Positions 1-54,522 of a stretch of DNA of 54,522 nt are shown here, piece by piece. Below the pieces are notes generated by a model. It had not been told where the DNA came from. It made no database searches and saw only the letters and a program-made list of their open reading frames with translations. This DNA comes from a virus (Duplodnaviria > Caudoviricetes), in IMG/VR virus record IMGVR_UViG_3300025000_001274, positions 1 to 54,522 of that record. One strand, 5' to 3'. Each line of letters begins with the position of its first letter. The first letter of the stretch is position 1. The translations under genes were made by a program, and so were the position numbers.

Positions 1-2
1 CA

Positions 3-422
3 ATGGCAAAAGAATTAAAGTATTTTCATGGGGCAGAGCATAAGGTTATTAACTGTTATGAAAATGGAGAAGATGTAAAAATTGAAAATGTAATAAAACA
101 TTCTACTTTACATCCAAGATGCGGAACGTCTTTTATTGGTCTATTGGTATTAAAAAAATTACTGATCTTTAATGTGATATTCTTTTTTATAGTAGCTCCT
201 GTATGGGTAAAGACCTTTGCGATAATTTTCTTATTTAGTTTGACATATGAAGTATTTCGTTTAATGAATAGGAAAGATATTAAAATTTTAAGTCCAATTA
301 AAAGATTTGGATTATGGATGCAATCTTTTACTACAGCAGAACCAACAGATGAACAACTTGAGGTTGCTATAGTTTCATTTAATTTATTATTAAATAATAG
401 AAAAGGAGGTTTTAATGTTTAA
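3..422 (+). CDS. DUF1385/YqhQ-like membrane protein, C-terminal part (probably 5'-truncated by window)
   Basis: HGAEHKVINCYE, HPRCGTSF and GLWMQSFTTAEPTDEQLEVAI motifs typical of DUF1385. Confidence 0.8.
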   Translation: MAKELKYFHGAEHKVINCYENGEDVKIENVIKHSTLHPRCGTSFIGLLVLKKLLIFNVIFFFIVAPVWVKTFAIIFLFSLTYEVFRLMNRKDIKILSPIKRFGLWMQSFTTAEPTDEQLEVAIVSFNLLLNNRKGGFNV

Positions 423-540
423 AATTAAAAATTATTGGATTGCCAAGAAATATTGAAAGTTTGTACTGGTGGATGGGTATTACATTTGTAGATATTGTTA
501 TTGCCCCATCCTGTATTTTATGAAGAGGAGGAAAAATAAA

Positions 541-805
541 ATGAGATAAATCTACCAATGTGATTTCTGCTCAATGTTACTCCCAAAAGAAGAAATGGAA
601 ATTCATGAAAAAGTATGTGATTATAATATAAAAAAATAAAACTTGTTTGACTTGTAAAAATGCTAGAATGAGAGATGGCAGGTTACAATATTGTAGGGTT
701 GGAGAGCAAATGAATGTGCAACATGGGTTTATTATTAGGACTTATCCGGTAGTTGGTTGTGACAAGTGGGAATTTGGGATTCCGAATGATATGAGAGGTG
801 TTTGA
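541..805 (+). pseudogene. Disrupted small Cys-rich (Zn-finger-like) ORF
   Basis: Strong RBS GAGGAGG then ATG AGA TAA (stop at codon 3); frame continues YQCDFC..HEKVC and, after a frameshift in the A-run near 630-636, KTCLTCK..GCDKWE to TGA 803-805. Confidence 0.6.
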
Positions 806-946
806 GGTGGTTTGGTTGATTTGATGTTTAATTGATGGAAGGGGGTGATTAGAATGTAGAAATAAATATAATTAGTTAGGTATAGGACAAAATGAAATTG
901 TCTATACTAATCACAAGGGAATAAACAATTAAGGAGTGATTAGTAT

Positions 947-1348
947 ATGCAAGTAGTAAATAAAGTTCAACAGCAACAACAATTAATTAGAGGTGGAATT
1001 TATCTTGCTAGTATACCAGGAGGCGTTGGATCAGAGCAAACTATGATTAATCGTCCAGTTGTAATATTGCAAAATAATATGGGAAATAAATTTTCTCCAA
1101 CAGTTACAATATGTCCTTTGACTTCACAACAAGGGAAAAGGTGGTTACCGACCCACGTAAAACTTTTTAAAACAAAATGCCTTGCTACTCTTAGTATTGC
1201 TCTTGCAGAACAAATAACCACGATTTCAAAGGAAAGATTAACACGATTTATCGGAGTAGTTGAAAAATCTGAAATGTTTGCTATCGAGGATGCTTTACTT
1301 ATACAAATGGGGATTACGCCAAGAAATAATTATGTTTATGCAAATTAA
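947..1348 (+). CDS. mazF: MazF/PemK (EndoA/NdoA-like) endoribonuclease, no adjacent antitoxin
   Basis: RGGIY..GSEQ..RPVVILQNNMGNKFSP..PLTS..LPTHV..AEQITTISKERL; catalytic Arg/Thr positions present; RBS AAGGAGTGA. Confidence 0.9.
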   Translation: MQVVNKVQQQQQLIRGGIYLASIPGGVGSEQTMINRPVVILQNNMGNKFSPTVTICPLTSQQGKRWLPTHVKLFKTKCLATLSIALAEQITTISKERLTRFIGVVEKSEMFAIEDALLIQMGITPRNNYVYAN

Positions 1349-1380
1349 AAGGAGAGATAATTATTGACAAAAAAATAAAT

Positions 1381-2960
1381 ATGACAACAGATCAATATAA
1401 ATTGGAATTAGACGAGATTAATTTAATTAATAATACTAATATAATACTAAAGGAAGGAATAGAATATATAAACAGAAAAACAAAACTATTGCACATATGT
1501 TCTTGCGGAAAGGACTGGTTAGTTAATCCTCGTTCAGTATTATCTGGTTCAAGAAAATGTGGATTATGTTATACTTTTGCAGAATGCGGTATTGATAATT
1601 TTGGTGAGGAGTTTCTTGAAGAATATTGGGACTATAAAACAAATGACGAACTAGGAATTGATCCTTGGAAAATTAGTTATAAGTCAGATAAAAAAGTTTA
1701 TATATTTTGTAAAAAAGTAGATTATCATGGTAGTTATCCAATTTCATGTATTAATTTCACGAGTGGTCACAGGTGTATTTATTGTGGCAACAGGAAAGTT
1801 CATTCAAAAGATAGTTTTGGGCAATTCTTGATAGATTCATTTGATTTAACCACTTTAGAAACATATTGGGATTATAACAATAATATAGTTGACCCTTTTA
1901 AAATTGCAACGCACTCTGAAAAGAAAGTATTTATAAAATGTCAAATAAAAGATTATCATAGTAGTTACCCAGTTATGTGTTCACATTTTGTGGTGGGAAA
2001 TAAATGTCCGTACTGTAATGGTAAAAAGTACATATTTTAGACAGTTTAGGAACGCTACATCCTGAAACATTAAAAACGTGGTCAAACATAAATAAGAAAT
2101 CACCATACGAATATACTCCAAATAGTAACAAAGAGGTTTGGTGGAGATGCGAAAAAGGTAAACATGATGATTATCCTCGTTGTATAGGAACTTCTAAGAA
2201 ATATGGATTTCGATGTCCTGAATGTTCAAAAGAAAGTTTAGAATCCATAATGTCTACAACACTAAAACAAACTTTAAAACATGAATATCCAGATACTTTA
2301 TGGGAATTTGATGCAGGTTTTAAAACAGAGAACAATTATACTAGTAGATATGATATATATGTTATATTTTTAAATTTATTAATTGAATGCCAGAGTGTGT
2401 ATCACGATGATGATATAATGAAAGCAAGGGATAAACTAAAGAAGCAATTTGCAATTGATAATAATTATAATTATATGGAATTAGATAGTAGAGATTATAC
2501 TCCATTAGAAGCAATACAAATATTTTTCCCACACATAACGGAAATTCCAGATTACATAGAATTTGATAAAAACACATTAAAAGACTGGAATACTAAAGAT
2601 GCACAAAGATTACTAGATGAAGGGTTTACATATATAGAAGTAGCTAACGCAATAGGAGCAACATATAATGCAATTTGTCATGCTATTTCAAGAAGAATAT
2701 TAATAAAACCTGAGACCTACATTAGACAAGGAATTCCCATTGTTTGTCTAACAAAAGATAATAATTTTATAAAAATATATGATACAAGTAATGTTGCAGC
2801 TAAAGAATTAGGTAAAAGCAATGGATCAAGTATTAGTTCTTGTTTAACTAAAACTCCTGATAAAAAAGGAAAAGTTAAAGAAACAGCCTTTGGGTTCAAA
2901 TGGATGTATTTAGTAGATTATGAGAATATGATTAAAGATCAAAATAATAAACCTCCGTAG
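1381..2960 (+). pseudogene. Zinc-ribbon repeat (DUF4379-like) + DUF559/Vsr-like nuclease + NUMOD1 putative homing endonuclease, split by a 1-nt frameshift
   Basis: ORFs 1381-2040 and 2250-2960 join if one A is added to GTAAAAAGTA at 2021-2030 (GKK|VHILDSLGTLHPE..VWWRCEKGKH..CPEC, in frame with ATG 2250); YDIY..LIECQS..H nuclease motif; C-terminal TAFGFKWMY. Confidence 0.75.
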
Positions 2961-3030
2961 AATACATAATTATTAATAAATACATAGACTAAAAATAAAT
3001 TATAATAATAAAGGAGAGATAAAATAATAA

Positions 3031-3735
3031 ATGGATATAATTACATCACTATCAAAAGGAACAATAAATTTTATCAATAAACATGATTTAATAGATAAAA
3101 CCTTTACTCAAGAAGATTATATATACATAGCGAATTTAATTAAAAAATATAGACCCAAAAAAGAACCAATTAAAATAACATCAGATCATGTTAAACAATT
3201 AGCTGAAAATGGAGCAATGATATTCTATGGTGAATTGTTTAAATACTTAATTGTATTATCTATTGCTTGGTGTTTAAATATCTTGATTCCTACTTTCTTC
3301 ATAATAAATACTTTTTCAGCACTCAGAGGACTGGCCGGAGGAGTACATATGAGCACATTTAATAAGTGCTTTGCAGTGATGATTGGGTGTTTCTTATCAT
3401 TAGGTTATATAGTTAGTTCAATACATAATACACTATTTATTACAGGAATTTTTACTATAGGGGCAATATGGAGTATATACATAGCACTTAAATATGCACC
3501 TCAAGAGCGTCCAGATAAAACTGACAAGGATTGTGATAATGGAAATAAAATGAAGTATAGAACAGTTATGTTTATTATTGTGAGTTTTATAATTAGCATG
3601 ATATTAATATTGTTTACTCAAAAATACATAATTGGCATTAGTATATTTGCGGGCGTTTTACTTGAGATGATTACAATCACTCCTTGGGGAACAAAATTCT
3701 TTCAATTGATTGACGGTAAGAAGGTGTCTAAATGA
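3031..3735 (+). CDS. agrB: AgrB-family autoinducing-peptide processing membrane protease
   Basis: LRGLAGGVHMSTFNKC (conserved R-x-x-x-GG-x-H...C catalytic motif), YAP motif, multiple TM helices. Confidence 0.88.
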   Translation: MDIITSLSKGTINFINKHDLIDKTFTQEDYIYIANLIKKYRPKKEPIKITSDHVKQLAENGAMIFYGELFKYLIVLSIAWCLNILIPTFFIINTFSALRGLAGGVHMSTFNKCFAVMIGCFLSLGYIVSSIHNTLFITGIFTIGAIWSIYIALKYAPQERPDKTDKDCDNGNKMKYRTVMFIIVSFIISMILILFTQKYIIGISIFAGVLLEMITITPWGTKFFQLIDGKKVSK

Positions 3736-4370
3736 CGGAGACAGTAATTGCAACGTTCTTATTTGCATGGTTATTCAAAGGATATAAATGGTCTGAGATA
3801 TTTAAGTTGTTTAAACATTGGAGTATATACCCGATAGTATTGACTTGTTTTGCTCACATTTATTTTGTGTATTCAATAATTCATAACCAATATTGGTTTC
3901 TTGAATATACTTATTATATAAAGACTACTTCTTTCCTATTCTATTTTATACTTATTTGGAAATATAAATTGCTCGATGTCTCAATATTTAAAGGAGTAAA
4001 TATTGAAAAAAATAAACCATTGTTAATATGGGTAACATCACCTGTTGTCATAGGTGCATTATGCACAGTGATAGGTTCAAAATTAAATCAAATAGCTATG
4101 TTTTATAATAATAATAAAATGCCTGTATTTTTTTCAAGTGCTTGGACCACAGGATATGCAAAAGTAGATATATTTACCAACGCATCAAAGTATGGAGATT
4201 TTCATGTTATAGGAGATATGTATACAAAATTGATACCACTTTGTGACACATGGGATATCGGGTTCATGGTATTATCACCTGGCGATCTATTATGTAGAGG
4301 TTTTGTATTTATGACTTTATATTACTCAATAAAACAATTAAGAGAGAAATGCTGGTTACATAATATATAA
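3732..4370 (+). CDS. DUF5317-like membrane protein, translationally coupled to agrB
   Basis: GSKLNQIAMFYNNNKMPV..H..TKLIPLCD..LSPGDLL matches the DUF5317 pattern (N..N.G.MPV, H, L.D, S.GD); ATGA overlap with agrB stop. Confidence 0.7.
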   Translation: MTETVIATFLFAWLFKGYKWSEIFKLFKHWSIYPIVLTCFAHIYFVYSIIHNQYWFLEYTYYIKTTSFLFYFILIWKYKLLDVSIFKGVNIEKNKPLLIWVTSPVVIGALCTVIGSKLNQIAMFYNNNKMPVFFSSAWTTGYAKVDIFTNASKYGDFHVIGDMYTKLIPLCDTWDIGFMVLSPGDLLCRGFVFMTLYYSIKQLREKCWLHNI

Positions 4371-4377
4371 ATAATAT

Positions 4378-4406
4378 TTGACAATCTCCCCAATATAGTA
4401 TATACT
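4378..4406 (+). promoter_or_regulatory. SigA-type promoter for membrane protein + agrD
   Basis: TTGACA-N17-TATACT. Confidence 0.8.
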
Positions 4407-4439
4407 TAGTATAATAAAGAAAAAATTGGGAGGAAAAAT

Positions 4440-5231
4440 ATGTTCAATTTAATAAATAGTTTTTTGAACTGCATATGTATAACCATTCCAGAATTTAGTT
4501 TTTTAATAATTATTACTTTATTAATGATGGGCAGAAAAGAAATGTTAGATATATACAATATAAAAAACAATTTTATTTCAATAATGAAAATAATTATTCC
4601 ATCATCAATTATATTAGATATTTTAAATTTTATTAATATACTACCTGTTGTTTTAAATAAGTTATCATCATTTTGTTGCTTATATGTATTAATGGTAATT
4701 GTATTAAATTCTGAAAATCATTCATATGTTGAATACCCAAAATTAAAACAAAAGGCATTTGGATTTTTAATGTTAGGGATTTTGATTTCTATAGTTATTG
4801 ATATGATAACTTCTCCAATAATATTCAAATTGGCAGATAAATCATATGAGGAAATAAAAACGAATATATTGTTATTAATAATATGTTCGTTATCATCAAG
4901 GATAATTAATATAATTATATTATTATATATAATTATTAATAAAAACAATAGATTTCAATTTAACTTAATCAACTATATATTTAATAATAAGTTTTTTACA
5001 AGATTAACAACAAGTACAATAATTGGGTTGGTGCTGTTTGAATTATATTTTATAAAATTAATAACTATTAATAACTTGTTGAATATAATACATACAACAT
5101 ATGAACAGTTTTTTATTATTATAGGTATTACATTCTTAATACCATCATTGATAATTTCAATAGTTTATTTATGTATAAATTATTGTGTTATTATAATAAA
5201 TAGTGAGAAGCAGACTATCAGAAATGATTGA
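4440..5231 (+). CDS. Polytopic membrane protein, candidate peptide receptor (AgrC sensor-like, no kinase domain)
   Basis: About 7 hydrophobic segments, no H-box/HATPase; directly upstream of agrD; paralogous to 6464-7285. Confidence 0.65.
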   Translation: MFNLINSFLNCICITIPEFSFLIIITLLMMGRKEMLDIYNIKNNFISIMKIIIPSSIILDILNFINILPVVLNKLSSFCCLYVLMVIVLNSENHSYVEYPKLKQKAFGFLMLGILISIVIDMITSPIIFKLADKSYEEIKTNILLLIICSLSSRIINIIILLYIIINKNNRFQFNLINYIFNNKFFTRLTTSTIIGLVLFELYFIKLITINNLLNIIHTTYEQFFIIIGITFLIPSLIISIVYLCINYCVIIINSEKQTIRND

Positions 5232-5270
5232 TCTGATTTTTCAAATCCAAATAAGAAGGAGGTGAAAATA

Positions 5271-5375
5271 ATGAAAAAAGTAATTCTTTGTTTAGCAGTA
5301 GTATCGGTAATTGTGGCAGTAGTTTCTTCCGCTTTTTTATGGAATCAACCAGTAACCCCTAATTGTGTAGCTTAG
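5271..5375 (+). CDS. agrD: AgrD-like cyclic (thio)lactone autoinducer propeptide, 34 aa (not in ORF track)
   Basis: RBS AAGGAGGTGA; MKKVILCLAVVSVIVAVVSSAFLWNQPVTPNCVA*: hydrophobic leader, S-A-F-L-W core, then N-Q-P-x-x-P as in clostridial AgrD. Confidence 0.85.
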   Translation: MKKVILCLAVVSVIVAVVSSAFLWNQPVTPNCVA

Positions 5376-5395
5376 TCTATACATACCCATGATAT

Positions 5396-5426
5396 AAGGA
5401 GAGAGTATTTATTACTCTCTCCTTTT
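5396..5426 (+). terminator. Intrinsic terminator after agrD
   Basis: AAGGAGAGAGTA / TACTCTCTCCTT perfect 12-bp stem followed by T residues. Confidence 0.75.
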
Positions 5427-5454
5427 AAATTATAAAATAATTTTTATAATACTA

Positions 5455-5484
5455 TTGACATATTATTCACTGTTGTAGTATACT
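5455..5484 (+). promoter_or_regulatory. SigA-type promoter for HTH-MazF
   Basis: TTGACA-N18-TATACT. Confidence 0.65.
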
Positions 5485-5536
5485 TATATAAAGTAAGAGA
5501 TTACGAAATATTATATTTATAAATTATGAAGGGTGG

Positions 5537-6337
5537 ATGATTAATATGTTAGGATTTAGAAAGAAAAATGAAACCATCAAATCAAATGAGGTGAAAGATT
5601 TTAAGAAACTCGCAAACTTGGTCAAGATAGCCGTTGGCAGTAATACTATTTCAGAATTTGCAAATAGATGTGGTATTCCAAATTCAGCTAAAAGTATTGC
5701 TATGATTACTCAAGAAAAAATAACTACATACCCAGAAGTCGGTTTGCTTAAAAAGATTGCTTTGGGTTCTGAATTTCGTGTATCTTTTAATGATTTAAGA
5801 ATTGCATGTGGTTATGATTTAAATGATACAGGGATTGATCTTAGAAGTGTAAAAGCTATGAGGGGTTGGATTGCCTTATGTAATTACGGAAACGTTTTAG
5901 ACTCAGAACAGGGAGGTACTCGGCCATCGCTGATAATTTCCAACAATTTAGGAAATGAAAGAGGCACTATTTTAATGGCAATTCCCCTTTCATCTAGATT
6001 GGGCAAAAATAATATGCCCACTCACGTAAGGATCGGCCAAGAATCTGGATTATCTCAAGAATCGGAAATTTTAGTTGAGCAGATGCGAGTTGTGTCAAAA
6101 AGTCGGTTAATGATCGATGGTTTTATCCAACCAATTTGTGAAGTTTCTTCTGAGATAATGAGAAAGGTAGAAACCGCAATCATGATAGAAACTGGCATGG
6201 TACACACTAAAGCTAAAGAATCTACCGTAAGCAGATTTTTAGATAAGCTCAATGAATATGTAAATAAAGAAGAGGAAAGTCGTATTCGCCACCTTCAAAG
6301 TAGTAATCGTGGATTAATACTACAAACTGGGAAGTAA
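5537..6337 (+). CDS. N-terminal HTH-like domain fused to MazF/PemK domain
   Basis: N-term TISEFANRCGI..PEVGLLKKIA..DLRIACGY (XRE-like); C-term SEQGGTRPSLIISNNLGN..PLSS..MPTHV..VEQMRVVSKSRL. Confidence 0.8.
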   Translation: MINMLGFRKKNETIKSNEVKDFKKLANLVKIAVGSNTISEFANRCGIPNSAKSIAMITQEKITTYPEVGLLKKIALGSEFRVSFNDLRIACGYDLNDTGIDLRSVKAMRGWIALCNYGNVLDSEQGGTRPSLIISNNLGNERGTILMAIPLSSRLGKNNMPTHVRIGQESGLSQESEILVEQMRVVSKSRLMIDGFIQPICEVSSEIMRKVETAIMIETGMVHTKAKESTVSRFLDKLNEYVNKEEESRIRHLQSSNRGLILQTGK

Positions 6338-6358
6338 TATCATTATTATGAAAATAAA

Positions 6359-6424
6359 ATAGATGGTCATTATATCATATATTATTAACTAATCTTTATC
6401 ATCCTTATTATAATGACCATCTAT
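6359..6424. repeat. Perfect 16-bp inverted repeat with 34-nt spacer
   Basis: ATAGATGGTCATTATA (6359-6374) and TATAATGACCATCTAT (6409-6424). Confidence 0.9.
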
Positions 6425-6463
6425 ATACCAACAAATAAAATCTAAAGAAAGAAGGCCACGCCC

Positions 6464-7285
6464 ATGCAGACACTACAAACACTATCCCTACCCCATATCC
6501 TCCTAAACATAATCTTCACATCAATACCAGAAGAAGCATTCATAGCAATAATTACTCTAATCTTCCTAAAACTAAATAACCTCCTAGACATTTACATGTG
6601 GAATAAAAGTCAAAAATGGATTACTCTAGCTGTACTTCCTGTATCCATAATGATAAATATCCTAAAATACATAATAATTGTACCTCAGCAAAATATGATG
6701 ATTTCAACTATGATTATTATGATAATGCTTATGGAATACATAGTTATAAACAACAGTTACGATATAACTCCATCATTAATACTCAAAACAGTAATCTACA
6801 CAATCGCAGGATTTGTTATTGTAGGAATAGTAGAATATTCGTATTGCCCCTTAGTTGCTTCATTACTAGATAGGCCAATGGAATTTTTCAATGCTAATGT
6901 TTTCTATAATTTTCTATTAGGTCTTCCTGCCAGAGTATTATATTTATGTGTCATATCATTTGTTATAATAAGAAGGAATAGTACAGTTCATGTTGATTTG
7001 TTTAACTCCATAGTTAAAAACAAGTTCTTTATATATGGTTTTATTTTAATGATATTAGTTAGAATTTCTTTAGTTTCTTATGTTGTAAAATTAATAGAAA
7101 GAAACAATATTTTAATTTACATACAATTTGTAGAGAAATTATATATTATCATTGGGATAATTTGTATTCCAATAATTTTCATAACTTTATTGCTGATGTT
7201 TGTTAACAATCTATTGTGTAAAGAACAGATTAAATTGCAAGTATATGAGAATATGATTAATTCAAATGGAATTAATGGTTATTAA
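6464..7285 (+). CDS. Second polytopic membrane protein, paralog of 4440-5231
   Basis: Shared motifs LN..F.SIPEEAF..IITL vs LNCICITIPEFSF..IITL and VDLFNSIVKNKFF vs FNLINYIFNNKFF; no kinase domain. Confidence 0.65.
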   Translation: MQTLQTLSLPHILLNIIFTSIPEEAFIAIITLIFLKLNNLLDIYMWNKSQKWITLAVLPVSIMINILKYIIIVPQQNMMISTMIIMIMLMEYIVINNSYDITPSLILKTVIYTIAGFVIVGIVEYSYCPLVASLLDRPMEFFNANVFYNFLLGLPARVLYLCVISFVIIRRNSTVHVDLFNSIVKNKFFIYGFILMILVRISLVSYVVKLIERNNILIYIQFVEKLYIIIGIICIPIIFITLLLMFVNNLLCKEQIKLQVYENMINSNGINGY

Positions 7286-7503
7286 TATAATGGTAATTTA
7301 ATATTTTAGACAAATAATTAGACAATAATCAAAAACAGACGAACAATTTAGAATAAAATGTCGAACATATGTACTATTTTTGTTATGATAGTTGTTGAAT
7401 AGTGGTTTTCTCAGTGATACAATATTATAAAGGAGGTATTAAGAGAATTAAAATACAATTTGTATTAATTTCCATAAAATAAAATTAAAGGAGAAGTGAA
7501 TAT

Positions 7504-7902
7504 ATGGAAAATTGTAAAAAAGAAGAAAACGAACAATCAATTTGGGTTATTAAAGATCAAAATGGTAATTTTTCTAATAGATCAAGTATAGGTAAATCTA
7601 GTAATAAAAAATGGCAATACATAGCATTTAAAACATTTTCTCAAGAAGCAACGGGGTATACGACCAAAGAATATGCTGAGAAAGCATTGGATTTCTTAAA
7701 CGAAAAGAAAGCAATTGCCGGATTTGATTTTTCCTTTCATATAGAATGTCTTAATTTAGAAAAAATAATTGATGAACATGTGGTATTCCAAGGTGATAAT
7801 TTGGTTAGACATGAGAAAGAATTATTATTAAATCATTGTAGAACGGTAAAAACTCGAATGTGTCCATGCTCCCAAAACCTTGTTTCTTCTGGTGTGATCT
7901 AA
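7504..7902 (+). CDS. Hypothetical protein
   Basis: ORF with RBS AAGGAG. Confidence 0.6.
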   Translation: MENCKKEENEQSIWVIKDQNGNFSNRSSIGKSSNKKWQYIAFKTFSQEATGYTTKEYAEKALDFLNEKKAIAGFDFSFHIECLNLEKIIDEHVVFQGDNLVRHEKELLLNHCRTVKTRMCPCSQNLVSSGVI

Positions 7903-7923
7903 TAGTTTAACATTTGAAGCATG

Positions 7924-7961
7924 ACAAACTGCTCTGAGTTTATGCCCTGAGCAGTTTGTTT
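7924..7961 (+). terminator. Hairpin, probable terminator
   Basis: ACAAACTGCTC / GAGCAGTTTGT 11-bp stem followed by TT. Confidence 0.6.
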
Positions 7962-7983
7962 ATAAAAATAGGAGGAAGAGTGA

Positions 7984-9777
7984 ATGCTAATTACTAAAAC
8001 AGTTAATATAAAATGGTGTTATAAAACTAAAAAATGGTATGAAAAACAAGGATATATTTTTACAAAATGGAATGACGAATTTGAAGTAAAAGTTGAGGAT
8101 TTGATTTGTGGAGCTAATGTATATGTTGATGTAACCTGCGATTGTGAAAGTTGTACGACCCCTATTATAAAACCTGTAAGATGGTGTGATTATTTAAAAT
8201 GTGTAAAAGAAGATGGTAGATATTATTGTCGTAAATGTGCAATAGGTTTATTTGCTAATGAAAATGCTAGAAAAACTAAGTTGAAAAACGGACTATCATT
8301 TTACCAATGGTGTTATGATAATTTGTCTAAAGAAGATGCAGATAAAATATTAGCAAGATGGGATTATGAGAAAAACAGACTAAGTCCTAAAGATGTTAGT
8401 TCTAGTTCGGTTGGTGCAAATAGAAAAGGATATTGGTTTAAATGTTTGGAACATCAAAATCATGAGTCAGAACAAAGAAGTATTAGCAGTTTTACAAGTG
8501 ATAAAAATAGAAATCTTAAATGTAGTCAATGTCATGTGTTAGCAATGACTCATCCTGAACTTGCAAAATATCTAGTAAATAAAGAAGACATTTATAAATA
8601 TTCTTTTGGTTCAAATGAAAAAATCCCTATGAAATGTCCTGAGTGTGGTCATGAAAAACCTATGAAAATCCCTCGTTTATTAAGGCAAGGTTTTGGTTGT
8701 GTAAAATGTTCAGATGGATTAAGCTATCCAAACAAGTTTATGTTTAATATATTAGAACAAATACAAGAATTAAATATAATTGAGAATTTTCAAACAGAGA
8801 AAACATTTGATTGGTTAATATATGAGTTTAAAGGAAAATTACGAAAAGGTAGATTGGATTTTTATTATAAAGTAAATGGTATGGCATATGGTATTGAAAC
8901 AGATGGAGGCTTTCATACGAAAGATAATGGAATGAGTGGTCAAACAAAGGAAGAAAGTAAATATATTGATGATGAAAAAGATAGGTTATGTAAAGAGCAT
9001 GATATAGAAGTGATTAGAATTGATTGTACTGAATCAAACTTAGAGTGGATAAAAAATAACGTGATGAAATCTGAATTACCTAAAATATTAAATTTTGTTG
9101 AAGGTAATATAGATTGGTTGAAATGTCAAGAATTTGCTTGTAATAGTTTAGTTAAAGTTGCATGTAATTTATGGAATAACGGTATAGATAACACATTAGA
9201 GATAGCAAATGAATTAAAAGTAGGTAGGAGTACTGCTACAAAGTACTTGAATAAAGGTTCATTACTAGGGTGGTGTAGTTATGACCCAAAAGAAGAAACA
9301 GAAAAGAATCATGGTAGTGAAAAACATTGCAAGCAAGTTATTTGTTTAAATACAAAAGAAATATTTTCCTCTTTAAAAGAAGCATGTATTAAATTTAATA
9401 TTAGGTCTTCAAATATGACCTATTGTTGTAGCAATGAATATAAAGCGAAAACAGCAGGAAAAGACCCTAATACAGGAGACGATTTATTATGGATGTATTA
9501 TGATGAATATATTGTAAAAAACAAAATTTCGGGTTGGTTTGAAGATTATTTAAATAACTATGGTTATAGCCATAAAGTAGTGTGTTTAACAACTGGTGAG
9601 ATATTTAATTCTCAAACAGAGGGTGCATTAAAATACAATTTAAAGAGTGGTAATAATATAAGAGCATGTTGTAATATTGAAGGAAAATCAGCAGGTAAAC
9701 ATCCAATCACAGGAGAAAAACTTATGTGGGTAACCTATAAGAATTACAACAAGCAAAATAACATCAATGTAAATTAA
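7984..9777 (+). CDS. Zinc-ribbon (DUF4379-like) + DUF559/Vsr-like nuclease + NUMOD1 repeats, putative homing endonuclease
   Basis: Multiple CxxC; RLDFY..IETDGGFH..DDEKDRLC..VIRID; repeated VICLNTKEIF / VVCLTTGEIF..AGKHPITGEKLMW. Confidence 0.75.
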   Translation: MLITKTVNIKWCYKTKKWYEKQGYIFTKWNDEFEVKVEDLICGANVYVDVTCDCESCTTPIIKPVRWCDYLKCVKEDGRYYCRKCAIGLFANENARKTKLKNGLSFYQWCYDNLSKEDADKILARWDYEKNRLSPKDVSSSSVGANRKGYWFKCLEHQNHESEQRSISSFTSDKNRNLKCSQCHVLAMTHPELAKYLVNKEDIYKYSFGSNEKIPMKCPECGHEKPMKIPRLLRQGFGCVKCSDGLSYPNKFMFNILEQIQELNIIENFQTEKTFDWLIYEFKGKLRKGRLDFYYKVNGMAYGIETDGGFHTKDNGMSGQTKEESKYIDDEKDRLCKEHDIEVIRIDCTESNLEWIKNNVMKSELPKILNFVEGNIDWLKCQEFACNSLVKVACNLWNNGIDNTLEIANELKVGRSTATKYLNKGSLLGWCSYDPKEETEKNHGSEKHCKQVICLNTKEIFSSLKEACIKFNIRSSNMTYCCSNEYKAKTAGKDPNTGDDLLWMYYDEYIVKNKISGWFEDYLNNYGYSHKVVCLTTGEIFNSQTEGALKYNLKSGNNIRACCNIEGKSAGKHPITGEKLMWVTYKNYNKQNNINVN

Positions 9778-9814
9778 ATACTAATTATAAATTTATTTTT
9801 ATTTACATATCTGC

Positions 9815-9843
9815 TTGCATAAAGAATATAAATGTTATATAAT
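9815..9843 (+). promoter_or_regulatory. SigA-type promoter of DGQHR/repressor operon
   Basis: TTGCAT-N17-TATAAT. Confidence 0.7.
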
Positions 9844-9881
9844 ACAATTATATTACTTGAATGTGAAGGAGCGATGTTTAA

Positions 9882-11246
9882 ATGCTTGAAGCAAAGTCAG
9901 CAGAACTTGTCAAAAATCTAAATAAAATTATAAGGAAATATGCTGGTAATGACAAAATTAGAAAGGTGATTATTGATCAATTTACCGAAAGGAACATGAA
10001 GGCATCTTTGGCTGTAAATATCTTAAACGAAAGATTTTTATTATCTACTCTTGATATTGATCAAGCAAAGGATTTGATTTTGCTATTCGTTTTTTCAACA
10101 AGTATGTATAAAGCTATACTAGAAAAAGAAACGAATAGCAACGCTTCTAATGAAGAACTTGCTGAAATATTAGATTTAGATCCTAAAGACTATTTTACTG
10201 AAATTGAAATGGAAAACCTAAAGGATTATAAGGCAGAAAGAAAATCTAAGGGAAAAGAAGACGAACCAATTATTCTTCCTAATATGATTCCGATTGCGCC
10301 TAATTCTTGGGTGGGGCCTCTATCATCTCAACAGTTTGCTGATTTAGATGCTGGAAATGAATTTATTTACAACTTTAAAACTCAACGTGATCCAGTGTAT
10401 GATGTTTACGGAACAAAAAAAATTAATTTAAGCAAAACAAAAGCGAAAGAAATTTCAGAAGGAATATTATCAGGAGATCAATTCCCAGATGCAATAGTCG
10501 TAAATGTGCTTAAAGATGGAACCGATGAAATAAGATATGAAAAAAATGGAGACTTAGTGATTTTATCAGGGACAAAAAATATTGTAGATGGTATGCATCG
10601 CAAAGTGGGAAACTCAATCGCTATCAACAAGAATCCTAATCTTTCCTTTAATTTCATATTAATTGTTACTAATTACAGTGAGGCAAAAGCACAAAAACAA
10701 ATGACTCAAATTAACAAGCAAAAACCTATGAAAATAGAACATATTAAGAATTTAGATAATTCTACAATGGGTAATGTTATTGTGGATGTCATTTCAGATA
10801 TAAAAACATCCGAATTTGCAGAAATGATTAGGGATTCAGATGCAGAATTAGAATATGGTGGTTTTGCTAAAAAAAATACCTTATCTACGAGTATTGAAGA
10901 GTGTTATAAGTCCGAATTAACCAATAAATTGCAAGTAAAACAAATTGCATCTCATGTTGCGAATGTTATAGATTATGTGATAGCACTGCGAGTAGACGAT
11001 TTTATAAAACATCCCGAAGAAACCAAAAAGACTAGTTATATTAATCATAAAAATATGTTTATTGGATATGTTGCACTATCTGCAAAAGTGTATAAAGATC
11101 CCAACTGGGAGATTAAAGTTGAGGAAACTCTAAATAAAATTGATTTTAATATTAGTAATCCATTCTGGAAAGATAATGATATTCTTGACCATGATGTTAA
11201 AAAATCATCTAGGAATAGTTTTTATAAATTATTCGGAAAATCATAA
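9882..11246 (+). CDS. DGQHR/DndB-ParB-like domain protein (SPbeta YopQ-like by size and position)
   Basis: YNFKTQR and IVDGMHR (DGQHR variant) motifs; directly upstream of recombinase-fold gene. Confidence 0.65.
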   Translation: MLEAKSAELVKNLNKIIRKYAGNDKIRKVIIDQFTERNMKASLAVNILNERFLLSTLDIDQAKDLILLFVFSTSMYKAILEKETNSNASNEELAEILDLDPKDYFTEIEMENLKDYKAERKSKGKEDEPIILPNMIPIAPNSWVGPLSSQQFADLDAGNEFIYNFKTQRDPVYDVYGTKKINLSKTKAKEISEGILSGDQFPDAIVVNVLKDGTDEIRYEKNGDLVILSGTKNIVDGMHRKVGNSIAINKNPNLSFNFILIVTNYSEAKAQKQMTQINKQKPMKIEHIKNLDNSTMGNVIVDVISDIKTSEFAEMIRDSDAELEYGGFAKKNTLSTSIEECYKSELTNKLQVKQIASHVANVIDYVIALRVDDFIKHPEETKKTSYINHKNMFIGYVALSAKVYKDPNWEIKVEETLNKIDFNISNPFWKDNDILDHDVKKSSRNSFYKLFGKS

Positions 11247-11269
11247 ATTTTAAAAGGAGTTGGTGCTTT

Positions 11270-12295
11270 GTGTCTACTGAAAAAACCATAGTACTAGATG
11301 AAAATGAAGTTAAATTTGAAATTGATGCAAATTATAAAGAAGAGTTTTTAAATGATCTTAAACCAAGTACTCGATCATTTTATTCTTATATATTAAAATT
11401 GGCTGATGAATATGAAAAAGAAATCGGGAAAAGCATTTTCAACTTTAATATTGAGGATAGAGATGAGTTTTTAGTTGTAAAATACAAAAACAAAAATATT
11501 TACTCATTTCAAACCACATTATCTCCACTAAAAAAATATGTAGATTGGTGTATATCTAAAAACTTTGTTGTACATTTTCAAAACATTTTTGCTGCGATTT
11601 TAACCAAGGATTATAATGAGTATATCAATGTTCAAGCAAAAGAAAATTCTTATATACCTTTATCAGAATGTAGAGAATTTCAATCTAAATTAGTAAATTA
11701 TCAGGACAGAGCAATTATTGAATTGCCAAATCTAGGGGTTAGAGGTCGTACTGAAAAAGGTAATACTCTTGAGGAACTAGTTAATCTAAAAGTTAAAGAT
11801 ATCGACTGGAAAGAAAAGAGACTATATCTCACTAAAAACAATGGTGAATTTAGATGGATGGATGTAGATGATTATACTTTAGATTTACTCAAAAAGGTTA
11901 TTGATCAAGATTTTTATATTGCTAATAATGGATTGAAGACAAAACCTAATGATGATGGAGTATACGAAAGTACGGATAGGGGAAGAATAATCAATAAAAC
12001 TGAATATGTTTTTAGAACTCCAGGAAAGAACAAAAATGGAAAAGTTGATTATCAATTCTTTGCTAGTAGAATACAACGAATTCAAAAATGGTTAGGTAAT
12101 CCTTATATTAGTATCAGTAATCTTTATTTTTCTGCAATTATTGAATATGCCAAAGAAGAAAAGAAAAAGAAAGGCGAACTAACTAAGGATGACTATATCA
12201 AAATTAATGAGAGGTTTGAATTTGGAGAAAATGGGGAAAAATATCTCTTTAAGACTAAAGAACTAATTGCAACTTATTTGGATGATGAGAGGTAA
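11270..12295 (+). CDS. Tyrosine-recombinase-fold protein with degenerate active site, candidate master repressor (YopR/MrpR-like)
   Basis: SAM-like N-term; DRAIIEL..GVRG..LEELVNLKVKDIDW box I intact; H-x-x-R box II replaced by ISISNLYFS; no LGH motif. Confidence 0.7.
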   Translation: MSTEKTIVLDENEVKFEIDANYKEEFLNDLKPSTRSFYSYILKLADEYEKEIGKSIFNFNIEDRDEFLVVKYKNKNIYSFQTTLSPLKKYVDWCISKNFVVHFQNIFAAILTKDYNEYINVQAKENSYIPLSECREFQSKLVNYQDRAIIELPNLGVRGRTEKGNTLEELVNLKVKDIDWKEKRLYLTKNNGEFRWMDVDDYTLDLLKKVIDQDFYIANNGLKTKPNDDGVYESTDRGRIINKTEYVFRTPGKNKNGKVDYQFFASRIQRIQKWLGNPYISISNLYFSAIIEYAKEEKKKKGELTKDDYIKINERFEFGENGEKYLFKTKELIATYLDDER

Positions 12296-12300
12296 ATGTT

Positions 12301-12702
12301 ATGCAAAATACGTTATCAGAAATGTGGAATAAGTATAGCTTACTTCTCTCCTTTAAAAATGAAATGAATAAACTAGGTTATGCTTCTAAAGATTTGTACT
12401 GTATTTATGTTCAACTATATCTTTTGATGGAGTTAATCGAGATAGAAAGTGAAAATGGTTTAGAAATTTTATTGAAAAAAACTTATTTTCGCTTACTCAA
12501 GAAGATAAATAAGGGAATTGAGTATTTACCTGATATTATTGAAACACCAGAAGAATGGGTATTAAACAAGATCGAAAATGATATAGATGCTTGGACTGAT
12601 TCAGATGTTCTTATTTTTACTACAAAGTCAAATGTTGTAGCATTTAGTAAATTATCTAGAAAAAGTACAGGTAGTCAGTATATTGATGGTAAATGGCAAT
12701 AA
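12301..12702 (+). CDS. Hypothetical protein
   Basis: ORF with RBS GAGAGGT, in operon. Confidence 0.6.
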   Translation: MQNTLSEMWNKYSLLLSFKNEMNKLGYASKDLYCIYVQLYLLMELIEIESENGLEILLKKTYFRLLKKINKGIEYLPDIIETPEEWVLNKIENDIDAWTDSDVLIFTTKSNVVAFSKLSRKSTGSQYIDGKWQ

Positions 12703-12710
12703 GAAGGGAA

Positions 12711-13121
12711 ATGATATTGATGAATGTAGGAGAAAAGATTTTATCGTTTAAAGAAAGGTTAAATCATAAATATTTTGCAGATTTTGCTAGAGCAGCAAAC
12801 ATTCCTCCTGCGTGGTTAAATGAAATTAAAGACAAAGAAGAAATCAAACAAATAAGCGATATGTCATATCTTATAAATCTTTGCTCATATTTAGGTATGA
12901 CAATTGATGATTTTTTAAGAAATGATGATGTTATAAAAGAAGAAATTTCTGAAGTTATTGATGTTAATTCAGAAGATATTAGTGTTTTACTCAATAACAT
13001 GATAGTATTATTACGAAAGGAAGGAACAAAAATGGATAATGTAATTATGAATGATAAAAGTAAAGAAATTTGCATAGATAGTCTTGCGGTTGTAAAAACA
13101 CTAGTTAAACAACATTTATAA
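12711..13121 (+). CDS. XRE-family HTH transcriptional regulator
   Basis: VGEKILSFKERL..ADFARAANIPPAWLNEI..LINLCSYLGMTIDDFL. Confidence 0.65.
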   Translation: MILMNVGEKILSFKERLNHKYFADFARAANIPPAWLNEIKDKEEIKQISDMSYLINLCSYLGMTIDDFLRNDDVIKEEISEVIDVNSEDISVLLNNMIVLLRKEGTKMDNVIMNDKSKEICIDSLAVVKTLVKQHL

Positions 13122-13126
13122 AGGAT

Positions 13127-13996
13127 GTGAATATAATCATGGTGTTTAAAGGAAGATCAACTGATACATTTGAAATGGATGATATTGAAGTTTATCAATT
13201 AGTAAAAGAAGGTTCTTTAAGATCATATCCAAGTGGATTTTGGGACGGAATTACAGCTTCCAAGACAGCAGAAAAAATCACAAAATATGTTTTCAAGGAT
13301 GTTTTAAATTGGAGTATTGATGACATTAAGGTAAAAGTCACTAGAGAAATATTTGAGGAATATAAATTAGTTGGAATGCTTAAAAATATATATGATTCCA
13401 GCATGTATATTTGTTTGGGAGAAGTCTATCCAGAATTAAAGGAATGGGCAAGCAAACAATATCAAACCAATGAACATGCTGATTTTATCCATAGAAGGTA
13501 CTCAGATGACGAATTGATTTATATTCTTCAAGAAAAATCAAAGGAATTAAATAGAATCCCAAAAGGGGTTGATATGAAAACGCCAAGTAGTGCTATTTAT
13601 AGCAGTAGATTCGGTTCATGGGAAAAATCTTTAATGAAAGCAGGATTAATTGAAGACATTTATAAAGATGTTGATTTTAGAAAGAACTCCAAAGAATCGG
13701 TTATATCTCATTTAAAAGAATTATTTGCAGAAAAGGAAAGAGTATTAGATAAAGATGAAATATTCGCTATTTATCCTGAAGGATTAATTAAAGAATACTT
13801 TGGGACTTATAATAAACTTGAAAAAGTTATTATTGCAGAATATACTAAAAAAGAACTTACTAAAATATTGAAAAAGAAGCAAGAAAAATTAGGTAGAGTT
13901 CCGAGCAATAAAGATATGAAGTTTCCAATGGCTATTGTGTTCATAGACAAATTTGGAAGTTGGCAGGAGGTGATTGACAAATTGGAGAAACCTTAA
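13127..13996 (+). CDS. Protein with DUF4046-like and homing-endonuclease-associated repeats
   Basis: YPSGFW N-term; repeats YSDDELI..LNRIP..RFGSW and YTKKEL..LGRVP..KFGSW. Confidence 0.6.
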   Translation: MNIIMVFKGRSTDTFEMDDIEVYQLVKEGSLRSYPSGFWDGITASKTAEKITKYVFKDVLNWSIDDIKVKVTREIFEEYKLVGMLKNIYDSSMYICLGEVYPELKEWASKQYQTNEHADFIHRRYSDDELIYILQEKSKELNRIPKGVDMKTPSSAIYSSRFGSWEKSLMKAGLIEDIYKDVDFRKNSKESVISHLKELFAEKERVLDKDEIFAIYPEGLIKEYFGTYNKLEKVIIAEYTKKELTKILKKKQEKLGRVPSNKDMKFPMAIVFIDKFGSWQEVIDKLEKP

Positions 13997-14088
13997 AATG
14001 TTTTGTTATATCGGGATGTATTATTATATCTCGATAATACATAAAATTTAAACACTTATTATTCAATAAATAATATTTTCAAAAGAAA

Positions 14089-14667
14089 GTGAGTCACCAA
14101 ATGAGGAAAAATTCACTAAAACATAATATATTGTTTGTCAGCGTGATTAGTGCATTTATTCTCTATGGAAGCACAAATGGAAATCATATTGTAAATGAGA
14201 GCATAAATATAAAAAACACTAATCATATCAATAATTATATAGGAAGTGATGCTAATGTCTTAAAAGAACTAAGAAAGCAATACATAATTGTTAAGACTGA
14301 TGAAAAACCAGAACCAATGGAGTTTATTGTAACAGCCTATGACCTTTCATTTAATAGTTGTCAGAAGTCAAGAGGTTCAAAGGGATATGGTATTACTTCA
14401 TCTGGATATGACTTGAGAGGTCATACAATTGATTCTGCTAGGGTTATTTCAACAGACCCTAGTATTATACCAATTGGAAGTAAAGTAAGACTTACATTCA
14501 AAGAAGACAAGTATAAGAAGTATGATAATATCTATACTGCTTTAGATAAAGGAGGTTTAATAAAAAATCAAAGGATTGATTTATTTGTAGGTGATAATAT
14601 CTGGTCAAAAAATAAGATTAAAGATTTCGGAGTTACAACTGCATATGTTGAAATAATTAAGGATTAA
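14089..14667 (+). CDS. Secreted 3D-domain (MltA-like) cell-wall protein
   Basis: N-terminal hydrophobic segment; VTAYD..GITSSG..ISTDPSIIPIGSKV..ALDKGGLIKNQRIDLFV. Confidence 0.85.
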   Translation: MSHQMRKNSLKHNILFVSVISAFILYGSTNGNHIVNESINIKNTNHINNYIGSDANVLKELRKQYIIVKTDEKPEPMEFIVTAYDLSFNSCQKSRGSKGYGITSSGYDLRGHTIDSARVISTDPSIIPIGSKVRLTFKEDKYKKYDNIYTALDKGGLIKNQRIDLFVGDNIWSKNKIKDFGVTTAYVEIIKD

Positions 14668-14756
14668 ATTGCCTAATATTCTGTAACAAATTTAATAAAT
14701 CCACATAGTTTATAAAGTAAAAAATAAAATTATTATAAAAGGAGTGTATTAAGTTT

Positions 14757-14954
14757 ATGATTAGAAGACCAGTGAAAGAGGTTTATATTAATGATGTCTG
14801 GAACGCAATCCCCTATAAAAATAATAAGGATAAAATTAGGATTACCAAAGAATTAGAAGCAAACAGACATAGGCGAGGGATTAAATTTATTGAAGATGAT
14901 GACAGAGGGAATATAATTTATTCTCATAGAATGGAAGAAGGAGCATTTCACTAA
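14757..14954 (+). CDS. Hypothetical protein
   Basis: ORF with RBS AAGGAGTG. Confidence 0.55.
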   Translation: MIRRPVKEVYINDVWNAIPYKNNKDKIRITKELEANRHRRGIKFIEDDDRGNIIYSHRMEEGAFH

Positions 14955-15066
14955 TACATAAAACAAGGCAAAATTAAATATCTCTAACCCCTTTAATTAT
15001 CATCCCTCATTCGTATAACTCCTTTAAAGGACAAACTAAAATTAAAGAGAAGAGAGTGTTGTTTAA

Positions 15067-15528
15067 ATGATTATCACTAAAAGAGTAGAGGTAACAAAAA
15101 CTGAACAAATTTTAGTTGGAAAAGTATGTAATAAATGTGGTAATGTTTTTGAGCCACACGATGAACAGGTTAAACCTTTTGAATCTCAAATGGGGTACAA
15201 TGTAAACTGGAAATGTGAATTGTGTGATATGTGTATATTAAGTATTATAAAAACCTTTGCAATAGTTCCTGAAAATTTTATGAGTGATTCTAACTTTACT
15301 TCTTCATTTGATTTAGATCATGAATTGCATCAAAGGCTCTTCGATGTATGGAAGGCAACAAATGTATGGAACTGTGATGAGAATCCTTGGAAAGATTTCT
15401 ATAGTGAAGATAATTCAGATCAAGAAGATGAATCTTACGAAGAGTATGAGGAATATAATGAAGAAGTTTCTGATGCTCTAGAAGATAGAAAACCATTACA
15501 TACCAATCCTTTTAAATTAGTAAAGTAG
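15067..15528 (+). CDS. Hypothetical Zn-finger protein with acidic tail
   Basis: CNKC..CELCDMC; acidic C-term. Confidence 0.6.
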   Translation: MIITKRVEVTKTEQILVGKVCNKCGNVFEPHDEQVKPFESQMGYNVNWKCELCDMCILSIIKTFAIVPENFMSDSNFTSSFDLDHELHQRLFDVWKATNVWNCDENPWKDFYSEDNSDQEDESYEEYEEYNEEVSDALEDRKPLHTNPFKLVK

Positions 15529-15567
15529 GATAAATCAAAAATATAGTGTATAATATATTAAAAGGAG

Positions 15568-15759
15568 ATGTATAAAATGAGAGTTAAAATTATTAAAAAT
15601 GACCAGCTACAAGGTGGAAACGTAGATATTAGTGGGTTTATTGGGCAAGTTTTTGACGCTAGACCATATTATAAAAAGAATATTGAAGTTAATTTTACCA
15701 AAGAATTTGGAGGAAATTATATTGTTTATGAAGGTGAATATGAGGTAGTTGAGGAGTAA
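15568..15759 (+). CDS. Hypothetical small protein
   Basis: ORF with RBS AAGGAG. Confidence 0.55.
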   Translation: MYKMRVKIIKNDQLQGGNVDISGFIGQVFDARPYYKKNIEVNFTKEFGGNYIVYEGEYEVVEE

Positions 15760-15806
15760 AATCTAACTTAAAATTGGAGATTGAAGGGGAAAGGAGAGAA
15801 GATAAA

Positions 15807-16210
15807 ATGTATAAAAATAAATGTGATAATTGTGTAAAAGGCAATATTTGTGCAGTAAATGCTAAAGTTGGAGAGGTAAAACAAGAATTACACTCTCAAG
15901 CATATAAATTACAATGCTCTCTATTAGATAATATGCATTATATCAACAAAGCAGAGTGTACTTTTATGAAGAAACTAAATTTGGTGTCAAAGAATGTAAG
16001 CATTATTTAGAGAAAAATCCACAATATCTTGATGATAAAAATAAGGAGGAGTTAGAGCAATCAGAAATAGAAAAGGAAATCGCTACAGTATTCTTTAACG
16101 CATTAAAATTATATCCTGCTCACCATGGATTGAATTTTAATATGAGCGTTGAAAGTAAAGAAGAAGGAGATGATGGTTTAGATAAACTTAGTAAAATTTG
16201 TGGATTTTAA
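15807..16210 (+). pseudogene. Cys-containing hypothetical gene split by frameshift in T-run near 15962-15965
   Basis: MYKNKCDNC..AECTF joins YEETKFGVKECKHYL if one T is added. Confidence 0.5.
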
Positions 16211-16430
16211 TACCAGTTCTAGGGTATGCAAAAGCAGAAATTAGGACTTATGAATATGGTAGAAAGATTTCAGATATCAATCTTACTTTAAAAAAAATAA
16301 TTTTGGAGTTTCTATTAATTATCGTTGTTATGGAATAGGATATAAGAAATGAATTTTAATTGTAAAACAATATGCTAATTCAATATCAAATGATTTTGAT
16401 AATTACAAGAATTAAAAAGGAGAAAATTAT

Positions 16431-16820
16431 ATGAAAAAACAAAATGAAGATAAATATCTCCCATACAAAAAGAAAGATTTTAGAAATTATTGGTGCTATC
16501 CAGATTCAACTTTTCCAACATTACAACCCTTTGAAGTAATTAGACCATTCACCGAAGAAGAAAAAGAGGATTGGACAAAAGGTGAAGATTATGATGAAGA
16601 AGTATATTTAGTTAAAAGTTATGATGAAAATGGATCAATGGATGAATATGGGGCATCAGATAGGGATATTCTTATCGAACATGAAATAGACCCTGAAACA
16701 TGGAGAATTTGCTTAATTAATTTGCTGGACAGAATGGAATATTGCGATGATGATATTATGGATTTTATTAAAGAATGCAAGATTGAGCAATATATAAAAA
16801 GACACTTATATGATTATTGA
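16431..16820 (+). CDS. Hypothetical acidic protein
   Basis: ORF with RBS AAGGAG. Confidence 0.6.
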   Translation: MKKQNEDKYLPYKKKDFRNYWCYPDSTFPTLQPFEVIRPFTEEEKEDWTKGEDYDEEVYLVKSYDENGSMDEYGASDRDILIEHEIDPETWRICLINLLDRMEYCDDDIMDFIKECKIEQYIKRHLYDY

Positions 16821-16898
16821 TTAAATAAATTTAGAAAGAAGGATGCACGACGGCAAATTATCAAGTGAAATTGTAAAGAAAGGGTTGAGTAATTAATA

Positions 16899-17066
16899 AT
16901 GAATAAGGCAGAACTTTGGGATGAATTAAAATTATATTTAACCAAAACAGTTCCTTCATTATGTGTTGGCAGAGACAATATGTTTAAGTTGTTAGAGAGA
17001 TATAAACCTGAGTGGGTTAAGTTACATCGTTGGCCAATGCCTAACAATGATGAGGAAGGAGAATAA
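16899..17066 (+). CDS. Hypothetical 55-aa protein (not in ORF track)
   Basis: MNKAELWDELK..DEEGE*; ends 1 nt before next ATG. Confidence 0.5.
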   Translation: MNKAELWDELKLYLTKTVPSLCVGRDNMFKLLERYKPEWVKLHRWPMPNNDEEGE

Positions 17067-17067
17067 A

Positions 17068-17310
17068 ATGAGAAACAAACTAATCATAGAAAAAGAAAAA
17101 GACTTCATCAATTATCTTAAATTTAAACACAATTTCATGACAGAAAATATTCAACAATTAAATGATGAGAAATTAGACCTAGAAACTAAATTAATTGAAA
17201 ATTTAATCTGTCCTGAATGTTATTCTATATTAAATAAAGAAAAACGTAAAGATTATGTTCATTATGATTGTACGAATTGTTGGTATGATACATATTCTCA
17301 AAAGTATTAG
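17068..17310 (+). CDS. Small Zn-ribbon protein
   Basis: CPEC..CTNC; RBS AAGGAG. Confidence 0.6.
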   Translation: MRNKLIIEKEKDFINYLKFKHNFMTENIQQLNDEKLDLETKLIENLICPECYSILNKEKRKDYVHYDCTNCWYDTYSQKY

Positions 17311-17314
17311 AAAA

Positions 17315-17407
17315 TTATTTCCTTAAATAATAAATCAATATACCAACAAATGGTATTAGGACGATAATTAAACCTAAAACTCTAATTATAATCTTTTCCA
17401 TAATCAA
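17315..17407 (-). CDS. Small hydrophobic peptide (28-30 aa), type I toxin-like (not in ORF track)
   Basis: Minus strand RBS GAGGTG, 7 nt, TTG ATT ATG; MEKIIIRVLGLIIVLIPFVGILIYYLRK*. Confidence 0.55.
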   Translation of the reverse strand: MIMEKIIIRVLGLIIVLIPFVGILIYYLRK

Positions 17408-17593
17408 AACATATCACCTCTTTACATTTTATTAATCCTATTATTACAACTCCTACGCAATAAAAAGTACCTCTTAGTCAGATTTCCTTTCTAAGAGGTT
17501 TGATGTAGGACGAGAAGAATTTAGTTGACAAAGTTATAATATCCAAATTAGAGATAATTATACAGAAAGGAGAGAATAAAAATAAGTAAATTT

Positions 17594-17749
17594 ATGTTTG
17601 TTTTTGAATTGAATTCAAAAGAACAAGATAATTTATGGATACATAGTGAATGTCCAAAATGTAAAAGCACTATTATTGAAAAGAGTATGAATTGCGATGA
17701 AGCTTACTGGAAATGTTCGAGATGTGATGTTCTCTATATAATTGAATAA
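17594..17749 (+). CDS. Small Zn-ribbon protein, 51 aa (not in ORF track)
   Basis: CPKC..CSRC. Confidence 0.5.
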   Translation: MFVFELNSKEQDNLWIHSECPKCKSTIIEKSMNCDEAYWKCSRCDVLYIIE

Positions 17750-17759
17750 TACGTAAGGA

Positions 17760-17978
17760 GTGAACAAAATGAAATGCATAAAGGAAAATTGTAGAATGCC
17801 ATATATGTCAGGAAATACTGGTTTTTGTCATGAACTAGAAACATTTATATTTGGTGAGAATCCAGAATGTCCTTTACCAGATAAAATATTGCAAATGGAA
17901 AAACAATTGATGGAATATAATTGCATTATGGATAAGGTAATTATTTATCATGCTAAGAATAAAGAAGGAGGAATATAA
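17760..17978 (+). CDS. Hypothetical protein
   Basis: ORF in + strand gene train. Confidence 0.55.
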   Translation: MNKMKCIKENCRMPYMSGNTGFCHELETFIFGENPECPLPDKILQMEKQLMEYNCIMDKVIIYHAKNKEGGI

Positions 17979-18173
17979 ATGAGAGCAGGTAAAAGAGGAA
18001 TTGAATTAGATCCTAACGATTGGTACGATAATTTATATTGGTTTGAGGATGAACCTGAAGTTTTTGAGTTTATGGAAAAGAATGAAGATAAGATTAAAAA
18101 GTATGCAAAAGAATACGGTTTAACAATTAAAGATAGTATTGATATTATGTACAATTTAAGAATTAATAAATAG
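17979..18173 (+). CDS. Hypothetical protein
   Basis: RBS GGAGG, abuts upstream gene. Confidence 0.6.
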   Translation: MRAGKRGIELDPNDWYDNLYWFEDEPEVFEFMEKNEDKIKKYAKEYGLTIKDSIDIMYNLRINK

Positions 18174-18210
18174 AATAAAAATGTATTTGAAAGGAAGGTA
18201 GGAAATTAAT

Positions 18211-18471
18211 TTGTATATGGGCAGAAAAGCAGATTATGCAATGATGGTATTATATATTGTAGGTTCAGATATAAGAAGGGCATTTAGAAAGATATTTGGT
18301 TATTGTGATTATTGTCATAAGTATTTTCTTTATCCTCAAAAAAGACATATGAATACCATGTATGAAAATGAAGAATCTAATTATTGTACTTGTTGTGAAA
18401 GTTGTTTTGACCAAATAGAAGAATATTGGGCAAAACGTTGGAAGGAGTACAACGATAGTAGAGGTTGTTAA
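18211..18471 (+). CDS. Hypothetical Cys-rich protein
   Basis: CDYC..CTCCESC. Confidence 0.6.
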   Translation: MYMGRKADYAMMVLYIVGSDIRRAFRKIFGYCDYCHKYFLYPQKRHMNTMYENEESNYCTCCESCFDQIEEYWAKRWKEYNDSRGC

Positions 18472-18521
18472 TTACAGCAAATCAGGAATTGGTCGGATTA
18501 TGAAAAGGAGCGATTAACTAA

Positions 18522-18809
18522 ATGGAAGATGTTTGTTATAATTGTGCTAATGATTGCCCAGGAGATATTCATTGCAAACCATTCAAATATAAATACTATA
18601 AACGCTATGAGAATGATGTATTAGATCATGAGGCACTAATCAACAAAGAAAAGAAAATTATGATTACTATTGGATACCTTGAACATTTTAGTCAAAGTGA
18701 TATGGAGAAATTCGTTTTCTATTCTTATAAAGAATTTTTCCAATTTTGGAGTCATCATAGCAATCAAGGAATAATTAAATTGTATAGCTACAGTGAAATG
18801 GAGGTATAA
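18522..18809 (+). CDS. Hypothetical protein
   Basis: RBS AAGGAG. Confidence 0.55.
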   Translation: MEDVCYNCANDCPGDIHCKPFKYKYYKRYENDVLDHEALINKEKKIMITIGYLEHFSQSDMEKFVFYSYKEFFQFWSHHSNQGIIKLYSYSEMEV

Positions 18810-18917
18810 ATAATGTCTGGATTAACATCTGAAAAGAAAGCAACTCTTAAATGTCTTATGGGTAGTTGTAAATGTCCAATTAGTCTAAGTTTGTTGTGTA
18901 TGGAGGAGAGATATAAA

Positions 18918-19136
18918 ATGAGTAAACCATTAATTGAACTTATAGTACCTGAGTCTGGAGATTGGGAAGTATTAAGAATGAACTTTGGGGAAGATTTTAA
19001 ATATGAAGGACATTCAATTCCTAATGGAGCATGGATTAAGTTATTAGAAATATTAGGCTATGAAGTTGAAGTAAAATGTATTTCAGACGAAGATATGGAA
19101 TATGGAGATTATAATGTTGAAGGGATTGATGGATAA
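18918..19136 (+). CDS. Hypothetical protein
   Basis: RBS GGAGG before ATG 18918; resembles 36857-37099 (DW..EGHS motif). Confidence 0.55.
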   Translation: MSKPLIELIVPESGDWEVLRMNFGEDFKYEGHSIPNGAWIKLLEILGYEVEVKCISDEDMEYGDYNVEGIDG

Positions 19137-19381
19137 TGATTAGTATAGAAGAATTTGAGACTAATATGGTTTATAGACACTATAAAGGAAATTACTACTA
19201 TGTTATGGACATTGCAGAAAACACAGAAACAAATGAATTAATGGTTGTATATCATGCTTTATATGGTGATTATGAATGCTATGTAAGACCATTTGAAATG
19301 TTTGTAGAAGAATTAGGTGATGTAGAAAAATTATTATATAAACAAGAATATAGATTTGTGCCTATGACTATGAGCAAATAA
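19136..19381 (+). CDS. DUF1653 family protein
   Basis: YRHYKGNYYYV..AENTETNELMVVYHALYGD..YVRPFEMF. Confidence 0.88.
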   Translation: MISIEEFETNMVYRHYKGNYYYVMDIAENTETNELMVVYHALYGDYECYVRPFEMFVEELGDVEKLLYKQEYRFVPMTMSK

Positions 19382-19424
19382 TTTAAATGAAAAGATTCGA
19401 GAGAATCAAGAAAGGAGTTATACT

Positions 19425-19622
19425 ATGACACGAACCATAGATTACGCTAAATGTCCTAAGTGTGGTAAGAAATTTGAAATGGGATTTACTAACTATTGGA
19501 TGTCATCTGGTTTTGGAGAATATTCATTCGATCATACTAGTCATACGTGTGAAGATTGTGGATGTAATTTTAATATGACTGTAAAGAAACAAACTGTATT
19601 TAATACAAAAGTAATCAAATAA
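19425..19622 (+). CDS. Small Zn-ribbon protein
   Basis: CPKC..CEDC. Confidence 0.6.
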   Translation: MTRTIDYAKCPKCGKKFEMGFTNYWMSSGFGEYSFDHTSHTCEDCGCNFNMTVKKQTVFNTKVIK

Positions 19623-19656
19623 ACTTGTGATTTGATACTAAGTGAAAGGAGTACAA

Positions 19657-19863
19657 ATGAGTAAAATCATTTCTAGGAAGAAAACATACAAAAATTTTTG
19701 CAAATATTTACTAATAGAACAATTCGGTAAGACATTTGAAGAGCGTAAGCAAGCATGGCGCAAATGCGAAGAAATAGCACTAAAAGGAAATATAAGTATA
19801 GAGGAATTGTTAGAGTGGAGAAATGGTGAATTAAAAGAAAAGGAATACAATTCATATCATTGA
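19657..19863 (+). CDS. Hypothetical protein
   Basis: RBS AAAGGAG before ATG 19657. Confidence 0.55.
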   Translation: MSKIISRKKTYKNFCKYLLIEQFGKTFEERKQAWRKCEEIALKGNISIEELLEWRNGELKEKEYNSYH

Positions 19864-19881
19864 ATCAATAAATAAAATTAT

Positions 19882-19911
19882 TTGACAAACATATCCCTTT
19901 TGTGTTATTAT
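19882..19911 (+). promoter_or_regulatory. SigA-type promoter for ligase operon, overlapping an inverted repeat (19891-19933)
   Basis: TTGACA-N18-TATTAT with TG extension; arms ATATCCCTTTTGT / ACAAAAGAGATAT. Confidence 0.6.
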
Positions 19912-19951
19912 TAATGTAGTACAAAAGAGATATAAATTTAAGAAAGAAGGA

Positions 19952-22372
19952 ATGGAAATGGAAAAAGTATTGGCAATCGTAGAACAACTTCAAGGGACTA
20001 GTGGTAGGAATGATAAGGAATTTATTCTCAAGCAAAATGAGGGAAATGAACTATTCAAGAAGGTGATGCACTTCATTTATAATCCATACATATTAACAGG
20101 TATATCTAAAAAGAAAATCAGTAAAAAACTAAAACTTCCAAAAGAACCATCTACATCATCAATTATTGAAATAATGGACTATCTTCAATCCCATAATTCT
20201 GGCAGAGATGAAGATATTATATTTGTTCAACATTTTATTAAATCTCAGCCTGTATTACTAAGAGACTTCTATACTAAAATCGTTTCTAAGGATCTCAGCA
20301 TTGGTTTAACAGATGGAACTTTGAATAAGGTATATGGAGACTTCATTCCTGTTTTTGATGTCATGTTAGCCAAGAAATTTGAAGAGCATAGTCACAAAAT
20401 AAAAGGAAATTATATCATAACTGAGAAGTTGGATGGTTGCTTTGAAGGCAATATGAAAGTCAATATGGCAGACGGTTCTTATAAAAAGATAAAAGATGTA
20501 GAGATAGGGGATATGGTGCTATCTTTTAATGAAAATACTAAAATAATTGAAACAAAAAAAGTAATAAATAAATTTAATAATGGCAAAAAATCAATAGACC
20601 AATGGTATAAAATACAATTAAGAGACAATGTTACAAGTAGTAGATATTATAAAAGAGTCATCGCTACTCATAATCATAAAATATTAACAGCAAATGGATG
20701 GAACGCTGTGAAAAATATTAAAAGTGGTGATTATATTTATATTTATGACTATGTGCCATCTTATGAACAACAACAAATTCTTTTAGGAAGTATATTAGCG
20801 GATACAGCTATTAACAAAGATACTAGTGAATCAAAATTTGGGAGATTTCAACTAGGAAGGGCTAAAAAATATCCACATGGAACATTATTCGACAAACAAA
20901 AAGAATTATTTAGCAATTTTATTTTTTGTTCTGGCGAAAGAATGTCAGGATACGGATCAGAAATAAATTACGCAAATATAAATTCGATTCCTAGTCTACC
21001 AAAATATTTCTATAATAATGATAATATAAGAAAATCTTCTTATAAATTAAATAAAGAAATTTTATCTAACTTAGATGCATTAGGATTGGCAATGTTTTAT
21101 TTAGATGATGGTAACAAAAGACCATGTAAAGAAGATGGAGATGAGTATGCTAAAAATGTTGCTCCTAGATGTAGTTTTTCGGTTTATAAATTTCCATATG
21201 AAGAGATAGTTAATTTTCAAAAATATCTTGAAAGAAAGTTTTATATTGAATCTGAAATTAGAAAAGATAAATTTCTAAAAAATGGCGAACAAAGTTATAG
21301 ATTAGATATCAATAAAGATAGCACTAAAATATTCTTTGATTTAATTGCTAAATATATACCTAAAGAAATGAGATATAAATTAGGTACTGAATGGCATAAT
21401 ATAGAAGAATATAAATGGTGGGAGCATAAGGGTAAAAATGAATTATTGCAAGAAGAAGTCTTGAATGTATCAAATTATAAAAGTAATTATATAAAAAATC
21501 TAAATGCTTATGATTTAGAAATAGAAGATAATCATACATACATCATTGAAGATTTTGCAGTTCATAATTGTAGATTAGCAGTAATTAAGGACAATGGAGT
21601 TGTAAAATCATTCACTAGACAAGGAAAACAATATGAGGGCCTTGAAGAAATTGAATCTGATATTGCTAATCTTCCATTTGATAATATAGTTTTCGATGGG
21701 GAATTAATTGCAGACATTCAAGGAAGTACAATTGAAGTTTATGCAGAAACGACTAGTAAGGCTAGAAGCAAAGGAGCAAATAAGACAGGATTGGTATTCC
21801 ATATTTTTGATATGTTAAAACTGAAAGATTTTCAAAGTGGTAAATCACAAGATAATTGCGTCAAGCGTAAGAGTTATTTATCTAGTATTTTTGAGAATAA
21901 TAAATTACCACATTGCAAAGAAGTTAAACCTTTATATATTGGTAGTGATTTAAAAGAAGTAGAAAAATGGATGATTCATGCAAGCGAACAATCATGGGAG
22001 GGTTTAATGGTTAATATGGATAAACCATATATTTGCAAAAGAAGTGATTCTATTCTTAAAGTGAAAACATTTAAGGAGGCAGATGTTCGTTGTTTAGAAG
22101 TAATTGAAGGCACAGGTAAAAATATTGGAAAACTAGGTTCAATTACAATACAGTTTGAGCATAATGATAAATTGTATGAATGTGATTGTGGTTCAGGATT
22201 TACAGATGAAGAAAGAGAATTATATTGGAAAAAATCAGAGTTAATTCTTGAAAAAATAGTTACTATTGGTTATTTTGAAATTAGTAAAAACACAAATGGA
22301 ATATATAGTCTTCGTTTTCCAACTTGGAAATCTAGAATTAGACATGATAAAGATGAAATTAGTATGTATTAA
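19952..22372 (+). CDS. lig: ATP-dependent DNA ligase containing an intein
   Basis: Motif I EKLDG|CR after splicing, FDGEL, FHIFD, EGLMV, LKVK, GSGFTD, SLRFP. Confidence 0.93.
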   Translation: MEMEKVLAIVEQLQGTSGRNDKEFILKQNEGNELFKKVMHFIYNPYILTGISKKKISKKLKLPKEPSTSSIIEIMDYLQSHNSGRDEDIIFVQHFIKSQPVLLRDFYTKIVSKDLSIGLTDGTLNKVYGDFIPVFDVMLAKKFEEHSHKIKGNYIITEKLDGCFEGNMKVNMADGSYKKIKDVEIGDMVLSFNENTKIIETKKVINKFNNGKKSIDQWYKIQLRDNVTSSRYYKRVIATHNHKILTANGWNAVKNIKSGDYIYIYDYVPSYEQQQILLGSILADTAINKDTSESKFGRFQLGRAKKYPHGTLFDKQKELFSNFIFCSGERMSGYGSEINYANINSIPSLPKYFYNNDNIRKSSYKLNKEILSNLDALGLAMFYLDDGNKRPCKEDGDEYAKNVAPRCSFSVYKFPYEEIVNFQKYLERKFYIESEIRKDKFLKNGEQSYRLDINKDSTKIFFDLIAKYIPKEMRYKLGTEWHNIEEYKWWEHKGKNELLQEEVLNVSNYKSNYIKNLNAYDLEIEDNHTYIIEDFAVHNCRLAVIKDNGVVKSFTRQGKQYEGLEEIESDIANLPFDNIVFDGELIADIQGSTIEVYAETTSKARSKGANKTGLVFHIFDMLKLKDFQSGKSQDNCVKRKSYLSSIFENNKLPHCKEVKPLYIGSDLKEVEKWMIHASEQSWEGLMVNMDKPYICKRSDSILKVKTFKEADVRCLEVIEGTGKNIGKLGSITIQFEHNDKLYECDCGSGFTDEERELYWKKSELILEKIVTIGYFEISKNTNGIYSLRFPTWKSRIRHDKDEISMY
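20438..21568 (+). mobile_element. Intein (about 377 aa) with LAGLIDADG homing endonuclease
   Basis: Begins CFEGNMKV, block B ATHNHK, LAGLIDADG-like ILLGSILADT and LAMFYLDDG, ends YDLEIEDNHTY..AVHN followed by Cys. Confidence 0.92.
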
Positions 22373-22389
22373 GAAAGGATTGATAAAAA

Positions 22390-22848
22390 TTGATTAAAAT
22401 AATTGATGGAGATATTTTACAAGCACAAGAAAATATAATAGTACATCAAGTGAACTGTTTATCCGTAATGGGTGGAGGAATTGCAAAACAGATCAGAGAA
22501 AAATATCCTAAAGTATTTAAAGATTATCAAAAATATCTTTCCAATAGTGGATTCCCAATTCAAGCTTTAGGAGAGTGTCAATTTGTAGAAGTAGGTGAGA
22601 ATAAATATGTGGCAAATTTATTCGGTCAATATAAATACGGCAGAGACAAACAACAAACAGATTATAAAGCGTTGGAAGAAGCCTTATTTTCACTTAAAGT
22701 AAATGCAAAAGATCATAATTTATCTGTGGCTATTCCAGTAAATCTAGGCTGTGGTCTTGCAGGTGGATCTTGGGATATAGTTTATAAAATGATTGAAGAA
22801 GTTTTTCACGATTATGATGTTACTTTATATAGATGGGAGGTGAAATAA
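22390..22848 (+). CDS. Macrodomain (ADP-ribose-processing, TARG1/DarG-like) protein
   Basis: IDGDIL..IVHQVNC..MGGGIAKQIREKYP..ANLFGQ..LGCGLAGGSWDIV. Confidence 0.9.
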   Translation: MIKIIDGDILQAQENIIVHQVNCLSVMGGGIAKQIREKYPKVFKDYQKYLSNSGFPIQALGECQFVEVGENKYVANLFGQYKYGRDKQQTDYKALEEALFSLKVNAKDHNLSVAIPVNLGCGLAGGSWDIVYKMIEEVFHDYDVTLYRWEVK

Positions 22849-24083
22849 TGGAAACAAAATATAAATATCTATATCTTGTTAAAGTTGAACCGAATGCAAA
22901 TAATAATAAATTTTACAAACTCGTGCAAACAGATGACAACAATTTCACAGCCGAATATGGTCGTATTGGAGCAGGTGGTTTTCAAACCGCATATTATGAT
23001 ATGAATCAATGGAATAAGAAAGTAAAAGAAAAGGAGAAAAAAGGATATTGTGACAATACCAGATTAGTTGCAGAGGTTGTTGTTAAAGAAAAGAAGAACA
23101 AAGAATACTTGGATATTCCAAATCAAGTAATTGCATCTATTGTATCAAGACTGCAATCTATGGCTCGACAAGCAATTGCAGATAACTATATAATTTCTTC
23201 AAATAAAGTTACTCAAGTAATGATTGATGAAGCACAGTTAACTTTAAATAATTTGATGAATGCAGACACAATTGAATTGTTTAATAAAGTTTTGGTGGAA
23301 TTATTTAAAATTATTCCACGAAAAATGAAAAAAGTTAAAGATAATCTTGCCAAGGATACTAAGGATTTTGGAGATATTATTCAGAAGGAACAAGATTTGC
23401 TTGATGTAATGAGAGGCCAAGTAGTTGCAGAATCTGTAGTGAAAGACGAAGAGGACACTTCTGAAGAACCAATCAATAATCAAACAATATTAGATGTAAT
23501 GGGTTTGCGATTTGAAGAAATTACTCAAGAAGAAAAGGAATTAATAAAGAAAAATCTTGGGTCAATCAGTGATAAGTTCTATCAGGCATGGAAAGTTGTA
23601 AACGTTAAAACTCAAGAAAAATATGATAAATTTGTTAAGGAAAATGATATTAAAGATACTAGATTACTATGGCACGGATCGAGATCAGAAAATTTCTGGA
23701 ATATTATTAATACTGGTTTAGTATTACGTCCAAATGCAATAGTAACAGGTAAATTATACGGATTTGGCATATACTTTGCCCCTCGTGCGGTCAAAAGTTT
23801 AGGTTATACTTCTTTGTCTGGTTCGTATTGGTCAAAAGGAAACTCAACATCAGCGTTTATGGCATTAAATAATGTGGCGTATGGGAAACCTTATGATGTA
23901 TATGATTTTGATAGTAGATATTATAATTTAAATCATGAGAATCTTCAAAAGATGTGTCTAGGAGCACATTCATTACATGCTCACGCAGGAGCAAATTTAG
24001 GTCATACTAACTTAAAGAATGATGAAATAATCGTGTACAAGGAAGATCAATGTACAATTAAATATTTAGTAGAATTGAGGTAA
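22848..24083 (+). CDS. PARP-like ADP-ribosyltransferase (WGR + regulatory + catalytic domains)
   Basis: NNNKFY..YGRIG (WGR); LWHGSR, GKLYGFGIYFA, KSLGY, NDEIIVY with H-Y-E triad. Confidence 0.9.
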   Translation: METKYKYLYLVKVEPNANNNKFYKLVQTDDNNFTAEYGRIGAGGFQTAYYDMNQWNKKVKEKEKKGYCDNTRLVAEVVVKEKKNKEYLDIPNQVIASIVSRLQSMARQAIADNYIISSNKVTQVMIDEAQLTLNNLMNADTIELFNKVLVELFKIIPRKMKKVKDNLAKDTKDFGDIIQKEQDLLDVMRGQVVAESVVKDEEDTSEEPINNQTILDVMGLRFEEITQEEKELIKKNLGSISDKFYQAWKVVNVKTQEKYDKFVKENDIKDTRLLWHGSRSENFWNIINTGLVLRPNAIVTGKLYGFGIYFAPRAVKSLGYTSLSGSYWSKGNSTSAFMALNNVAYGKPYDVYDFDSRYYNLNHENLQKMCLGAHSLHAHAGANLGHTNLKNDEIIVYKEDQCTIKYLVELR

Positions 24084-24087
24084 ACTA

Positions 24088-24944
24088 TTGGATAAAAATA
24101 GATGGAATTATATTCAGTTGGACGATAAAGAAATTTGTGAAAAATATAAAAATGGTCTGAGTATAATCAAACTTGCAAAATATTATGATGTAAGCATAAT
24201 GAAAATAAGATGGGTATTATTTGACAATAATATTAAATTAAGGCCACATGTTATTCAATATAATATTAATCATGATTTCTTTAATGAAATAGACACAGAA
24301 GAAAAAGCGTATATACTAGGGTTATTATATGCTGATGGATCAGTTAGTAATAACAAAAATGCTACTGATAATACAATAACTTTAAGATTACAAATAAGCG
24401 ATATTGAAATACTAGAGAGAATCAATAAAATATTAGAAACAGATAGACCAATCTATATTTACAAAAATAATGGTTATAAAGGAAATAATTATGCAATGTT
24501 AACAATTAAAAGTAAACAAATCAGAGATAATTTAATTCAGAAAGGATGTGGTGTAAACAAAACTTATACGTTGAAATATCCAAATAAAGAAGTTATATCC
24601 GACAAATTACAAAGTCATTTTATTAGAGGATTTTTAGATGGCGATGGTAGTATAAGTTTTGATGGGAAAATGATAGAAGAATGTTAATAAGTTTTTGTGG
24701 TACAAAGGATTTCTTGATTGAATTAGAAAATATACTATGTGATCATTGCAACATTAATAGAACAAAGATTACAGATAGAGGTAACATATTTGTTTTTAAT
24801 AAAGGTGGAAGGTTACAAGTAGAAAAAATATTACAATACATATATAAAGATGCGACAATATATCTTCAAAGGAAATACCAAAAATATCAATTAATTCATA
24901 ATTATAATTTAAATAAAGGACTAGATGACAAAAGAAACAAATAA
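24088..24944 (+). pseudogene. Free-standing LAGLIDADG homing endonuclease split by 1-nt frameshift
   Basis: KAYILGLLYADGSV and FIRGFLDGDGSI; adding one A at GGGAAAAT (24664-24671) joins ORF 24681-24944 (..YKDATIYLQRKY). Confidence 0.8.
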
Positions 24945-24969
24945 ATAAAATATAAAGGGGATTGTAAAT

Positions 24970-25269
24970 ATGAGTAATAATAATGCTGAGATCAAAACAA
25001 TTAAATATTATGGGACTAAACAATATTTTGTAGAAACAGATGCAAGAACAGGAGAAGTTATTAAAGATAGCTCTTTTAAAACGAAAGCAAAGAGTGAACG
25101 TGTTATTCATAATGATATGGCAACTATTGTTATCCTTGATGATGGTTCAAAGGGTGTTTCAAAATGTATGCCAGAAGATGAATATAATAAGATAAAAGGA
25201 ATTAAGATTGCTTATCTAAGAGCAAAAATTAAATCTTTACATAAAGAACTTAAAGTATTAACGAAATAA
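24970..25269 (+). CDS. Hypothetical phage protein
   Basis: ATIVILDDGSKGVSKCMPEDEY..GIKIAYLRA motif seen in phage proteins. Confidence 0.65.
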   Translation: MSNNNAEIKTIKYYGTKQYFVETDARTGEVIKDSSFKTKAKSERVIHNDMATIVILDDGSKGVSKCMPEDEYNKIKGIKIAYLRAKIKSLHKELKVLTK

Positions 25270-25278
25270 GAAAAGTTA

Positions 25279-25344
25279 GAATCCGCAAATCGTTGCTACA
25301 CAAGGGTTCGCGGATTCGATAAATACGTTGAAATATCGATTTCG
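25279..25344 (+). repeat. Composite intergenic site copy 1
   Basis: CAAGGGTT(25301-08)-N20-TGAAA-N6-TTTCG, with hairpin GAATCCGC..GCGGATTC around the upstream element. Confidence 0.75.
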
Positions 25345-25350
25345 AAGGAA

Positions 25351-25551
25351 GTGAAAAATTTGTTAGAAGTTAAATGTAGTTGTGGGAATAAAGCACAAAT
25401 TGAATCTATGGGATATAGAAATGAAGACAATAGTTTAGTTTTAACTTGGGATACAGATACTATGTGGGTTGAATATAGTAATCAAGAAAAAGGATTAAGA
25501 ATCAAATGCCCACAATGTAAATTGGAATATGATATTTTAAGAGTAGTTTGA
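25351..25551 (+). CDS. Small Zn-ribbon protein
   Basis: CSC..CPQC. Confidence 0.55.
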   Translation: MKNLLEVKCSCGNKAQIESMGYRNEDNSLVLTWDTDTMWVEYSNQEKGLRIKCPQCKLEYDILRVV

Positions 25552-25559
25552 GAAGATAA

Positions 25560-25748
25560 ATGACCAATTTTATACAGAGAGGAAGTGTAATATTGAATAC
25601 CAATTGGATGATTGTAAAATGTCCAAAATGTAATTATGAAGGTAATATTGATATTTACGGAGATGAAAAATATTTTAAAATATATACGCAATATTTTGGT
25701 ACTCCTAAAATAAAATGTCCTAAATGCGGACATTCAGAACAGATATAA
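25560..25748 (+). CDS. Small Zn-ribbon protein
   Basis: CPKC..CPKC. Confidence 0.55.
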   Translation: MTNFIQRGSVILNTNWMIVKCPKCNYEGNIDIYGDEKYFKIYTQYFGTPKIKCPKCGHSEQI

Positions 25749-25767
25749 AAAGGGGATAAATAAACAA

Positions 25768-26016
25768 ATGACAAAAACAGAAATCCTACTTTACGGAGCA
25801 TTACTTGAAAGTGATATGTACACTGATGGATATGGATCGACAGATGAGGATACAGAATTATTACAAAAGGTATTAAAGAAAATATACGGTATCACGGAAG
25901 GATGTTCTAGAGATGTCTTAGAAAAAGCAGGAGGACAAATGAAAAGTGATTTAATGAGTTTGGTTATAGAGTTTAGAGGTAAGATGGCAGAATATATGGG
26001 AAAGGATGATGATTAA
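25768..26016 (+). CDS. Hypothetical protein
   Basis: ORF with RBS. Confidence 0.55.
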   Translation: MTKTEILLYGALLESDMYTDGYGSTDEDTELLQKVLKKIYGITEGCSRDVLEKAGGQMKSDLMSLVIEFRGKMAEYMGKDDD

Positions 26017-26389
26017 ATTGAAATTCAAAGAAAATGACAGAGTAAGAATTGCAAATATAAGAGACGAAGATGCAATATATGATATCGAACCAAGTTATTT
26101 AATTGGCAAAACAGGCACAATCATATCTATCGACTATAATCCTTATATTTCAGAAATTGATGGAAATATTGATTGCCCTTATGAGGTTGTATTTGATGAT
26201 CCTAAAGCTCAAAACTCAGGAAACGCTTTTTGGGAAGAAGGCGAATTAGAGTTAATTAGTTCAGATGAAATTCCTTTATATCCATTTAATCTTTCAAATG
26301 ATAGAAATTTATCGGATGCTTTTTATTATTTGAAATCCAAGGGAGTTACACCTGAACTGTATGAAAAGTTATGGGAATTGTGGAAGTAG
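26006..26389 (+). CDS. Hypothetical SH3/KOW-like protein
   Basis: KFKENDRVRI..IGKTGTII..YEVVFD..EGELEL. Confidence 0.55.
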   Translation: MMIKLKFKENDRVRIANIRDEDAIYDIEPSYLIGKTGTIISIDYNPYISEIDGNIDCPYEVVFDDPKAQNSGNAFWEEGELELISSDEIPLYPFNLSNDRNLSDAFYYLKSKGVTPELYEKLWELWK

Positions 26390-26439
26390 ATTAAAAGAAC
26401 TATTTGATGTTATTTAAAATAAAGAAAGAAGGATTACAA

Positions 26440-27378
26440 ATGAAAGTAAAATTGTTCAGTCACAGTGACCTCGATGGAGTTGGTTGTGGAATTATAGGTG
26501 AATTAGCATTTCCACAAATTGATATTGAATACTGTGATTATGATAACGTAAATGAAAAAGTCAAGCAATACATAGAAACAGAAAAGTATAAAAATTATGA
26601 TACAACATTTATTACAGATATTTCGGTTAATGAACAATTAGCAAAATCGATTGATGAAGTATTTACACAAGAACATGAATTTGTATTACTTGATCATCAT
26701 AAAACTGCACTATGGTTAAATGATTATAAATGGGCATGTGTAGCAGAAAATATAAGTGATAATATGAAACACAGTGGAACAGAAATGTTTTACAATAATG
26801 TTCTTACTTTTTATATCAATAAGTTTGATCATACAGATATTTATAATGCTCTTATTGACGCTAGTGATTTTGTAGAAATGGTCAGACGTTATGATACGTG
26901 GGAATTTAAAACTATTTATAATGACAAAAATCCTAAAATGCTTAATGATTTGATGTATTTAAAAGGTAGAGATAGATTTATTGCAGATGCAGTACGTCAA
27001 ATAGAAGAGGTTAATCACTATTCTTTTAGTTGGGATGATTTAGAACTCCTAAAGCAAAACCAAGAAAAGATTGATAATTATATAGAATCAAAAGATAAAT
27101 CAATTATTGTAAAAGAAATTAATGGTTATCAAGTAGGAGTAGTATTTGCCGAAAGATATTCTTCTGAGTTAGGAAATAAGTTATCCGAATTACATCTTGA
27201 ACTAGATTTTATTGCAATTATTAATCCTTCTCATTCAGTTAGCTATAGAACAATTAAAAATAATATTGATTTAGGTGTAATTGCTGGCATATATGGAGGC
27301 GGAGGTCATCCAAAGGCATCTGGAAGCCCAATCGATGATAATATGAGAAATAAAATAATGGATTTGATTTTTGCATAA
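26440..27378 (+). CDS. DHH/DHHA1 phosphoesterase (NrnB-like oligoribonuclease)
   Basis: SHSDLDG, ITDIS, LLDHHKT, GGGGHPKASG. Confidence 0.9.
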   Translation: MKVKLFSHSDLDGVGCGIIGELAFPQIDIEYCDYDNVNEKVKQYIETEKYKNYDTTFITDISVNEQLAKSIDEVFTQEHEFVLLDHHKTALWLNDYKWACVAENISDNMKHSGTEMFYNNVLTFYINKFDHTDIYNALIDASDFVEMVRRYDTWEFKTIYNDKNPKMLNDLMYLKGRDRFIADAVRQIEEVNHYSFSWDDLELLKQNQEKIDNYIESKDKSIIVKEINGYQVGVVFAERYSSELGNKLSELHLELDFIAIINPSHSVSYRTIKNNIDLGVIAGIYGGGGHPKASGSPIDDNMRNKIMDLIFA

Positions 27379-27396
27379 TTTATAAGTCGCTTGTAC

Positions 27397-27445
27397 CAAC
27401 GGTTTGCGAGGATAGTAAATGGCATGAAATCTGACTTTTCTAGGA
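27397..27445 (+). repeat. Composite intergenic site copy 2
   Basis: CAACGGTT-N20-TGAAA-N7-TTTCTAGGA. Confidence 0.7.
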
Positions 27446-27466
27446 TAATGAAAGGAGAATAATCAT

Positions 27467-27991
27467 TTGAATTATTATGCAGGAATTGGTTCTAGAGAAA
27501 CACCTCTAGATATAATCCACTTATTTAAAAAGGTAGCATACTATTTATCTGTGAAGAAATTCATATTGCGTTCTGGTGGAGCTAAAGGGGCAGATAAGGC
27601 ATTTGAAACTGGCTGTGACAATTTTAATGGTCAAAAGGAAATATACTTGCCTTGGCCTTATTTTGAAGGATCAGGTTCAATATTTAATGAGCCAACTAAA
27701 GAAGCGTATGAGATAGCAGAAAAATTCCATCCTTATTGGCACAACTTATCTCAAGGAGCTAGAAAATTACAAGCAAGAAATAGTCATCAGGTTTTAGGTT
27801 TAGACCTAAATACTCTTTCAAAATTTATTATATGTTGGACTAAAAATGGTAAAAGTTCAGGTGGGACTGGACAGGCGATTAGAATTGCTAGAGCCTATAA
27901 TATTCCTGTTTTTGATGCAGGTAATTATAACGATATGATGGATGCTAAGAAAGAATTAAACTATTTCTTGATTGAAAATAATGTAGGTTAG
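27467..27991 (+). CDS. SLOG/DprA-Smf-like protein
   Basis: YAGIGSRETP..LRSGGAKGADKAFE..ARNSHQVLG..GGTGQAIRIA. Confidence 0.82.
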   Translation: MNYYAGIGSRETPLDIIHLFKKVAYYLSVKKFILRSGGAKGADKAFETGCDNFNGQKEIYLPWPYFEGSGSIFNEPTKEAYEIAEKFHPYWHNLSQGARKLQARNSHQVLGLDLNTLSKFIICWTKNGKSSGGTGQAIRIARAYNIPVFDAGNYNDMMDAKKELNYFLIENNVG

Positions 27992-28005
27992 AAAGGAGAA
28001 TAATT

Positions 28006-28198
28006 ATGATCCAATACGCAACATATATAATTCCAATTCATCCAAACTCATACAGGAATACATAACGTTATGCCAAATTTAAGTTCAGATTTTAGATTAT
28101 GCTATATTGTCAGGTATCCAGATGGATTTGAAGATTTAGTGCCAATTTCAGAAGTTGAATGTGGTAATTATAAAATTATTGGAAGAAACGGAAATTAA
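28006..28198 (+). pseudogene. Frameshifted small ORF
   Basis: RBS AAAGGAG, MIQYATYIIPIHPNSY then stop; a different frame carries GIHNVMP..CYIVRYPDGFEDLVPISE to TAA 28196-98. Confidence 0.45.
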
Positions 28199-28212
28199 AA
28201 ACTAGCCTGTAG

Positions 28213-28256
28213 CAAGGGTTTCAGGGTTCGGCATATCCGATAAAAACTGGCTTTCA
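28213..28256 (+). repeat. Composite intergenic site copy 3
   Basis: CAAGGGTT-N20-TAAAA-N6-TTTCA. Confidence 0.75.
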
Positions 28257-28286
28257 TGTTGTTTGGAAAGAGGTGAAAATAAAATT

Positions 28287-28541
28287 ATGGTTAATTCTGA
28301 ATGGTTTAAGACATATAGAATTTGGGCAACAAATAAAGTAACAAAAGTAAGACAAAAGTTGACTATATACTGGATCACAGACTGGGATGAAGTGTTAGAA
28401 GTTTTACAAAGAAGAAATATAAATGCTGATACATATGATATAAAAATAAAACGAAGATATGGAATAGGAGAAGAATGTAAGGGTAGGCTTGCACAAATGG
28501 ATAAAATTAAACAAGAAATGATGGGAGGGATAAGTGAATAA
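28287..28541 (+). CDS. Hypothetical protein
   Basis: RBS GAGGTG. Confidence 0.55.
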   Translation: MVNSEWFKTYRIWATNKVTKVRQKLTIYWITDWDEVLEVLQRRNINADTYDIKIKRRYGIGEECKGRLAQMDKIKQEMMGGISE

Positions 28542-28542
28542 T

Positions 28543-28875
28543 ATGAAAAGATTTAAAACAACAGTAACCCGAACAGATGAATACATAATTGAGGTTGATG
28601 AGAATGTCATTGATGAACAGTGAATGGATGATTTTAGACATGTGTTCTTTGATTTACATACTCTCTATGAACACGCTGAACATCTTGCACAAATTAGAGC
28701 TAGAATGGGAGAAGGATTTATTGAGGGATATGGTAATTTAAAGGTTAATGGTAAATTACCTTGGCATGTAACTAAAAGTCAAAAAGAGAATCGCTTACCT
28801 TGCGAAGATGCTTTTAATATTATTATTAAGAGTGAAGATCAAGATTGTGAAATTGAAGTTGAGGAGATTGAGTAA
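28543..28875 (+). pseudogene. Hypothetical gene with in-frame TGA at 28621
   Basis: MKRFKTTVTRTDEYIIEVDENVIDEQ*MDDFRHVF.. continuous frame; RBS GGGAGG. Confidence 0.6.
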
Positions 28876-29110
28876 TTTGGACAATTATTATAGTGGAAAA
28901 TGTAAATTGTGTAATACTGAATTTAGGCACGATTATAATTCTCATATGTTTAATATTCTTAATACAATTGAAGAATGTAAATACACAAATATAGTAATTG
29001 ATCATTACTTAGAAAACCATAAGGAAGAATACAAGTTTACATCTTTAGATAGGACAGGAGTATTTTCAAGAAAAATAATTAAAGCTGTTTTGAAAGATTT
29101 ATTTAAATAA
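28868..29110 (+). CDS. Hypothetical C2H2-like protein
   Basis: CKLC..HYLENH; TTG start. Confidence 0.5.
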   Translation: MSNLDNYYSGKCKLCNTEFRHDYNSHMFNILNTIEECKYTNIVIDHYLENHKEEYKFTSLDRTGVFSRKIIKAVLKDLFK

Positions 29111-29128
29111 AATTAAGGAGGAAAAATT

Positions 29129-29368
29129 ATGTTTAATAATATTGAGAATTATTTATACATTTGGGATGAAAGTAAAGAGGGTTATTTAAATATACATAGT
29201 TTTCTATGCAAAATTCAAGACAATCAATACAACTATAAAGACTTAATAAAAACTAAAAATTTTATGATTACTAAATATGGTTATGTCATTTTAAATAATA
29301 AAACTTATGAAATATTTAGTAATATAGTTGTAGTCAATATGAATATTATTGCAATCAAGTTAGTATAA
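29129..29368 (+). CDS. Hypothetical protein
   Basis: RBS AAGGAGG. Confidence 0.55.
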   Translation: MFNNIENYLYIWDESKEGYLNIHSFLCKIQDNQYNYKDLIKTKNFMITKYGYVILNNKTYEIFSNIVVVNMNIIAIKLV

Positions 29369-29413
29369 AATTAACCTTTTAATTAAATATAAATAATAGG
29401 AGGAGATAATAAA

Positions 29414-29773
29414 ATGCAACAAAAATATACTTTAGTTAAGAGAGAATTAGTTAAAGAAAAGACTTTTAGGGTAATAATTGTAGCAGATTCAAATGATGCT
29501 GATTATATTACAGAAGATGCAACATATACAGAACAGGAATTTAATGATTCTGTCAACATTTTAATAGACTTAATTAAAAATCATAGTGGGAGACATGAAT
29601 TTGAAAATTTCAGAAATGAAACTGAAGAAGGTTATATAGAGATTCCTTATTGTGAATGGGGAGGTTGTCACTCATTAGAAAGTATTGAAATTACTTGTGA
29701 AGATGTTGATGGTGTTATTTATAACGTTGAATTAATAGATGATGACGGAAAATTAATTACCATGAATAACTGA
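29414..29773 (+). CDS. Hypothetical protein
   Basis: RBS AGGAGG. Confidence 0.6.
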   Translation: MQQKYTLVKRELVKEKTFRVIIVADSNDADYITEDATYTEQEFNDSVNILIDLIKNHSGRHEFENFRNETEEGYIEIPYCEWGGCHSLESIEITCEDVDGVIYNVELIDDDGKLITMNN

Positions 29774-29808
29774 TTTCAAACTATAAATTAAGAAAGAAGG
29801 AAAATTAA

Positions 29809-30108
29809 TTGAAGAAAAATATGTTTATTACTTTGTCATTAGGGTTGGTTATTTTATCAGGAATATTAACTGGTTGTGGTTCAGAAGTTACCACCGCATC
29901 ATCTACTCCATCTGTACCACATTTTTCTTTCCCTGCTGAAGATACCTATGGCTCTGTTATTGATATAGATTATGATAAATCTGCTTTAGATTTTGTTGTA
30001 GTAAAGTATAAAAAAGATAATGTTTTAAATTTAGTTACATATAAACTAGATCCAATCCGTGGTTATACAAATTTGGAGTCAGTTATTACAATTAATCTAG
30101 GCAAATAA
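29809..30108 (+). CDS. Putative lipoprotein
   Basis: Signal peptide with lipobox LTGC. Confidence 0.7.
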   Translation: MKKNMFITLSLGLVILSGILTGCGSEVTTASSTPSVPHFSFPAEDTYGSVIDIDYDKSALDFVVVKYKKDNVLNLVTYKLDPIRGYTNLESVITINLGK

Positions 30109-30161
30109 ATAAAGAATTTTAAGCCATAAAACAAAATATAATGATTAAAGAAGGAGAAAAT

Positions 30162-30398
30162 ATGATATTAGAATCATTTGAAGAAATGTGCGACAATGAA
30201 ACAATTTGTAATTATTGTTATCGAACTGATTATGGAGAGCATAAATCTTGTGTTACACCTTCTGGATATTCCTCTTGTGAGGGGATGTGGTGTGAGGAGT
30301 CTTATGAGGCATATTTGGACGATAATAATGCTTCTATAAAATTAGTAAAATATCAAAATAATGTAAAATTATTAAATAAGAAGGAGTTAATAAAATGA
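30162..30398 (+). CDS. Hypothetical Cys-rich protein
   Basis: CNYC..CEGMWC. Confidence 0.55.
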   Translation: MILESFEEMCDNETICNYCYRTDYGEHKSCVTPSGYSSCEGMWCEESYEAYLDDNNASIKLVKYQNNVKLLNKKELIK

Positions 30399-31003
30399 GT
30401 ACAGCACTTAAATTTGAATTTGATTTTGAAGAAGTCTTTGAGGGAATTAAGTTGGGGGTAATTAAAGAAATGTCAGAAGCAACTTTCGATGATATTACCA
30501 CTAGTGCAATTAATCAAGTTAAAAATGAAATGAAAAATAAAATATCTCTTACATATAAAGACGAGTACGAAATTAGAGACGAAATCAAAAAGGAAATTAA
30601 AGAAAAGGTATATCAAAAATTAATTACAGAAATTAAAGCTGAATATAAAAAGAAGTATGAAGACGCATTTAGTAAAGATGTGACAAATGCACTTGACCTT
30701 GCTGAAGAAGAAATTATGGATGAAATCAAATCTGAAACTATTGATAAATTATACAATGATTTGTATTTAGATATTCAAGAACAAGTAAAATCTAAGATTA
30801 ATAAATCAGTTTCTCAACTTATAAATGCTGTTACAGGGAATAATATCAAAGTTAAAAATACCAAAAATATAATTACCAAAGAGGAATATGATGAGCTTAT
30901 ACATAGAGATGAGATATTAACTGCATTAGAAAATGGTGGAGTGGATAATTGGGAGTGGTATGGTGAATCTTTAAGCAATTATTTTGATAGTAAAAATAAA
31001 TAA
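30395..31003 (+). CDS. Coiled-coil hypothetical protein
   Basis: Helical, C-terminal LENGGVDNWEWY motif common in phage proteins. Confidence 0.65.
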   Translation: MSTALKFEFDFEEVFEGIKLGVIKEMSEATFDDITTSAINQVKNEMKNKISLTYKDEYEIRDEIKKEIKEKVYQKLITEIKAEYKKKYEDAFSKDVTNALDLAEEEIMDEIKSETIDKLYNDLYLDIQEQVKSKINKSVSQLINAVTGNNIKVKNTKNIITKEEYDELIHRDEILTALENGGVDNWEWYGESLSNYFDSKNK

Positions 31004-31038
31004 TAAAATACAATCAAATCAAAGAGGAGATTTAAAGA

Positions 31039-31269
31039 ATGAGAGCAATATTTGAATTAGAAATGCCAGAAAGATGTTGGGATTGTCCGATACTTCATAT
31101 TGATGAAACACAAATGGTTAATTGCCCTGCAACAGCGTCTATATTCAGTGAATCATTTGCATTAAGAGAAATGCGGAAGGACTGTCCATTAATATTATCA
31201 GAAGAGTATTTTAAAATAAAATTAGATTGGGCAACAAAACAACTTATAAATAAATTAGAAACCAAATGA
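31039..31269 (+). CDS. Hypothetical protein
   Basis: EMPERCWDCP..CPL pattern. Confidence 0.6.
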   Translation: MRAIFELEMPERCWDCPILHIDETQMVNCPATASIFSESFALREMRKDCPLILSEEYFKIKLDWATKQLINKLETK

Positions 31270-31290
31270 AACTCATGTTTCATTTGGTTT
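31259..31290. repeat. Perfect palindromic copy of the intergenic core site
   Basis: AAACCAAATGAAAC-TCAT-GTTTCATTTGGTTT, overlapping stop TGA. Confidence 0.8.
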
Positions 31291-31309
31291 TAAAAAAGGA
31301 GAAATAATC

Positions 31310-31561
31310 ATGCAAATACCGAAAGTAAATGATCAAATTTGCAACTATCATCATTATATTAAAGAACTAGCTAATAATATTTTAAAAATTAAAGACAATG
31401 CATATGACAAGGTTGAAGACCTTTTATGGGAAGTTCAGAATACAGCCAATGATATTTATGCTTCAGCATCTATGGCACTGGAAGCAGGAGTGAGTATGGA
31501 AGAACGATTAAAAGATTATAGGAATGCAATAGAGGGATTAGGTTTTATAAGAAATAAGTAG
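31310..31561 (+). CDS. Hypothetical protein
   Basis: RBS AAGGAG. Confidence 0.6.
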   Translation: MQIPKVNDQICNYHHYIKELANNILKIKDNAYDKVEDLLWEVQNTANDIYASASMALEAGVSMEERLKDYRNAIEGLGFIRNK

Positions 31562-31606
31562 CTTAAAATCCAAATTTTCTTGGACTTAAGAAAGGAAATA
31601 AAAACA

Positions 31607-31795
31607 ATGGACAAAGAATATATACCATTATATGTAATTTATTATCACAATCAAACATCTGGAAAGTTTGAACCTTATCAAAGCGTATGTGGAATTACAG
31701 TTTTTTACATGGATATAAAAGATGCTAAAAAACAACTAAGAAAAATAACTAATTATCCAGAGAATTATGAAATAGTTGAATATGTAGCAAAATAA
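31607..31795 (+). CDS. Hypothetical protein
   Basis: ORF in gene train. Confidence 0.5.
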   Translation: MDKEYIPLYVIYYHNQTSGKFEPYQSVCGITVFYMDIKDAKKQLRKITNYPENYEIVEYVAK

Positions 31796-31813
31796 AAGTA
31801 AAATTAATAAAAA

Positions 31814-31860
31814 CTTGTAATTCTATAATAACTAAGATATAATTATTGTAGAATTACAAG
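31814..31860 (+). promoter_or_regulatory. Promoter embedded in 18-bp inverted repeat
   Basis: TTGTAA(31815)-N17-TATAAT; arms CTTGTAATTCTATAATAA / TTATTGTAGAATTACAAG (1 mismatch). Confidence 0.65.
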
Positions 31861-31886
31861 ATAAGAAAAGAGATGATACTTAATAT

Positions 31887-33206
31887 ATGGGTAATAGTTT
31901 GGCAGCAGAAAAATCCCTCCAATTCTATCCAACACAAGAATTTGAAACACATCGTCTATTAGGACTCTTAGGAAACATAGAAATGGATTATATAAAACAA
32001 AGATCATTAAAAGAATATGTTATGAGCAAAGAGGAATATAATGAATTCTTCATAAAAAGTGCGGATAATAATATTCCAATAAGATATGCTATTTTTGACA
32101 AGTGGCTTAATGAGAAAAAATATGATTTAATTAAGCAATATTTTACATATCAAATGAGTTTTAAAAATAATTTTCCTACTACAATATGTGATGGTTTTGC
32201 TGGTGAATCAAGATGGCTAGAGACTTTTAAAAAAATTATCCCAAAAGATGATAAAGGCAATGATATTGTATTAATTGCAAACGAATTGGAAACAAACAGA
32301 TTCAATTCTTTTAAGAATAATGAAAATATTGATGATAAATATAATAAATCATTTGAGGATTTAAATCTTCCTCGTAATTCAATTGCTTTATTTTTGTTCA
32401 ATCCACCATATTCTTCATCCAATGGTCAGAGAAATTGCAAACGGTATCTCCAAATGTTGTTAGACAAAGGCATTTTGTATAACCCATCAACATCAAAAGA
32501 TTACAAAACTGGCTACATTGTATGTGTAATTCGAAAAGATGATTTTCTAGACTCTCTAGACATTCTATCTAAAAACTTTGACATCCTTAAAAACTCAATC
32601 TACAAAACTAACAAAGAAGAATATGCTAAATTCAAGCAATACATCTTTATTGCTAAGGTAAAGAGATTTCCTTATGATTTATTAAACACTATGCATGCAA
32701 TGGATTTCCAGAAACAATACAATGAAGTAAAAGAAATCATTCTCTCTGAACCAGAATTCAACCTTAGACAATATAACACTTATCAATCAATGAATTACCC
32801 CTACATCGACTATGATACTGCAAAAGAAAATAATAAATATATTAAATCTCCAACTTCTCATATCAGTAAAAATGATTCAATATGGAAATGGGTAAAAGGA
32901 ATCACAGAATTAAAAGATTTAGGGGAAGAAAAATTAGTTGTTCCTAAACCACTCAAATTAGGAGAAATCAGTAATCTCCTTGCATCTGGAATGATCAATG
33001 GAGAAATATCATTAGAGGATGGTACTGGTAGACATGTTACTATTGGTGGAACTAAAAGTATTGAAAAGAAGGAAATAAATAAATACAAAGATGATAATGG
33101 CGATAGTTATACTGAGACAAAGATTATCAAAATGAGCTTACCTTATCTTAATATTTTATGCTCTGATAATGGAAAATTAATTATAAAAGAACTTGGAGGT
33201 GAATAA
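31887..33206 (+). CDS. Amino-methyltransferase (N6A/N4C type, DUF6094-like)
   Basis: QFYPT, CDGFAGES (motif I-like), ANELE, LFNPPY. Confidence 0.75.
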   Translation: MGNSLAAEKSLQFYPTQEFETHRLLGLLGNIEMDYIKQRSLKEYVMSKEEYNEFFIKSADNNIPIRYAIFDKWLNEKKYDLIKQYFTYQMSFKNNFPTTICDGFAGESRWLETFKKIIPKDDKGNDIVLIANELETNRFNSFKNNENIDDKYNKSFEDLNLPRNSIALFLFNPPYSSSNGQRNCKRYLQMLLDKGILYNPSTSKDYKTGYIVCVIRKDDFLDSLDILSKNFDILKNSIYKTNKEEYAKFKQYIFIAKVKRFPYDLLNTMHAMDFQKQYNEVKEIILSEPEFNLRQYNTYQSMNYPYIDYDTAKENNKYIKSPTSHISKNDSIWKWVKGITELKDLGEEKLVVPKPLKLGEISNLLASGMINGEISLEDGTGRHVTIGGTKSIEKKEINKYKDDNGDSYTETKIIKMSLPYLNILCSDNGKLIIKELGGE

Positions 33207-33211
33207 TTAAT

Positions 33212-35788
33212 TTGATTCCATATCTTAGAACAACAGATAAAAACACAATCAACTGTAATGCCGATTTAGTTATTTTAGATTCAAATGAACCAATATTAAT
33301 TTCTCTATGTGATTTGCATATCAAAAATAGAAAAATATGTTCTGATTTAATCTCTCATTCTTATAATATTTCTTTGCGAGACAGAGAAGATATTTTCTTT
33401 GAACAATCACTTTATGGTAGAGAAAATCATTATCGTTATAAATCTGATCGTATGGAAAATGATCTAACGCATACAATTATTTACAATACAAAAATAAATG
33501 ATTATTGTATTAATTGGAATAATGAAGACAAGAATGAGATTCTTACAAAATATTTAAGAAATATTCATTATTTACCTGTTACAAGTGAAATTGTTAAAAT
33601 GATTTTAGATAAAGATGATGCAAATAATTCTAAATATAAAAGTAGCTATAATAGTAATTATGGTTGTGTTAGCGAATGTACAGTTTATACTAATAATCCT
33701 ATGTATGCTGATTTAAAGGTATTTAAGATTAATGTAACTTGGTTTAAACAGAGTTTAAATGCTTTAACATTAGAGGGATATGTAGAGGACTTTGATTGGA
33801 ATTCGATTGAAGACATAGAAGACTACATCTTCTCATTTCTTAGTCAGATTAAAGAAAGATTAAAACAGAATGTTAGAGTTTTGTTTGATCCTAAGAATAT
33901 TAATCAGAAAATGTTTGAAGGTAAAATGAAACCATTTGAAGGTCAAGTTCCAATTATTCAAGCAGGGTTAGAGGTTTTGAAGAGAAGTAGGTTCGTTTAT
34001 TTGGCTTGTACTCAGGGGTTCGGGAAGAGCTTAAGTACAGCAAAAATTAATCATTGTCACTTATATCAAAAGAAACAAAATTATGTTACTTTAATTATGG
34101 CTCCTGCAATTACATTATCTCAATGGAAAGATGAGATTAAAAATAGTATTAGTGATAAAATTAATATTTACACAATTAAAAAAACATCTGAATTTATAAA
34201 CATTTACAATAAAACTAATTTAAAATTCGATAAACCAACATATTTCCTTGTTGGTAAAGAGACATTTAAATTAGATGCAAAAAGAGTTTCTGGAATTAAT
34301 ATTAGAACTATGGAAATTAAACATAAAAAAGAAGTGGTTGGTGGTGGATATTATAGTTATTCTCAAATTAAAGAAGTTAAAGAGAAAATAACTATTGCCT
34401 GTTGTCCTGATTGTGGTAAACCATTACAGAATGAACTAAGAAAAAAGGAAGATGTATTCTTTACTGCTAAAGATTTTCAAGGTAATCCTAAGAAAAGTAA
34501 TTATAAGTGTTCCAATTGTGGTGCAGTTTTATGGCAAAGTACATATGATAAAACGAAAAAGAGTAGTTTAATAAGATTTATTAAGACAAAGAATATTCAT
34601 TTTGATTCTGTCGGGATCGATGAAGCACATCAGAACAGAAATGGCGAATCGATTATCGGGAACTCTACTAGGACACTATTTAATTATGCTAAGAAAATAT
34701 TATTGCTTAGTGGTTCCAGTAATTCAGGATATAGTTCGAGTTTTCATAGTTTATTATTAGGATTAATACCTAATAAACTTAAAGTAAATGATGTTATGGA
34801 GATGGAAAAATTTATTAAAACTTATGGAACATTAATGGCAGTTTCTAAAAAGAAAGATGGCGAATACTATCGTTCAGGTCGTAGTGAAATTAAAGATAGC
34901 GAGTTCAAAGAGATAGAAGGCGTGAATCCAATTTGCTTCGCTAAATACTTAGTTGAGAACTATATTTTTGCCACTTTAGACGATCTAGGAAAGGATTTGC
35001 CTGACTTAAATGAGTTCTATGTACCTATCAGTCAAACAGATGAAATGGAACGCTTAGAGAGCAATCTGTGGCATGAAATTAAATCAGCAAATGCTTTCAA
35101 CGCGAAGATGTATGAAGATAGTATAATCAAACATTATATTAATAATCCTTTTAGATGGGATTCTATTCTTATTAATCGAGGAGAAGAAAGTTATAAAGAA
35201 GTCCAACCAAAATGTATTACTGATTGTATTTTACCAAAGGAGCAAAAATTATTAGATATTGTTTTGCAAGAAGTTTCTGAAGGAAGAAAATGTTGTATCT
35301 ATGTAGACTTTAATAATGGTGGAGAATATATGCAATCCGATACAATTGCAAAAAGGATTGAATCTTTATTAATAAAAAATAATATTCGGTGTTTTACACT
35401 TAGAACATTCGTAGCAACTTATGATAGAAAGGAATTATTAGACAAGAAAAAAGATGATTTTCAGGTATTAATTACGAATGCAAAATTAGTGGAAGTGGGA
35501 TTAAATCTTACATATCTATCCAGCTTTATAAATTTCATGCCATCTTATCATTATGAAACTGTTGCTCAGAGTAATAGGCGTGGATATAGGGCTAATAGCA
35601 CATTGGAAAATAGAATTTATCATTTATATTATGAAAATAGTTGTGAGAACGGAATCATTAAAAGATACCAAAGAAAGATGGCAGAAGCTCAAGCAATTGA
35701 AGGTAAGTTTGATGCTTGTTTGGAAGACGATGATACCATTAGAACTGCTAGTAAGTTGAGTAAAAAGATCAATGAAAGCGTTTCGTAA
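33212..35788 (+). CDS. SF2/SNF2-like helicase with Zn-ribbon insertion
   Basis: TQGFGKS, IDEAHQ, LSGS, EVGLNL, QSNRRGYR; CPDC..CSNC. Confidence 0.85.
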   Translation: MIPYLRTTDKNTINCNADLVILDSNEPILISLCDLHIKNRKICSDLISHSYNISLRDREDIFFEQSLYGRENHYRYKSDRMENDLTHTIIYNTKINDYCINWNNEDKNEILTKYLRNIHYLPVTSEIVKMILDKDDANNSKYKSSYNSNYGCVSECTVYTNNPMYADLKVFKINVTWFKQSLNALTLEGYVEDFDWNSIEDIEDYIFSFLSQIKERLKQNVRVLFDPKNINQKMFEGKMKPFEGQVPIIQAGLEVLKRSRFVYLACTQGFGKSLSTAKINHCHLYQKKQNYVTLIMAPAITLSQWKDEIKNSISDKINIYTIKKTSEFINIYNKTNLKFDKPTYFLVGKETFKLDAKRVSGINIRTMEIKHKKEVVGGGYYSYSQIKEVKEKITIACCPDCGKPLQNELRKKEDVFFTAKDFQGNPKKSNYKCSNCGAVLWQSTYDKTKKSSLIRFIKTKNIHFDSVGIDEAHQNRNGESIIGNSTRTLFNYAKKILLLSGSSNSGYSSSFHSLLLGLIPNKLKVNDVMEMEKFIKTYGTLMAVSKKKDGEYYRSGRSEIKDSEFKEIEGVNPICFAKYLVENYIFATLDDLGKDLPDLNEFYVPISQTDEMERLESNLWHEIKSANAFNAKMYEDSIIKHYINNPFRWDSILINRGEESYKEVQPKCITDCILPKEQKLLDIVLQEVSEGRKCCIYVDFNNGGEYMQSDTIAKRIESLLIKNNIRCFTLRTFVATYDRKELLDKKKDDFQVLITNAKLVEVGLNLTYLSSFINFMPSYHYETVAQSNRRGYRANSTLENRIYHLYYENSCENGIIKRYQRKMAEAQAIEGKFDACLEDDDTIRTASKLSKKINESVS

Positions 35789-35806
35789 ATCAATAAATAA
35801 TATTCC

Positions 35807-35836
35807 TTGACAGTGGTTATATGTCCGTGTTATAAT
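35807..35836 (+). promoter_or_regulatory. SigA-type promoter
   Basis: TTGACA-N18-TATAAT with TGn extension. Confidence 0.7.
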
Positions 35837-35867
35837 GAATATATACATAAAAAGGAGAAATAAATAA

Positions 35868-36212
35868 ATGGCAGATGAATTTAAGTTAGATATCAACATT
35901 ACTAAAAAGAATATTGAATTAATGGCTAAACAGGTTATTCGAGAAATTATTGAATCTGAGATTAAAGATACAATTAAGAATATTAATTTAGAGAAAATTA
36001 TTGAAGACAAGTTGAAATTAATTGACTCAGAAATACTTAAAGCTGTAGGAATACAAGCAGAAAAAGTTGTTACTAATATTAAGCAAAATGTTGTACGTGA
36101 TTTCAACAAGGAAATGCGTTCAATTATTCTAGATGAAATTGAGAAGAAACCATTATCAGGAAATTTATACTTAAAAGTTGGAAGTATTGGCACAGAGTAT
36201 GACAGATATTAG
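35868..36212 (+). CDS. Hypothetical protein
   Basis: RBS AAGGAG. Confidence 0.6.
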   Translation: MADEFKLDINITKKNIELMAKQVIREIIESEIKDTIKNINLEKIIEDKLKLIDSEILKAVGIQAEKVVTNIKQNVVRDFNKEMRSIILDEIEKKPLSGNLYLKVGSIGTEYDRY

Positions 36213-36258
36213 TACATAAATTATTTTATTTAAAGTATTTTAGGAAGGAGGATAAAAA

Positions 36259-36549
36259 ATGGACTTAAACTATATTGCTGAAAGAGCGTATCAAAATGAC
36301 ATAAATAAAGGTTTTCAATTTCAACATATTGCAATCAGTGCCATGTTGATAGTTACCGAACTTGCTGAATTAGTTGAAGGTCACAGAAAACAAAAAGGAA
36401 TTGAAAATATCGGAGAAGAATTAGCAGATGTTATTTTAAGGACTGCAATTTTAGCTAAACATTTAAACATTGATTTAGAAAAAGAAATAGAAGAAAAAAT
36501 GATTAAGAATGAAGGTAGATCACATAGACATGGCGGTAAATTATATTGA
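36259..36549 (+). CDS. MazG-like NTP pyrophosphohydrolase
   Basis: LIVTELAELVE..EELADVILR..IEEKMIKNEGR..HGGK. Confidence 0.85.
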   Translation: MDLNYIAERAYQNDINKGFQFQHIAISAMLIVTELAELVEGHRKQKGIENIGEELADVILRTAILAKHLNIDLEKEIEEKMIKNEGRSHRHGGKLY

Positions 36550-36568
36550 TAAAAAGGAGAATAAAATA

Positions 36569-36817
36569 ATGGAAGGTTTATATAGTAAATACATAATTCA
36601 AAAATCAGATGGCACACCAGTAGATCCAAAAGCAGAATACATAGTATTGAGAATAGACACAGATAAATATGCTAGAATGGCTGTAAGATATTATGCCAAT
36701 AGATTATTAATTGATAATCCACAATTATCAGAAGGCTTAAGAAAAAGATGTGATTATTACTGGATGAAAGAACAAGGATTTGAGGATGTAGAGATAGAAT
36801 GCATTCAAAACAAATAA
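36569..36817 (+). CDS. Hypothetical phage protein
   Basis: GLYSKYIIQKSDGTPVDP..YIVLRIDTDKYARMA. Confidence 0.65.
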   Translation: MEGLYSKYIIQKSDGTPVDPKAEYIVLRIDTDKYARMAVRYYANRLLIDNPQLSEGLRKRCDYYWMKEQGFEDVEIECIQNK

Positions 36818-36856
36818 ATGGCACGAAAGGTTTCATTTATAGGATGAGGAAGGAGG

Positions 36857-37099
36857 TTGATTATGGAAATAGTTAGTGTTATGTCTGAAGATTGGAATGC
36901 AATCTATGTAAATGGAGAGAAATTAGTTGAGGGTCATAGTGTTAATTGGGAATGGTTTATTAGATTATTAATGGAAAAAGGTTTAATTACATATAACCTT
37001 CATGAATACGAATTAACTGATGATGCAGTAGAAAAGGTTTTAAAATGGAATTTCCCTGAAAAGGTAAGTGAATTTCCCAAAAGATTAAAGATCAAATAA
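36857..37099 (+). CDS. Hypothetical protein
   Basis: EDWNAIYVNGEKLVEGHS. Confidence 0.6.
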   Translation: MIMEIVSVMSEDWNAIYVNGEKLVEGHSVNWEWFIRLLMEKGLITYNLHEYELTDDAVEKVLKWNFPEKVSEFPKRLKIK

Positions 37100-37132
37100 G
37101 TAGTCAAATTTAATGGAAGGAGAAAGCAACCA

Positions 37133-37408
37133 ATGAGTTTTGTAGATGAAATGCTTAAAAAGTATAAAGATCCAGAATCAAAGAAAATTCACGAAGAATT
37201 ATTTCAAACAACATCAGAACATAAATATTATTCATTTGGTGTTGCGCATGGGATGTATTTTATTTACAACACAATAAATGAATATAATAAAAAAGGAATT
37301 GCTTTGTCAAATATTGAACTAATGCAAGTGATTAGAGAATGTGCGAATCTTAATGAAAATCTTGCAGGTCATTTTATTAGGATGCTTAAAGATATTGAAA
37401 CTGAATAA
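37133..37408 (+). CDS. Hypothetical protein
   Basis: RBS AAGGAG. Confidence 0.55.
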   Translation: MSFVDEMLKKYKDPESKKIHEELFQTTSEHKYYSFGVAHGMYFIYNTINEYNKKGIALSNIELMQVIRECANLNENLAGHFIRMLKDIETE

Positions 37409-37471
37409 ATTTGAATAGCATGAATATTTCATTTCCTAGTATCTTAAATTAAAAGAAGGAGTGATTTTATT

Positions 37472-37645
37472 ATGAAAAAGATCGACCTATTTATACTATT
37501 CGGAGCAGGATTAATGACATTTGCATCTATCTTTAATTATCTTACTGGAGATTATGCTTGGGCATTAATTCAATTTAAAATTACATTGGGGTTTGGAGTT
37601 GTAGCGTTTCTAAGAAATAGGAATATTAAAAATAAGTGGTGTTGA
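37472..37645 (+). CDS. Small membrane protein, 57 aa (not in ORF track)
   Basis: RBS AAGGAGTGA; MKKIDLFILFGAGLMTFASIF..; two hydrophobic segments. Confidence 0.55.
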   Translation: MKKIDLFILFGAGLMTFASIFNYLTGDYAWALIQFKITLGFGVVAFLRNRNIKNKWC

Positions 37646-37680
37646 GAATTTAAGTTGGAATAAGGAAGGATGAAAAATAA

Positions 37681-38286
37681 ATGAGAAAAGTAGAAATGAT
37701 TGTAACAAACGAAGAACAATTAAAAAATCCAGCAGTAGTATATTCTATAATTACACAATGGATGCGTGAAGCAGGAGAAGATTTTGTAGATACTAATGAA
37801 AGTTTTATTAAAGGTGAAGAAATACTTGATTGGATGCTTAATAAAAATTATTGCACTAAAGAAAAATATGACTATATTATTGAAAATGATGAGACTTGGA
37901 TACAGGATTTGTTGTTAGGATATGAAACTGGATTGTTAAATGGAGAAAGTTTTCCTTCTGGTAATAAAGCATATCAAATTATTTCTGAATACATATCAGA
38001 ATCAAAAGAATTACGAGAGAGATTTATCTATTACTTTTGTACAAGTTTTAGTGAAAAGAAGGGAGATGAAAGTAGAGGTGGTATGAGTGGGAGTTATGAT
38101 GCAGAAGATGGATTTTCAATTTGTTCTCATATATTAGAAATTGATTTGCAAACAAATACCATGACAAAAGAAGAATGGTTAGATCAGAAATGGTATGCCG
38201 ATATTTCATTTACTGATGAATATAATTACTTAAAAGAAATGAGTTTTGAAGAAGCAGATAAATTAAGTGAAGAATTAGATGGCTAG
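37681..38286 (+). CDS. Hypothetical acidic protein
   Basis: ORF. Confidence 0.6.
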   Translation: MRKVEMIVTNEEQLKNPAVVYSIITQWMREAGEDFVDTNESFIKGEEILDWMLNKNYCTKEKYDYIIENDETWIQDLLLGYETGLLNGESFPSGNKAYQIISEYISESKELRERFIYYFCTSFSEKKGDESRGGMSGSYDAEDGFSICSHILEIDLQTNTMTKEEWLDQKWYADISFTDEYNYLKEMSFEEADKLSEELDG

Positions 38287-38587
38287 AAAGGAGATAAATA
38301 ATATGGTAGTATCATGTAGATATGATGATATTGATGTTCAAATAATCAAAATTTACAAAATACAGACTGAAAGAACTTTAAATGGAAGAACTGTAGTTCA
38401 AGGAACAATTGAGGTAAAACCAGACGATGAAGAAAGTTTTATTGAAGATTTCATTTATAAAGGTAAATCTGAAGAACCTAAATCAAAAATCATTGAGTAT
38501 ACGAGGCAAATTGGAATTGAAGTATATAAAAGCAGATTAAAGAAACAAGAACAAACATTGTTAGCCTATGTGAATAGTTTTCAGTGA
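38279..38587 (+). CDS. Hypothetical protein
   Basis: ORF overlapping upstream stop. Confidence 0.55.
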   Translation: MARKEINNMVVSCRYDDIDVQIIKIYKIQTERTLNGRTVVQGTIEVKPDDEESFIEDFIYKGKSEEPKSKIIEYTRQIGIEVYKSRLKKQEQTLLAYVNSFQ

Positions 38588-38624
38588 AAATAATTGATTA
38601 TATAATTGAAAAGGAAGTGTAAAT

Positions 38625-39002
38625 ATGTTAACATCAACAATCGTAATTTCTGGTTTAGTTTTCTTAGGTGTAGGAGGGTTCTTTGTATATTCCAAATTCA
38701 AAAATAAGAAATCTAAAATCGAAAAAGAAATTGTCATTCCATATACTAGACCAACACAAGAAAGAATTCAATTTTCTAAAGTCAGTGACAATATTAAAAC
38801 TACGCCAATTTCCACATCAACTACAAAACAAACAAAAACACCTTCAAAAACTATTCATAGTCATAATACATATAATGATGATCTTTATCCTATATATCAT
38901 GATTATGGAAGTAATTCTCATAACAGTTCACATGATTCTCATAGTTCTTATGACTCTGGTAGTAGTGACTCAGGGAATTGTGATTGTGGAGGGTGTGATT
39001 GA
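38625..39002 (+). CDS. Membrane-anchored protein with low-complexity H/S/D/G tail
   Basis: N-terminal TM; tail HDSHSSYDSGSSDSGNCDCGGCD. Confidence 0.6.
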   Translation: MLTSTIVISGLVFLGVGGFFVYSKFKNKKSKIEKEIVIPYTRPTQERIQFSKVSDNIKTTPISTSTTKQTKTPSKTIHSHNTYNDDLYPIYHDYGSNSHNSSHDSHSSYDSGSSDSGNCDCGGCD

Positions 39003-39193
39003 TGGCAAGATTTACAGATGAAGATATGAAAAAATATACTCTTATTAAAACTAAAGATAAAAAAGGTTGTACAATGTGCTATAACCATACAGAATATATT
39101 GATTATATTTGTGAAGGTAGAATGTGTAGTACTGAATGTTCAGAAGCATTTTATAAAATAATGGATCAATCGTCATGTGTTGATGAAATGTAG
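38999..39193 (+). CDS. Small Zn-finger protein
   Basis: CTMC..CSTEC. Confidence 0.55.
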   Translation: MMARFTDEDMKKYTLIKTKDKKGCTMCYNHTEYIDYICEGRMCSTECSEAFYKIMDQSSCVDEM

Positions 39194-39226
39194 AAATTAC
39201 AGGATTATAGAAAGAAGGAGTTAATT

Positions 39227-39514
39227 ATGGGATATACAACAAAATTTAATATTGGTGACATTGTATGGTTTGTGGAAGAAGAAATGGTATATGAAAACAA
39301 CTGTCCATGTTGTAATGGAAGATTGCCTAATTCTAAGGTAATGAAGTTTCATAAAACTACAGTTAAAGAAATATTTATTGGGAATGGATATAATAAACCA
39401 TACGAACAATATAATTTAACATATCCACGCAGTCTTTCTGCGAGCAAACTCTATGCAACTAAAAATGAGGCAGAAGAATCAATCAAAGCTTTAGATTATA
39501 AAGGAGAGATATAA
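39227..39514 (+). CDS. Hypothetical SH3-like protein with CPCC
   Basis: TKFNIGDIVWF..CPCCNG..YATKNEAE. Confidence 0.6.
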   Translation: MGYTTKFNIGDIVWFVEEEMVYENNCPCCNGRLPNSKVMKFHKTTVKEIFIGNGYNKPYEQYNLTYPRSLSASKLYATKNEAEESIKALDYKGEI

Positions 39515-39516
39515 AA

Positions 39517-39921
39517 TTGAAAAATAAAAAGTTAATTGCAGGTCTTTTGTGTATAGGATTATTATCAATCCCTTTAACTGGCTGTGGTCAAACTGAAGCA
39601 GATAAAGTATCTTACAATTTATCATTAGAGGCAGATAATTTCAATGTTGTGCGTCAACTTACAGTAATTAATTGTATTACAAGTGATGTATTGTTTCAAA
39701 TGACAGGAAGAATATCTATTAAAGCTGATAAAGAAGATAACCAACTCGAAGTAACAGTAGAAGACGAAAATGGTAATTATCAAAAACATTTTGTAGGCTT
39801 ATCAGATAATGTAACATATGTTGTTGAGCAATTGAGAAGTAAGAATGTTGATAAGTATAAATATACATTGAACTATAATCCTAAAATGTGGATTCCGATT
39901 GGTGTGGATAAGATTGATTAG
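39517..39921 (+). CDS. Phage lipoprotein
   Basis: Lipobox LTGC; EADKVSYNLSLEADNFNVVRQLTVIN. Confidence 0.75.
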   Translation: MKNKKLIAGLLCIGLLSIPLTGCGQTEADKVSYNLSLEADNFNVVRQLTVINCITSDVLFQMTGRISIKADKEDNQLEVTVEDENGNYQKHFVGLSDNVTYVVEQLRSKNVDKYKYTLNYNPKMWIPIGVDKID

Positions 39922-39958
39922 TAAAAGAAAATGTAATTAAGAAAGGAAGAAAATATTA

Positions 39959-40462
39959 ATGACAGGTCAAGAACAAAAAACTATAGATAAATTATATCAA
40001 TTAATGTCAGATATCCAAAAAGAGAATAATGAATTCAGGAAACAAGTAAATGATCTCACAACTAAAATGAATACAAAAGTAGAAACCAAACATCTTCCGA
40101 TTACTTTAGAGCAAGATATCTTATCAATAGCACAACAATCAATTCAAAAAGCAATCCAAGAATCTATGACTAAATATGATAGTCCTTTAATTAAACTTGT
40201 TTCTTCAGTGATAAATGAACATTCAATAGAGTTGAGAAAAATTATTTCAGATAGTTTTAATGAAGTAATCAAGAAAGAAGATTTTAAGCAATCAATTATA
40301 GCAGGATTTTCACATAAAGTTGCTAGAAGTATTATCAGTAATAATGATGGATTATTTGATAAAGTGAGCAATGAGTTGAAACAAGATGCAGTATTTAAAT
40401 CTAAGATGGCATTAGCTGTAGCAAATGTTGTAAATGAGTGTTTAGAAGGAAGGAGTAAATAA
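39959..40462 (+). CDS. Hypothetical helical protein
   Basis: ORF. Confidence 0.6.
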   Translation: MTGQEQKTIDKLYQLMSDIQKENNEFRKQVNDLTTKMNTKVETKHLPITLEQDILSIAQQSIQKAIQESMTKYDSPLIKLVSSVINEHSIELRKIISDSFNEVIKKEDFKQSIIAGFSHKVARSIISNNDGLFDKVSNELKQDAVFKSKMALAVANVVNECLEGRSK

Positions 40463-40463
40463 A

Positions 40464-40692
40464 TTGAGTTCATTCAGAAAAGAATTTAATACATATACTT
40501 TAGAAGAATTAAAAGATAATGATTTTGGTTTTACTCTTAATGATTCATTTGTTACAGAAGATGAAGTTAAAAGTATACTTGATTCAATAGAAGCAGGTGT
40601 AAATAAAGGAAGGATTAGAGAATATCAAAGAATTGACAGAAATTGATGACATTTATACTATAGTAAAAGTGTTATCTAATAAATTATATTGA
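40464..40692 (+). pseudogene. Hypothetical gene, probably frameshifted near 40610
   Basis: Alternative frame GLENIKELTEIDDIYTIVKVLSNKLY* ends at TGA 40690-92, coinciding with an intergenic core motif. Confidence 0.4.
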
Positions 40693-40752
40693 AAGGATAT
40701 TTTCATCAGGTTATAAAGATGGATAAAATTTATTAAATACTAAAATAAAATA

Positions 40753-40781
40753 TTGACATATGATTTTGAAAATGTTATACT
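40753..40781 (+). promoter_or_regulatory. SigA-type promoter
   Basis: TTGACA-N17-TATACT with TGn and A-rich UP element. Confidence 0.8.
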
Positions 40782-40829
40782 AAGTATGTGGTTAGTTATG
40801 TGAAATAAATAATGAATCGAGGTGAGAAA

Positions 40830-41084
40830 ATGGCAGATTTAGTAGTTGGTAGATCAGAAGGAGTTGCTTATGCAAATAATAATCTTACATATAATCAGTT
40901 TAGGCAACCTATTAAACCAATAATGAAACATCCTGAAACACATTTTATTGATCTTATGGTTAATGAAATTAAAGAAGCAAAAAGTGATACGGATATTAAA
41001 AATATTCTATATCAAGTATATATTACAACTCAAATTGATTCTATGATTAGGAATGAGTTTGATTGTTATAAAGGTAATAAATAA
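40830..41084 (+). CDS. Hypothetical protein
   Basis: RBS GAGGTGA. Confidence 0.55.
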   Translation: MADLVVGRSEGVAYANNNLTYNQFRQPIKPIMKHPETHFIDLMVNEIKEAKSDTDIKNILYQVYITTQIDSMIRNEFDCYKGNK

Positions 41085-41104
41085 AATACAATTGAGGTGA
41101 GAAA

Positions 41105-41503
41105 GTGAAAGTTAAATTATCAAATTTCACGGATATTTTTAAAAACATGCAAACTAAATTTCCAATTGAAAAATGCATAGAAAAAGACAAGAAAGAAGAA
41201 GCAATATATAATTCTATAAATAAATATATCTGTTTAGTTATAGACAAAAGGTTTAAAGATATAATGGAACTAAAAATTATGACTCCTTACATATGGGTAG
41301 GAAACGAATCAAGATACTCAGGGCATGAAGATTTCAAAGACTTTATTGGTTATGGATGGATTAATGAAGATGGTTATTATATTGATAATTTTGAGAATCC
41401 AATACATGTTATCGATGATGAAATTGTAATAGGATTTGTGCCATATGAAGATAAAAATAGCGACGATCTAAAATTATGGGATGTTGTAAGAGAAGAAGAT
41501 TAG
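41105..41503 (+). CDS. Hypothetical protein
   Basis: RBS GAGGTGA, GTG start. Confidence 0.55.
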   Translation: MKVKLSNFTDIFKNMQTKFPIEKCIEKDKKEEAIYNSINKYICLVIDKRFKDIMELKIMTPYIWVGNESRYSGHEDFKDFIGYGWINEDGYYIDNFENPIHVIDDEIVIGFVPYEDKNSDDLKLWDVVREED

Positions 41504-41541
41504 TAAATATTTTACATAAGAATCGAGGTGATTACATATAA

Positions 41542-42111
41542 TTGGATTTTAACAGACCAAAGAACGAAACAGAAACACATTTTCTACTAAAAGAAATATC
41601 TAAATATATTCTATTCGGTTGGGGTTACAAAATAATAGCTACTGAGGTAGGTGGCATGTGGGACTTAGATATTGGTAAAAAGAGAAAAGAAATCATTGAT
41701 TGTGTAGGAATTAAAAAGGTTAGAATAGCACCAAGAAAGTTTCATTATGATATTAAAGGAATTGAAGCAAAAGCAACTCTGAGTGATTTTAAGAATGGAT
41801 TTTGTTGTGCAAGTGCCTATACATATATCATAAGTACTGTTAATACTATTCCTATTGAATTAATACCAAAAGATATTGGATTGATTGAGGTGAATATTGA
41901 TAACTTTGAGTTAAAGAAGTATTCACAAAAGATATCTGATATAAAAGGAGTTGAACTGGTTAAAAGAGCAAAGAAGCGAATTGATTCAAGATTTAAATCA
42001 GAAGAAGTATATCGCAAATGGTGTGAAAAGTGTTTAGAAAGGGTTGCTTATAGAAGTAGTTCAGAGTTGTTGTTCTGGAGAAACTTTATTGAGTTTAGTG
42101 GTAAGAAATAA
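41542..42111 (+). CDS. PD-(D/E)XK restriction-endonuclease-like protein (MmcB-like)
   Basis: ETETHFLLK..ATEV..IDCVG..IEAKATLSDFKNG..IPKDIGLI. Confidence 0.6.
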   Translation: MDFNRPKNETETHFLLKEISKYILFGWGYKIIATEVGGMWDLDIGKKRKEIIDCVGIKKVRIAPRKFHYDIKGIEAKATLSDFKNGFCCASAYTYIISTVNTIPIELIPKDIGLIEVNIDNFELKKYSQKISDIKGVELVKRAKKRIDSRFKSEEVYRKWCEKCLERVAYRSSSELLFWRNFIEFSGKK

Positions 42112-42135
42112 AATATAAGAAAGAGGTAGAAAATT

Positions 42136-42759
42136 ATGAAAAACAATTTAACTGAAATCGTCTTTATCCTTGACAGAAGTGGTTCTATGTCTCGATTAGT
42201 AGAAGATACAATTGGAGGATTTAACTCATTCATTGAAACTCAAAAGAAAGAAGTCGGAGAAGCAGTTTTAACCACAATCCTATTTGATGATCAATATGAA
42301 ATTTTACACAATGGAGTAGATATTAAAAACGTTAAACCAATGACTACAAAAGAATATTCAGCAAGGGGTATGACAGCTTTATTAGATGCAATTGGTAAAA
42401 CAATTAATAATGTAGGAGATAGACTTAACAAAACAGATGATAAAGATAAACCAAGTAAAGTAATTTTTGTTATTACTACTGATGGTCAAGAAAATACAAG
42501 TAAAGAATTTAAACAATCACAAATTAAAGAAATGATTGAACATCAAACTAATACTTACAATTGGCAGTTTTTATTCTTAGGTGCAAATATTGACGCAGTA
42601 GGAACTGCTCAAAGTTTTGGTATTAAGGGGCAATTTGCTTCAAATTATACTGCCAATAGTGTTGGAACTGATTCTTTATATACTAGTTTAAGTAGAGGAA
42701 TTAGTGATTATAGAGGTAAGGGAGTTATGGAAAGTAATTGGAATTCAGATATCAAATAA
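42136..42759 (+). CDS. von Willebrand factor A domain protein
   Basis: ILDRSGSM, GMTALLDAIG, ITTDGQEN MIDAS. Confidence 0.9.
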   Translation: MKNNLTEIVFILDRSGSMSRLVEDTIGGFNSFIETQKKEVGEAVLTTILFDDQYEILHNGVDIKNVKPMTTKEYSARGMTALLDAIGKTINNVGDRLNKTDDKDKPSKVIFVITTDGQENTSKEFKQSQIKEMIEHQTNTYNWQFLFLGANIDAVGTAQSFGIKGQFASNYTANSVGTDSLYTSLSRGISDYRGKGVMESNWNSDIK

Positions 42760-42795
42760 TAGAATTAGTAAGTTATTAAAAGGATGTGATATAAT

Positions 42796-44010
42796 ATATT
42801 AGTTAATAGAACCGAACAACATCAAATTAATAAAAATCATCCCATGTTTAAATTGGTTGACGAATTTTGCTTTCGATCAAAAAATCTTTACAATGTTGCG
42901 AATTATATTATCCGTCAAGAGTTTATCAATAACCATAACTATATTAAGTATAGAGAAATGGATAAAATACTACAGCAAACAAAAGAATATAAGGCATTAA
43001 TGTCTCAATCATCTCAATGTCTATTACAAGTGTTAGATAGGAGTTGGAAATCATTTTTCGCATCTATTAAAGATTGGACTCAACATCCAGAAAAATATTT
43101 AGGGAAACCTAAAATACCAAAATATAAAAAGAAAGGAGGTGTATTTGCATGGTTTCTGAAAAATAATCAAACTTATATTAAAGATGAGTATCTTTGTTTT
43201 AGGTTGAAAGTATTTAATGGTTATAAATTTAAAACCAATGTTAGAGGCAGATTAATTTCAGTCAGATTTGTACCAAGGGGAAGTGTTTATGTTTTAGAAA
43301 TTGTTTATGAGGTGGAAGTTTCTGAAAATATCCCTGAAATTAAAAATATTTGTAGTATTGATTTAGGAGTTAATAACTTTGTAACTATGGTAAATAATAT
43401 TGGGTTACAACCAATTATTATTAATGGCAAAGGGTTAAAATCTATTAATCAACACTATAATAAACAAAGAGCAAAATTGCAATCCGAACTAGAAATACGA
43501 CACAATCAACATTGGAGTAATAAATTAAATGCCATTACACTCAAAAGAGGAAATAAGATTAAAAATATTATTCACCATACAAGTCATTACATAATTAAAT
43601 ACTGTAACAAAAATAATATTAATACATTGGTTATTGGGTTAAATAAAACATGGAAACAAAATTGCAAATTAAATGGATCAACCACACAAAATTTCGTTTC
43701 CATTCCTTATAATATGTTGATTAAACAATTGACGTATAAATGCCAAGATAATGGAATTAGGTTGATAATGAATGAAGAGAGTTATACAAGTGGCACATCA
43801 TTTTTAGATAGTGAAACCCCAGAAAAACAAAACTATGATAAATCTAGAAGAGTATATAGAGGTTTATTTAAATCTAATAATGGTCAGTTAATTAACAGTG
43901 ATGTAAATGGATCATTTCAAATTATGAAGAAGGTATTTCCAAACGCTTTTGCTGATGGAATAAAGGGGTGCCTAACCCCTGTGATTATAAATGTAGTGAA
44001 AACTGCATGA
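42796..44010 (+). mobile_element. tnpB: TnpB-family RNA-guided nuclease gene (IS200/IS605-like), no tnpA nearby
   Basis: KNLYN, SIDLGVNN (RuvC-I), EESYTS, INSDVNG (RuvC-III); frame open upstream of ATG 42844 to a possible ATA at 42796. Confidence 0.85.
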
Positions 44011-44093
44011 GTTATCAGGAACGGAATAGAAAAATTCCGATAGAAGTGGAATTTTAAGTGGTTTGGTTTGTTAGAAGTAAGAAATAAAATTTG

Positions 44094-44122
44094 TTGACAT
44101 GGTTTTAGTTGTGTGGTATAAT
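44094..44122 (+). promoter_or_regulatory. SigA-type promoter of replication operon
   Basis: TTGACA-N17-TATAAT with TGn and UP element. Confidence 0.85.
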
Positions 44123-44153
44123 TATTAAGTGGAGTTATTGAAAGGAGTAGCGA

Positions 44154-44729
44154 GTGGATAGATTAAATATTTTCGAAATAGAACTATCATACATAAAAAA
44201 TCCTAAGATCAAAGAATTTACAGAAAAGGCATTAAATAACTTACCAGAATATTTCTTTTCAATTCCTGCATCATCTTCAGGTAAATATCACCCTCAATAT
44301 GCTTTGGGAGAAGGAGGTTTGGTAAAACACACACAAGCAGCAGTTAGAATTGCAGTAGAAATGTTTAGATTAGATATTTTTAAGTATACAGAAGATGATA
44401 AAGACATAATTATAGCGTCTTTAATATTACATGATGGTTGTAAATCAGGATTAGATAATAGTTCTCATACCGTCACAGAACATCCATTAATTGTTACTAA
44501 TATGCTTAAGACAAATCAAGAAATAAATAGTTGTGTAGATGATAATACTTTGAACATGATTGTTGGTAATATTGAATCACATATGGGCCAATGGTGCTTT
44601 GATTATAAAACAAAGAAGAAAATAATGCCTACTCCAAAAAGCAAAATACAACATTTTGTACATTGGTGTGATTATTTAGCTAGTAGAAAATGCTTAGAAT
44701 TCAATTTCGATGTTAAGGTTGTAAGATAA
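44154..44729 (+). CDS. HD-domain phosphohydrolase
   Basis: PASSSGKYHP..GGLVKHT..LILHDGCK..ESHMG..VHWCDYLAS. Confidence 0.88.
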   Translation: MDRLNIFEIELSYIKNPKIKEFTEKALNNLPEYFFSIPASSSGKYHPQYALGEGGLVKHTQAAVRIAVEMFRLDIFKYTEDDKDIIIASLILHDGCKSGLDNSSHTVTEHPLIVTNMLKTNQEINSCVDDNTLNMIVGNIESHMGQWCFDYKTKKKIMPTPKSKIQHFVHWCDYLASRKCLEFNFDVKVVR

Positions 44730-44886
44730 AATAATAATAGAAAGGAAAGATGTTTATTAAAACAAAAGCATGGGGTCAAGTTCCTATCTGTAGAAGCAAA
44801 CCACCTCCTTCTTTCAATATATTTTAAAAGATCATGTGCATTAAGTAATAAAATAAAATAAAATATTGAAAGAAGGAATACATATA

Positions 44887-46083
44887 ATGGCAAAGAAAGA
44901 AGATAAAAAACAACTTAAAAAAGGACAATCGTTATTTCAATTAATTGGAGAAGCAAAAATTACTGATTTCACATTTAAGATGGACGAAACCACAAAGAAA
45001 TCAGATTGGGTTTGGAATCAACTAAATCTTGGAGTGGATTGCGGTGGTGGAAATGTTGTTTATGCTGATTTAATGGGTGGTTATGGTTCTGAAAGAGATA
45101 ATATTCTCTATGTCCATGGTCAAAAAGAAAATGATAAAGGTAAAATAATTGATGATTTTGGTAATCAATATACAATTGCATGGGAAGATAGGTTTGACGA
45201 TGATATTCTTAAAACAATTGGAGATCAATGTTTTATTACTATCGGACTTGAAAAAGACGATAAAGAAAAAACATTTCCTAAAAAGTTTTTGTCTGCCTAT
45301 GATGCTATTGAATATGTTCAAGAACATCTCAAAGAAGGAATGGTTGTTAATGTTAAAGGTGGATTTGTATTCAAAATATATAATGACTCAACTACAGTAA
45401 CAAAAGAAATAAAGAGTATATTTTTATCTAAAGTAGATGATGTGTCTAAATACAAAGCAACATTTACACAATCAATTCTTCTTGATAAAGACAGTGTTGG
45501 AAAACTAGATAAAGAAAAAGCTATTTACCCTATTTACGCAAGAGTTATTGACTATACAAAAGAATACAATGGTAAAGTAGTTAAACAAAATATAACCTTT
45601 AAGAAAACATTTGAACTCGAAGTAGATAAGATTAAACCTGAAAATACTAAAAAATTTATTGATAAAGTATTAAAGGTAAAAAAAGATATTACAGAAGTTG
45701 TTATTGACGGTGATATTGTAGAAGGACAGTCTTTAGTTAATATTACAGAAGCAGATATCCCCGAAGATATTATGGATCTTATTGAAATGGGAGCTTATAC
45801 TATGGAAGAGGCAATAAATAAACTTGCCGTTGGTGGTAGTAAAGAAAAGAAAATGGTAATTAGAAAACCAGCTATTAAAATGGTTGGCGAGGAAGATAAT
45901 AAAAAACCTGTAATTCTTAAAACAGAGGGTCAATATAAAGAAGAAGATTTCTTTTTTGACTTTATGATTGAAGATAAAGAAGAGGAGGAAGAAGATTTAG
46001 AAACTACTGATACAGAAGATTCTGATGAAAATGAAGATGCTACAGAAGATACATCTTGGATGGATGCACTAGACGAAGAATAA
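44887..46083 (+). CDS. Putative ssDNA-binding replication protein (SPbeta YorF-like position)
   Basis: OB-like VNVKG segments, long acidic C-terminal tail, first gene of replication cluster. Confidence 0.55.
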   Translation: MAKKEDKKQLKKGQSLFQLIGEAKITDFTFKMDETTKKSDWVWNQLNLGVDCGGGNVVYADLMGGYGSERDNILYVHGQKENDKGKIIDDFGNQYTIAWEDRFDDDILKTIGDQCFITIGLEKDDKEKTFPKKFLSAYDAIEYVQEHLKEGMVVNVKGGFVFKIYNDSTTVTKEIKSIFLSKVDDVSKYKATFTQSILLDKDSVGKLDKEKAIYPIYARVIDYTKEYNGKVVKQNITFKKTFELEVDKIKPENTKKFIDKVLKVKKDITEVVIDGDIVEGQSLVNITEADIPEDIMDLIEMGAYTMEEAINKLAVGGSKEKKMVIRKPAIKMVGEEDNKKPVILKTEGQYKEEDFFFDFMIEDKEEEEEDLETTDTEDSDENEDATEDTSWMDALDEE

Positions 46084-46101
46084 TAATTATTCTTTGATAG
46101 T

Positions 46102-46129
46102 TAGGGGTAAGGATCTATTCTTACCCCTA
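46102..46129 (+). terminator. Intergenic hairpin
   Basis: TAGGGGTAAG / CTTACCCCTA 10-bp stem; weak U-tract. Confidence 0.45.
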
Positions 46130-46175
46130 GATAATAAAAATAGTATAATAAATTAATCGAAAGAAGGAATTTTAG

Positions 46176-47312
46176 TTGGCAGAAAGAAAATATGGTAAAA
46201 AGAATGTAATCAAAGTAGATCCATTGGCTTATAACTTGGGATTAATTGGAGAAAGTGGAATTGGCAAAACAACTCTAGCAAAAGAAGTATGTGAGCAACT
46301 TGTAGGCGAAGACGGATACATGATTTTTAATATTGGTAAAGAAGATGGTATTGATGCCATTGCTGGAGCTATATATGAAGATATCCCTGACTGGGATGCT
46401 TTTGAAGAAGTAACTGATGATATATTAGAGAATAAACTTACAGATTATAAAGATTTAAAAGTTATTATCTATGATACATTAGACGAATTGTTTGAAATTG
46501 CCGAACCAGAAGTAATTAGATTACATAATAAAGAAAATCCAGAAAAACCAACTCAATCTATTAAAGCAACTTTCGGTGGATATATGGCCGGAGAAGACAA
46601 GGCCGCTGAAATTATCTTAACTAGAATGTGGGAGCTTAAGAAAATAGGAATTAGTATGTTTATTATTGGTCATACAAAAAAGAGAACTATGACAGATGTG
46701 GCAACTGGTCTTGAATATGATATGTTAACTACTAATATGTCTCATAGATATTTTAGTGCGTTAAAGACAAAATTACATGTACTGGGTGTAGCATCTATCG
46801 ATAGAGAAATTACACAAACAAAAACAGGAAGAAAAGTAGGAAAAGGTAAAGATAGAAAAGACGAAATAAAAGGATCTATTGAAAATGAAACAAGAAAGAT
46901 TACTTTTAGAGATGATAATTTTAATATTGATTCTAAGTCAAGATTTTCTGAAATTACGGACTCAATACTTTTTAGTCCAGAAGAATTTATAAAAGCAGTT
47001 GAGGAAGCAATTAAAATTGAACATGATAAGCAAGCAGGAATAAAATCTATTGAAGATACTAAGATAGAACAAGCAGTAGAAAAAGAAAAAATTGATGAAA
47101 TCAACGCAATTGACAAAAAAGCAGAATTCGAAACAAAAGAAGTAGAACAACTTGTAGCAATGATCACTGGTTTTGTAAAAACAAATAAAACAAATCCAGA
47201 AAAATTAAAACCGCTACTTTTAAAAAGTAAAGAGTTAGGATATGTAAATCCTACAAAAGTTGATAACTTAGAACATGCAAATATTTTGTTCGATTTAATA
47301 GACGGAAAATAA
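46176..47312 (+). CDS. AAA_24/Sak4-like ATPase (YorG-like)
   Basis: GESGIGKTT Walker A, IIYDT Walker B, FIIGHTK. Confidence 0.8.
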   Translation: MAERKYGKKNVIKVDPLAYNLGLIGESGIGKTTLAKEVCEQLVGEDGYMIFNIGKEDGIDAIAGAIYEDIPDWDAFEEVTDDILENKLTDYKDLKVIIYDTLDELFEIAEPEVIRLHNKENPEKPTQSIKATFGGYMAGEDKAAEIILTRMWELKKIGISMFIIGHTKKRTMTDVATGLEYDMLTTNMSHRYFSALKTKLHVLGVASIDREITQTKTGRKVGKGKDRKDEIKGSIENETRKITFRDDNFNIDSKSRFSEITDSILFSPEEFIKAVEEAIKIEHDKQAGIKSIEDTKIEQAVEKEKIDEINAIDKKAEFETKEVEQLVAMITGFVKTNKTNPEKLKPLLLKSKELGYVNPTKVDNLEHANILFDLIDGK

Positions 47313-47374
47313 ATATAAATAATGGGAGGGAATTAATTTTTCCTCCCTGTACGTTTAAAGGAGATAAAATATTT

Positions 47375-47929
47375 ATGACAAAAAGAAGCAAGGAAGAAAT
47401 AGAAAAAGAGAAACTGGAAAATTTAGAAAAGAAAAGATTAAAACAAATTAAACAAGAAGAATTAAAAAAAGAACAAAATATAAAATCAAAAATATATAAG
47501 GAATGGTGCGAACTTTACGAATATGTAAAAAAAGATATTTTAGAATACGAACCAGATTTAAAATTGCCTAACTATGTATTACTAAGACTTAAGGGATTAT
47601 CTAAAGGTCAATTTCTTGCAAATAAAAAAATAACTCCTATGGCAAGTTATGATTTTAAAACGATTCTGTATACATTTAAACTATGCAAACAAGACATATT
47701 AATTGGATTTAGAACTAATAATACTAAATTTACTGGCGAACAACATAAATTCAATTATGCAATGGTTATTATCGAAAGCAACATTAATGACATGGTTATT
47801 AGATTGAAAAATGTAGAAACCGCAAAAAGTAAAGCAGAAAATATAGAAACAGATAATATATTTCACGAAGGAGCAGAATACAAGACAAAAACAAAAATTA
47901 TAAACAATACATTAAAAGATTTATGGTAA
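47375..47929 (+). CDS. Hypothetical replication-cluster protein (YorH-like)
   Basis: WCELYEYVKKDILEY..VLLRLKGL; between ATPase and helicase. Confidence 0.6.
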   Translation: MTKRSKEEIEKEKLENLEKKRLKQIKQEELKKEQNIKSKIYKEWCELYEYVKKDILEYEPDLKLPNYVLLRLKGLSKGQFLANKKITPMASYDFKTILYTFKLCKQDILIGFRTNNTKFTGEQHKFNYAMVIIESNINDMVIRLKNVETAKSKAENIETDNIFHEGAEYKTKTKIINNTLKDLW

Positions 47930-47933
47930 AGAG

Positions 47934-49457
47934 GTGATATCTATTACACAAGCCGTTAAAAGTAAAAGTGCAACAAATAAATTAACTCCATTCGAAGAAG
48001 AAATGTTGGCAACAGGTAAAAAGATTAGAGAATATAAAAAGGCTTGCGAGGCAAATATCGTCTCAATATTGTGGAAACAACCTGATTTATATTATACATA
48101 TGATAAACTAAAATTATCTAATTTTACAGAAAACTGTTGGAAGGTCTATTGGCAGATAGGTTATGATATAGTTATAAAAGAGAAAAAATTAGTCCTTGAC
48201 GATATTACCGTAGGATTATATCTTGAAAAACATTTAAAACTAAAGGAGCAATATGAAAAATATAAAGGTTATGAAACAATTGAAAACGCAAAAACATATG
48301 TAAAAATTGATAATCTTAGTGGATATATTAATGAACTTTACAAATGGAATGCTGTATTAGGTTTATTGAAAAAGAAACCAATATCAGAAAGAATTAAAGA
48401 TTTTGTAGATATGACATCTGAACAAATATATGACGAAGAAGAGGCAATATTGAATCATATTTTTATTAATGTTGAAGGAGAAGATATTACTCATGATATT
48501 TCTGATGGGCTAGATGAATTGATTGAAGAATTAGATCAAGGCGCAGCAGTAGGTTTACCATTATACAATTCACCTATGTTAAACAAGGAAGTCGGAGGTA
48601 ATCTTGAAGGTAATATTACTTTGGTTGGTGGTCTGAGTGGTGTGGGAAAGACAGCGTTAAGTAGAATTTTAATTCTTCCAGGAATTTTGGAACATAAAGA
48701 GAAAATAGTCATAATGATAAACGAAGAAGGGAAGAAGAAATGGCAACGTGAATTTCTTGTTTGGGTGGCTAATAATGTTTTTAAGGAAGATTTACAAAAA
48801 TATATTGTACGTGATGGTAAATATAAACCAGAGGTAAAAGAATTACTAAAAAAGTGTTCAGAATGGGTTAAGCAATATAAAAATACAATAATACTAAAAC
48901 CATTTACACAATATACTACAGCTAAAGCAATCAAAACAATAAAAAAATACTCTAGTATGGGTGTAAAATATTTCATGCTTGATACATACAAAGCAGATTC
49001 AAAAGCATCAAGCAGTGAAGCTTTTTGGTTTAGTATGCAACAGAACATGGTTGAAATTAATGATGTTATTAAACCAGAATCAAAAAATGTACATATTTGG
49101 ATTACATTCCAATTAAGTAAAGGTAGTTCAAAACAAAGATATTATGATCAAGATAATATTGGTATGGCAAAAAATATTGTAGATGTCGCGTCAACTTGTT
49201 TAATGGTTAGAAAAGTTCTTGATGATGAAATAGAAGGTGGAAAACGCGAATTAAATGTTTATAGAAAAGAAAAAAGACAAGGTAATATTGAATCTCAAAT
49301 TCCTGTAAAACTAAAAAAAGGTAAGAATTATCAAATAATATTCATTGTTAAAAATCGTGAAGGTAGCACTAATGATTATCAAATTATTGTAGAACACGAC
49401 CTTTCGCGCAACGTTTATAAAGAAATTGGATATACAGTTGTTCCAGTAGATTTTTAA
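47934..49457 (+). CDS. dnaB: DnaB-like replicative helicase
   Basis: GLSGVGKT, INEE, MLDTYK, TFQL, KNREG. Confidence 0.85.
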   Translation: MISITQAVKSKSATNKLTPFEEEMLATGKKIREYKKACEANIVSILWKQPDLYYTYDKLKLSNFTENCWKVYWQIGYDIVIKEKKLVLDDITVGLYLEKHLKLKEQYEKYKGYETIENAKTYVKIDNLSGYINELYKWNAVLGLLKKKPISERIKDFVDMTSEQIYDEEEAILNHIFINVEGEDITHDISDGLDELIEELDQGAAVGLPLYNSPMLNKEVGGNLEGNITLVGGLSGVGKTALSRILILPGILEHKEKIVIMINEEGKKKWQREFLVWVANNVFKEDLQKYIVRDGKYKPEVKELLKKCSEWVKQYKNTIILKPFTQYTTAKAIKTIKKYSSMGVKYFMLDTYKADSKASSSEAFWFSMQQNMVEINDVIKPESKNVHIWITFQLSKGSSKQRYYDQDNIGMAKNIVDVASTCLMVRKVLDDEIEGGKRELNVYRKEKRQGNIESQIPVKLKKGKNYQIIFIVKNREGSTNDYQIIVEHDLSRNVYKEIGYTVVPVDF

Positions 49458-49470
49458 AGGGGATGGTGAT

Positions 49471-50550
49471 ATGAATGCTAATGAATTAATTCAATATATT
49501 CTTGATAATGATAAGACTGTATACATACTTGAAAATTTAGGTTGCCATCATCTCAAGGAATATAGTAAAGAATATAGATGTGGATTACCATCTCATTCAA
49601 GTAAAGATGCTATATCTGTGAAAAAACAGACACTAAAAACTAAGATATATCAATCTGATAGTAATATTATTCGAGGTAATATTTTTACTTTATGTATGAA
49701 TATAAAGAATATATCTTTCTCAGATTCAAATAGATATATCCATAATTTGTTTGGTCTAGAATACAAATTTAATCATAAAAAGAAAGACGAGGTGAAATTT
49801 AATGATCCTTTAGAGATTTTCAAGAAAGTAAAAAGTAAAAGACATTCTTACGATCTAAACGATCTAGAGGTTATTAACCAAGATTGCTTAAGCGAGTACA
49901 TTCCATATATACATATAGATTGGGTGAGAATAGATGGCATTATGCCTTGGACTTCTACAGTATTTAATATAGGATATAGCGTAAACAGAAAGAGAATAGT
50001 TATTCCTCATCGTTTTTGGAGTGGAGGCAAAAATGATTATGTAGGAGTTATGGGTAGGACGGTTATTAAAGAACATGAAATGTTGGATATACCAAAATAC
50101 TTCCCATTAAAAAACTTTCCAAAAAGCATGAATATATATGGACTTCAAGAAAACTATCAAGCAATTCAAGAGGCAGGATATGTTTTGGTTTATGAAGCTG
50201 AAAAATCAGTATTAAAAAGACATAGTAGAAATGATGGTACTGGAGTGGCTATATGTTGTCATGATATATCTGATGAACAAGTAAAAATATTAATAGGTCT
50301 AAACGTGGATATAGTTATCGCTTTTGACAAGGGAATATCAATTGAGCATATAAGAAGTACGTGTGAACACTTCTATGGCGTAAGAAATATATATTACATT
50401 TATGATAAATATGATTTATTAAAAGGTAAGGAGTCTCCAGCAGATGCAGTCAATAAAATATTTGGCTATTTGTTAAAATATAAAATTTCATATGACGAAA
50501 AAGAAAGAAGGTTATATTTAAAATGGCTCGAAAAAGCAAAGAAGAATTAG
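49471..50550 (+). CDS. DNA primase (TOPRIM)
   Basis: RIVIPHR..GVMGRT..YGL..VYEAEKSVL..IAFDKG..ESPAD. Confidence 0.82.
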   Translation: MNANELIQYILDNDKTVYILENLGCHHLKEYSKEYRCGLPSHSSKDAISVKKQTLKTKIYQSDSNIIRGNIFTLCMNIKNISFSDSNRYIHNLFGLEYKFNHKKKDEVKFNDPLEIFKKVKSKRHSYDLNDLEVINQDCLSEYIPYIHIDWVRIDGIMPWTSTVFNIGYSVNRKRIVIPHRFWSGGKNDYVGVMGRTVIKEHEMLDIPKYFPLKNFPKSMNIYGLQENYQAIQEAGYVLVYEAEKSVLKRHSRNDGTGVAICCHDISDEQVKILIGLNVDIVIAFDKGISIEHIRSTCEHFYGVRNIYYIYDKYDLLKGKESPADAVNKIFGYLLKYKISYDEKERRLYLKWLEKAKKN

Positions 50551-51653
50551 AGAAATTAAAGAAAAAATATAATACAAATATGTTATGGAGTTGGTCAAGA
50601 TATAATACATACAAAAATTCTATTTACGAGTATTACCTTAAATATATAGCAAGAGTAAAAGAAGATAGAGATGATGGGATTTATGGAGTTAGTGGTAATG
50701 CGTGTCATGGAATTCTTGAAAATTTTTATTCTAAAAAAATTGAATATGAAGATATGTTACAAGAATACGAAAATGCTTTGTTTACATTTAATGCTGGAGA
50801 ATTAAAATATGATAGAACTAATGAAGAAAAAAATAGCAATATAGCAAATAAATATGAAAATTGTATTAGACATTTCTTTCAGAATCATAATATAATTAAT
50901 AAAAAAGTAGAAATAGAGAAATTTATTATTATAAAAATAGATAGATTTGTATTTCAGGGGTATATTGATTTTATACATAAGGAAGATAATTGTTTTATAA
51001 TTACAGATTGGAAGACATCAAGCATTTACTCTGGTAAAAAGATAGATAGTGAAAAGGGGCAACTAATTTTATATGCAGAAGGAATTAAGCAGTTAGGTGT
51101 TCCTTTGGAAAATATAAAAATAAGATGGAATTTCCTTAAATATGTAATCGTTGAAGTTTTGCAAGCCAATGGAAAAATAACTGAGCGAAATATTGCAAGA
51201 AACGAAATAGGTAAAAGTTTAAAATCCAATGTTAAAATGTGGTTAAGTAAAGAAAAACTATATTCAGAAGAAGAAATAAATTCGTATTTAGATTTATTAT
51301 CTATGACAAACGATATATTGTGTCTTCCAGAATCAATACAAGTTAAATATAAAATTAAAGATTGTTATGTTTATATAGATTTTACAGAAGAAGAAATAGA
51401 GAATTTAAAATTAGATATTGTCGATGCTATTATTGATATTGATAAAAAAGAAACAGAATATATAAAAACAAAAGATGAAAATGTATGGTGGGAAGAAATT
51501 ACTGATAAAAAATCTTATTTCTTTGCAAATCTAAGTGGTTATAGTAGTTTTTTACATAAGCCTTATGCTGTATATTTAGAAAAAAGAAAATCACATATAG
51601 AATCGGCAGATAGCAATGAGGATATGAGTTGGTTAGAAGGTTTAATGGATTAA
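50523..51653 (+). CDS. PD-(D/E)XK (RecB/AddB-like) exonuclease
   Basis: WSWSRYNTY..GNACHGILE..QGYIDFI..ITDWKTS..QLILYA. Confidence 0.85.
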   Translation: MARKSKEELEKLKKKYNTNMLWSWSRYNTYKNSIYEYYLKYIARVKEDRDDGIYGVSGNACHGILENFYSKKIEYEDMLQEYENALFTFNAGELKYDRTNEEKNSNIANKYENCIRHFFQNHNIINKKVEIEKFIIIKIDRFVFQGYIDFIHKEDNCFIITDWKTSSIYSGKKIDSEKGQLILYAEGIKQLGVPLENIKIRWNFLKYVIVEVLQANGKITERNIARNEIGKSLKSNVKMWLSKEKLYSEEEINSYLDLLSMTNDILCLPESIQVKYKIKDCYVYIDFTEEEIENLKLDIVDAIIDIDKKETEYIKTKDENVWWEEITDKKSYFFANLSGYSSFLHKPYAVYLEKRKSHIESADSNEDMSWLEGLMD

Positions 51654-51663
51654 GGAGGTTTTT

Positions 51664-54522
51664 ATGGAAAATTACATTAGATATCATATTCATGACGATA
51701 CGAGTAATTGTAATGGTTATTCTGATTCGTGCACTAGTTATAAAGAGTATATTAAACTTGCTAAAAAAGAAAAATGTAAAGCATTAGCGTTTTCTAACCA
51801 CGGAGGAATGTATGATTGGATAAAAAAGAAACAAGATTGTGATAAAGCAGGAATTAAATACATACATGGTATTGAATCATATATGTGTACTAAATATGAA
51901 GCAGACGAAAGAGGATATCACATAGGATTATATGCTAAGAATTATGATGGAGTATTAGAATTAAATACTTTGAATTCTAAATCTACCTCTAAGGGAAAAC
52001 TTGAGAACAAAACAGATAGGCATATGTATTATAATCCTAGAATATCGTTTGAAGACTTAATGAATACAAGCGAAAATATTATAATTACAACTGCTTGTTT
52101 AGCTTCGATGTTATGGAGAAAAAAAGATGATGAAGATGACTATGTACAGAGATTTTTAGAGTGGATGTCTAAAAATAGTCATAGGTGTTTTTTAGAAATT
52201 CAATATCACACACATGAACATCAAATAGAATATAATAAATTACTATGGGAATGGAGTAAACAGTATAATATACCGCTAATAGCTGGCACAGACACACATT
52301 CATCTTCAAAATATAAAGCAGAGTGTAGAAAAATTCTCCAAATATCAAAAGATAGTTTTTATGGAGAAGAGGACGAATTTGACCTTACGTGGAAAAGTTT
52401 TGATGAATTGGTAGAATGTTTTAGAATTCAAAATGCGTTGCCAGAAGATGTCTGGATGGAGGCTATAACCAACACAAATAAGTTTGCTGATATGATCGAA
52501 GAATTTAAATTAGATAAGTCATTTAAGTATCCTAATCTTTATGGTAATAATGCTGTAGATATTTGGAGGGAGACTATAGCAAGAAAGTTTAAACATAAAA
52601 AGAAAAATAATATCATTGATATTAATAAGATTGATGAGTATAAGAAAAAAATTAATGAAGAATTTGATGCAATGAAGAATCAAAACATGGAAAGTTTCAT
52701 GATGTTTATGTCTGAATTGGTTGATTATTGTAATGATAATGAAATACCATATGGTTTTTGTCGTGGTTCTGTAGGTGGTAGTGAAATTGCTTTTATTACA
52801 GATATTACTGACGTAGACCCTATCAGATGGAATACTGTTTTTTCAAGATTTTGTAATGCAGACAGGGTTTCTCTAGCTGATATCGACATAGATTTTGCTC
52901 CAGAAGATCGCGTTAAAGTTTATGAGTATATAATCAAAAGATTTACTCCAGAAAAAACGGCATATATATCAGCATTCTCAACATTGAGAGACAGAGGAAC
53001 AATTGATGTATTGGCTAAAGGTTTAAAATATGAAAACCTAGATATAGTAATGAATATTAAAAATGAATTTGATAAATTATTTGATGAATATTTTAAGATA
53101 ATTCAAGAAGAGGTTAATTTAGAGGAATTAGATGAAATAGATGCAAAGTCTATTGATTTTGATTATCATGAAGTTTATTGTAATAGAATTAGAAATAATA
53201 AATCATTAACAAGAGCAAATAATTTAAAGAAAGAATTTCAAAATCTTAAAGACAATAATAAAGATTTATTTTATTATTTTGATGGTTTAAAAGGAACTAT
53301 TATAGCAAAAGGTACTCATCCAGCAGGTATAATAGGTTCCCCAATTACGCTTGCAGATAATTTAGGAGTTTACTATAAAGATGGTGATGAGTCCCATCCA
53401 GTATCAATATGTTCTATGAAAGCAGTAGATTCGGTAAACTTTGTAAAATTCGATATATTAGGATTAAAAACCGTTGGAATAATGAAAGATGTGTATAAAT
53501 CAATAGGTTCTCATTATCTTAAAGCTCATGAAATTGATTGGAATGATAATAAAGTTTGGGATAATATGATTACTTCAAATGTGGGAGTTTTTCAATTTGA
53601 AGGAGACTATGCCTTTTCACTACTTAAAGATTTTAAGCCTAGATTTATTAATGATATGTCTTTAGTAAATGCTGCACTACGTCCATCAGGTAAATCATAT
53701 AGAGATAGATTGATTAAAAAAGAAATTAATGTAAATCCATCAAAGCAATTAGATGATTTGCTGAAAGATAATTATGGATATTTAGTATATCAAGAAGATA
53801 CTATTAAATTTCTAACAGATATTTGTGGTTTTAGTGGTGCTACTGCAGATTCCACCAGAAGGGCTATTGGAAAAAAATTACATGCCGAACTACAAGAGCA
53901 ATTGCCTAAAATACTTGATGGATATTGTGCAAAATCTGATAAATCAAGAGAATCAGCAGAAGAAGAGGCAAAACAATTTCTTCAAATAATCGACGACAGC
54001 TCGGAATATCAATTTGGATATAATCATTCCACTGGTTACAGTATGAATGGATACGCAGAGACTAGATTAAGGACTTATTACCCATTGGAATTTGCTACGG
54101 CTTACCTAGACAGATCAGAAAATAAAGAAGATACAAATAGAGGCGTATCGTTAGCTAATCAATTGAATGCAAAAATTAATCCTATTTTATTTGGTAAATC
54201 AATAGCAAAATACACATTTGATAAAAAAGAAAATAGCATCTATAAAGGTATTTCTTCAATTAAATTTCTTAACGAACAAGTACCAAATGAATTATATGCT
54301 TTAGCACAACAAAAAAAATATACAGATTTTATTGAGTTATTAAGTGATATAAAAAATACATCAGTAAATTCTCGTCAACTTAAAATATTAACTGGACTAA
54401 ATTTCTTTAGATGTTTTGGAAAAAATAAAAAACTTCTTCAAATTATAGAACTATATGATAAGTTCGCTTATTCCAAACAAATTAATTTTAAAGATATAGA
54501 AAAACTTAAAATTAATGAAGAT
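51664..54522 (+). CDS. dnaE: DNA polymerase III alpha subunit (C-family), runs off the window end; absent from ORF track
   Basis: RBS AAGGAGG; PHP motifs YHIH, FSNHG, GIESY, GTDTH; RGSVGGS..DVDP..FSRF..ADIDIDF; HPAG; VKFDILGL; GVFQFE; VYQED. Confidence 0.95.
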   Translation, partial: MENYIRYHIHDDTSNCNGYSDSCTSYKEYIKLAKKEKCKALAFSNHGGMYDWIKKKQDCDKAGIKYIHGIESYMCTKYEADERGYHIGLYAKNYDGVLELNTLNSKSTSKGKLENKTDRHMYYNPRISFEDLMNTSENIIITTACLASMLWRKKDDEDDYVQRFLEWMSKNSHRCFLEIQYHTHEHQIEYNKLLWEWSKQYNIPLIAGTDTHSSSKYKAECRKILQISKDSFYGEEDEFDLTWKSFDELVECFRIQNALPEDVWMEAITNTNKFADMIEEFKLDKSFKYPNLYGNNAVDIWRETIARKFKHKKKNNIIDINKIDEYKKKINEEFDAMKNQNMESFMMFMSELVDYCNDNEIPYGFCRGSVGGSEIAFITDITDVDPIRWNTVFSRFCNADRVSLADIDIDFAPEDRVKVYEYIIKRFTPEKTAYISAFSTLRDRGTIDVLAKGLKYENLDIVMNIKNEFDKLFDEYFKIIQEEVNLEELDEIDAKSIDFDYHEVYCNRIRNNKSLTRANNLKKEFQNLKDNNKDLFYYFDGLKGTIIAKGTHPAGIIGSPITLADNLGVYYKDGDESHPVSICSMKAVDSVNFVKFDILGLKTVGIMKDVYKSIGSHYLKAHEIDWNDNKVWDNMITSNVGVFQFEGDYAFSLLKDFKPRFINDMSLVNAALRPSGKSYRDRLIKKEINVNPSKQLDDLLKDNYGYLVYQEDTIKFLTDICGFSGATADSTRRAIGKKLHAELQEQLPKILDGYCAKSDKSRESAEEEAKQFLQIIDDSSEYQFGYNHSTGYSMNGYAETRLRTYYPLEFATAYLDRSENKEDTNRGVSLANQLNAKINPILFGKSIAKYTFDKKENSIYKGISSIKFLNEQVPNELYALAQQKKYTDFIELLSDIKNTSVNSRQLKILTGLNFFRCFGKNKKLLQIIELYDKFAYSKQINFKDIEKLKINED

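Follow-up and report, generated by a model that had tools for sequence, protein, structure and literature searches.

A candidate agr-type peptide signalling cassette, lacking a recognisable kinase, beside the YopQ/YopR-type repressor genes of large SPbeta-like phages of clostridia

The window, by which is meant the whole stretch of 54,522 nucleotides analysed, carries between positions 947 and 12295 a run of + strand genes in which the initial annotation had named a mazF, an agrB, a DUF5317 gene, membrane protein genes, an agrD, an HTH-mazF, and genes for a DGQHR protein and a recombinase. Using the ORF list together with Pfam, NCBIfam and PHROGs searches, all of these were found where they had been placed, with the following features.

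947-1348, + strand: mazF1, stand-alone MazF/PemK endoribonuclease gene, first in the cassette (PemK_toxin, E 3.3e-24; phrog_1936)
1381-2040 and 2250-2960, + strand: ORF pair, treble-clef zinc-ribbon and NUMOD1/HNH-like (homing-endonuclease-like) (DUF4379, E 9.4e-13; phrog_559/4538)
3031-3735, + strand: agrB, membrane peptidase/cyclase for AgrD (PF04647, E 6.6e-24)
3732-4370, + strand: gene for a DUF5317 membrane protein, accessory (PF17248, E 1.7e-10)
4378-4406, + strand: promoter-like site before memA-agrD, TTGACA-17-TATACT (11/12 matches)
4440-5231, + strand: memA, seven-helix membrane protein with an N-terminal IPE motif, family-less
5262/5271-5375, + strand: agrD-like precursor, 34 aa from ATG 5271 (the ORF lister starts at GTG 5262) (TIGR04223, E 0.01)
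5396-5427, + strand: terminator-like hairpin and T-run immediately 3' of agrD, read from the sequence
5455-5484, + strand: promoter-like site before HTH-mazF, TTGACA-18-TATACT (11/12 matches)
5537-6337, + strand: HTH-mazF, with an N-terminal HTH-like domain, a MazF domain and a 45-aa C-terminal tail (PemK over residues 109-216, E 1.2e-22)
6464-7285, + strand: memB, a paralogue of MemA (28% identity, E 3e-16)
7504-7902, + strand: orf132, small conserved gene between the cassette and the repressor pair (no family match)
7984-9777, + strand: 597-aa zinc-ribbon ORF (DUF4379, E 5.2e-8)
9882-11246, + strand: DndB/DGQHR-like gene, counterpart of SPbeta YopQ (PF14072, E 5e-12; phrog_5732, E 3e-50)
11270-12295, + strand: gene for an MrpR/YopR-like recombinase-fold repressor (MrpR_N_CB, E 1.8e-13; phrog_5830, E 1.7e-48)

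The ORFs at 1381-2040 and 2250-2960, orf132 and the 597-aa zinc-ribbon ORF had been passed over initially. The first two form a single ORF of 533-534 aa in L002 and L003, and in other loci the gap between mazF1 and agrB either lacks zinc-ribbon/HNH ORFs or has a Znf597-like gene in their place; the pair appears to be variable filler separating mazF1 from agrB. The 597-aa zinc-ribbon ORF occupies that same gap in L006, L029, L048 and L050, is absent elsewhere, and is probably a selfish or homing-type insert. The searches found no family for orf132, homologues of which keep the same position in most loci.

The cassette arrangement was found again in a further 21 contigs from phages or metagenomes, a recurrence beyond chance, and its carriers are large SPbeta-like phages of clostridia with a conserved gene set. 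The mazF1 gene is 5' of the cassette in all 16 loci that reach that far, and memB is optional (10 of the 17 loci covering its place). AgrB is encoded in every locus, and there are two gene orders, with agrB either before the DUF5317 gene or after HTH-mazF (L016, L018, L030, L048, L050); DUF5317, mem, agrD and HTH-mazF stay together under both. The DndB-like and MrpR-like genes come next in 13/13 loci extending far enough, and in every one of these AgrB, DUF5317, an IPE-type membrane protein and HTH-PemK are linked to the YopQ/YopR homologues, the co-occurrence named initially as the observation to be sought.

The translated DndB-like gene shows a DGMHR motif, and its position is that of the 448-aa gene preceding yopR in phi3Ts. 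The MrpR-like gene recovered 52 phage records by tblastn, all of large Bacillales phages, with 25.6% identity to phi3T over 90% of the query. MrpR/YopR is the reported repressor of SPbeta-group phages, and phi3T arbitrium reportedly works via MazF of the host MazEF system (PMC10769878); both had been premises of the initial annotation, as had the location of arbitrium upstream of yopM-R, with which the phi3Ts layout agrees. An SPbeta-like replication module had also been claimed, and the replication genes present (PolIII alpha, a DnaB-like helicase, AAA_24 and an SNF2 helicase) bear out the likeness loosely. With regard to a temperate lifestyle, which is putative, none of three relatives yielded a large serine recombinase, two have a clear tyrosine recombinase, and the third has a below-cut-off match only.

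Neither HATPase_c_5 nor LytTR was matched in the window, and in three relatives rated 100%, 92% and 85% complete these two profiles, together with HATPase_c (PF02518) and Response_reg (PF00072), the latter pair run on the relatives, were likewise unmatched; the AgrA/AgrC pair that might have lain elsewhere in the element was thus not seen in them. Nor was a phi3T-type AimR found in the same relatives with the phi3Ts protein as query, in a search made without a positive control.

AgrB keeps a GG-x-H-x6-C motif, as read in the translations. The AgrD-like ORF, whose ATG at 5271 is preceded by an AAGGAGG ribosome-binding site, has the layout of an AgrD precursor (hydrophobic leader, Ser-headed five-residue ring, xQPxxP tail), and scores 16 bits against TIGR04223, below the cut-off of 19. 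Comparison of loci makes the initial AgrD call much firmer than this single-sequence score: the ORF lies directly 5' of HTH-mazF in 20/20 loci covering the interval, with a conserved leader and [N/H/Y]-Q-[P/S]-x-x-P tail. Five residues ahead of the equivalent of the cleavage site lies the ring head, which is Ser in 15 of these loci and Cys in five; the remaining four ring residues vary to give 19 distinct rings. AgrD ORFs of Clostridium chromosomes are laid out alike, but with Cys as ring head and Y-Q-P-[E/V]-E-P as tail.

The memA and agrD genes share a conserved promoter and terminator and are predicted to form a single unit. The memA -35 element TTGACA is invariant in 9/9 aligned loci, and the stem bases of the hairpin 3' of agrD, which a simple terminator scanner missed, are invariant in 11/11; TTGACA of the HTH-mazF promoter is also invariant in 11/11.

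MemA had no match in Pfam, NCBIfam, PHROG or PADLOC, and none of 164 representatives of its family has a kinase. The proteins are 258-282 aa in the phage loci, with seven helices in the model (pLDDT 78). The overall median identity of MemA (56%) is near that of AgrB (59%) and DUF5317 (63%). In pairwise comparison of 11 loci, MemA is at most 69% identical in 54 of 55 pairs. The sole pair sharing a ring, L013/L014, has MemA 93% identical and DUF5317 only 78%, whereas L002 and L009, whose rings differ by one residue, have 98% identity in DUF5317 and 87% in AgrB, yet 58% in MemA; with one same-ring pair, the association of MemA with the ring consists of that pair and the reverse cases. Nucleotide identity drops from 96-99% to 53-60% within memA and rises again at agrD, and memA is the divergence hotspot of the cassette. 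In the tree, agrD-adjacent mem copies mostly have long terminal branches (0.18-1.05; exceptions L013 and L014, 0.06 and 0.02), and memB copies mostly short ones (0.02-0.24; exception the second copy of L008, 0.69). MemB evolves slowly and is unrelated to ring sequence; only the agrD-adjacent copy tracks the peptide. Variability of MemA is not enriched in its predicted outer half (mean entropy 1.23 vs 1.24, p 0.97), and dN/dS of 0.10-0.33 with high dS points to old alleles shuffled by recombination rather than recent positive selection.

HTH-MazF can be aligned with MazF structures from B. subtilis and S. aureus (E ~4e-14), and in 12 sequences its Arg129 is invariant and Ser152 near-invariant; the HTH (XRE) domain was called by eye, with no Pfam HTH match. 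Prediction of a MemA and HTH-MazF complex gave a score of 0.38, against 0.00 for the best of three controls. Of 80 solved complexes, 58 reach the mark employed, as do 2 of 110 mismatched pairs; just 7 of those 80, but both mismatches, reach it at 0.60 or below. Contact agreement between runs was at least 95% and partner pLDDT at least 74, with alignments made by the analyst. This weakly suggests that MemA contacts HTH-MazF, proposed here as the output protein. Since HTH-mazF has its own promoter and a terminator follows agrD, coupling to the peptide is suggested only by gene adjacency and this weak complex score.

Together, these findings are tentatively interpreted, with somewhat less than even confidence, as a self-contained kinase-less phage signalling module of agr type, having MemA as receptor and HTH-MazF as output in a lysis/lysogeny or induction decision. 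AgrB would cleave and cyclise the 34-aa AgrD to a five-residue lactone ring (a thiolactone in the Cys variants), with DUF5317 aiding maturation or export of the secreted peptide. MemA, predicted to share a transcript with agrD that starts at the memA promoter, is probably the partner specific to each ring, with receptor as its most likely role, as the shared promoter and terminator and the MemA-ring identity pattern suggest. Through contact it would relay the signal to HTH-MazF, encoded close by, whose targets may be promoters, RNA of phage or host, or both. The module is always just 5' of YopQ/YopR-type repressor genes, the place of arbitrium in SPbeta phages, and this position points to lysis/lysogeny or induction as the likely decision. 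Weighing against this interpretation are the similar overall identities of MemA, AgrB and DUF5317, the even spread of MemA variability, and dN/dS values that do not indicate recent positive selection. The initial interpretation is supported in part: the AgrB/AgrD call and the gene linkage hold, while receptor function of the membrane proteins, execution by MazF, a lysis/lysogeny decision and replacement of arbitrium are putative. If true, the cassette is a possible new route of phage-to-phage communication.

A rather less probable interpretation is that the phage only produces the peptide, having a rearranged clostridial chromosomal agr operon with which it manipulates or joins host quorum sensing; host sensors (VirS-like or AgrC-like kinases, or a 6TM-GGDEF-HD-GYP protein) would read the peptide, MemA would be a maturation or export factor, and the MazF genes a nearby toxin or defence pair with no link to it. 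This interpretation draws on Clostridium chromosomes, where DUF5317, a 154-160-aa IPE-motif membrane protein, AgrB and AgrD are encoded in that order in one operon in all four bacterial loci with enough sequence (L019, L021, L022, L023), followed by a gene for a 6TM-GGDEF-HD-GYP protein. DUF5317 and the small IPE protein being ordinary in such operons, DUF5317 is unlikely to be a receptor, and two Atlas clusters in which it is fused to MFS transporters also fit a production role. In C. perfringens, two hypothetical genes lying upstream of agrBD reportedly share its transcript (PMC2706048), and host-derived agr genes in a phage have a precedent in phiCDHM1 (PMC3901668). MemA may indeed be a maturation or export factor if it is a longer relative of the 155-aa chromosomal protein, whose IPE motif is likewise N-terminal; however, homology was not demonstrable (hhalign probability 5%, E 0.008). 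A host receptor also leaves unexplained that phage MemA alleles change together with the ring in a background of 87-98% identity for AgrB and DUF5317, and that HTH-mazF is kept beside agrD in 20/20 loci despite the change in gene order.

Less probable again, and distinctly unlikely, is a peptide-gated toxin serving kin discrimination, superinfection exclusion or abortive infection rather than the phage's own lysis/lysogeny choice, in which lysogens would secrete their pherotype peptide, MemA would tell self from non-self, and the two MazFs would arrest cells or degrade RNA of competitor phages. Both MazFs keep Arg and Ser/Thr at catalytic positions without a recognisable antitoxin, none being found upstream of mazF1, and MazF1 is very divergent (32-40% identity in most loci). 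Nineteen pherotypes in 20 loci, with old recombining MemA alleles, would fit balancing selection of the kind seen at loci for kin recognition. None of the ten proteins tested matched PADLOC defence models, however, and the fixed adjacency to the repressor pair (13/13 loci) is typical of decision modules, whereas morons tend to move. This role is in any case compatible with the signalling module proposed above, as MazF could fill both, as in phi3T. Bacteriocin-immunity pairs typically comprise a co-transcribed small peptide and polytopic membrane protein of matched variability, which the memA-agrD unit with its own promoter and terminator resembles, but MemA as immunity or self-protection against a membrane-active, bacteriocin-like product rather than a signal is very improbable given the full AgrD layout and ever-present AgrB, and no five-residue AgrB product is known to be a bacteriocin.

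Among known systems, chromosomal agr of the C. perfringens type (two hypothetical genes, agrB and agrD, with the sensor VirS encoded elsewhere) likewise unites DUF5317, an IPE-motif membrane protein, AgrB and AgrD, CPE1563 and CPE1562 being only putative counterparts of the first two. It differs from the phage cassette in gene order, in its membrane protein (~155 aa, against 258-282 aa and seven helices), in the ring head, which is mostly Ser in the phages, and in the gene 3' of agrD, which encodes HTH-MazF in the phages and 6TM-GGDEF-HD-GYP in bacteria. Staphylococcal agr specificity groups have a hypervariable region of AgrB, AgrD and the AgrC sensor; the phage cassette similarly shows a local divergence hotspot between conserved flanks, with ring and polytopic membrane partner changing together, although here AgrB is outside the hotspot and the partner that varies lacks a kinase domain.

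The C. difficile phage phiCDHM1 reportedly (PMC3901668) also carries clostridial-type AgrB and AgrD with no AgrA in the phage, but has an AgrC histidine kinase, which neither the present window nor near-complete relatives show. The present module adds DUF5317, MemA/MemB and the HTH-MazF fusion, and adjoins paired repressor genes of YopQ/YopR type; the phage is ~150-180 kb in size. In SPbeta/phi3T arbitrium (AimR-AimP-AimX), as in this cassette, a peptide-signal unit of many pherotypes lies a few kb 5' of DndB-like and MrpR-like genes on the same strand, judged by the phi3Ts layout, with output reportedly tied to MazF (PMC10769878), putatively so here. Arbitrium employs a linear hexapeptide, Opp import and a cytoplasmic TPR receptor, AimR, which the uncontrolled search above did not find here, whereas the present peptide would be cyclic, AgrB-processed and presumably sensed at the membrane, and MazF, host-encoded in arbitrium, is encoded by the phage itself.

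The agr-type cassette of this phage lies in the left part of the window, directly ahead of a repressor pair, and every gene that the initial annotation had listed there was found at its place. Zinc-ribbon and homing-endonuclease-like ORFs and a further ORF, orf132, all omitted by that annotation, are included here.

Features of the cassette and repressor region
947-1348, + strand: mazF1
1381-2960 and 7984-9777, + strand: zinc-ribbon and homing-endonuclease-like ORFs
3031-3735, + strand: agrB (PF04647, E 6.6e-24)
3732-4370, + strand: DUF5317 gene
4440-5231, + strand: memA, membrane protein; no family in Pfam, NCBIfam, PHROGs or PADLOC
5262/5271-5375, + strand: AgrD-like ORF
5537-6337, + strand: HTH-mazF
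6464-7285, + strand: memB, memA paralogue; no family in Pfam, NCBIfam, PHROGs or PADLOC
7504-7902, + strand: orf132
9882-11246, + strand: DndB-like gene (DndB, E 5e-12)
11270-12295, + strand: MrpR-like gene (MrpR_N_CB, E 1.8e-13)

The AgrB of the window is of agr type, as judged by its PF04647 match and by a GG-x-H-x6-C motif visible in the translation, whose His and Cys we take to be catalytic. Between mem and HTH-mazF, an ORF of 34-55 aa was found in all 20 loci that include the interval, and in each it encodes a hydrophobic leader, a Ser or Cys, four variable residues, and a tail of the form [N/H/Y]-Q-[P/S]-x-x-P. Taken alone, the window ORF falls below the TIGR04223 cut-off (16 bits against 19); an AAGGAGG ribosome-binding site points to the ATG at 5271 as its start. 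The ring begins with Ser in 15 loci and with Cys in 5, and 19 different rings occur among the 20 loci. This interchange of Ser and Cys exactly at the ring-forming position, and the focusing of variation on the four ring residues, are the strongest sequence arguments for a lactone or thiolactone made by AgrB. The phage unit is firmly predicted to produce an agr-type peptide; within a family of SPbeta-like phages it is conserved, and its pherotypes are diverse.

Scans with a MemA profile, an HTH-MazF alignment and an MrpR alignment revealed 21 further contigs with the cassette, several of them 139-227 kb long, and local tblastn distinguished two gene orders. The type 1 order, of the window and most loci, is mazF1, an optional zinc-ribbon gene, agrB, DUF5317, memA, agrD, HTH-mazF and an optional memB; in the type 2 order (contigs L016, L018, L030, L048 and L050), mazF1 and the optional zinc-ribbon gene are followed by DUF5317, mem, agrD, HTH-mazF, agrB and an optional memB. 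The displaced AgrB is Pfam-backed in L016, L018 and L030 (PF04647, E 1e-32 to 5e-36) and has tblastn support only in L048 and L050. Upstream of the cassette, mazF1 was present in 16 of the 16 loci reaching that far, and memB occurs in 10 of 17 loci. Downstream, DndB and MrpR follow in all 13 loci that extend to them (the contig of L007 ends inside DndB), so that the linkage proposed earlier, of AgrB, DUF5317, a membrane protein and PemK beside YopQ/YopR homologs, was borne out. Because both gene orders share them, the DUF5317-mem-agrD-HTH-mazF unit and AgrB appear to have been kept through rearrangement, beside the repressor pair, and comparison of the loci argues firmly for an agr-type unit welded to an HTH-MazF gene and a repressor region. 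Individual loci vary in other ways. A zinc-ribbon ORF (1381-2040) and a NUMOD1/HNH-like ORF (2250-2960), split in the window, form a single ORF of 533-534 aa in L002 and L003. In L008 (12012-14720), memB is followed by one more mem gene and by another HTH-mazF copy, divergent at 38% identity, as if mem and HTH-mazF duplicated together.

The repressor pair was recognized as SPbeta-like in the initial annotation, and its MrpR_N_CB and DndB matches, together with a gene order as in phi3Ts, uphold this. DndB-like followed by MrpR-like is also the order in Geobacillus virus E3, and the MrpR-like gene is 25.6% identical to phi3T YopR over 90% of the query by tblastn. MrpR/YopR (SroF) is described as the SPbeta repressor in the available part of the literature.

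Profile searches for the usual readers of an agr peptide gave no match in the records covered. The AgrC histidine kinase (HATPase_c_5) was not matched in the window or in three genome records of relatives (G001, G002 and G003), nor was generic HATPase_c in these three records and a fourth, G004, with control searches matching in 9 and 14 of 14 genomes. Likewise, the LytTR domain of AgrA gave no match in the window or G001-G003, and Response_reg gave none in G001-G004; control genomes were matched in each of these searches. The lack of a visible AgrA or kinase noted at first reading stands for HATPase_c_5 and LytTR in the window, and an AgrA/AgrC pair elsewhere in the element, raised then as the case against a kinase-less system, was not matched in relatives rated 100% (G002, 178 kb), 92% (G003) and 85% (G001) complete. 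The phage carries an agr-type unit without kinase or regulator. A phi3Ts AimR query, run without a positive control, gave no match in G001-G003, nor in L048 and L050, and no TPR family was found among the window ORFs scanned.

The main rival explanation is that the unit is a production-only copy of a clostridial agr operon whose peptide is read by host sensors. On Clostridium chromosomes, the AgrD ORFs adjoining AgrB have the same build as those of the phages, with Cys and a Y-Q-P-[E/V]-E-P tail. The reading preferred here, that the phage itself encodes the reader in MemA, draws on the arrangement of memA and on its variation among loci. On the + strand of 400-13200, the two best promoter-like sites immediately precede memA and HTH-mazF; in total, such sites are no more numerous there than expected from shuffling. 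All 9 aligned loci have an unchanged TTGACA box 5' of memA, and 11 of 11 have one 5' of HTH-mazF; a G+C-rich hairpin with a T-run directly 3' of agrD is likewise invariant in 11 of 11. From these conserved positions, memA and agrD are predicted to form one transcription unit, arranged like a receptor-pheromone pair, and HTH-mazF, with memB where present, the next. A repeat search for operators shared between the two promoters returned only AT-rich noise. In the HTH-mazF leader (window 5376-5536, alignment A6), the interval from the -10 box to the ribosome-binding site includes a run of about 30 bases that is conserved in most of 11 loci and could be an operator or RNA element.

Ring partners were compared pairwise among eleven type 1 loci (55 pairs). 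AgrB and DUF5317 form groups of close alleles, with 14 and 7 pairs, respectively, at about 77% identity or more, and MemA is at most 69% identical in 54 of the 55 pairs. In L013 and L014, the only pair with the same ring, MemA is 93% identical and DUF5317 just 78%. In L002 and L009, whose rings differ by one residue, DUF5317 is 98%, AgrB 87% and HTH-MazF 87% identical, and MemA 58%; their DNA aligns at 96-99% identity in DUF5317, at 53-60% inside memA, and at about 90% again at agrD. A maximum-likelihood tree of 30 Mem proteins placed the copies adjoining agrD mostly on long terminal branches (0.18-1.05) in both major clades, with those of the same-ring pair L013/L014 only 0.06 and 0.02. Over all pairs, median identities of MemA, AgrB and DUF5317 are similar, and MemA identity correlates with ring identity at a Spearman value of only 0.14, nearly all pairs being equally distant. 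No excess variability was found in the predicted outer half of MemA (p 0.97). Recent positive selection on memA was dropped, as dN/dS is below 1 everywhere (0.10-0.33) with high dS, and the sequence picture is one of old alleles moved by recombination. MemA is probably a ring-specific partner of the peptide, with same-ring support from one pair.

MemB, a paralogue of MemA (28% identity, E 3e-16), does not track the ring in the eleven-locus comparison, and its copies have mostly short terminal branches (0.02-0.24), the exception being the second copy of L008 (0.69). Near-identical MemB proteins occur in L003 (type 1, 11999-12799) and L050 (type 2, 7571-8392), with terminal branches of 0.09 and 0.06, so that loci otherwise very different have MemB alleles in common; the alleles also fall into a few discrete types. 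MemB may be the sensor of a different signal from that of the phage's own peptide.

Sequence searches placed MemA in a small family. It comprises 32 clusters at 46-100% identity, all of 258-273 aa, and profile search among 1.84 billion proteins returned 164 representatives, almost all of 240-330 aa; ten of the 164 were scanned and contained no known domains, including kinase. The same profile found no relative among GTDB species representatives, and PADLOC gave 0 matches for 10 proteins tested. The MemA model has seven long helices (pLDDT 78), for which Foldseek returned nothing at E <= 0.001; the sequence matched nothing in the PDB at E <= 10. The best VIA match, DUF507 (Z 8.1, rmsd 4.0 over 141 residues), is within noise for helical models, and the VIA-wide top matches are generic helical bundles. 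A language-model Atlas search gave as its second match (0.92) a 240-aa cluster auto-named 'sensory transduction protein kinase', a lead only. MemA might be an enlarged relative of the bacterial 155-aa membrane proteins found beside DUF5317, to which hhalign gave a probability of 5% (E 0.008).

The MazF domain of HTH-MazF, recognized by Pfam, aligns to the B. subtilis and S. aureus MazF structures (4mdx, 4of1) with E of about 4e-14. Among 12 sequences, Arg129 is invariant and Ser152, at a Thr position, near-invariant; presumably these are the catalytic positions of MazF. Its N-terminal 100 residues have, by eye, the look of an XRE-type helix-turn-helix, and Pfam matched no HTH domain in the protein. 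Complex prediction for MemA with HTH-MazF scored 0.38, the best of 3 controls scoring 0.00. Of 80 solved complexes, 58 reached the mark for such predictions, as did 2 of 110 mismatched pairs; both mismatches, but only 7 of the 80, did so at 0.60 or under. Contacts agreed by at least 95% between runs, with partner pLDDT of at least 74, in predictions from the author's own alignments, and the modeled contact is a weak hint of interaction rather than evidence of binding. No antitoxin family of MazE type or other was found in the ORFs flanking either mazF, and the 525-base stretch 5' of mazF1 contains only a 52-aa ORF of no family. Between most loci with AgrB at about 60% identity, mazF1 (window 947-1348 and counterparts) is only 32-40% identical, reaching 65-70% only in L008 and L048, so that this first gene of the cassette appears to be fast-diverging.

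DUF5317 has a counterpart in clostridial chromosomal operons, where (L019:7001-10582, L021, L022 and L023) DUF5317, a 154-160-aa membrane protein, AgrB and AgrD are found together; the 154-160-aa protein begins with an IPE motif, as in MemA. By layout, these operons match the four-gene C. perfringens agr operon, which according to the available part of its description has two hypothetical genes upstream of agrBD (PMC2706048). Two Atlas clusters also show fusions of DUF5317 with MFS transporters, and on these two grounds DUF5317 is read as a putative maturation or export accessory, not a receptor. Its model (pLDDT 70.6) had no Foldseek match and a best VIA Z of 6.5, and a GxGD-type intramembrane protease was dropped as its sole basis was an S-x-G-D motif. 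No mention of the term 'DUF5317' was found in the literature searched. DUF5317 and the small IPE-motif protein can be flagged as members of chromosomal clostridial agr operons that are conserved yet unstudied, a membership that bears on maturation or export of C. perfringens-type agr peptides. Directly after the Clostridium operon lies a protein of 563-569 aa with PilS-like 6TM, GGDEF and HD-GYP domains, a candidate membrane sensor linking agr peptide to c-di-GMP.

The window (54.5 kb) is 33% complete by CheckV, with G+C of about 28% along its whole length. It encodes replication-type genes (PolIII alpha, DnaB-like helicase, AAA_24 and SNF2 helicase), an intein-bearing ligase-like gene and a TnpB-type gene; scans of it found no tRNA and no Rfam family at gathering thresholds, and a large serine recombinase, sought in three relatives, was not found. 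The MrpR-like protein matched 52 phage records by tblastn, all large Bacillales phages, including phi3T and SPbeta hybrids, which places the element among the relatives of SPbeta-type phages. G+C content and bacterial homologues point to a Clostridium-like Bacillota as the probable host. Groundwater and soil metagenomes (6 studies, 11 runs) contain DNA near-identical to window 3000-7300, a possible source sample being left out, and no RNA runs are among those listed. Within 19952-24083, an 806-aa ORF combines Hint/intein, LAGLIDADG endonuclease and DNA-ligase OB domains, near a 416-aa ORF with WGR and PARP catalytic domains. An IS605 OrfB/TnpB-type gene (42844-44010; OrfB_IS605, E 6e-22) lies within the replication region, and several such genes surround the YopQ/YopR pair of Geobacillus virus E3. 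DUF1385 genes stand just 5' of the cassette in several phage contigs (window 3-422; two copies in L013:5122-6363), and this normally bacterial family is therefore considered phage-borne here; a host junction at the left edge of the window was ruled out, since DUF1385 precedes the cassette inside several long phage contigs.

We infer that MemA is a receptor that signals to HTH-MazF, with lysis or lysogeny as the outcome. A joint reading, tentative as a whole, would be a private, pherotype-coded phage channel in which AgrB makes a cyclic lactone peptide that is read at the membrane by MemA, a seven-helix, kinase-less receptor; MemA would directly hold or release the HTH-MazF nuclease/regulator, whose state would set lysis against lysogeny, and slow-evolving MemB would let the phage also pick up another, shared signal that other phages or the host send. 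If true, phages would have, beside arbitrium/RRNPP and eavesdropping on host autoinducers, a third communication system, of a kind not described before; it would provide a new, phosphorelay-free transduction of the agr signal and the first candidate for histidine kinase-independent reading of an agr peptide. For experiments, the 19 natural pairs of peptide and MemA form a ready specificity panel.

To our knowledge, the phage systems in which peptides guide lysis/lysogeny have so far been arbitrium and its RRNPP relatives, where a linear peptide is imported and bound by a receptor in the cytoplasm. Among the matches listed for agr and phage, no title or abstract describes the present module, and a 2025 review has a sentence on agr homologues in 'SPbeta-like phages' that cites unrelated references. 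A single phage agr locus was found in print, that of phiCDHM1; according to the available part of its report (PMC3901668), it includes an AgrC kinase, whereas the present unit has none. Arbitrium of phi3T works by modulating host MazF, according to the available part of PMC10769878. In phi3Ts, aimR-aimP-aimX shares its strand with YopP-like, DndB-like and MrpR-like genes and lies about 2.3 kb upstream of them, and the phage cassette similarly precedes DndB-like and MrpR-like genes in 13 of 13 loci. An agr-type cyclic-peptide system in the slot of arbitrium, in clostridial relatives of SPbeta, would make that slot a general socket for communication modules.
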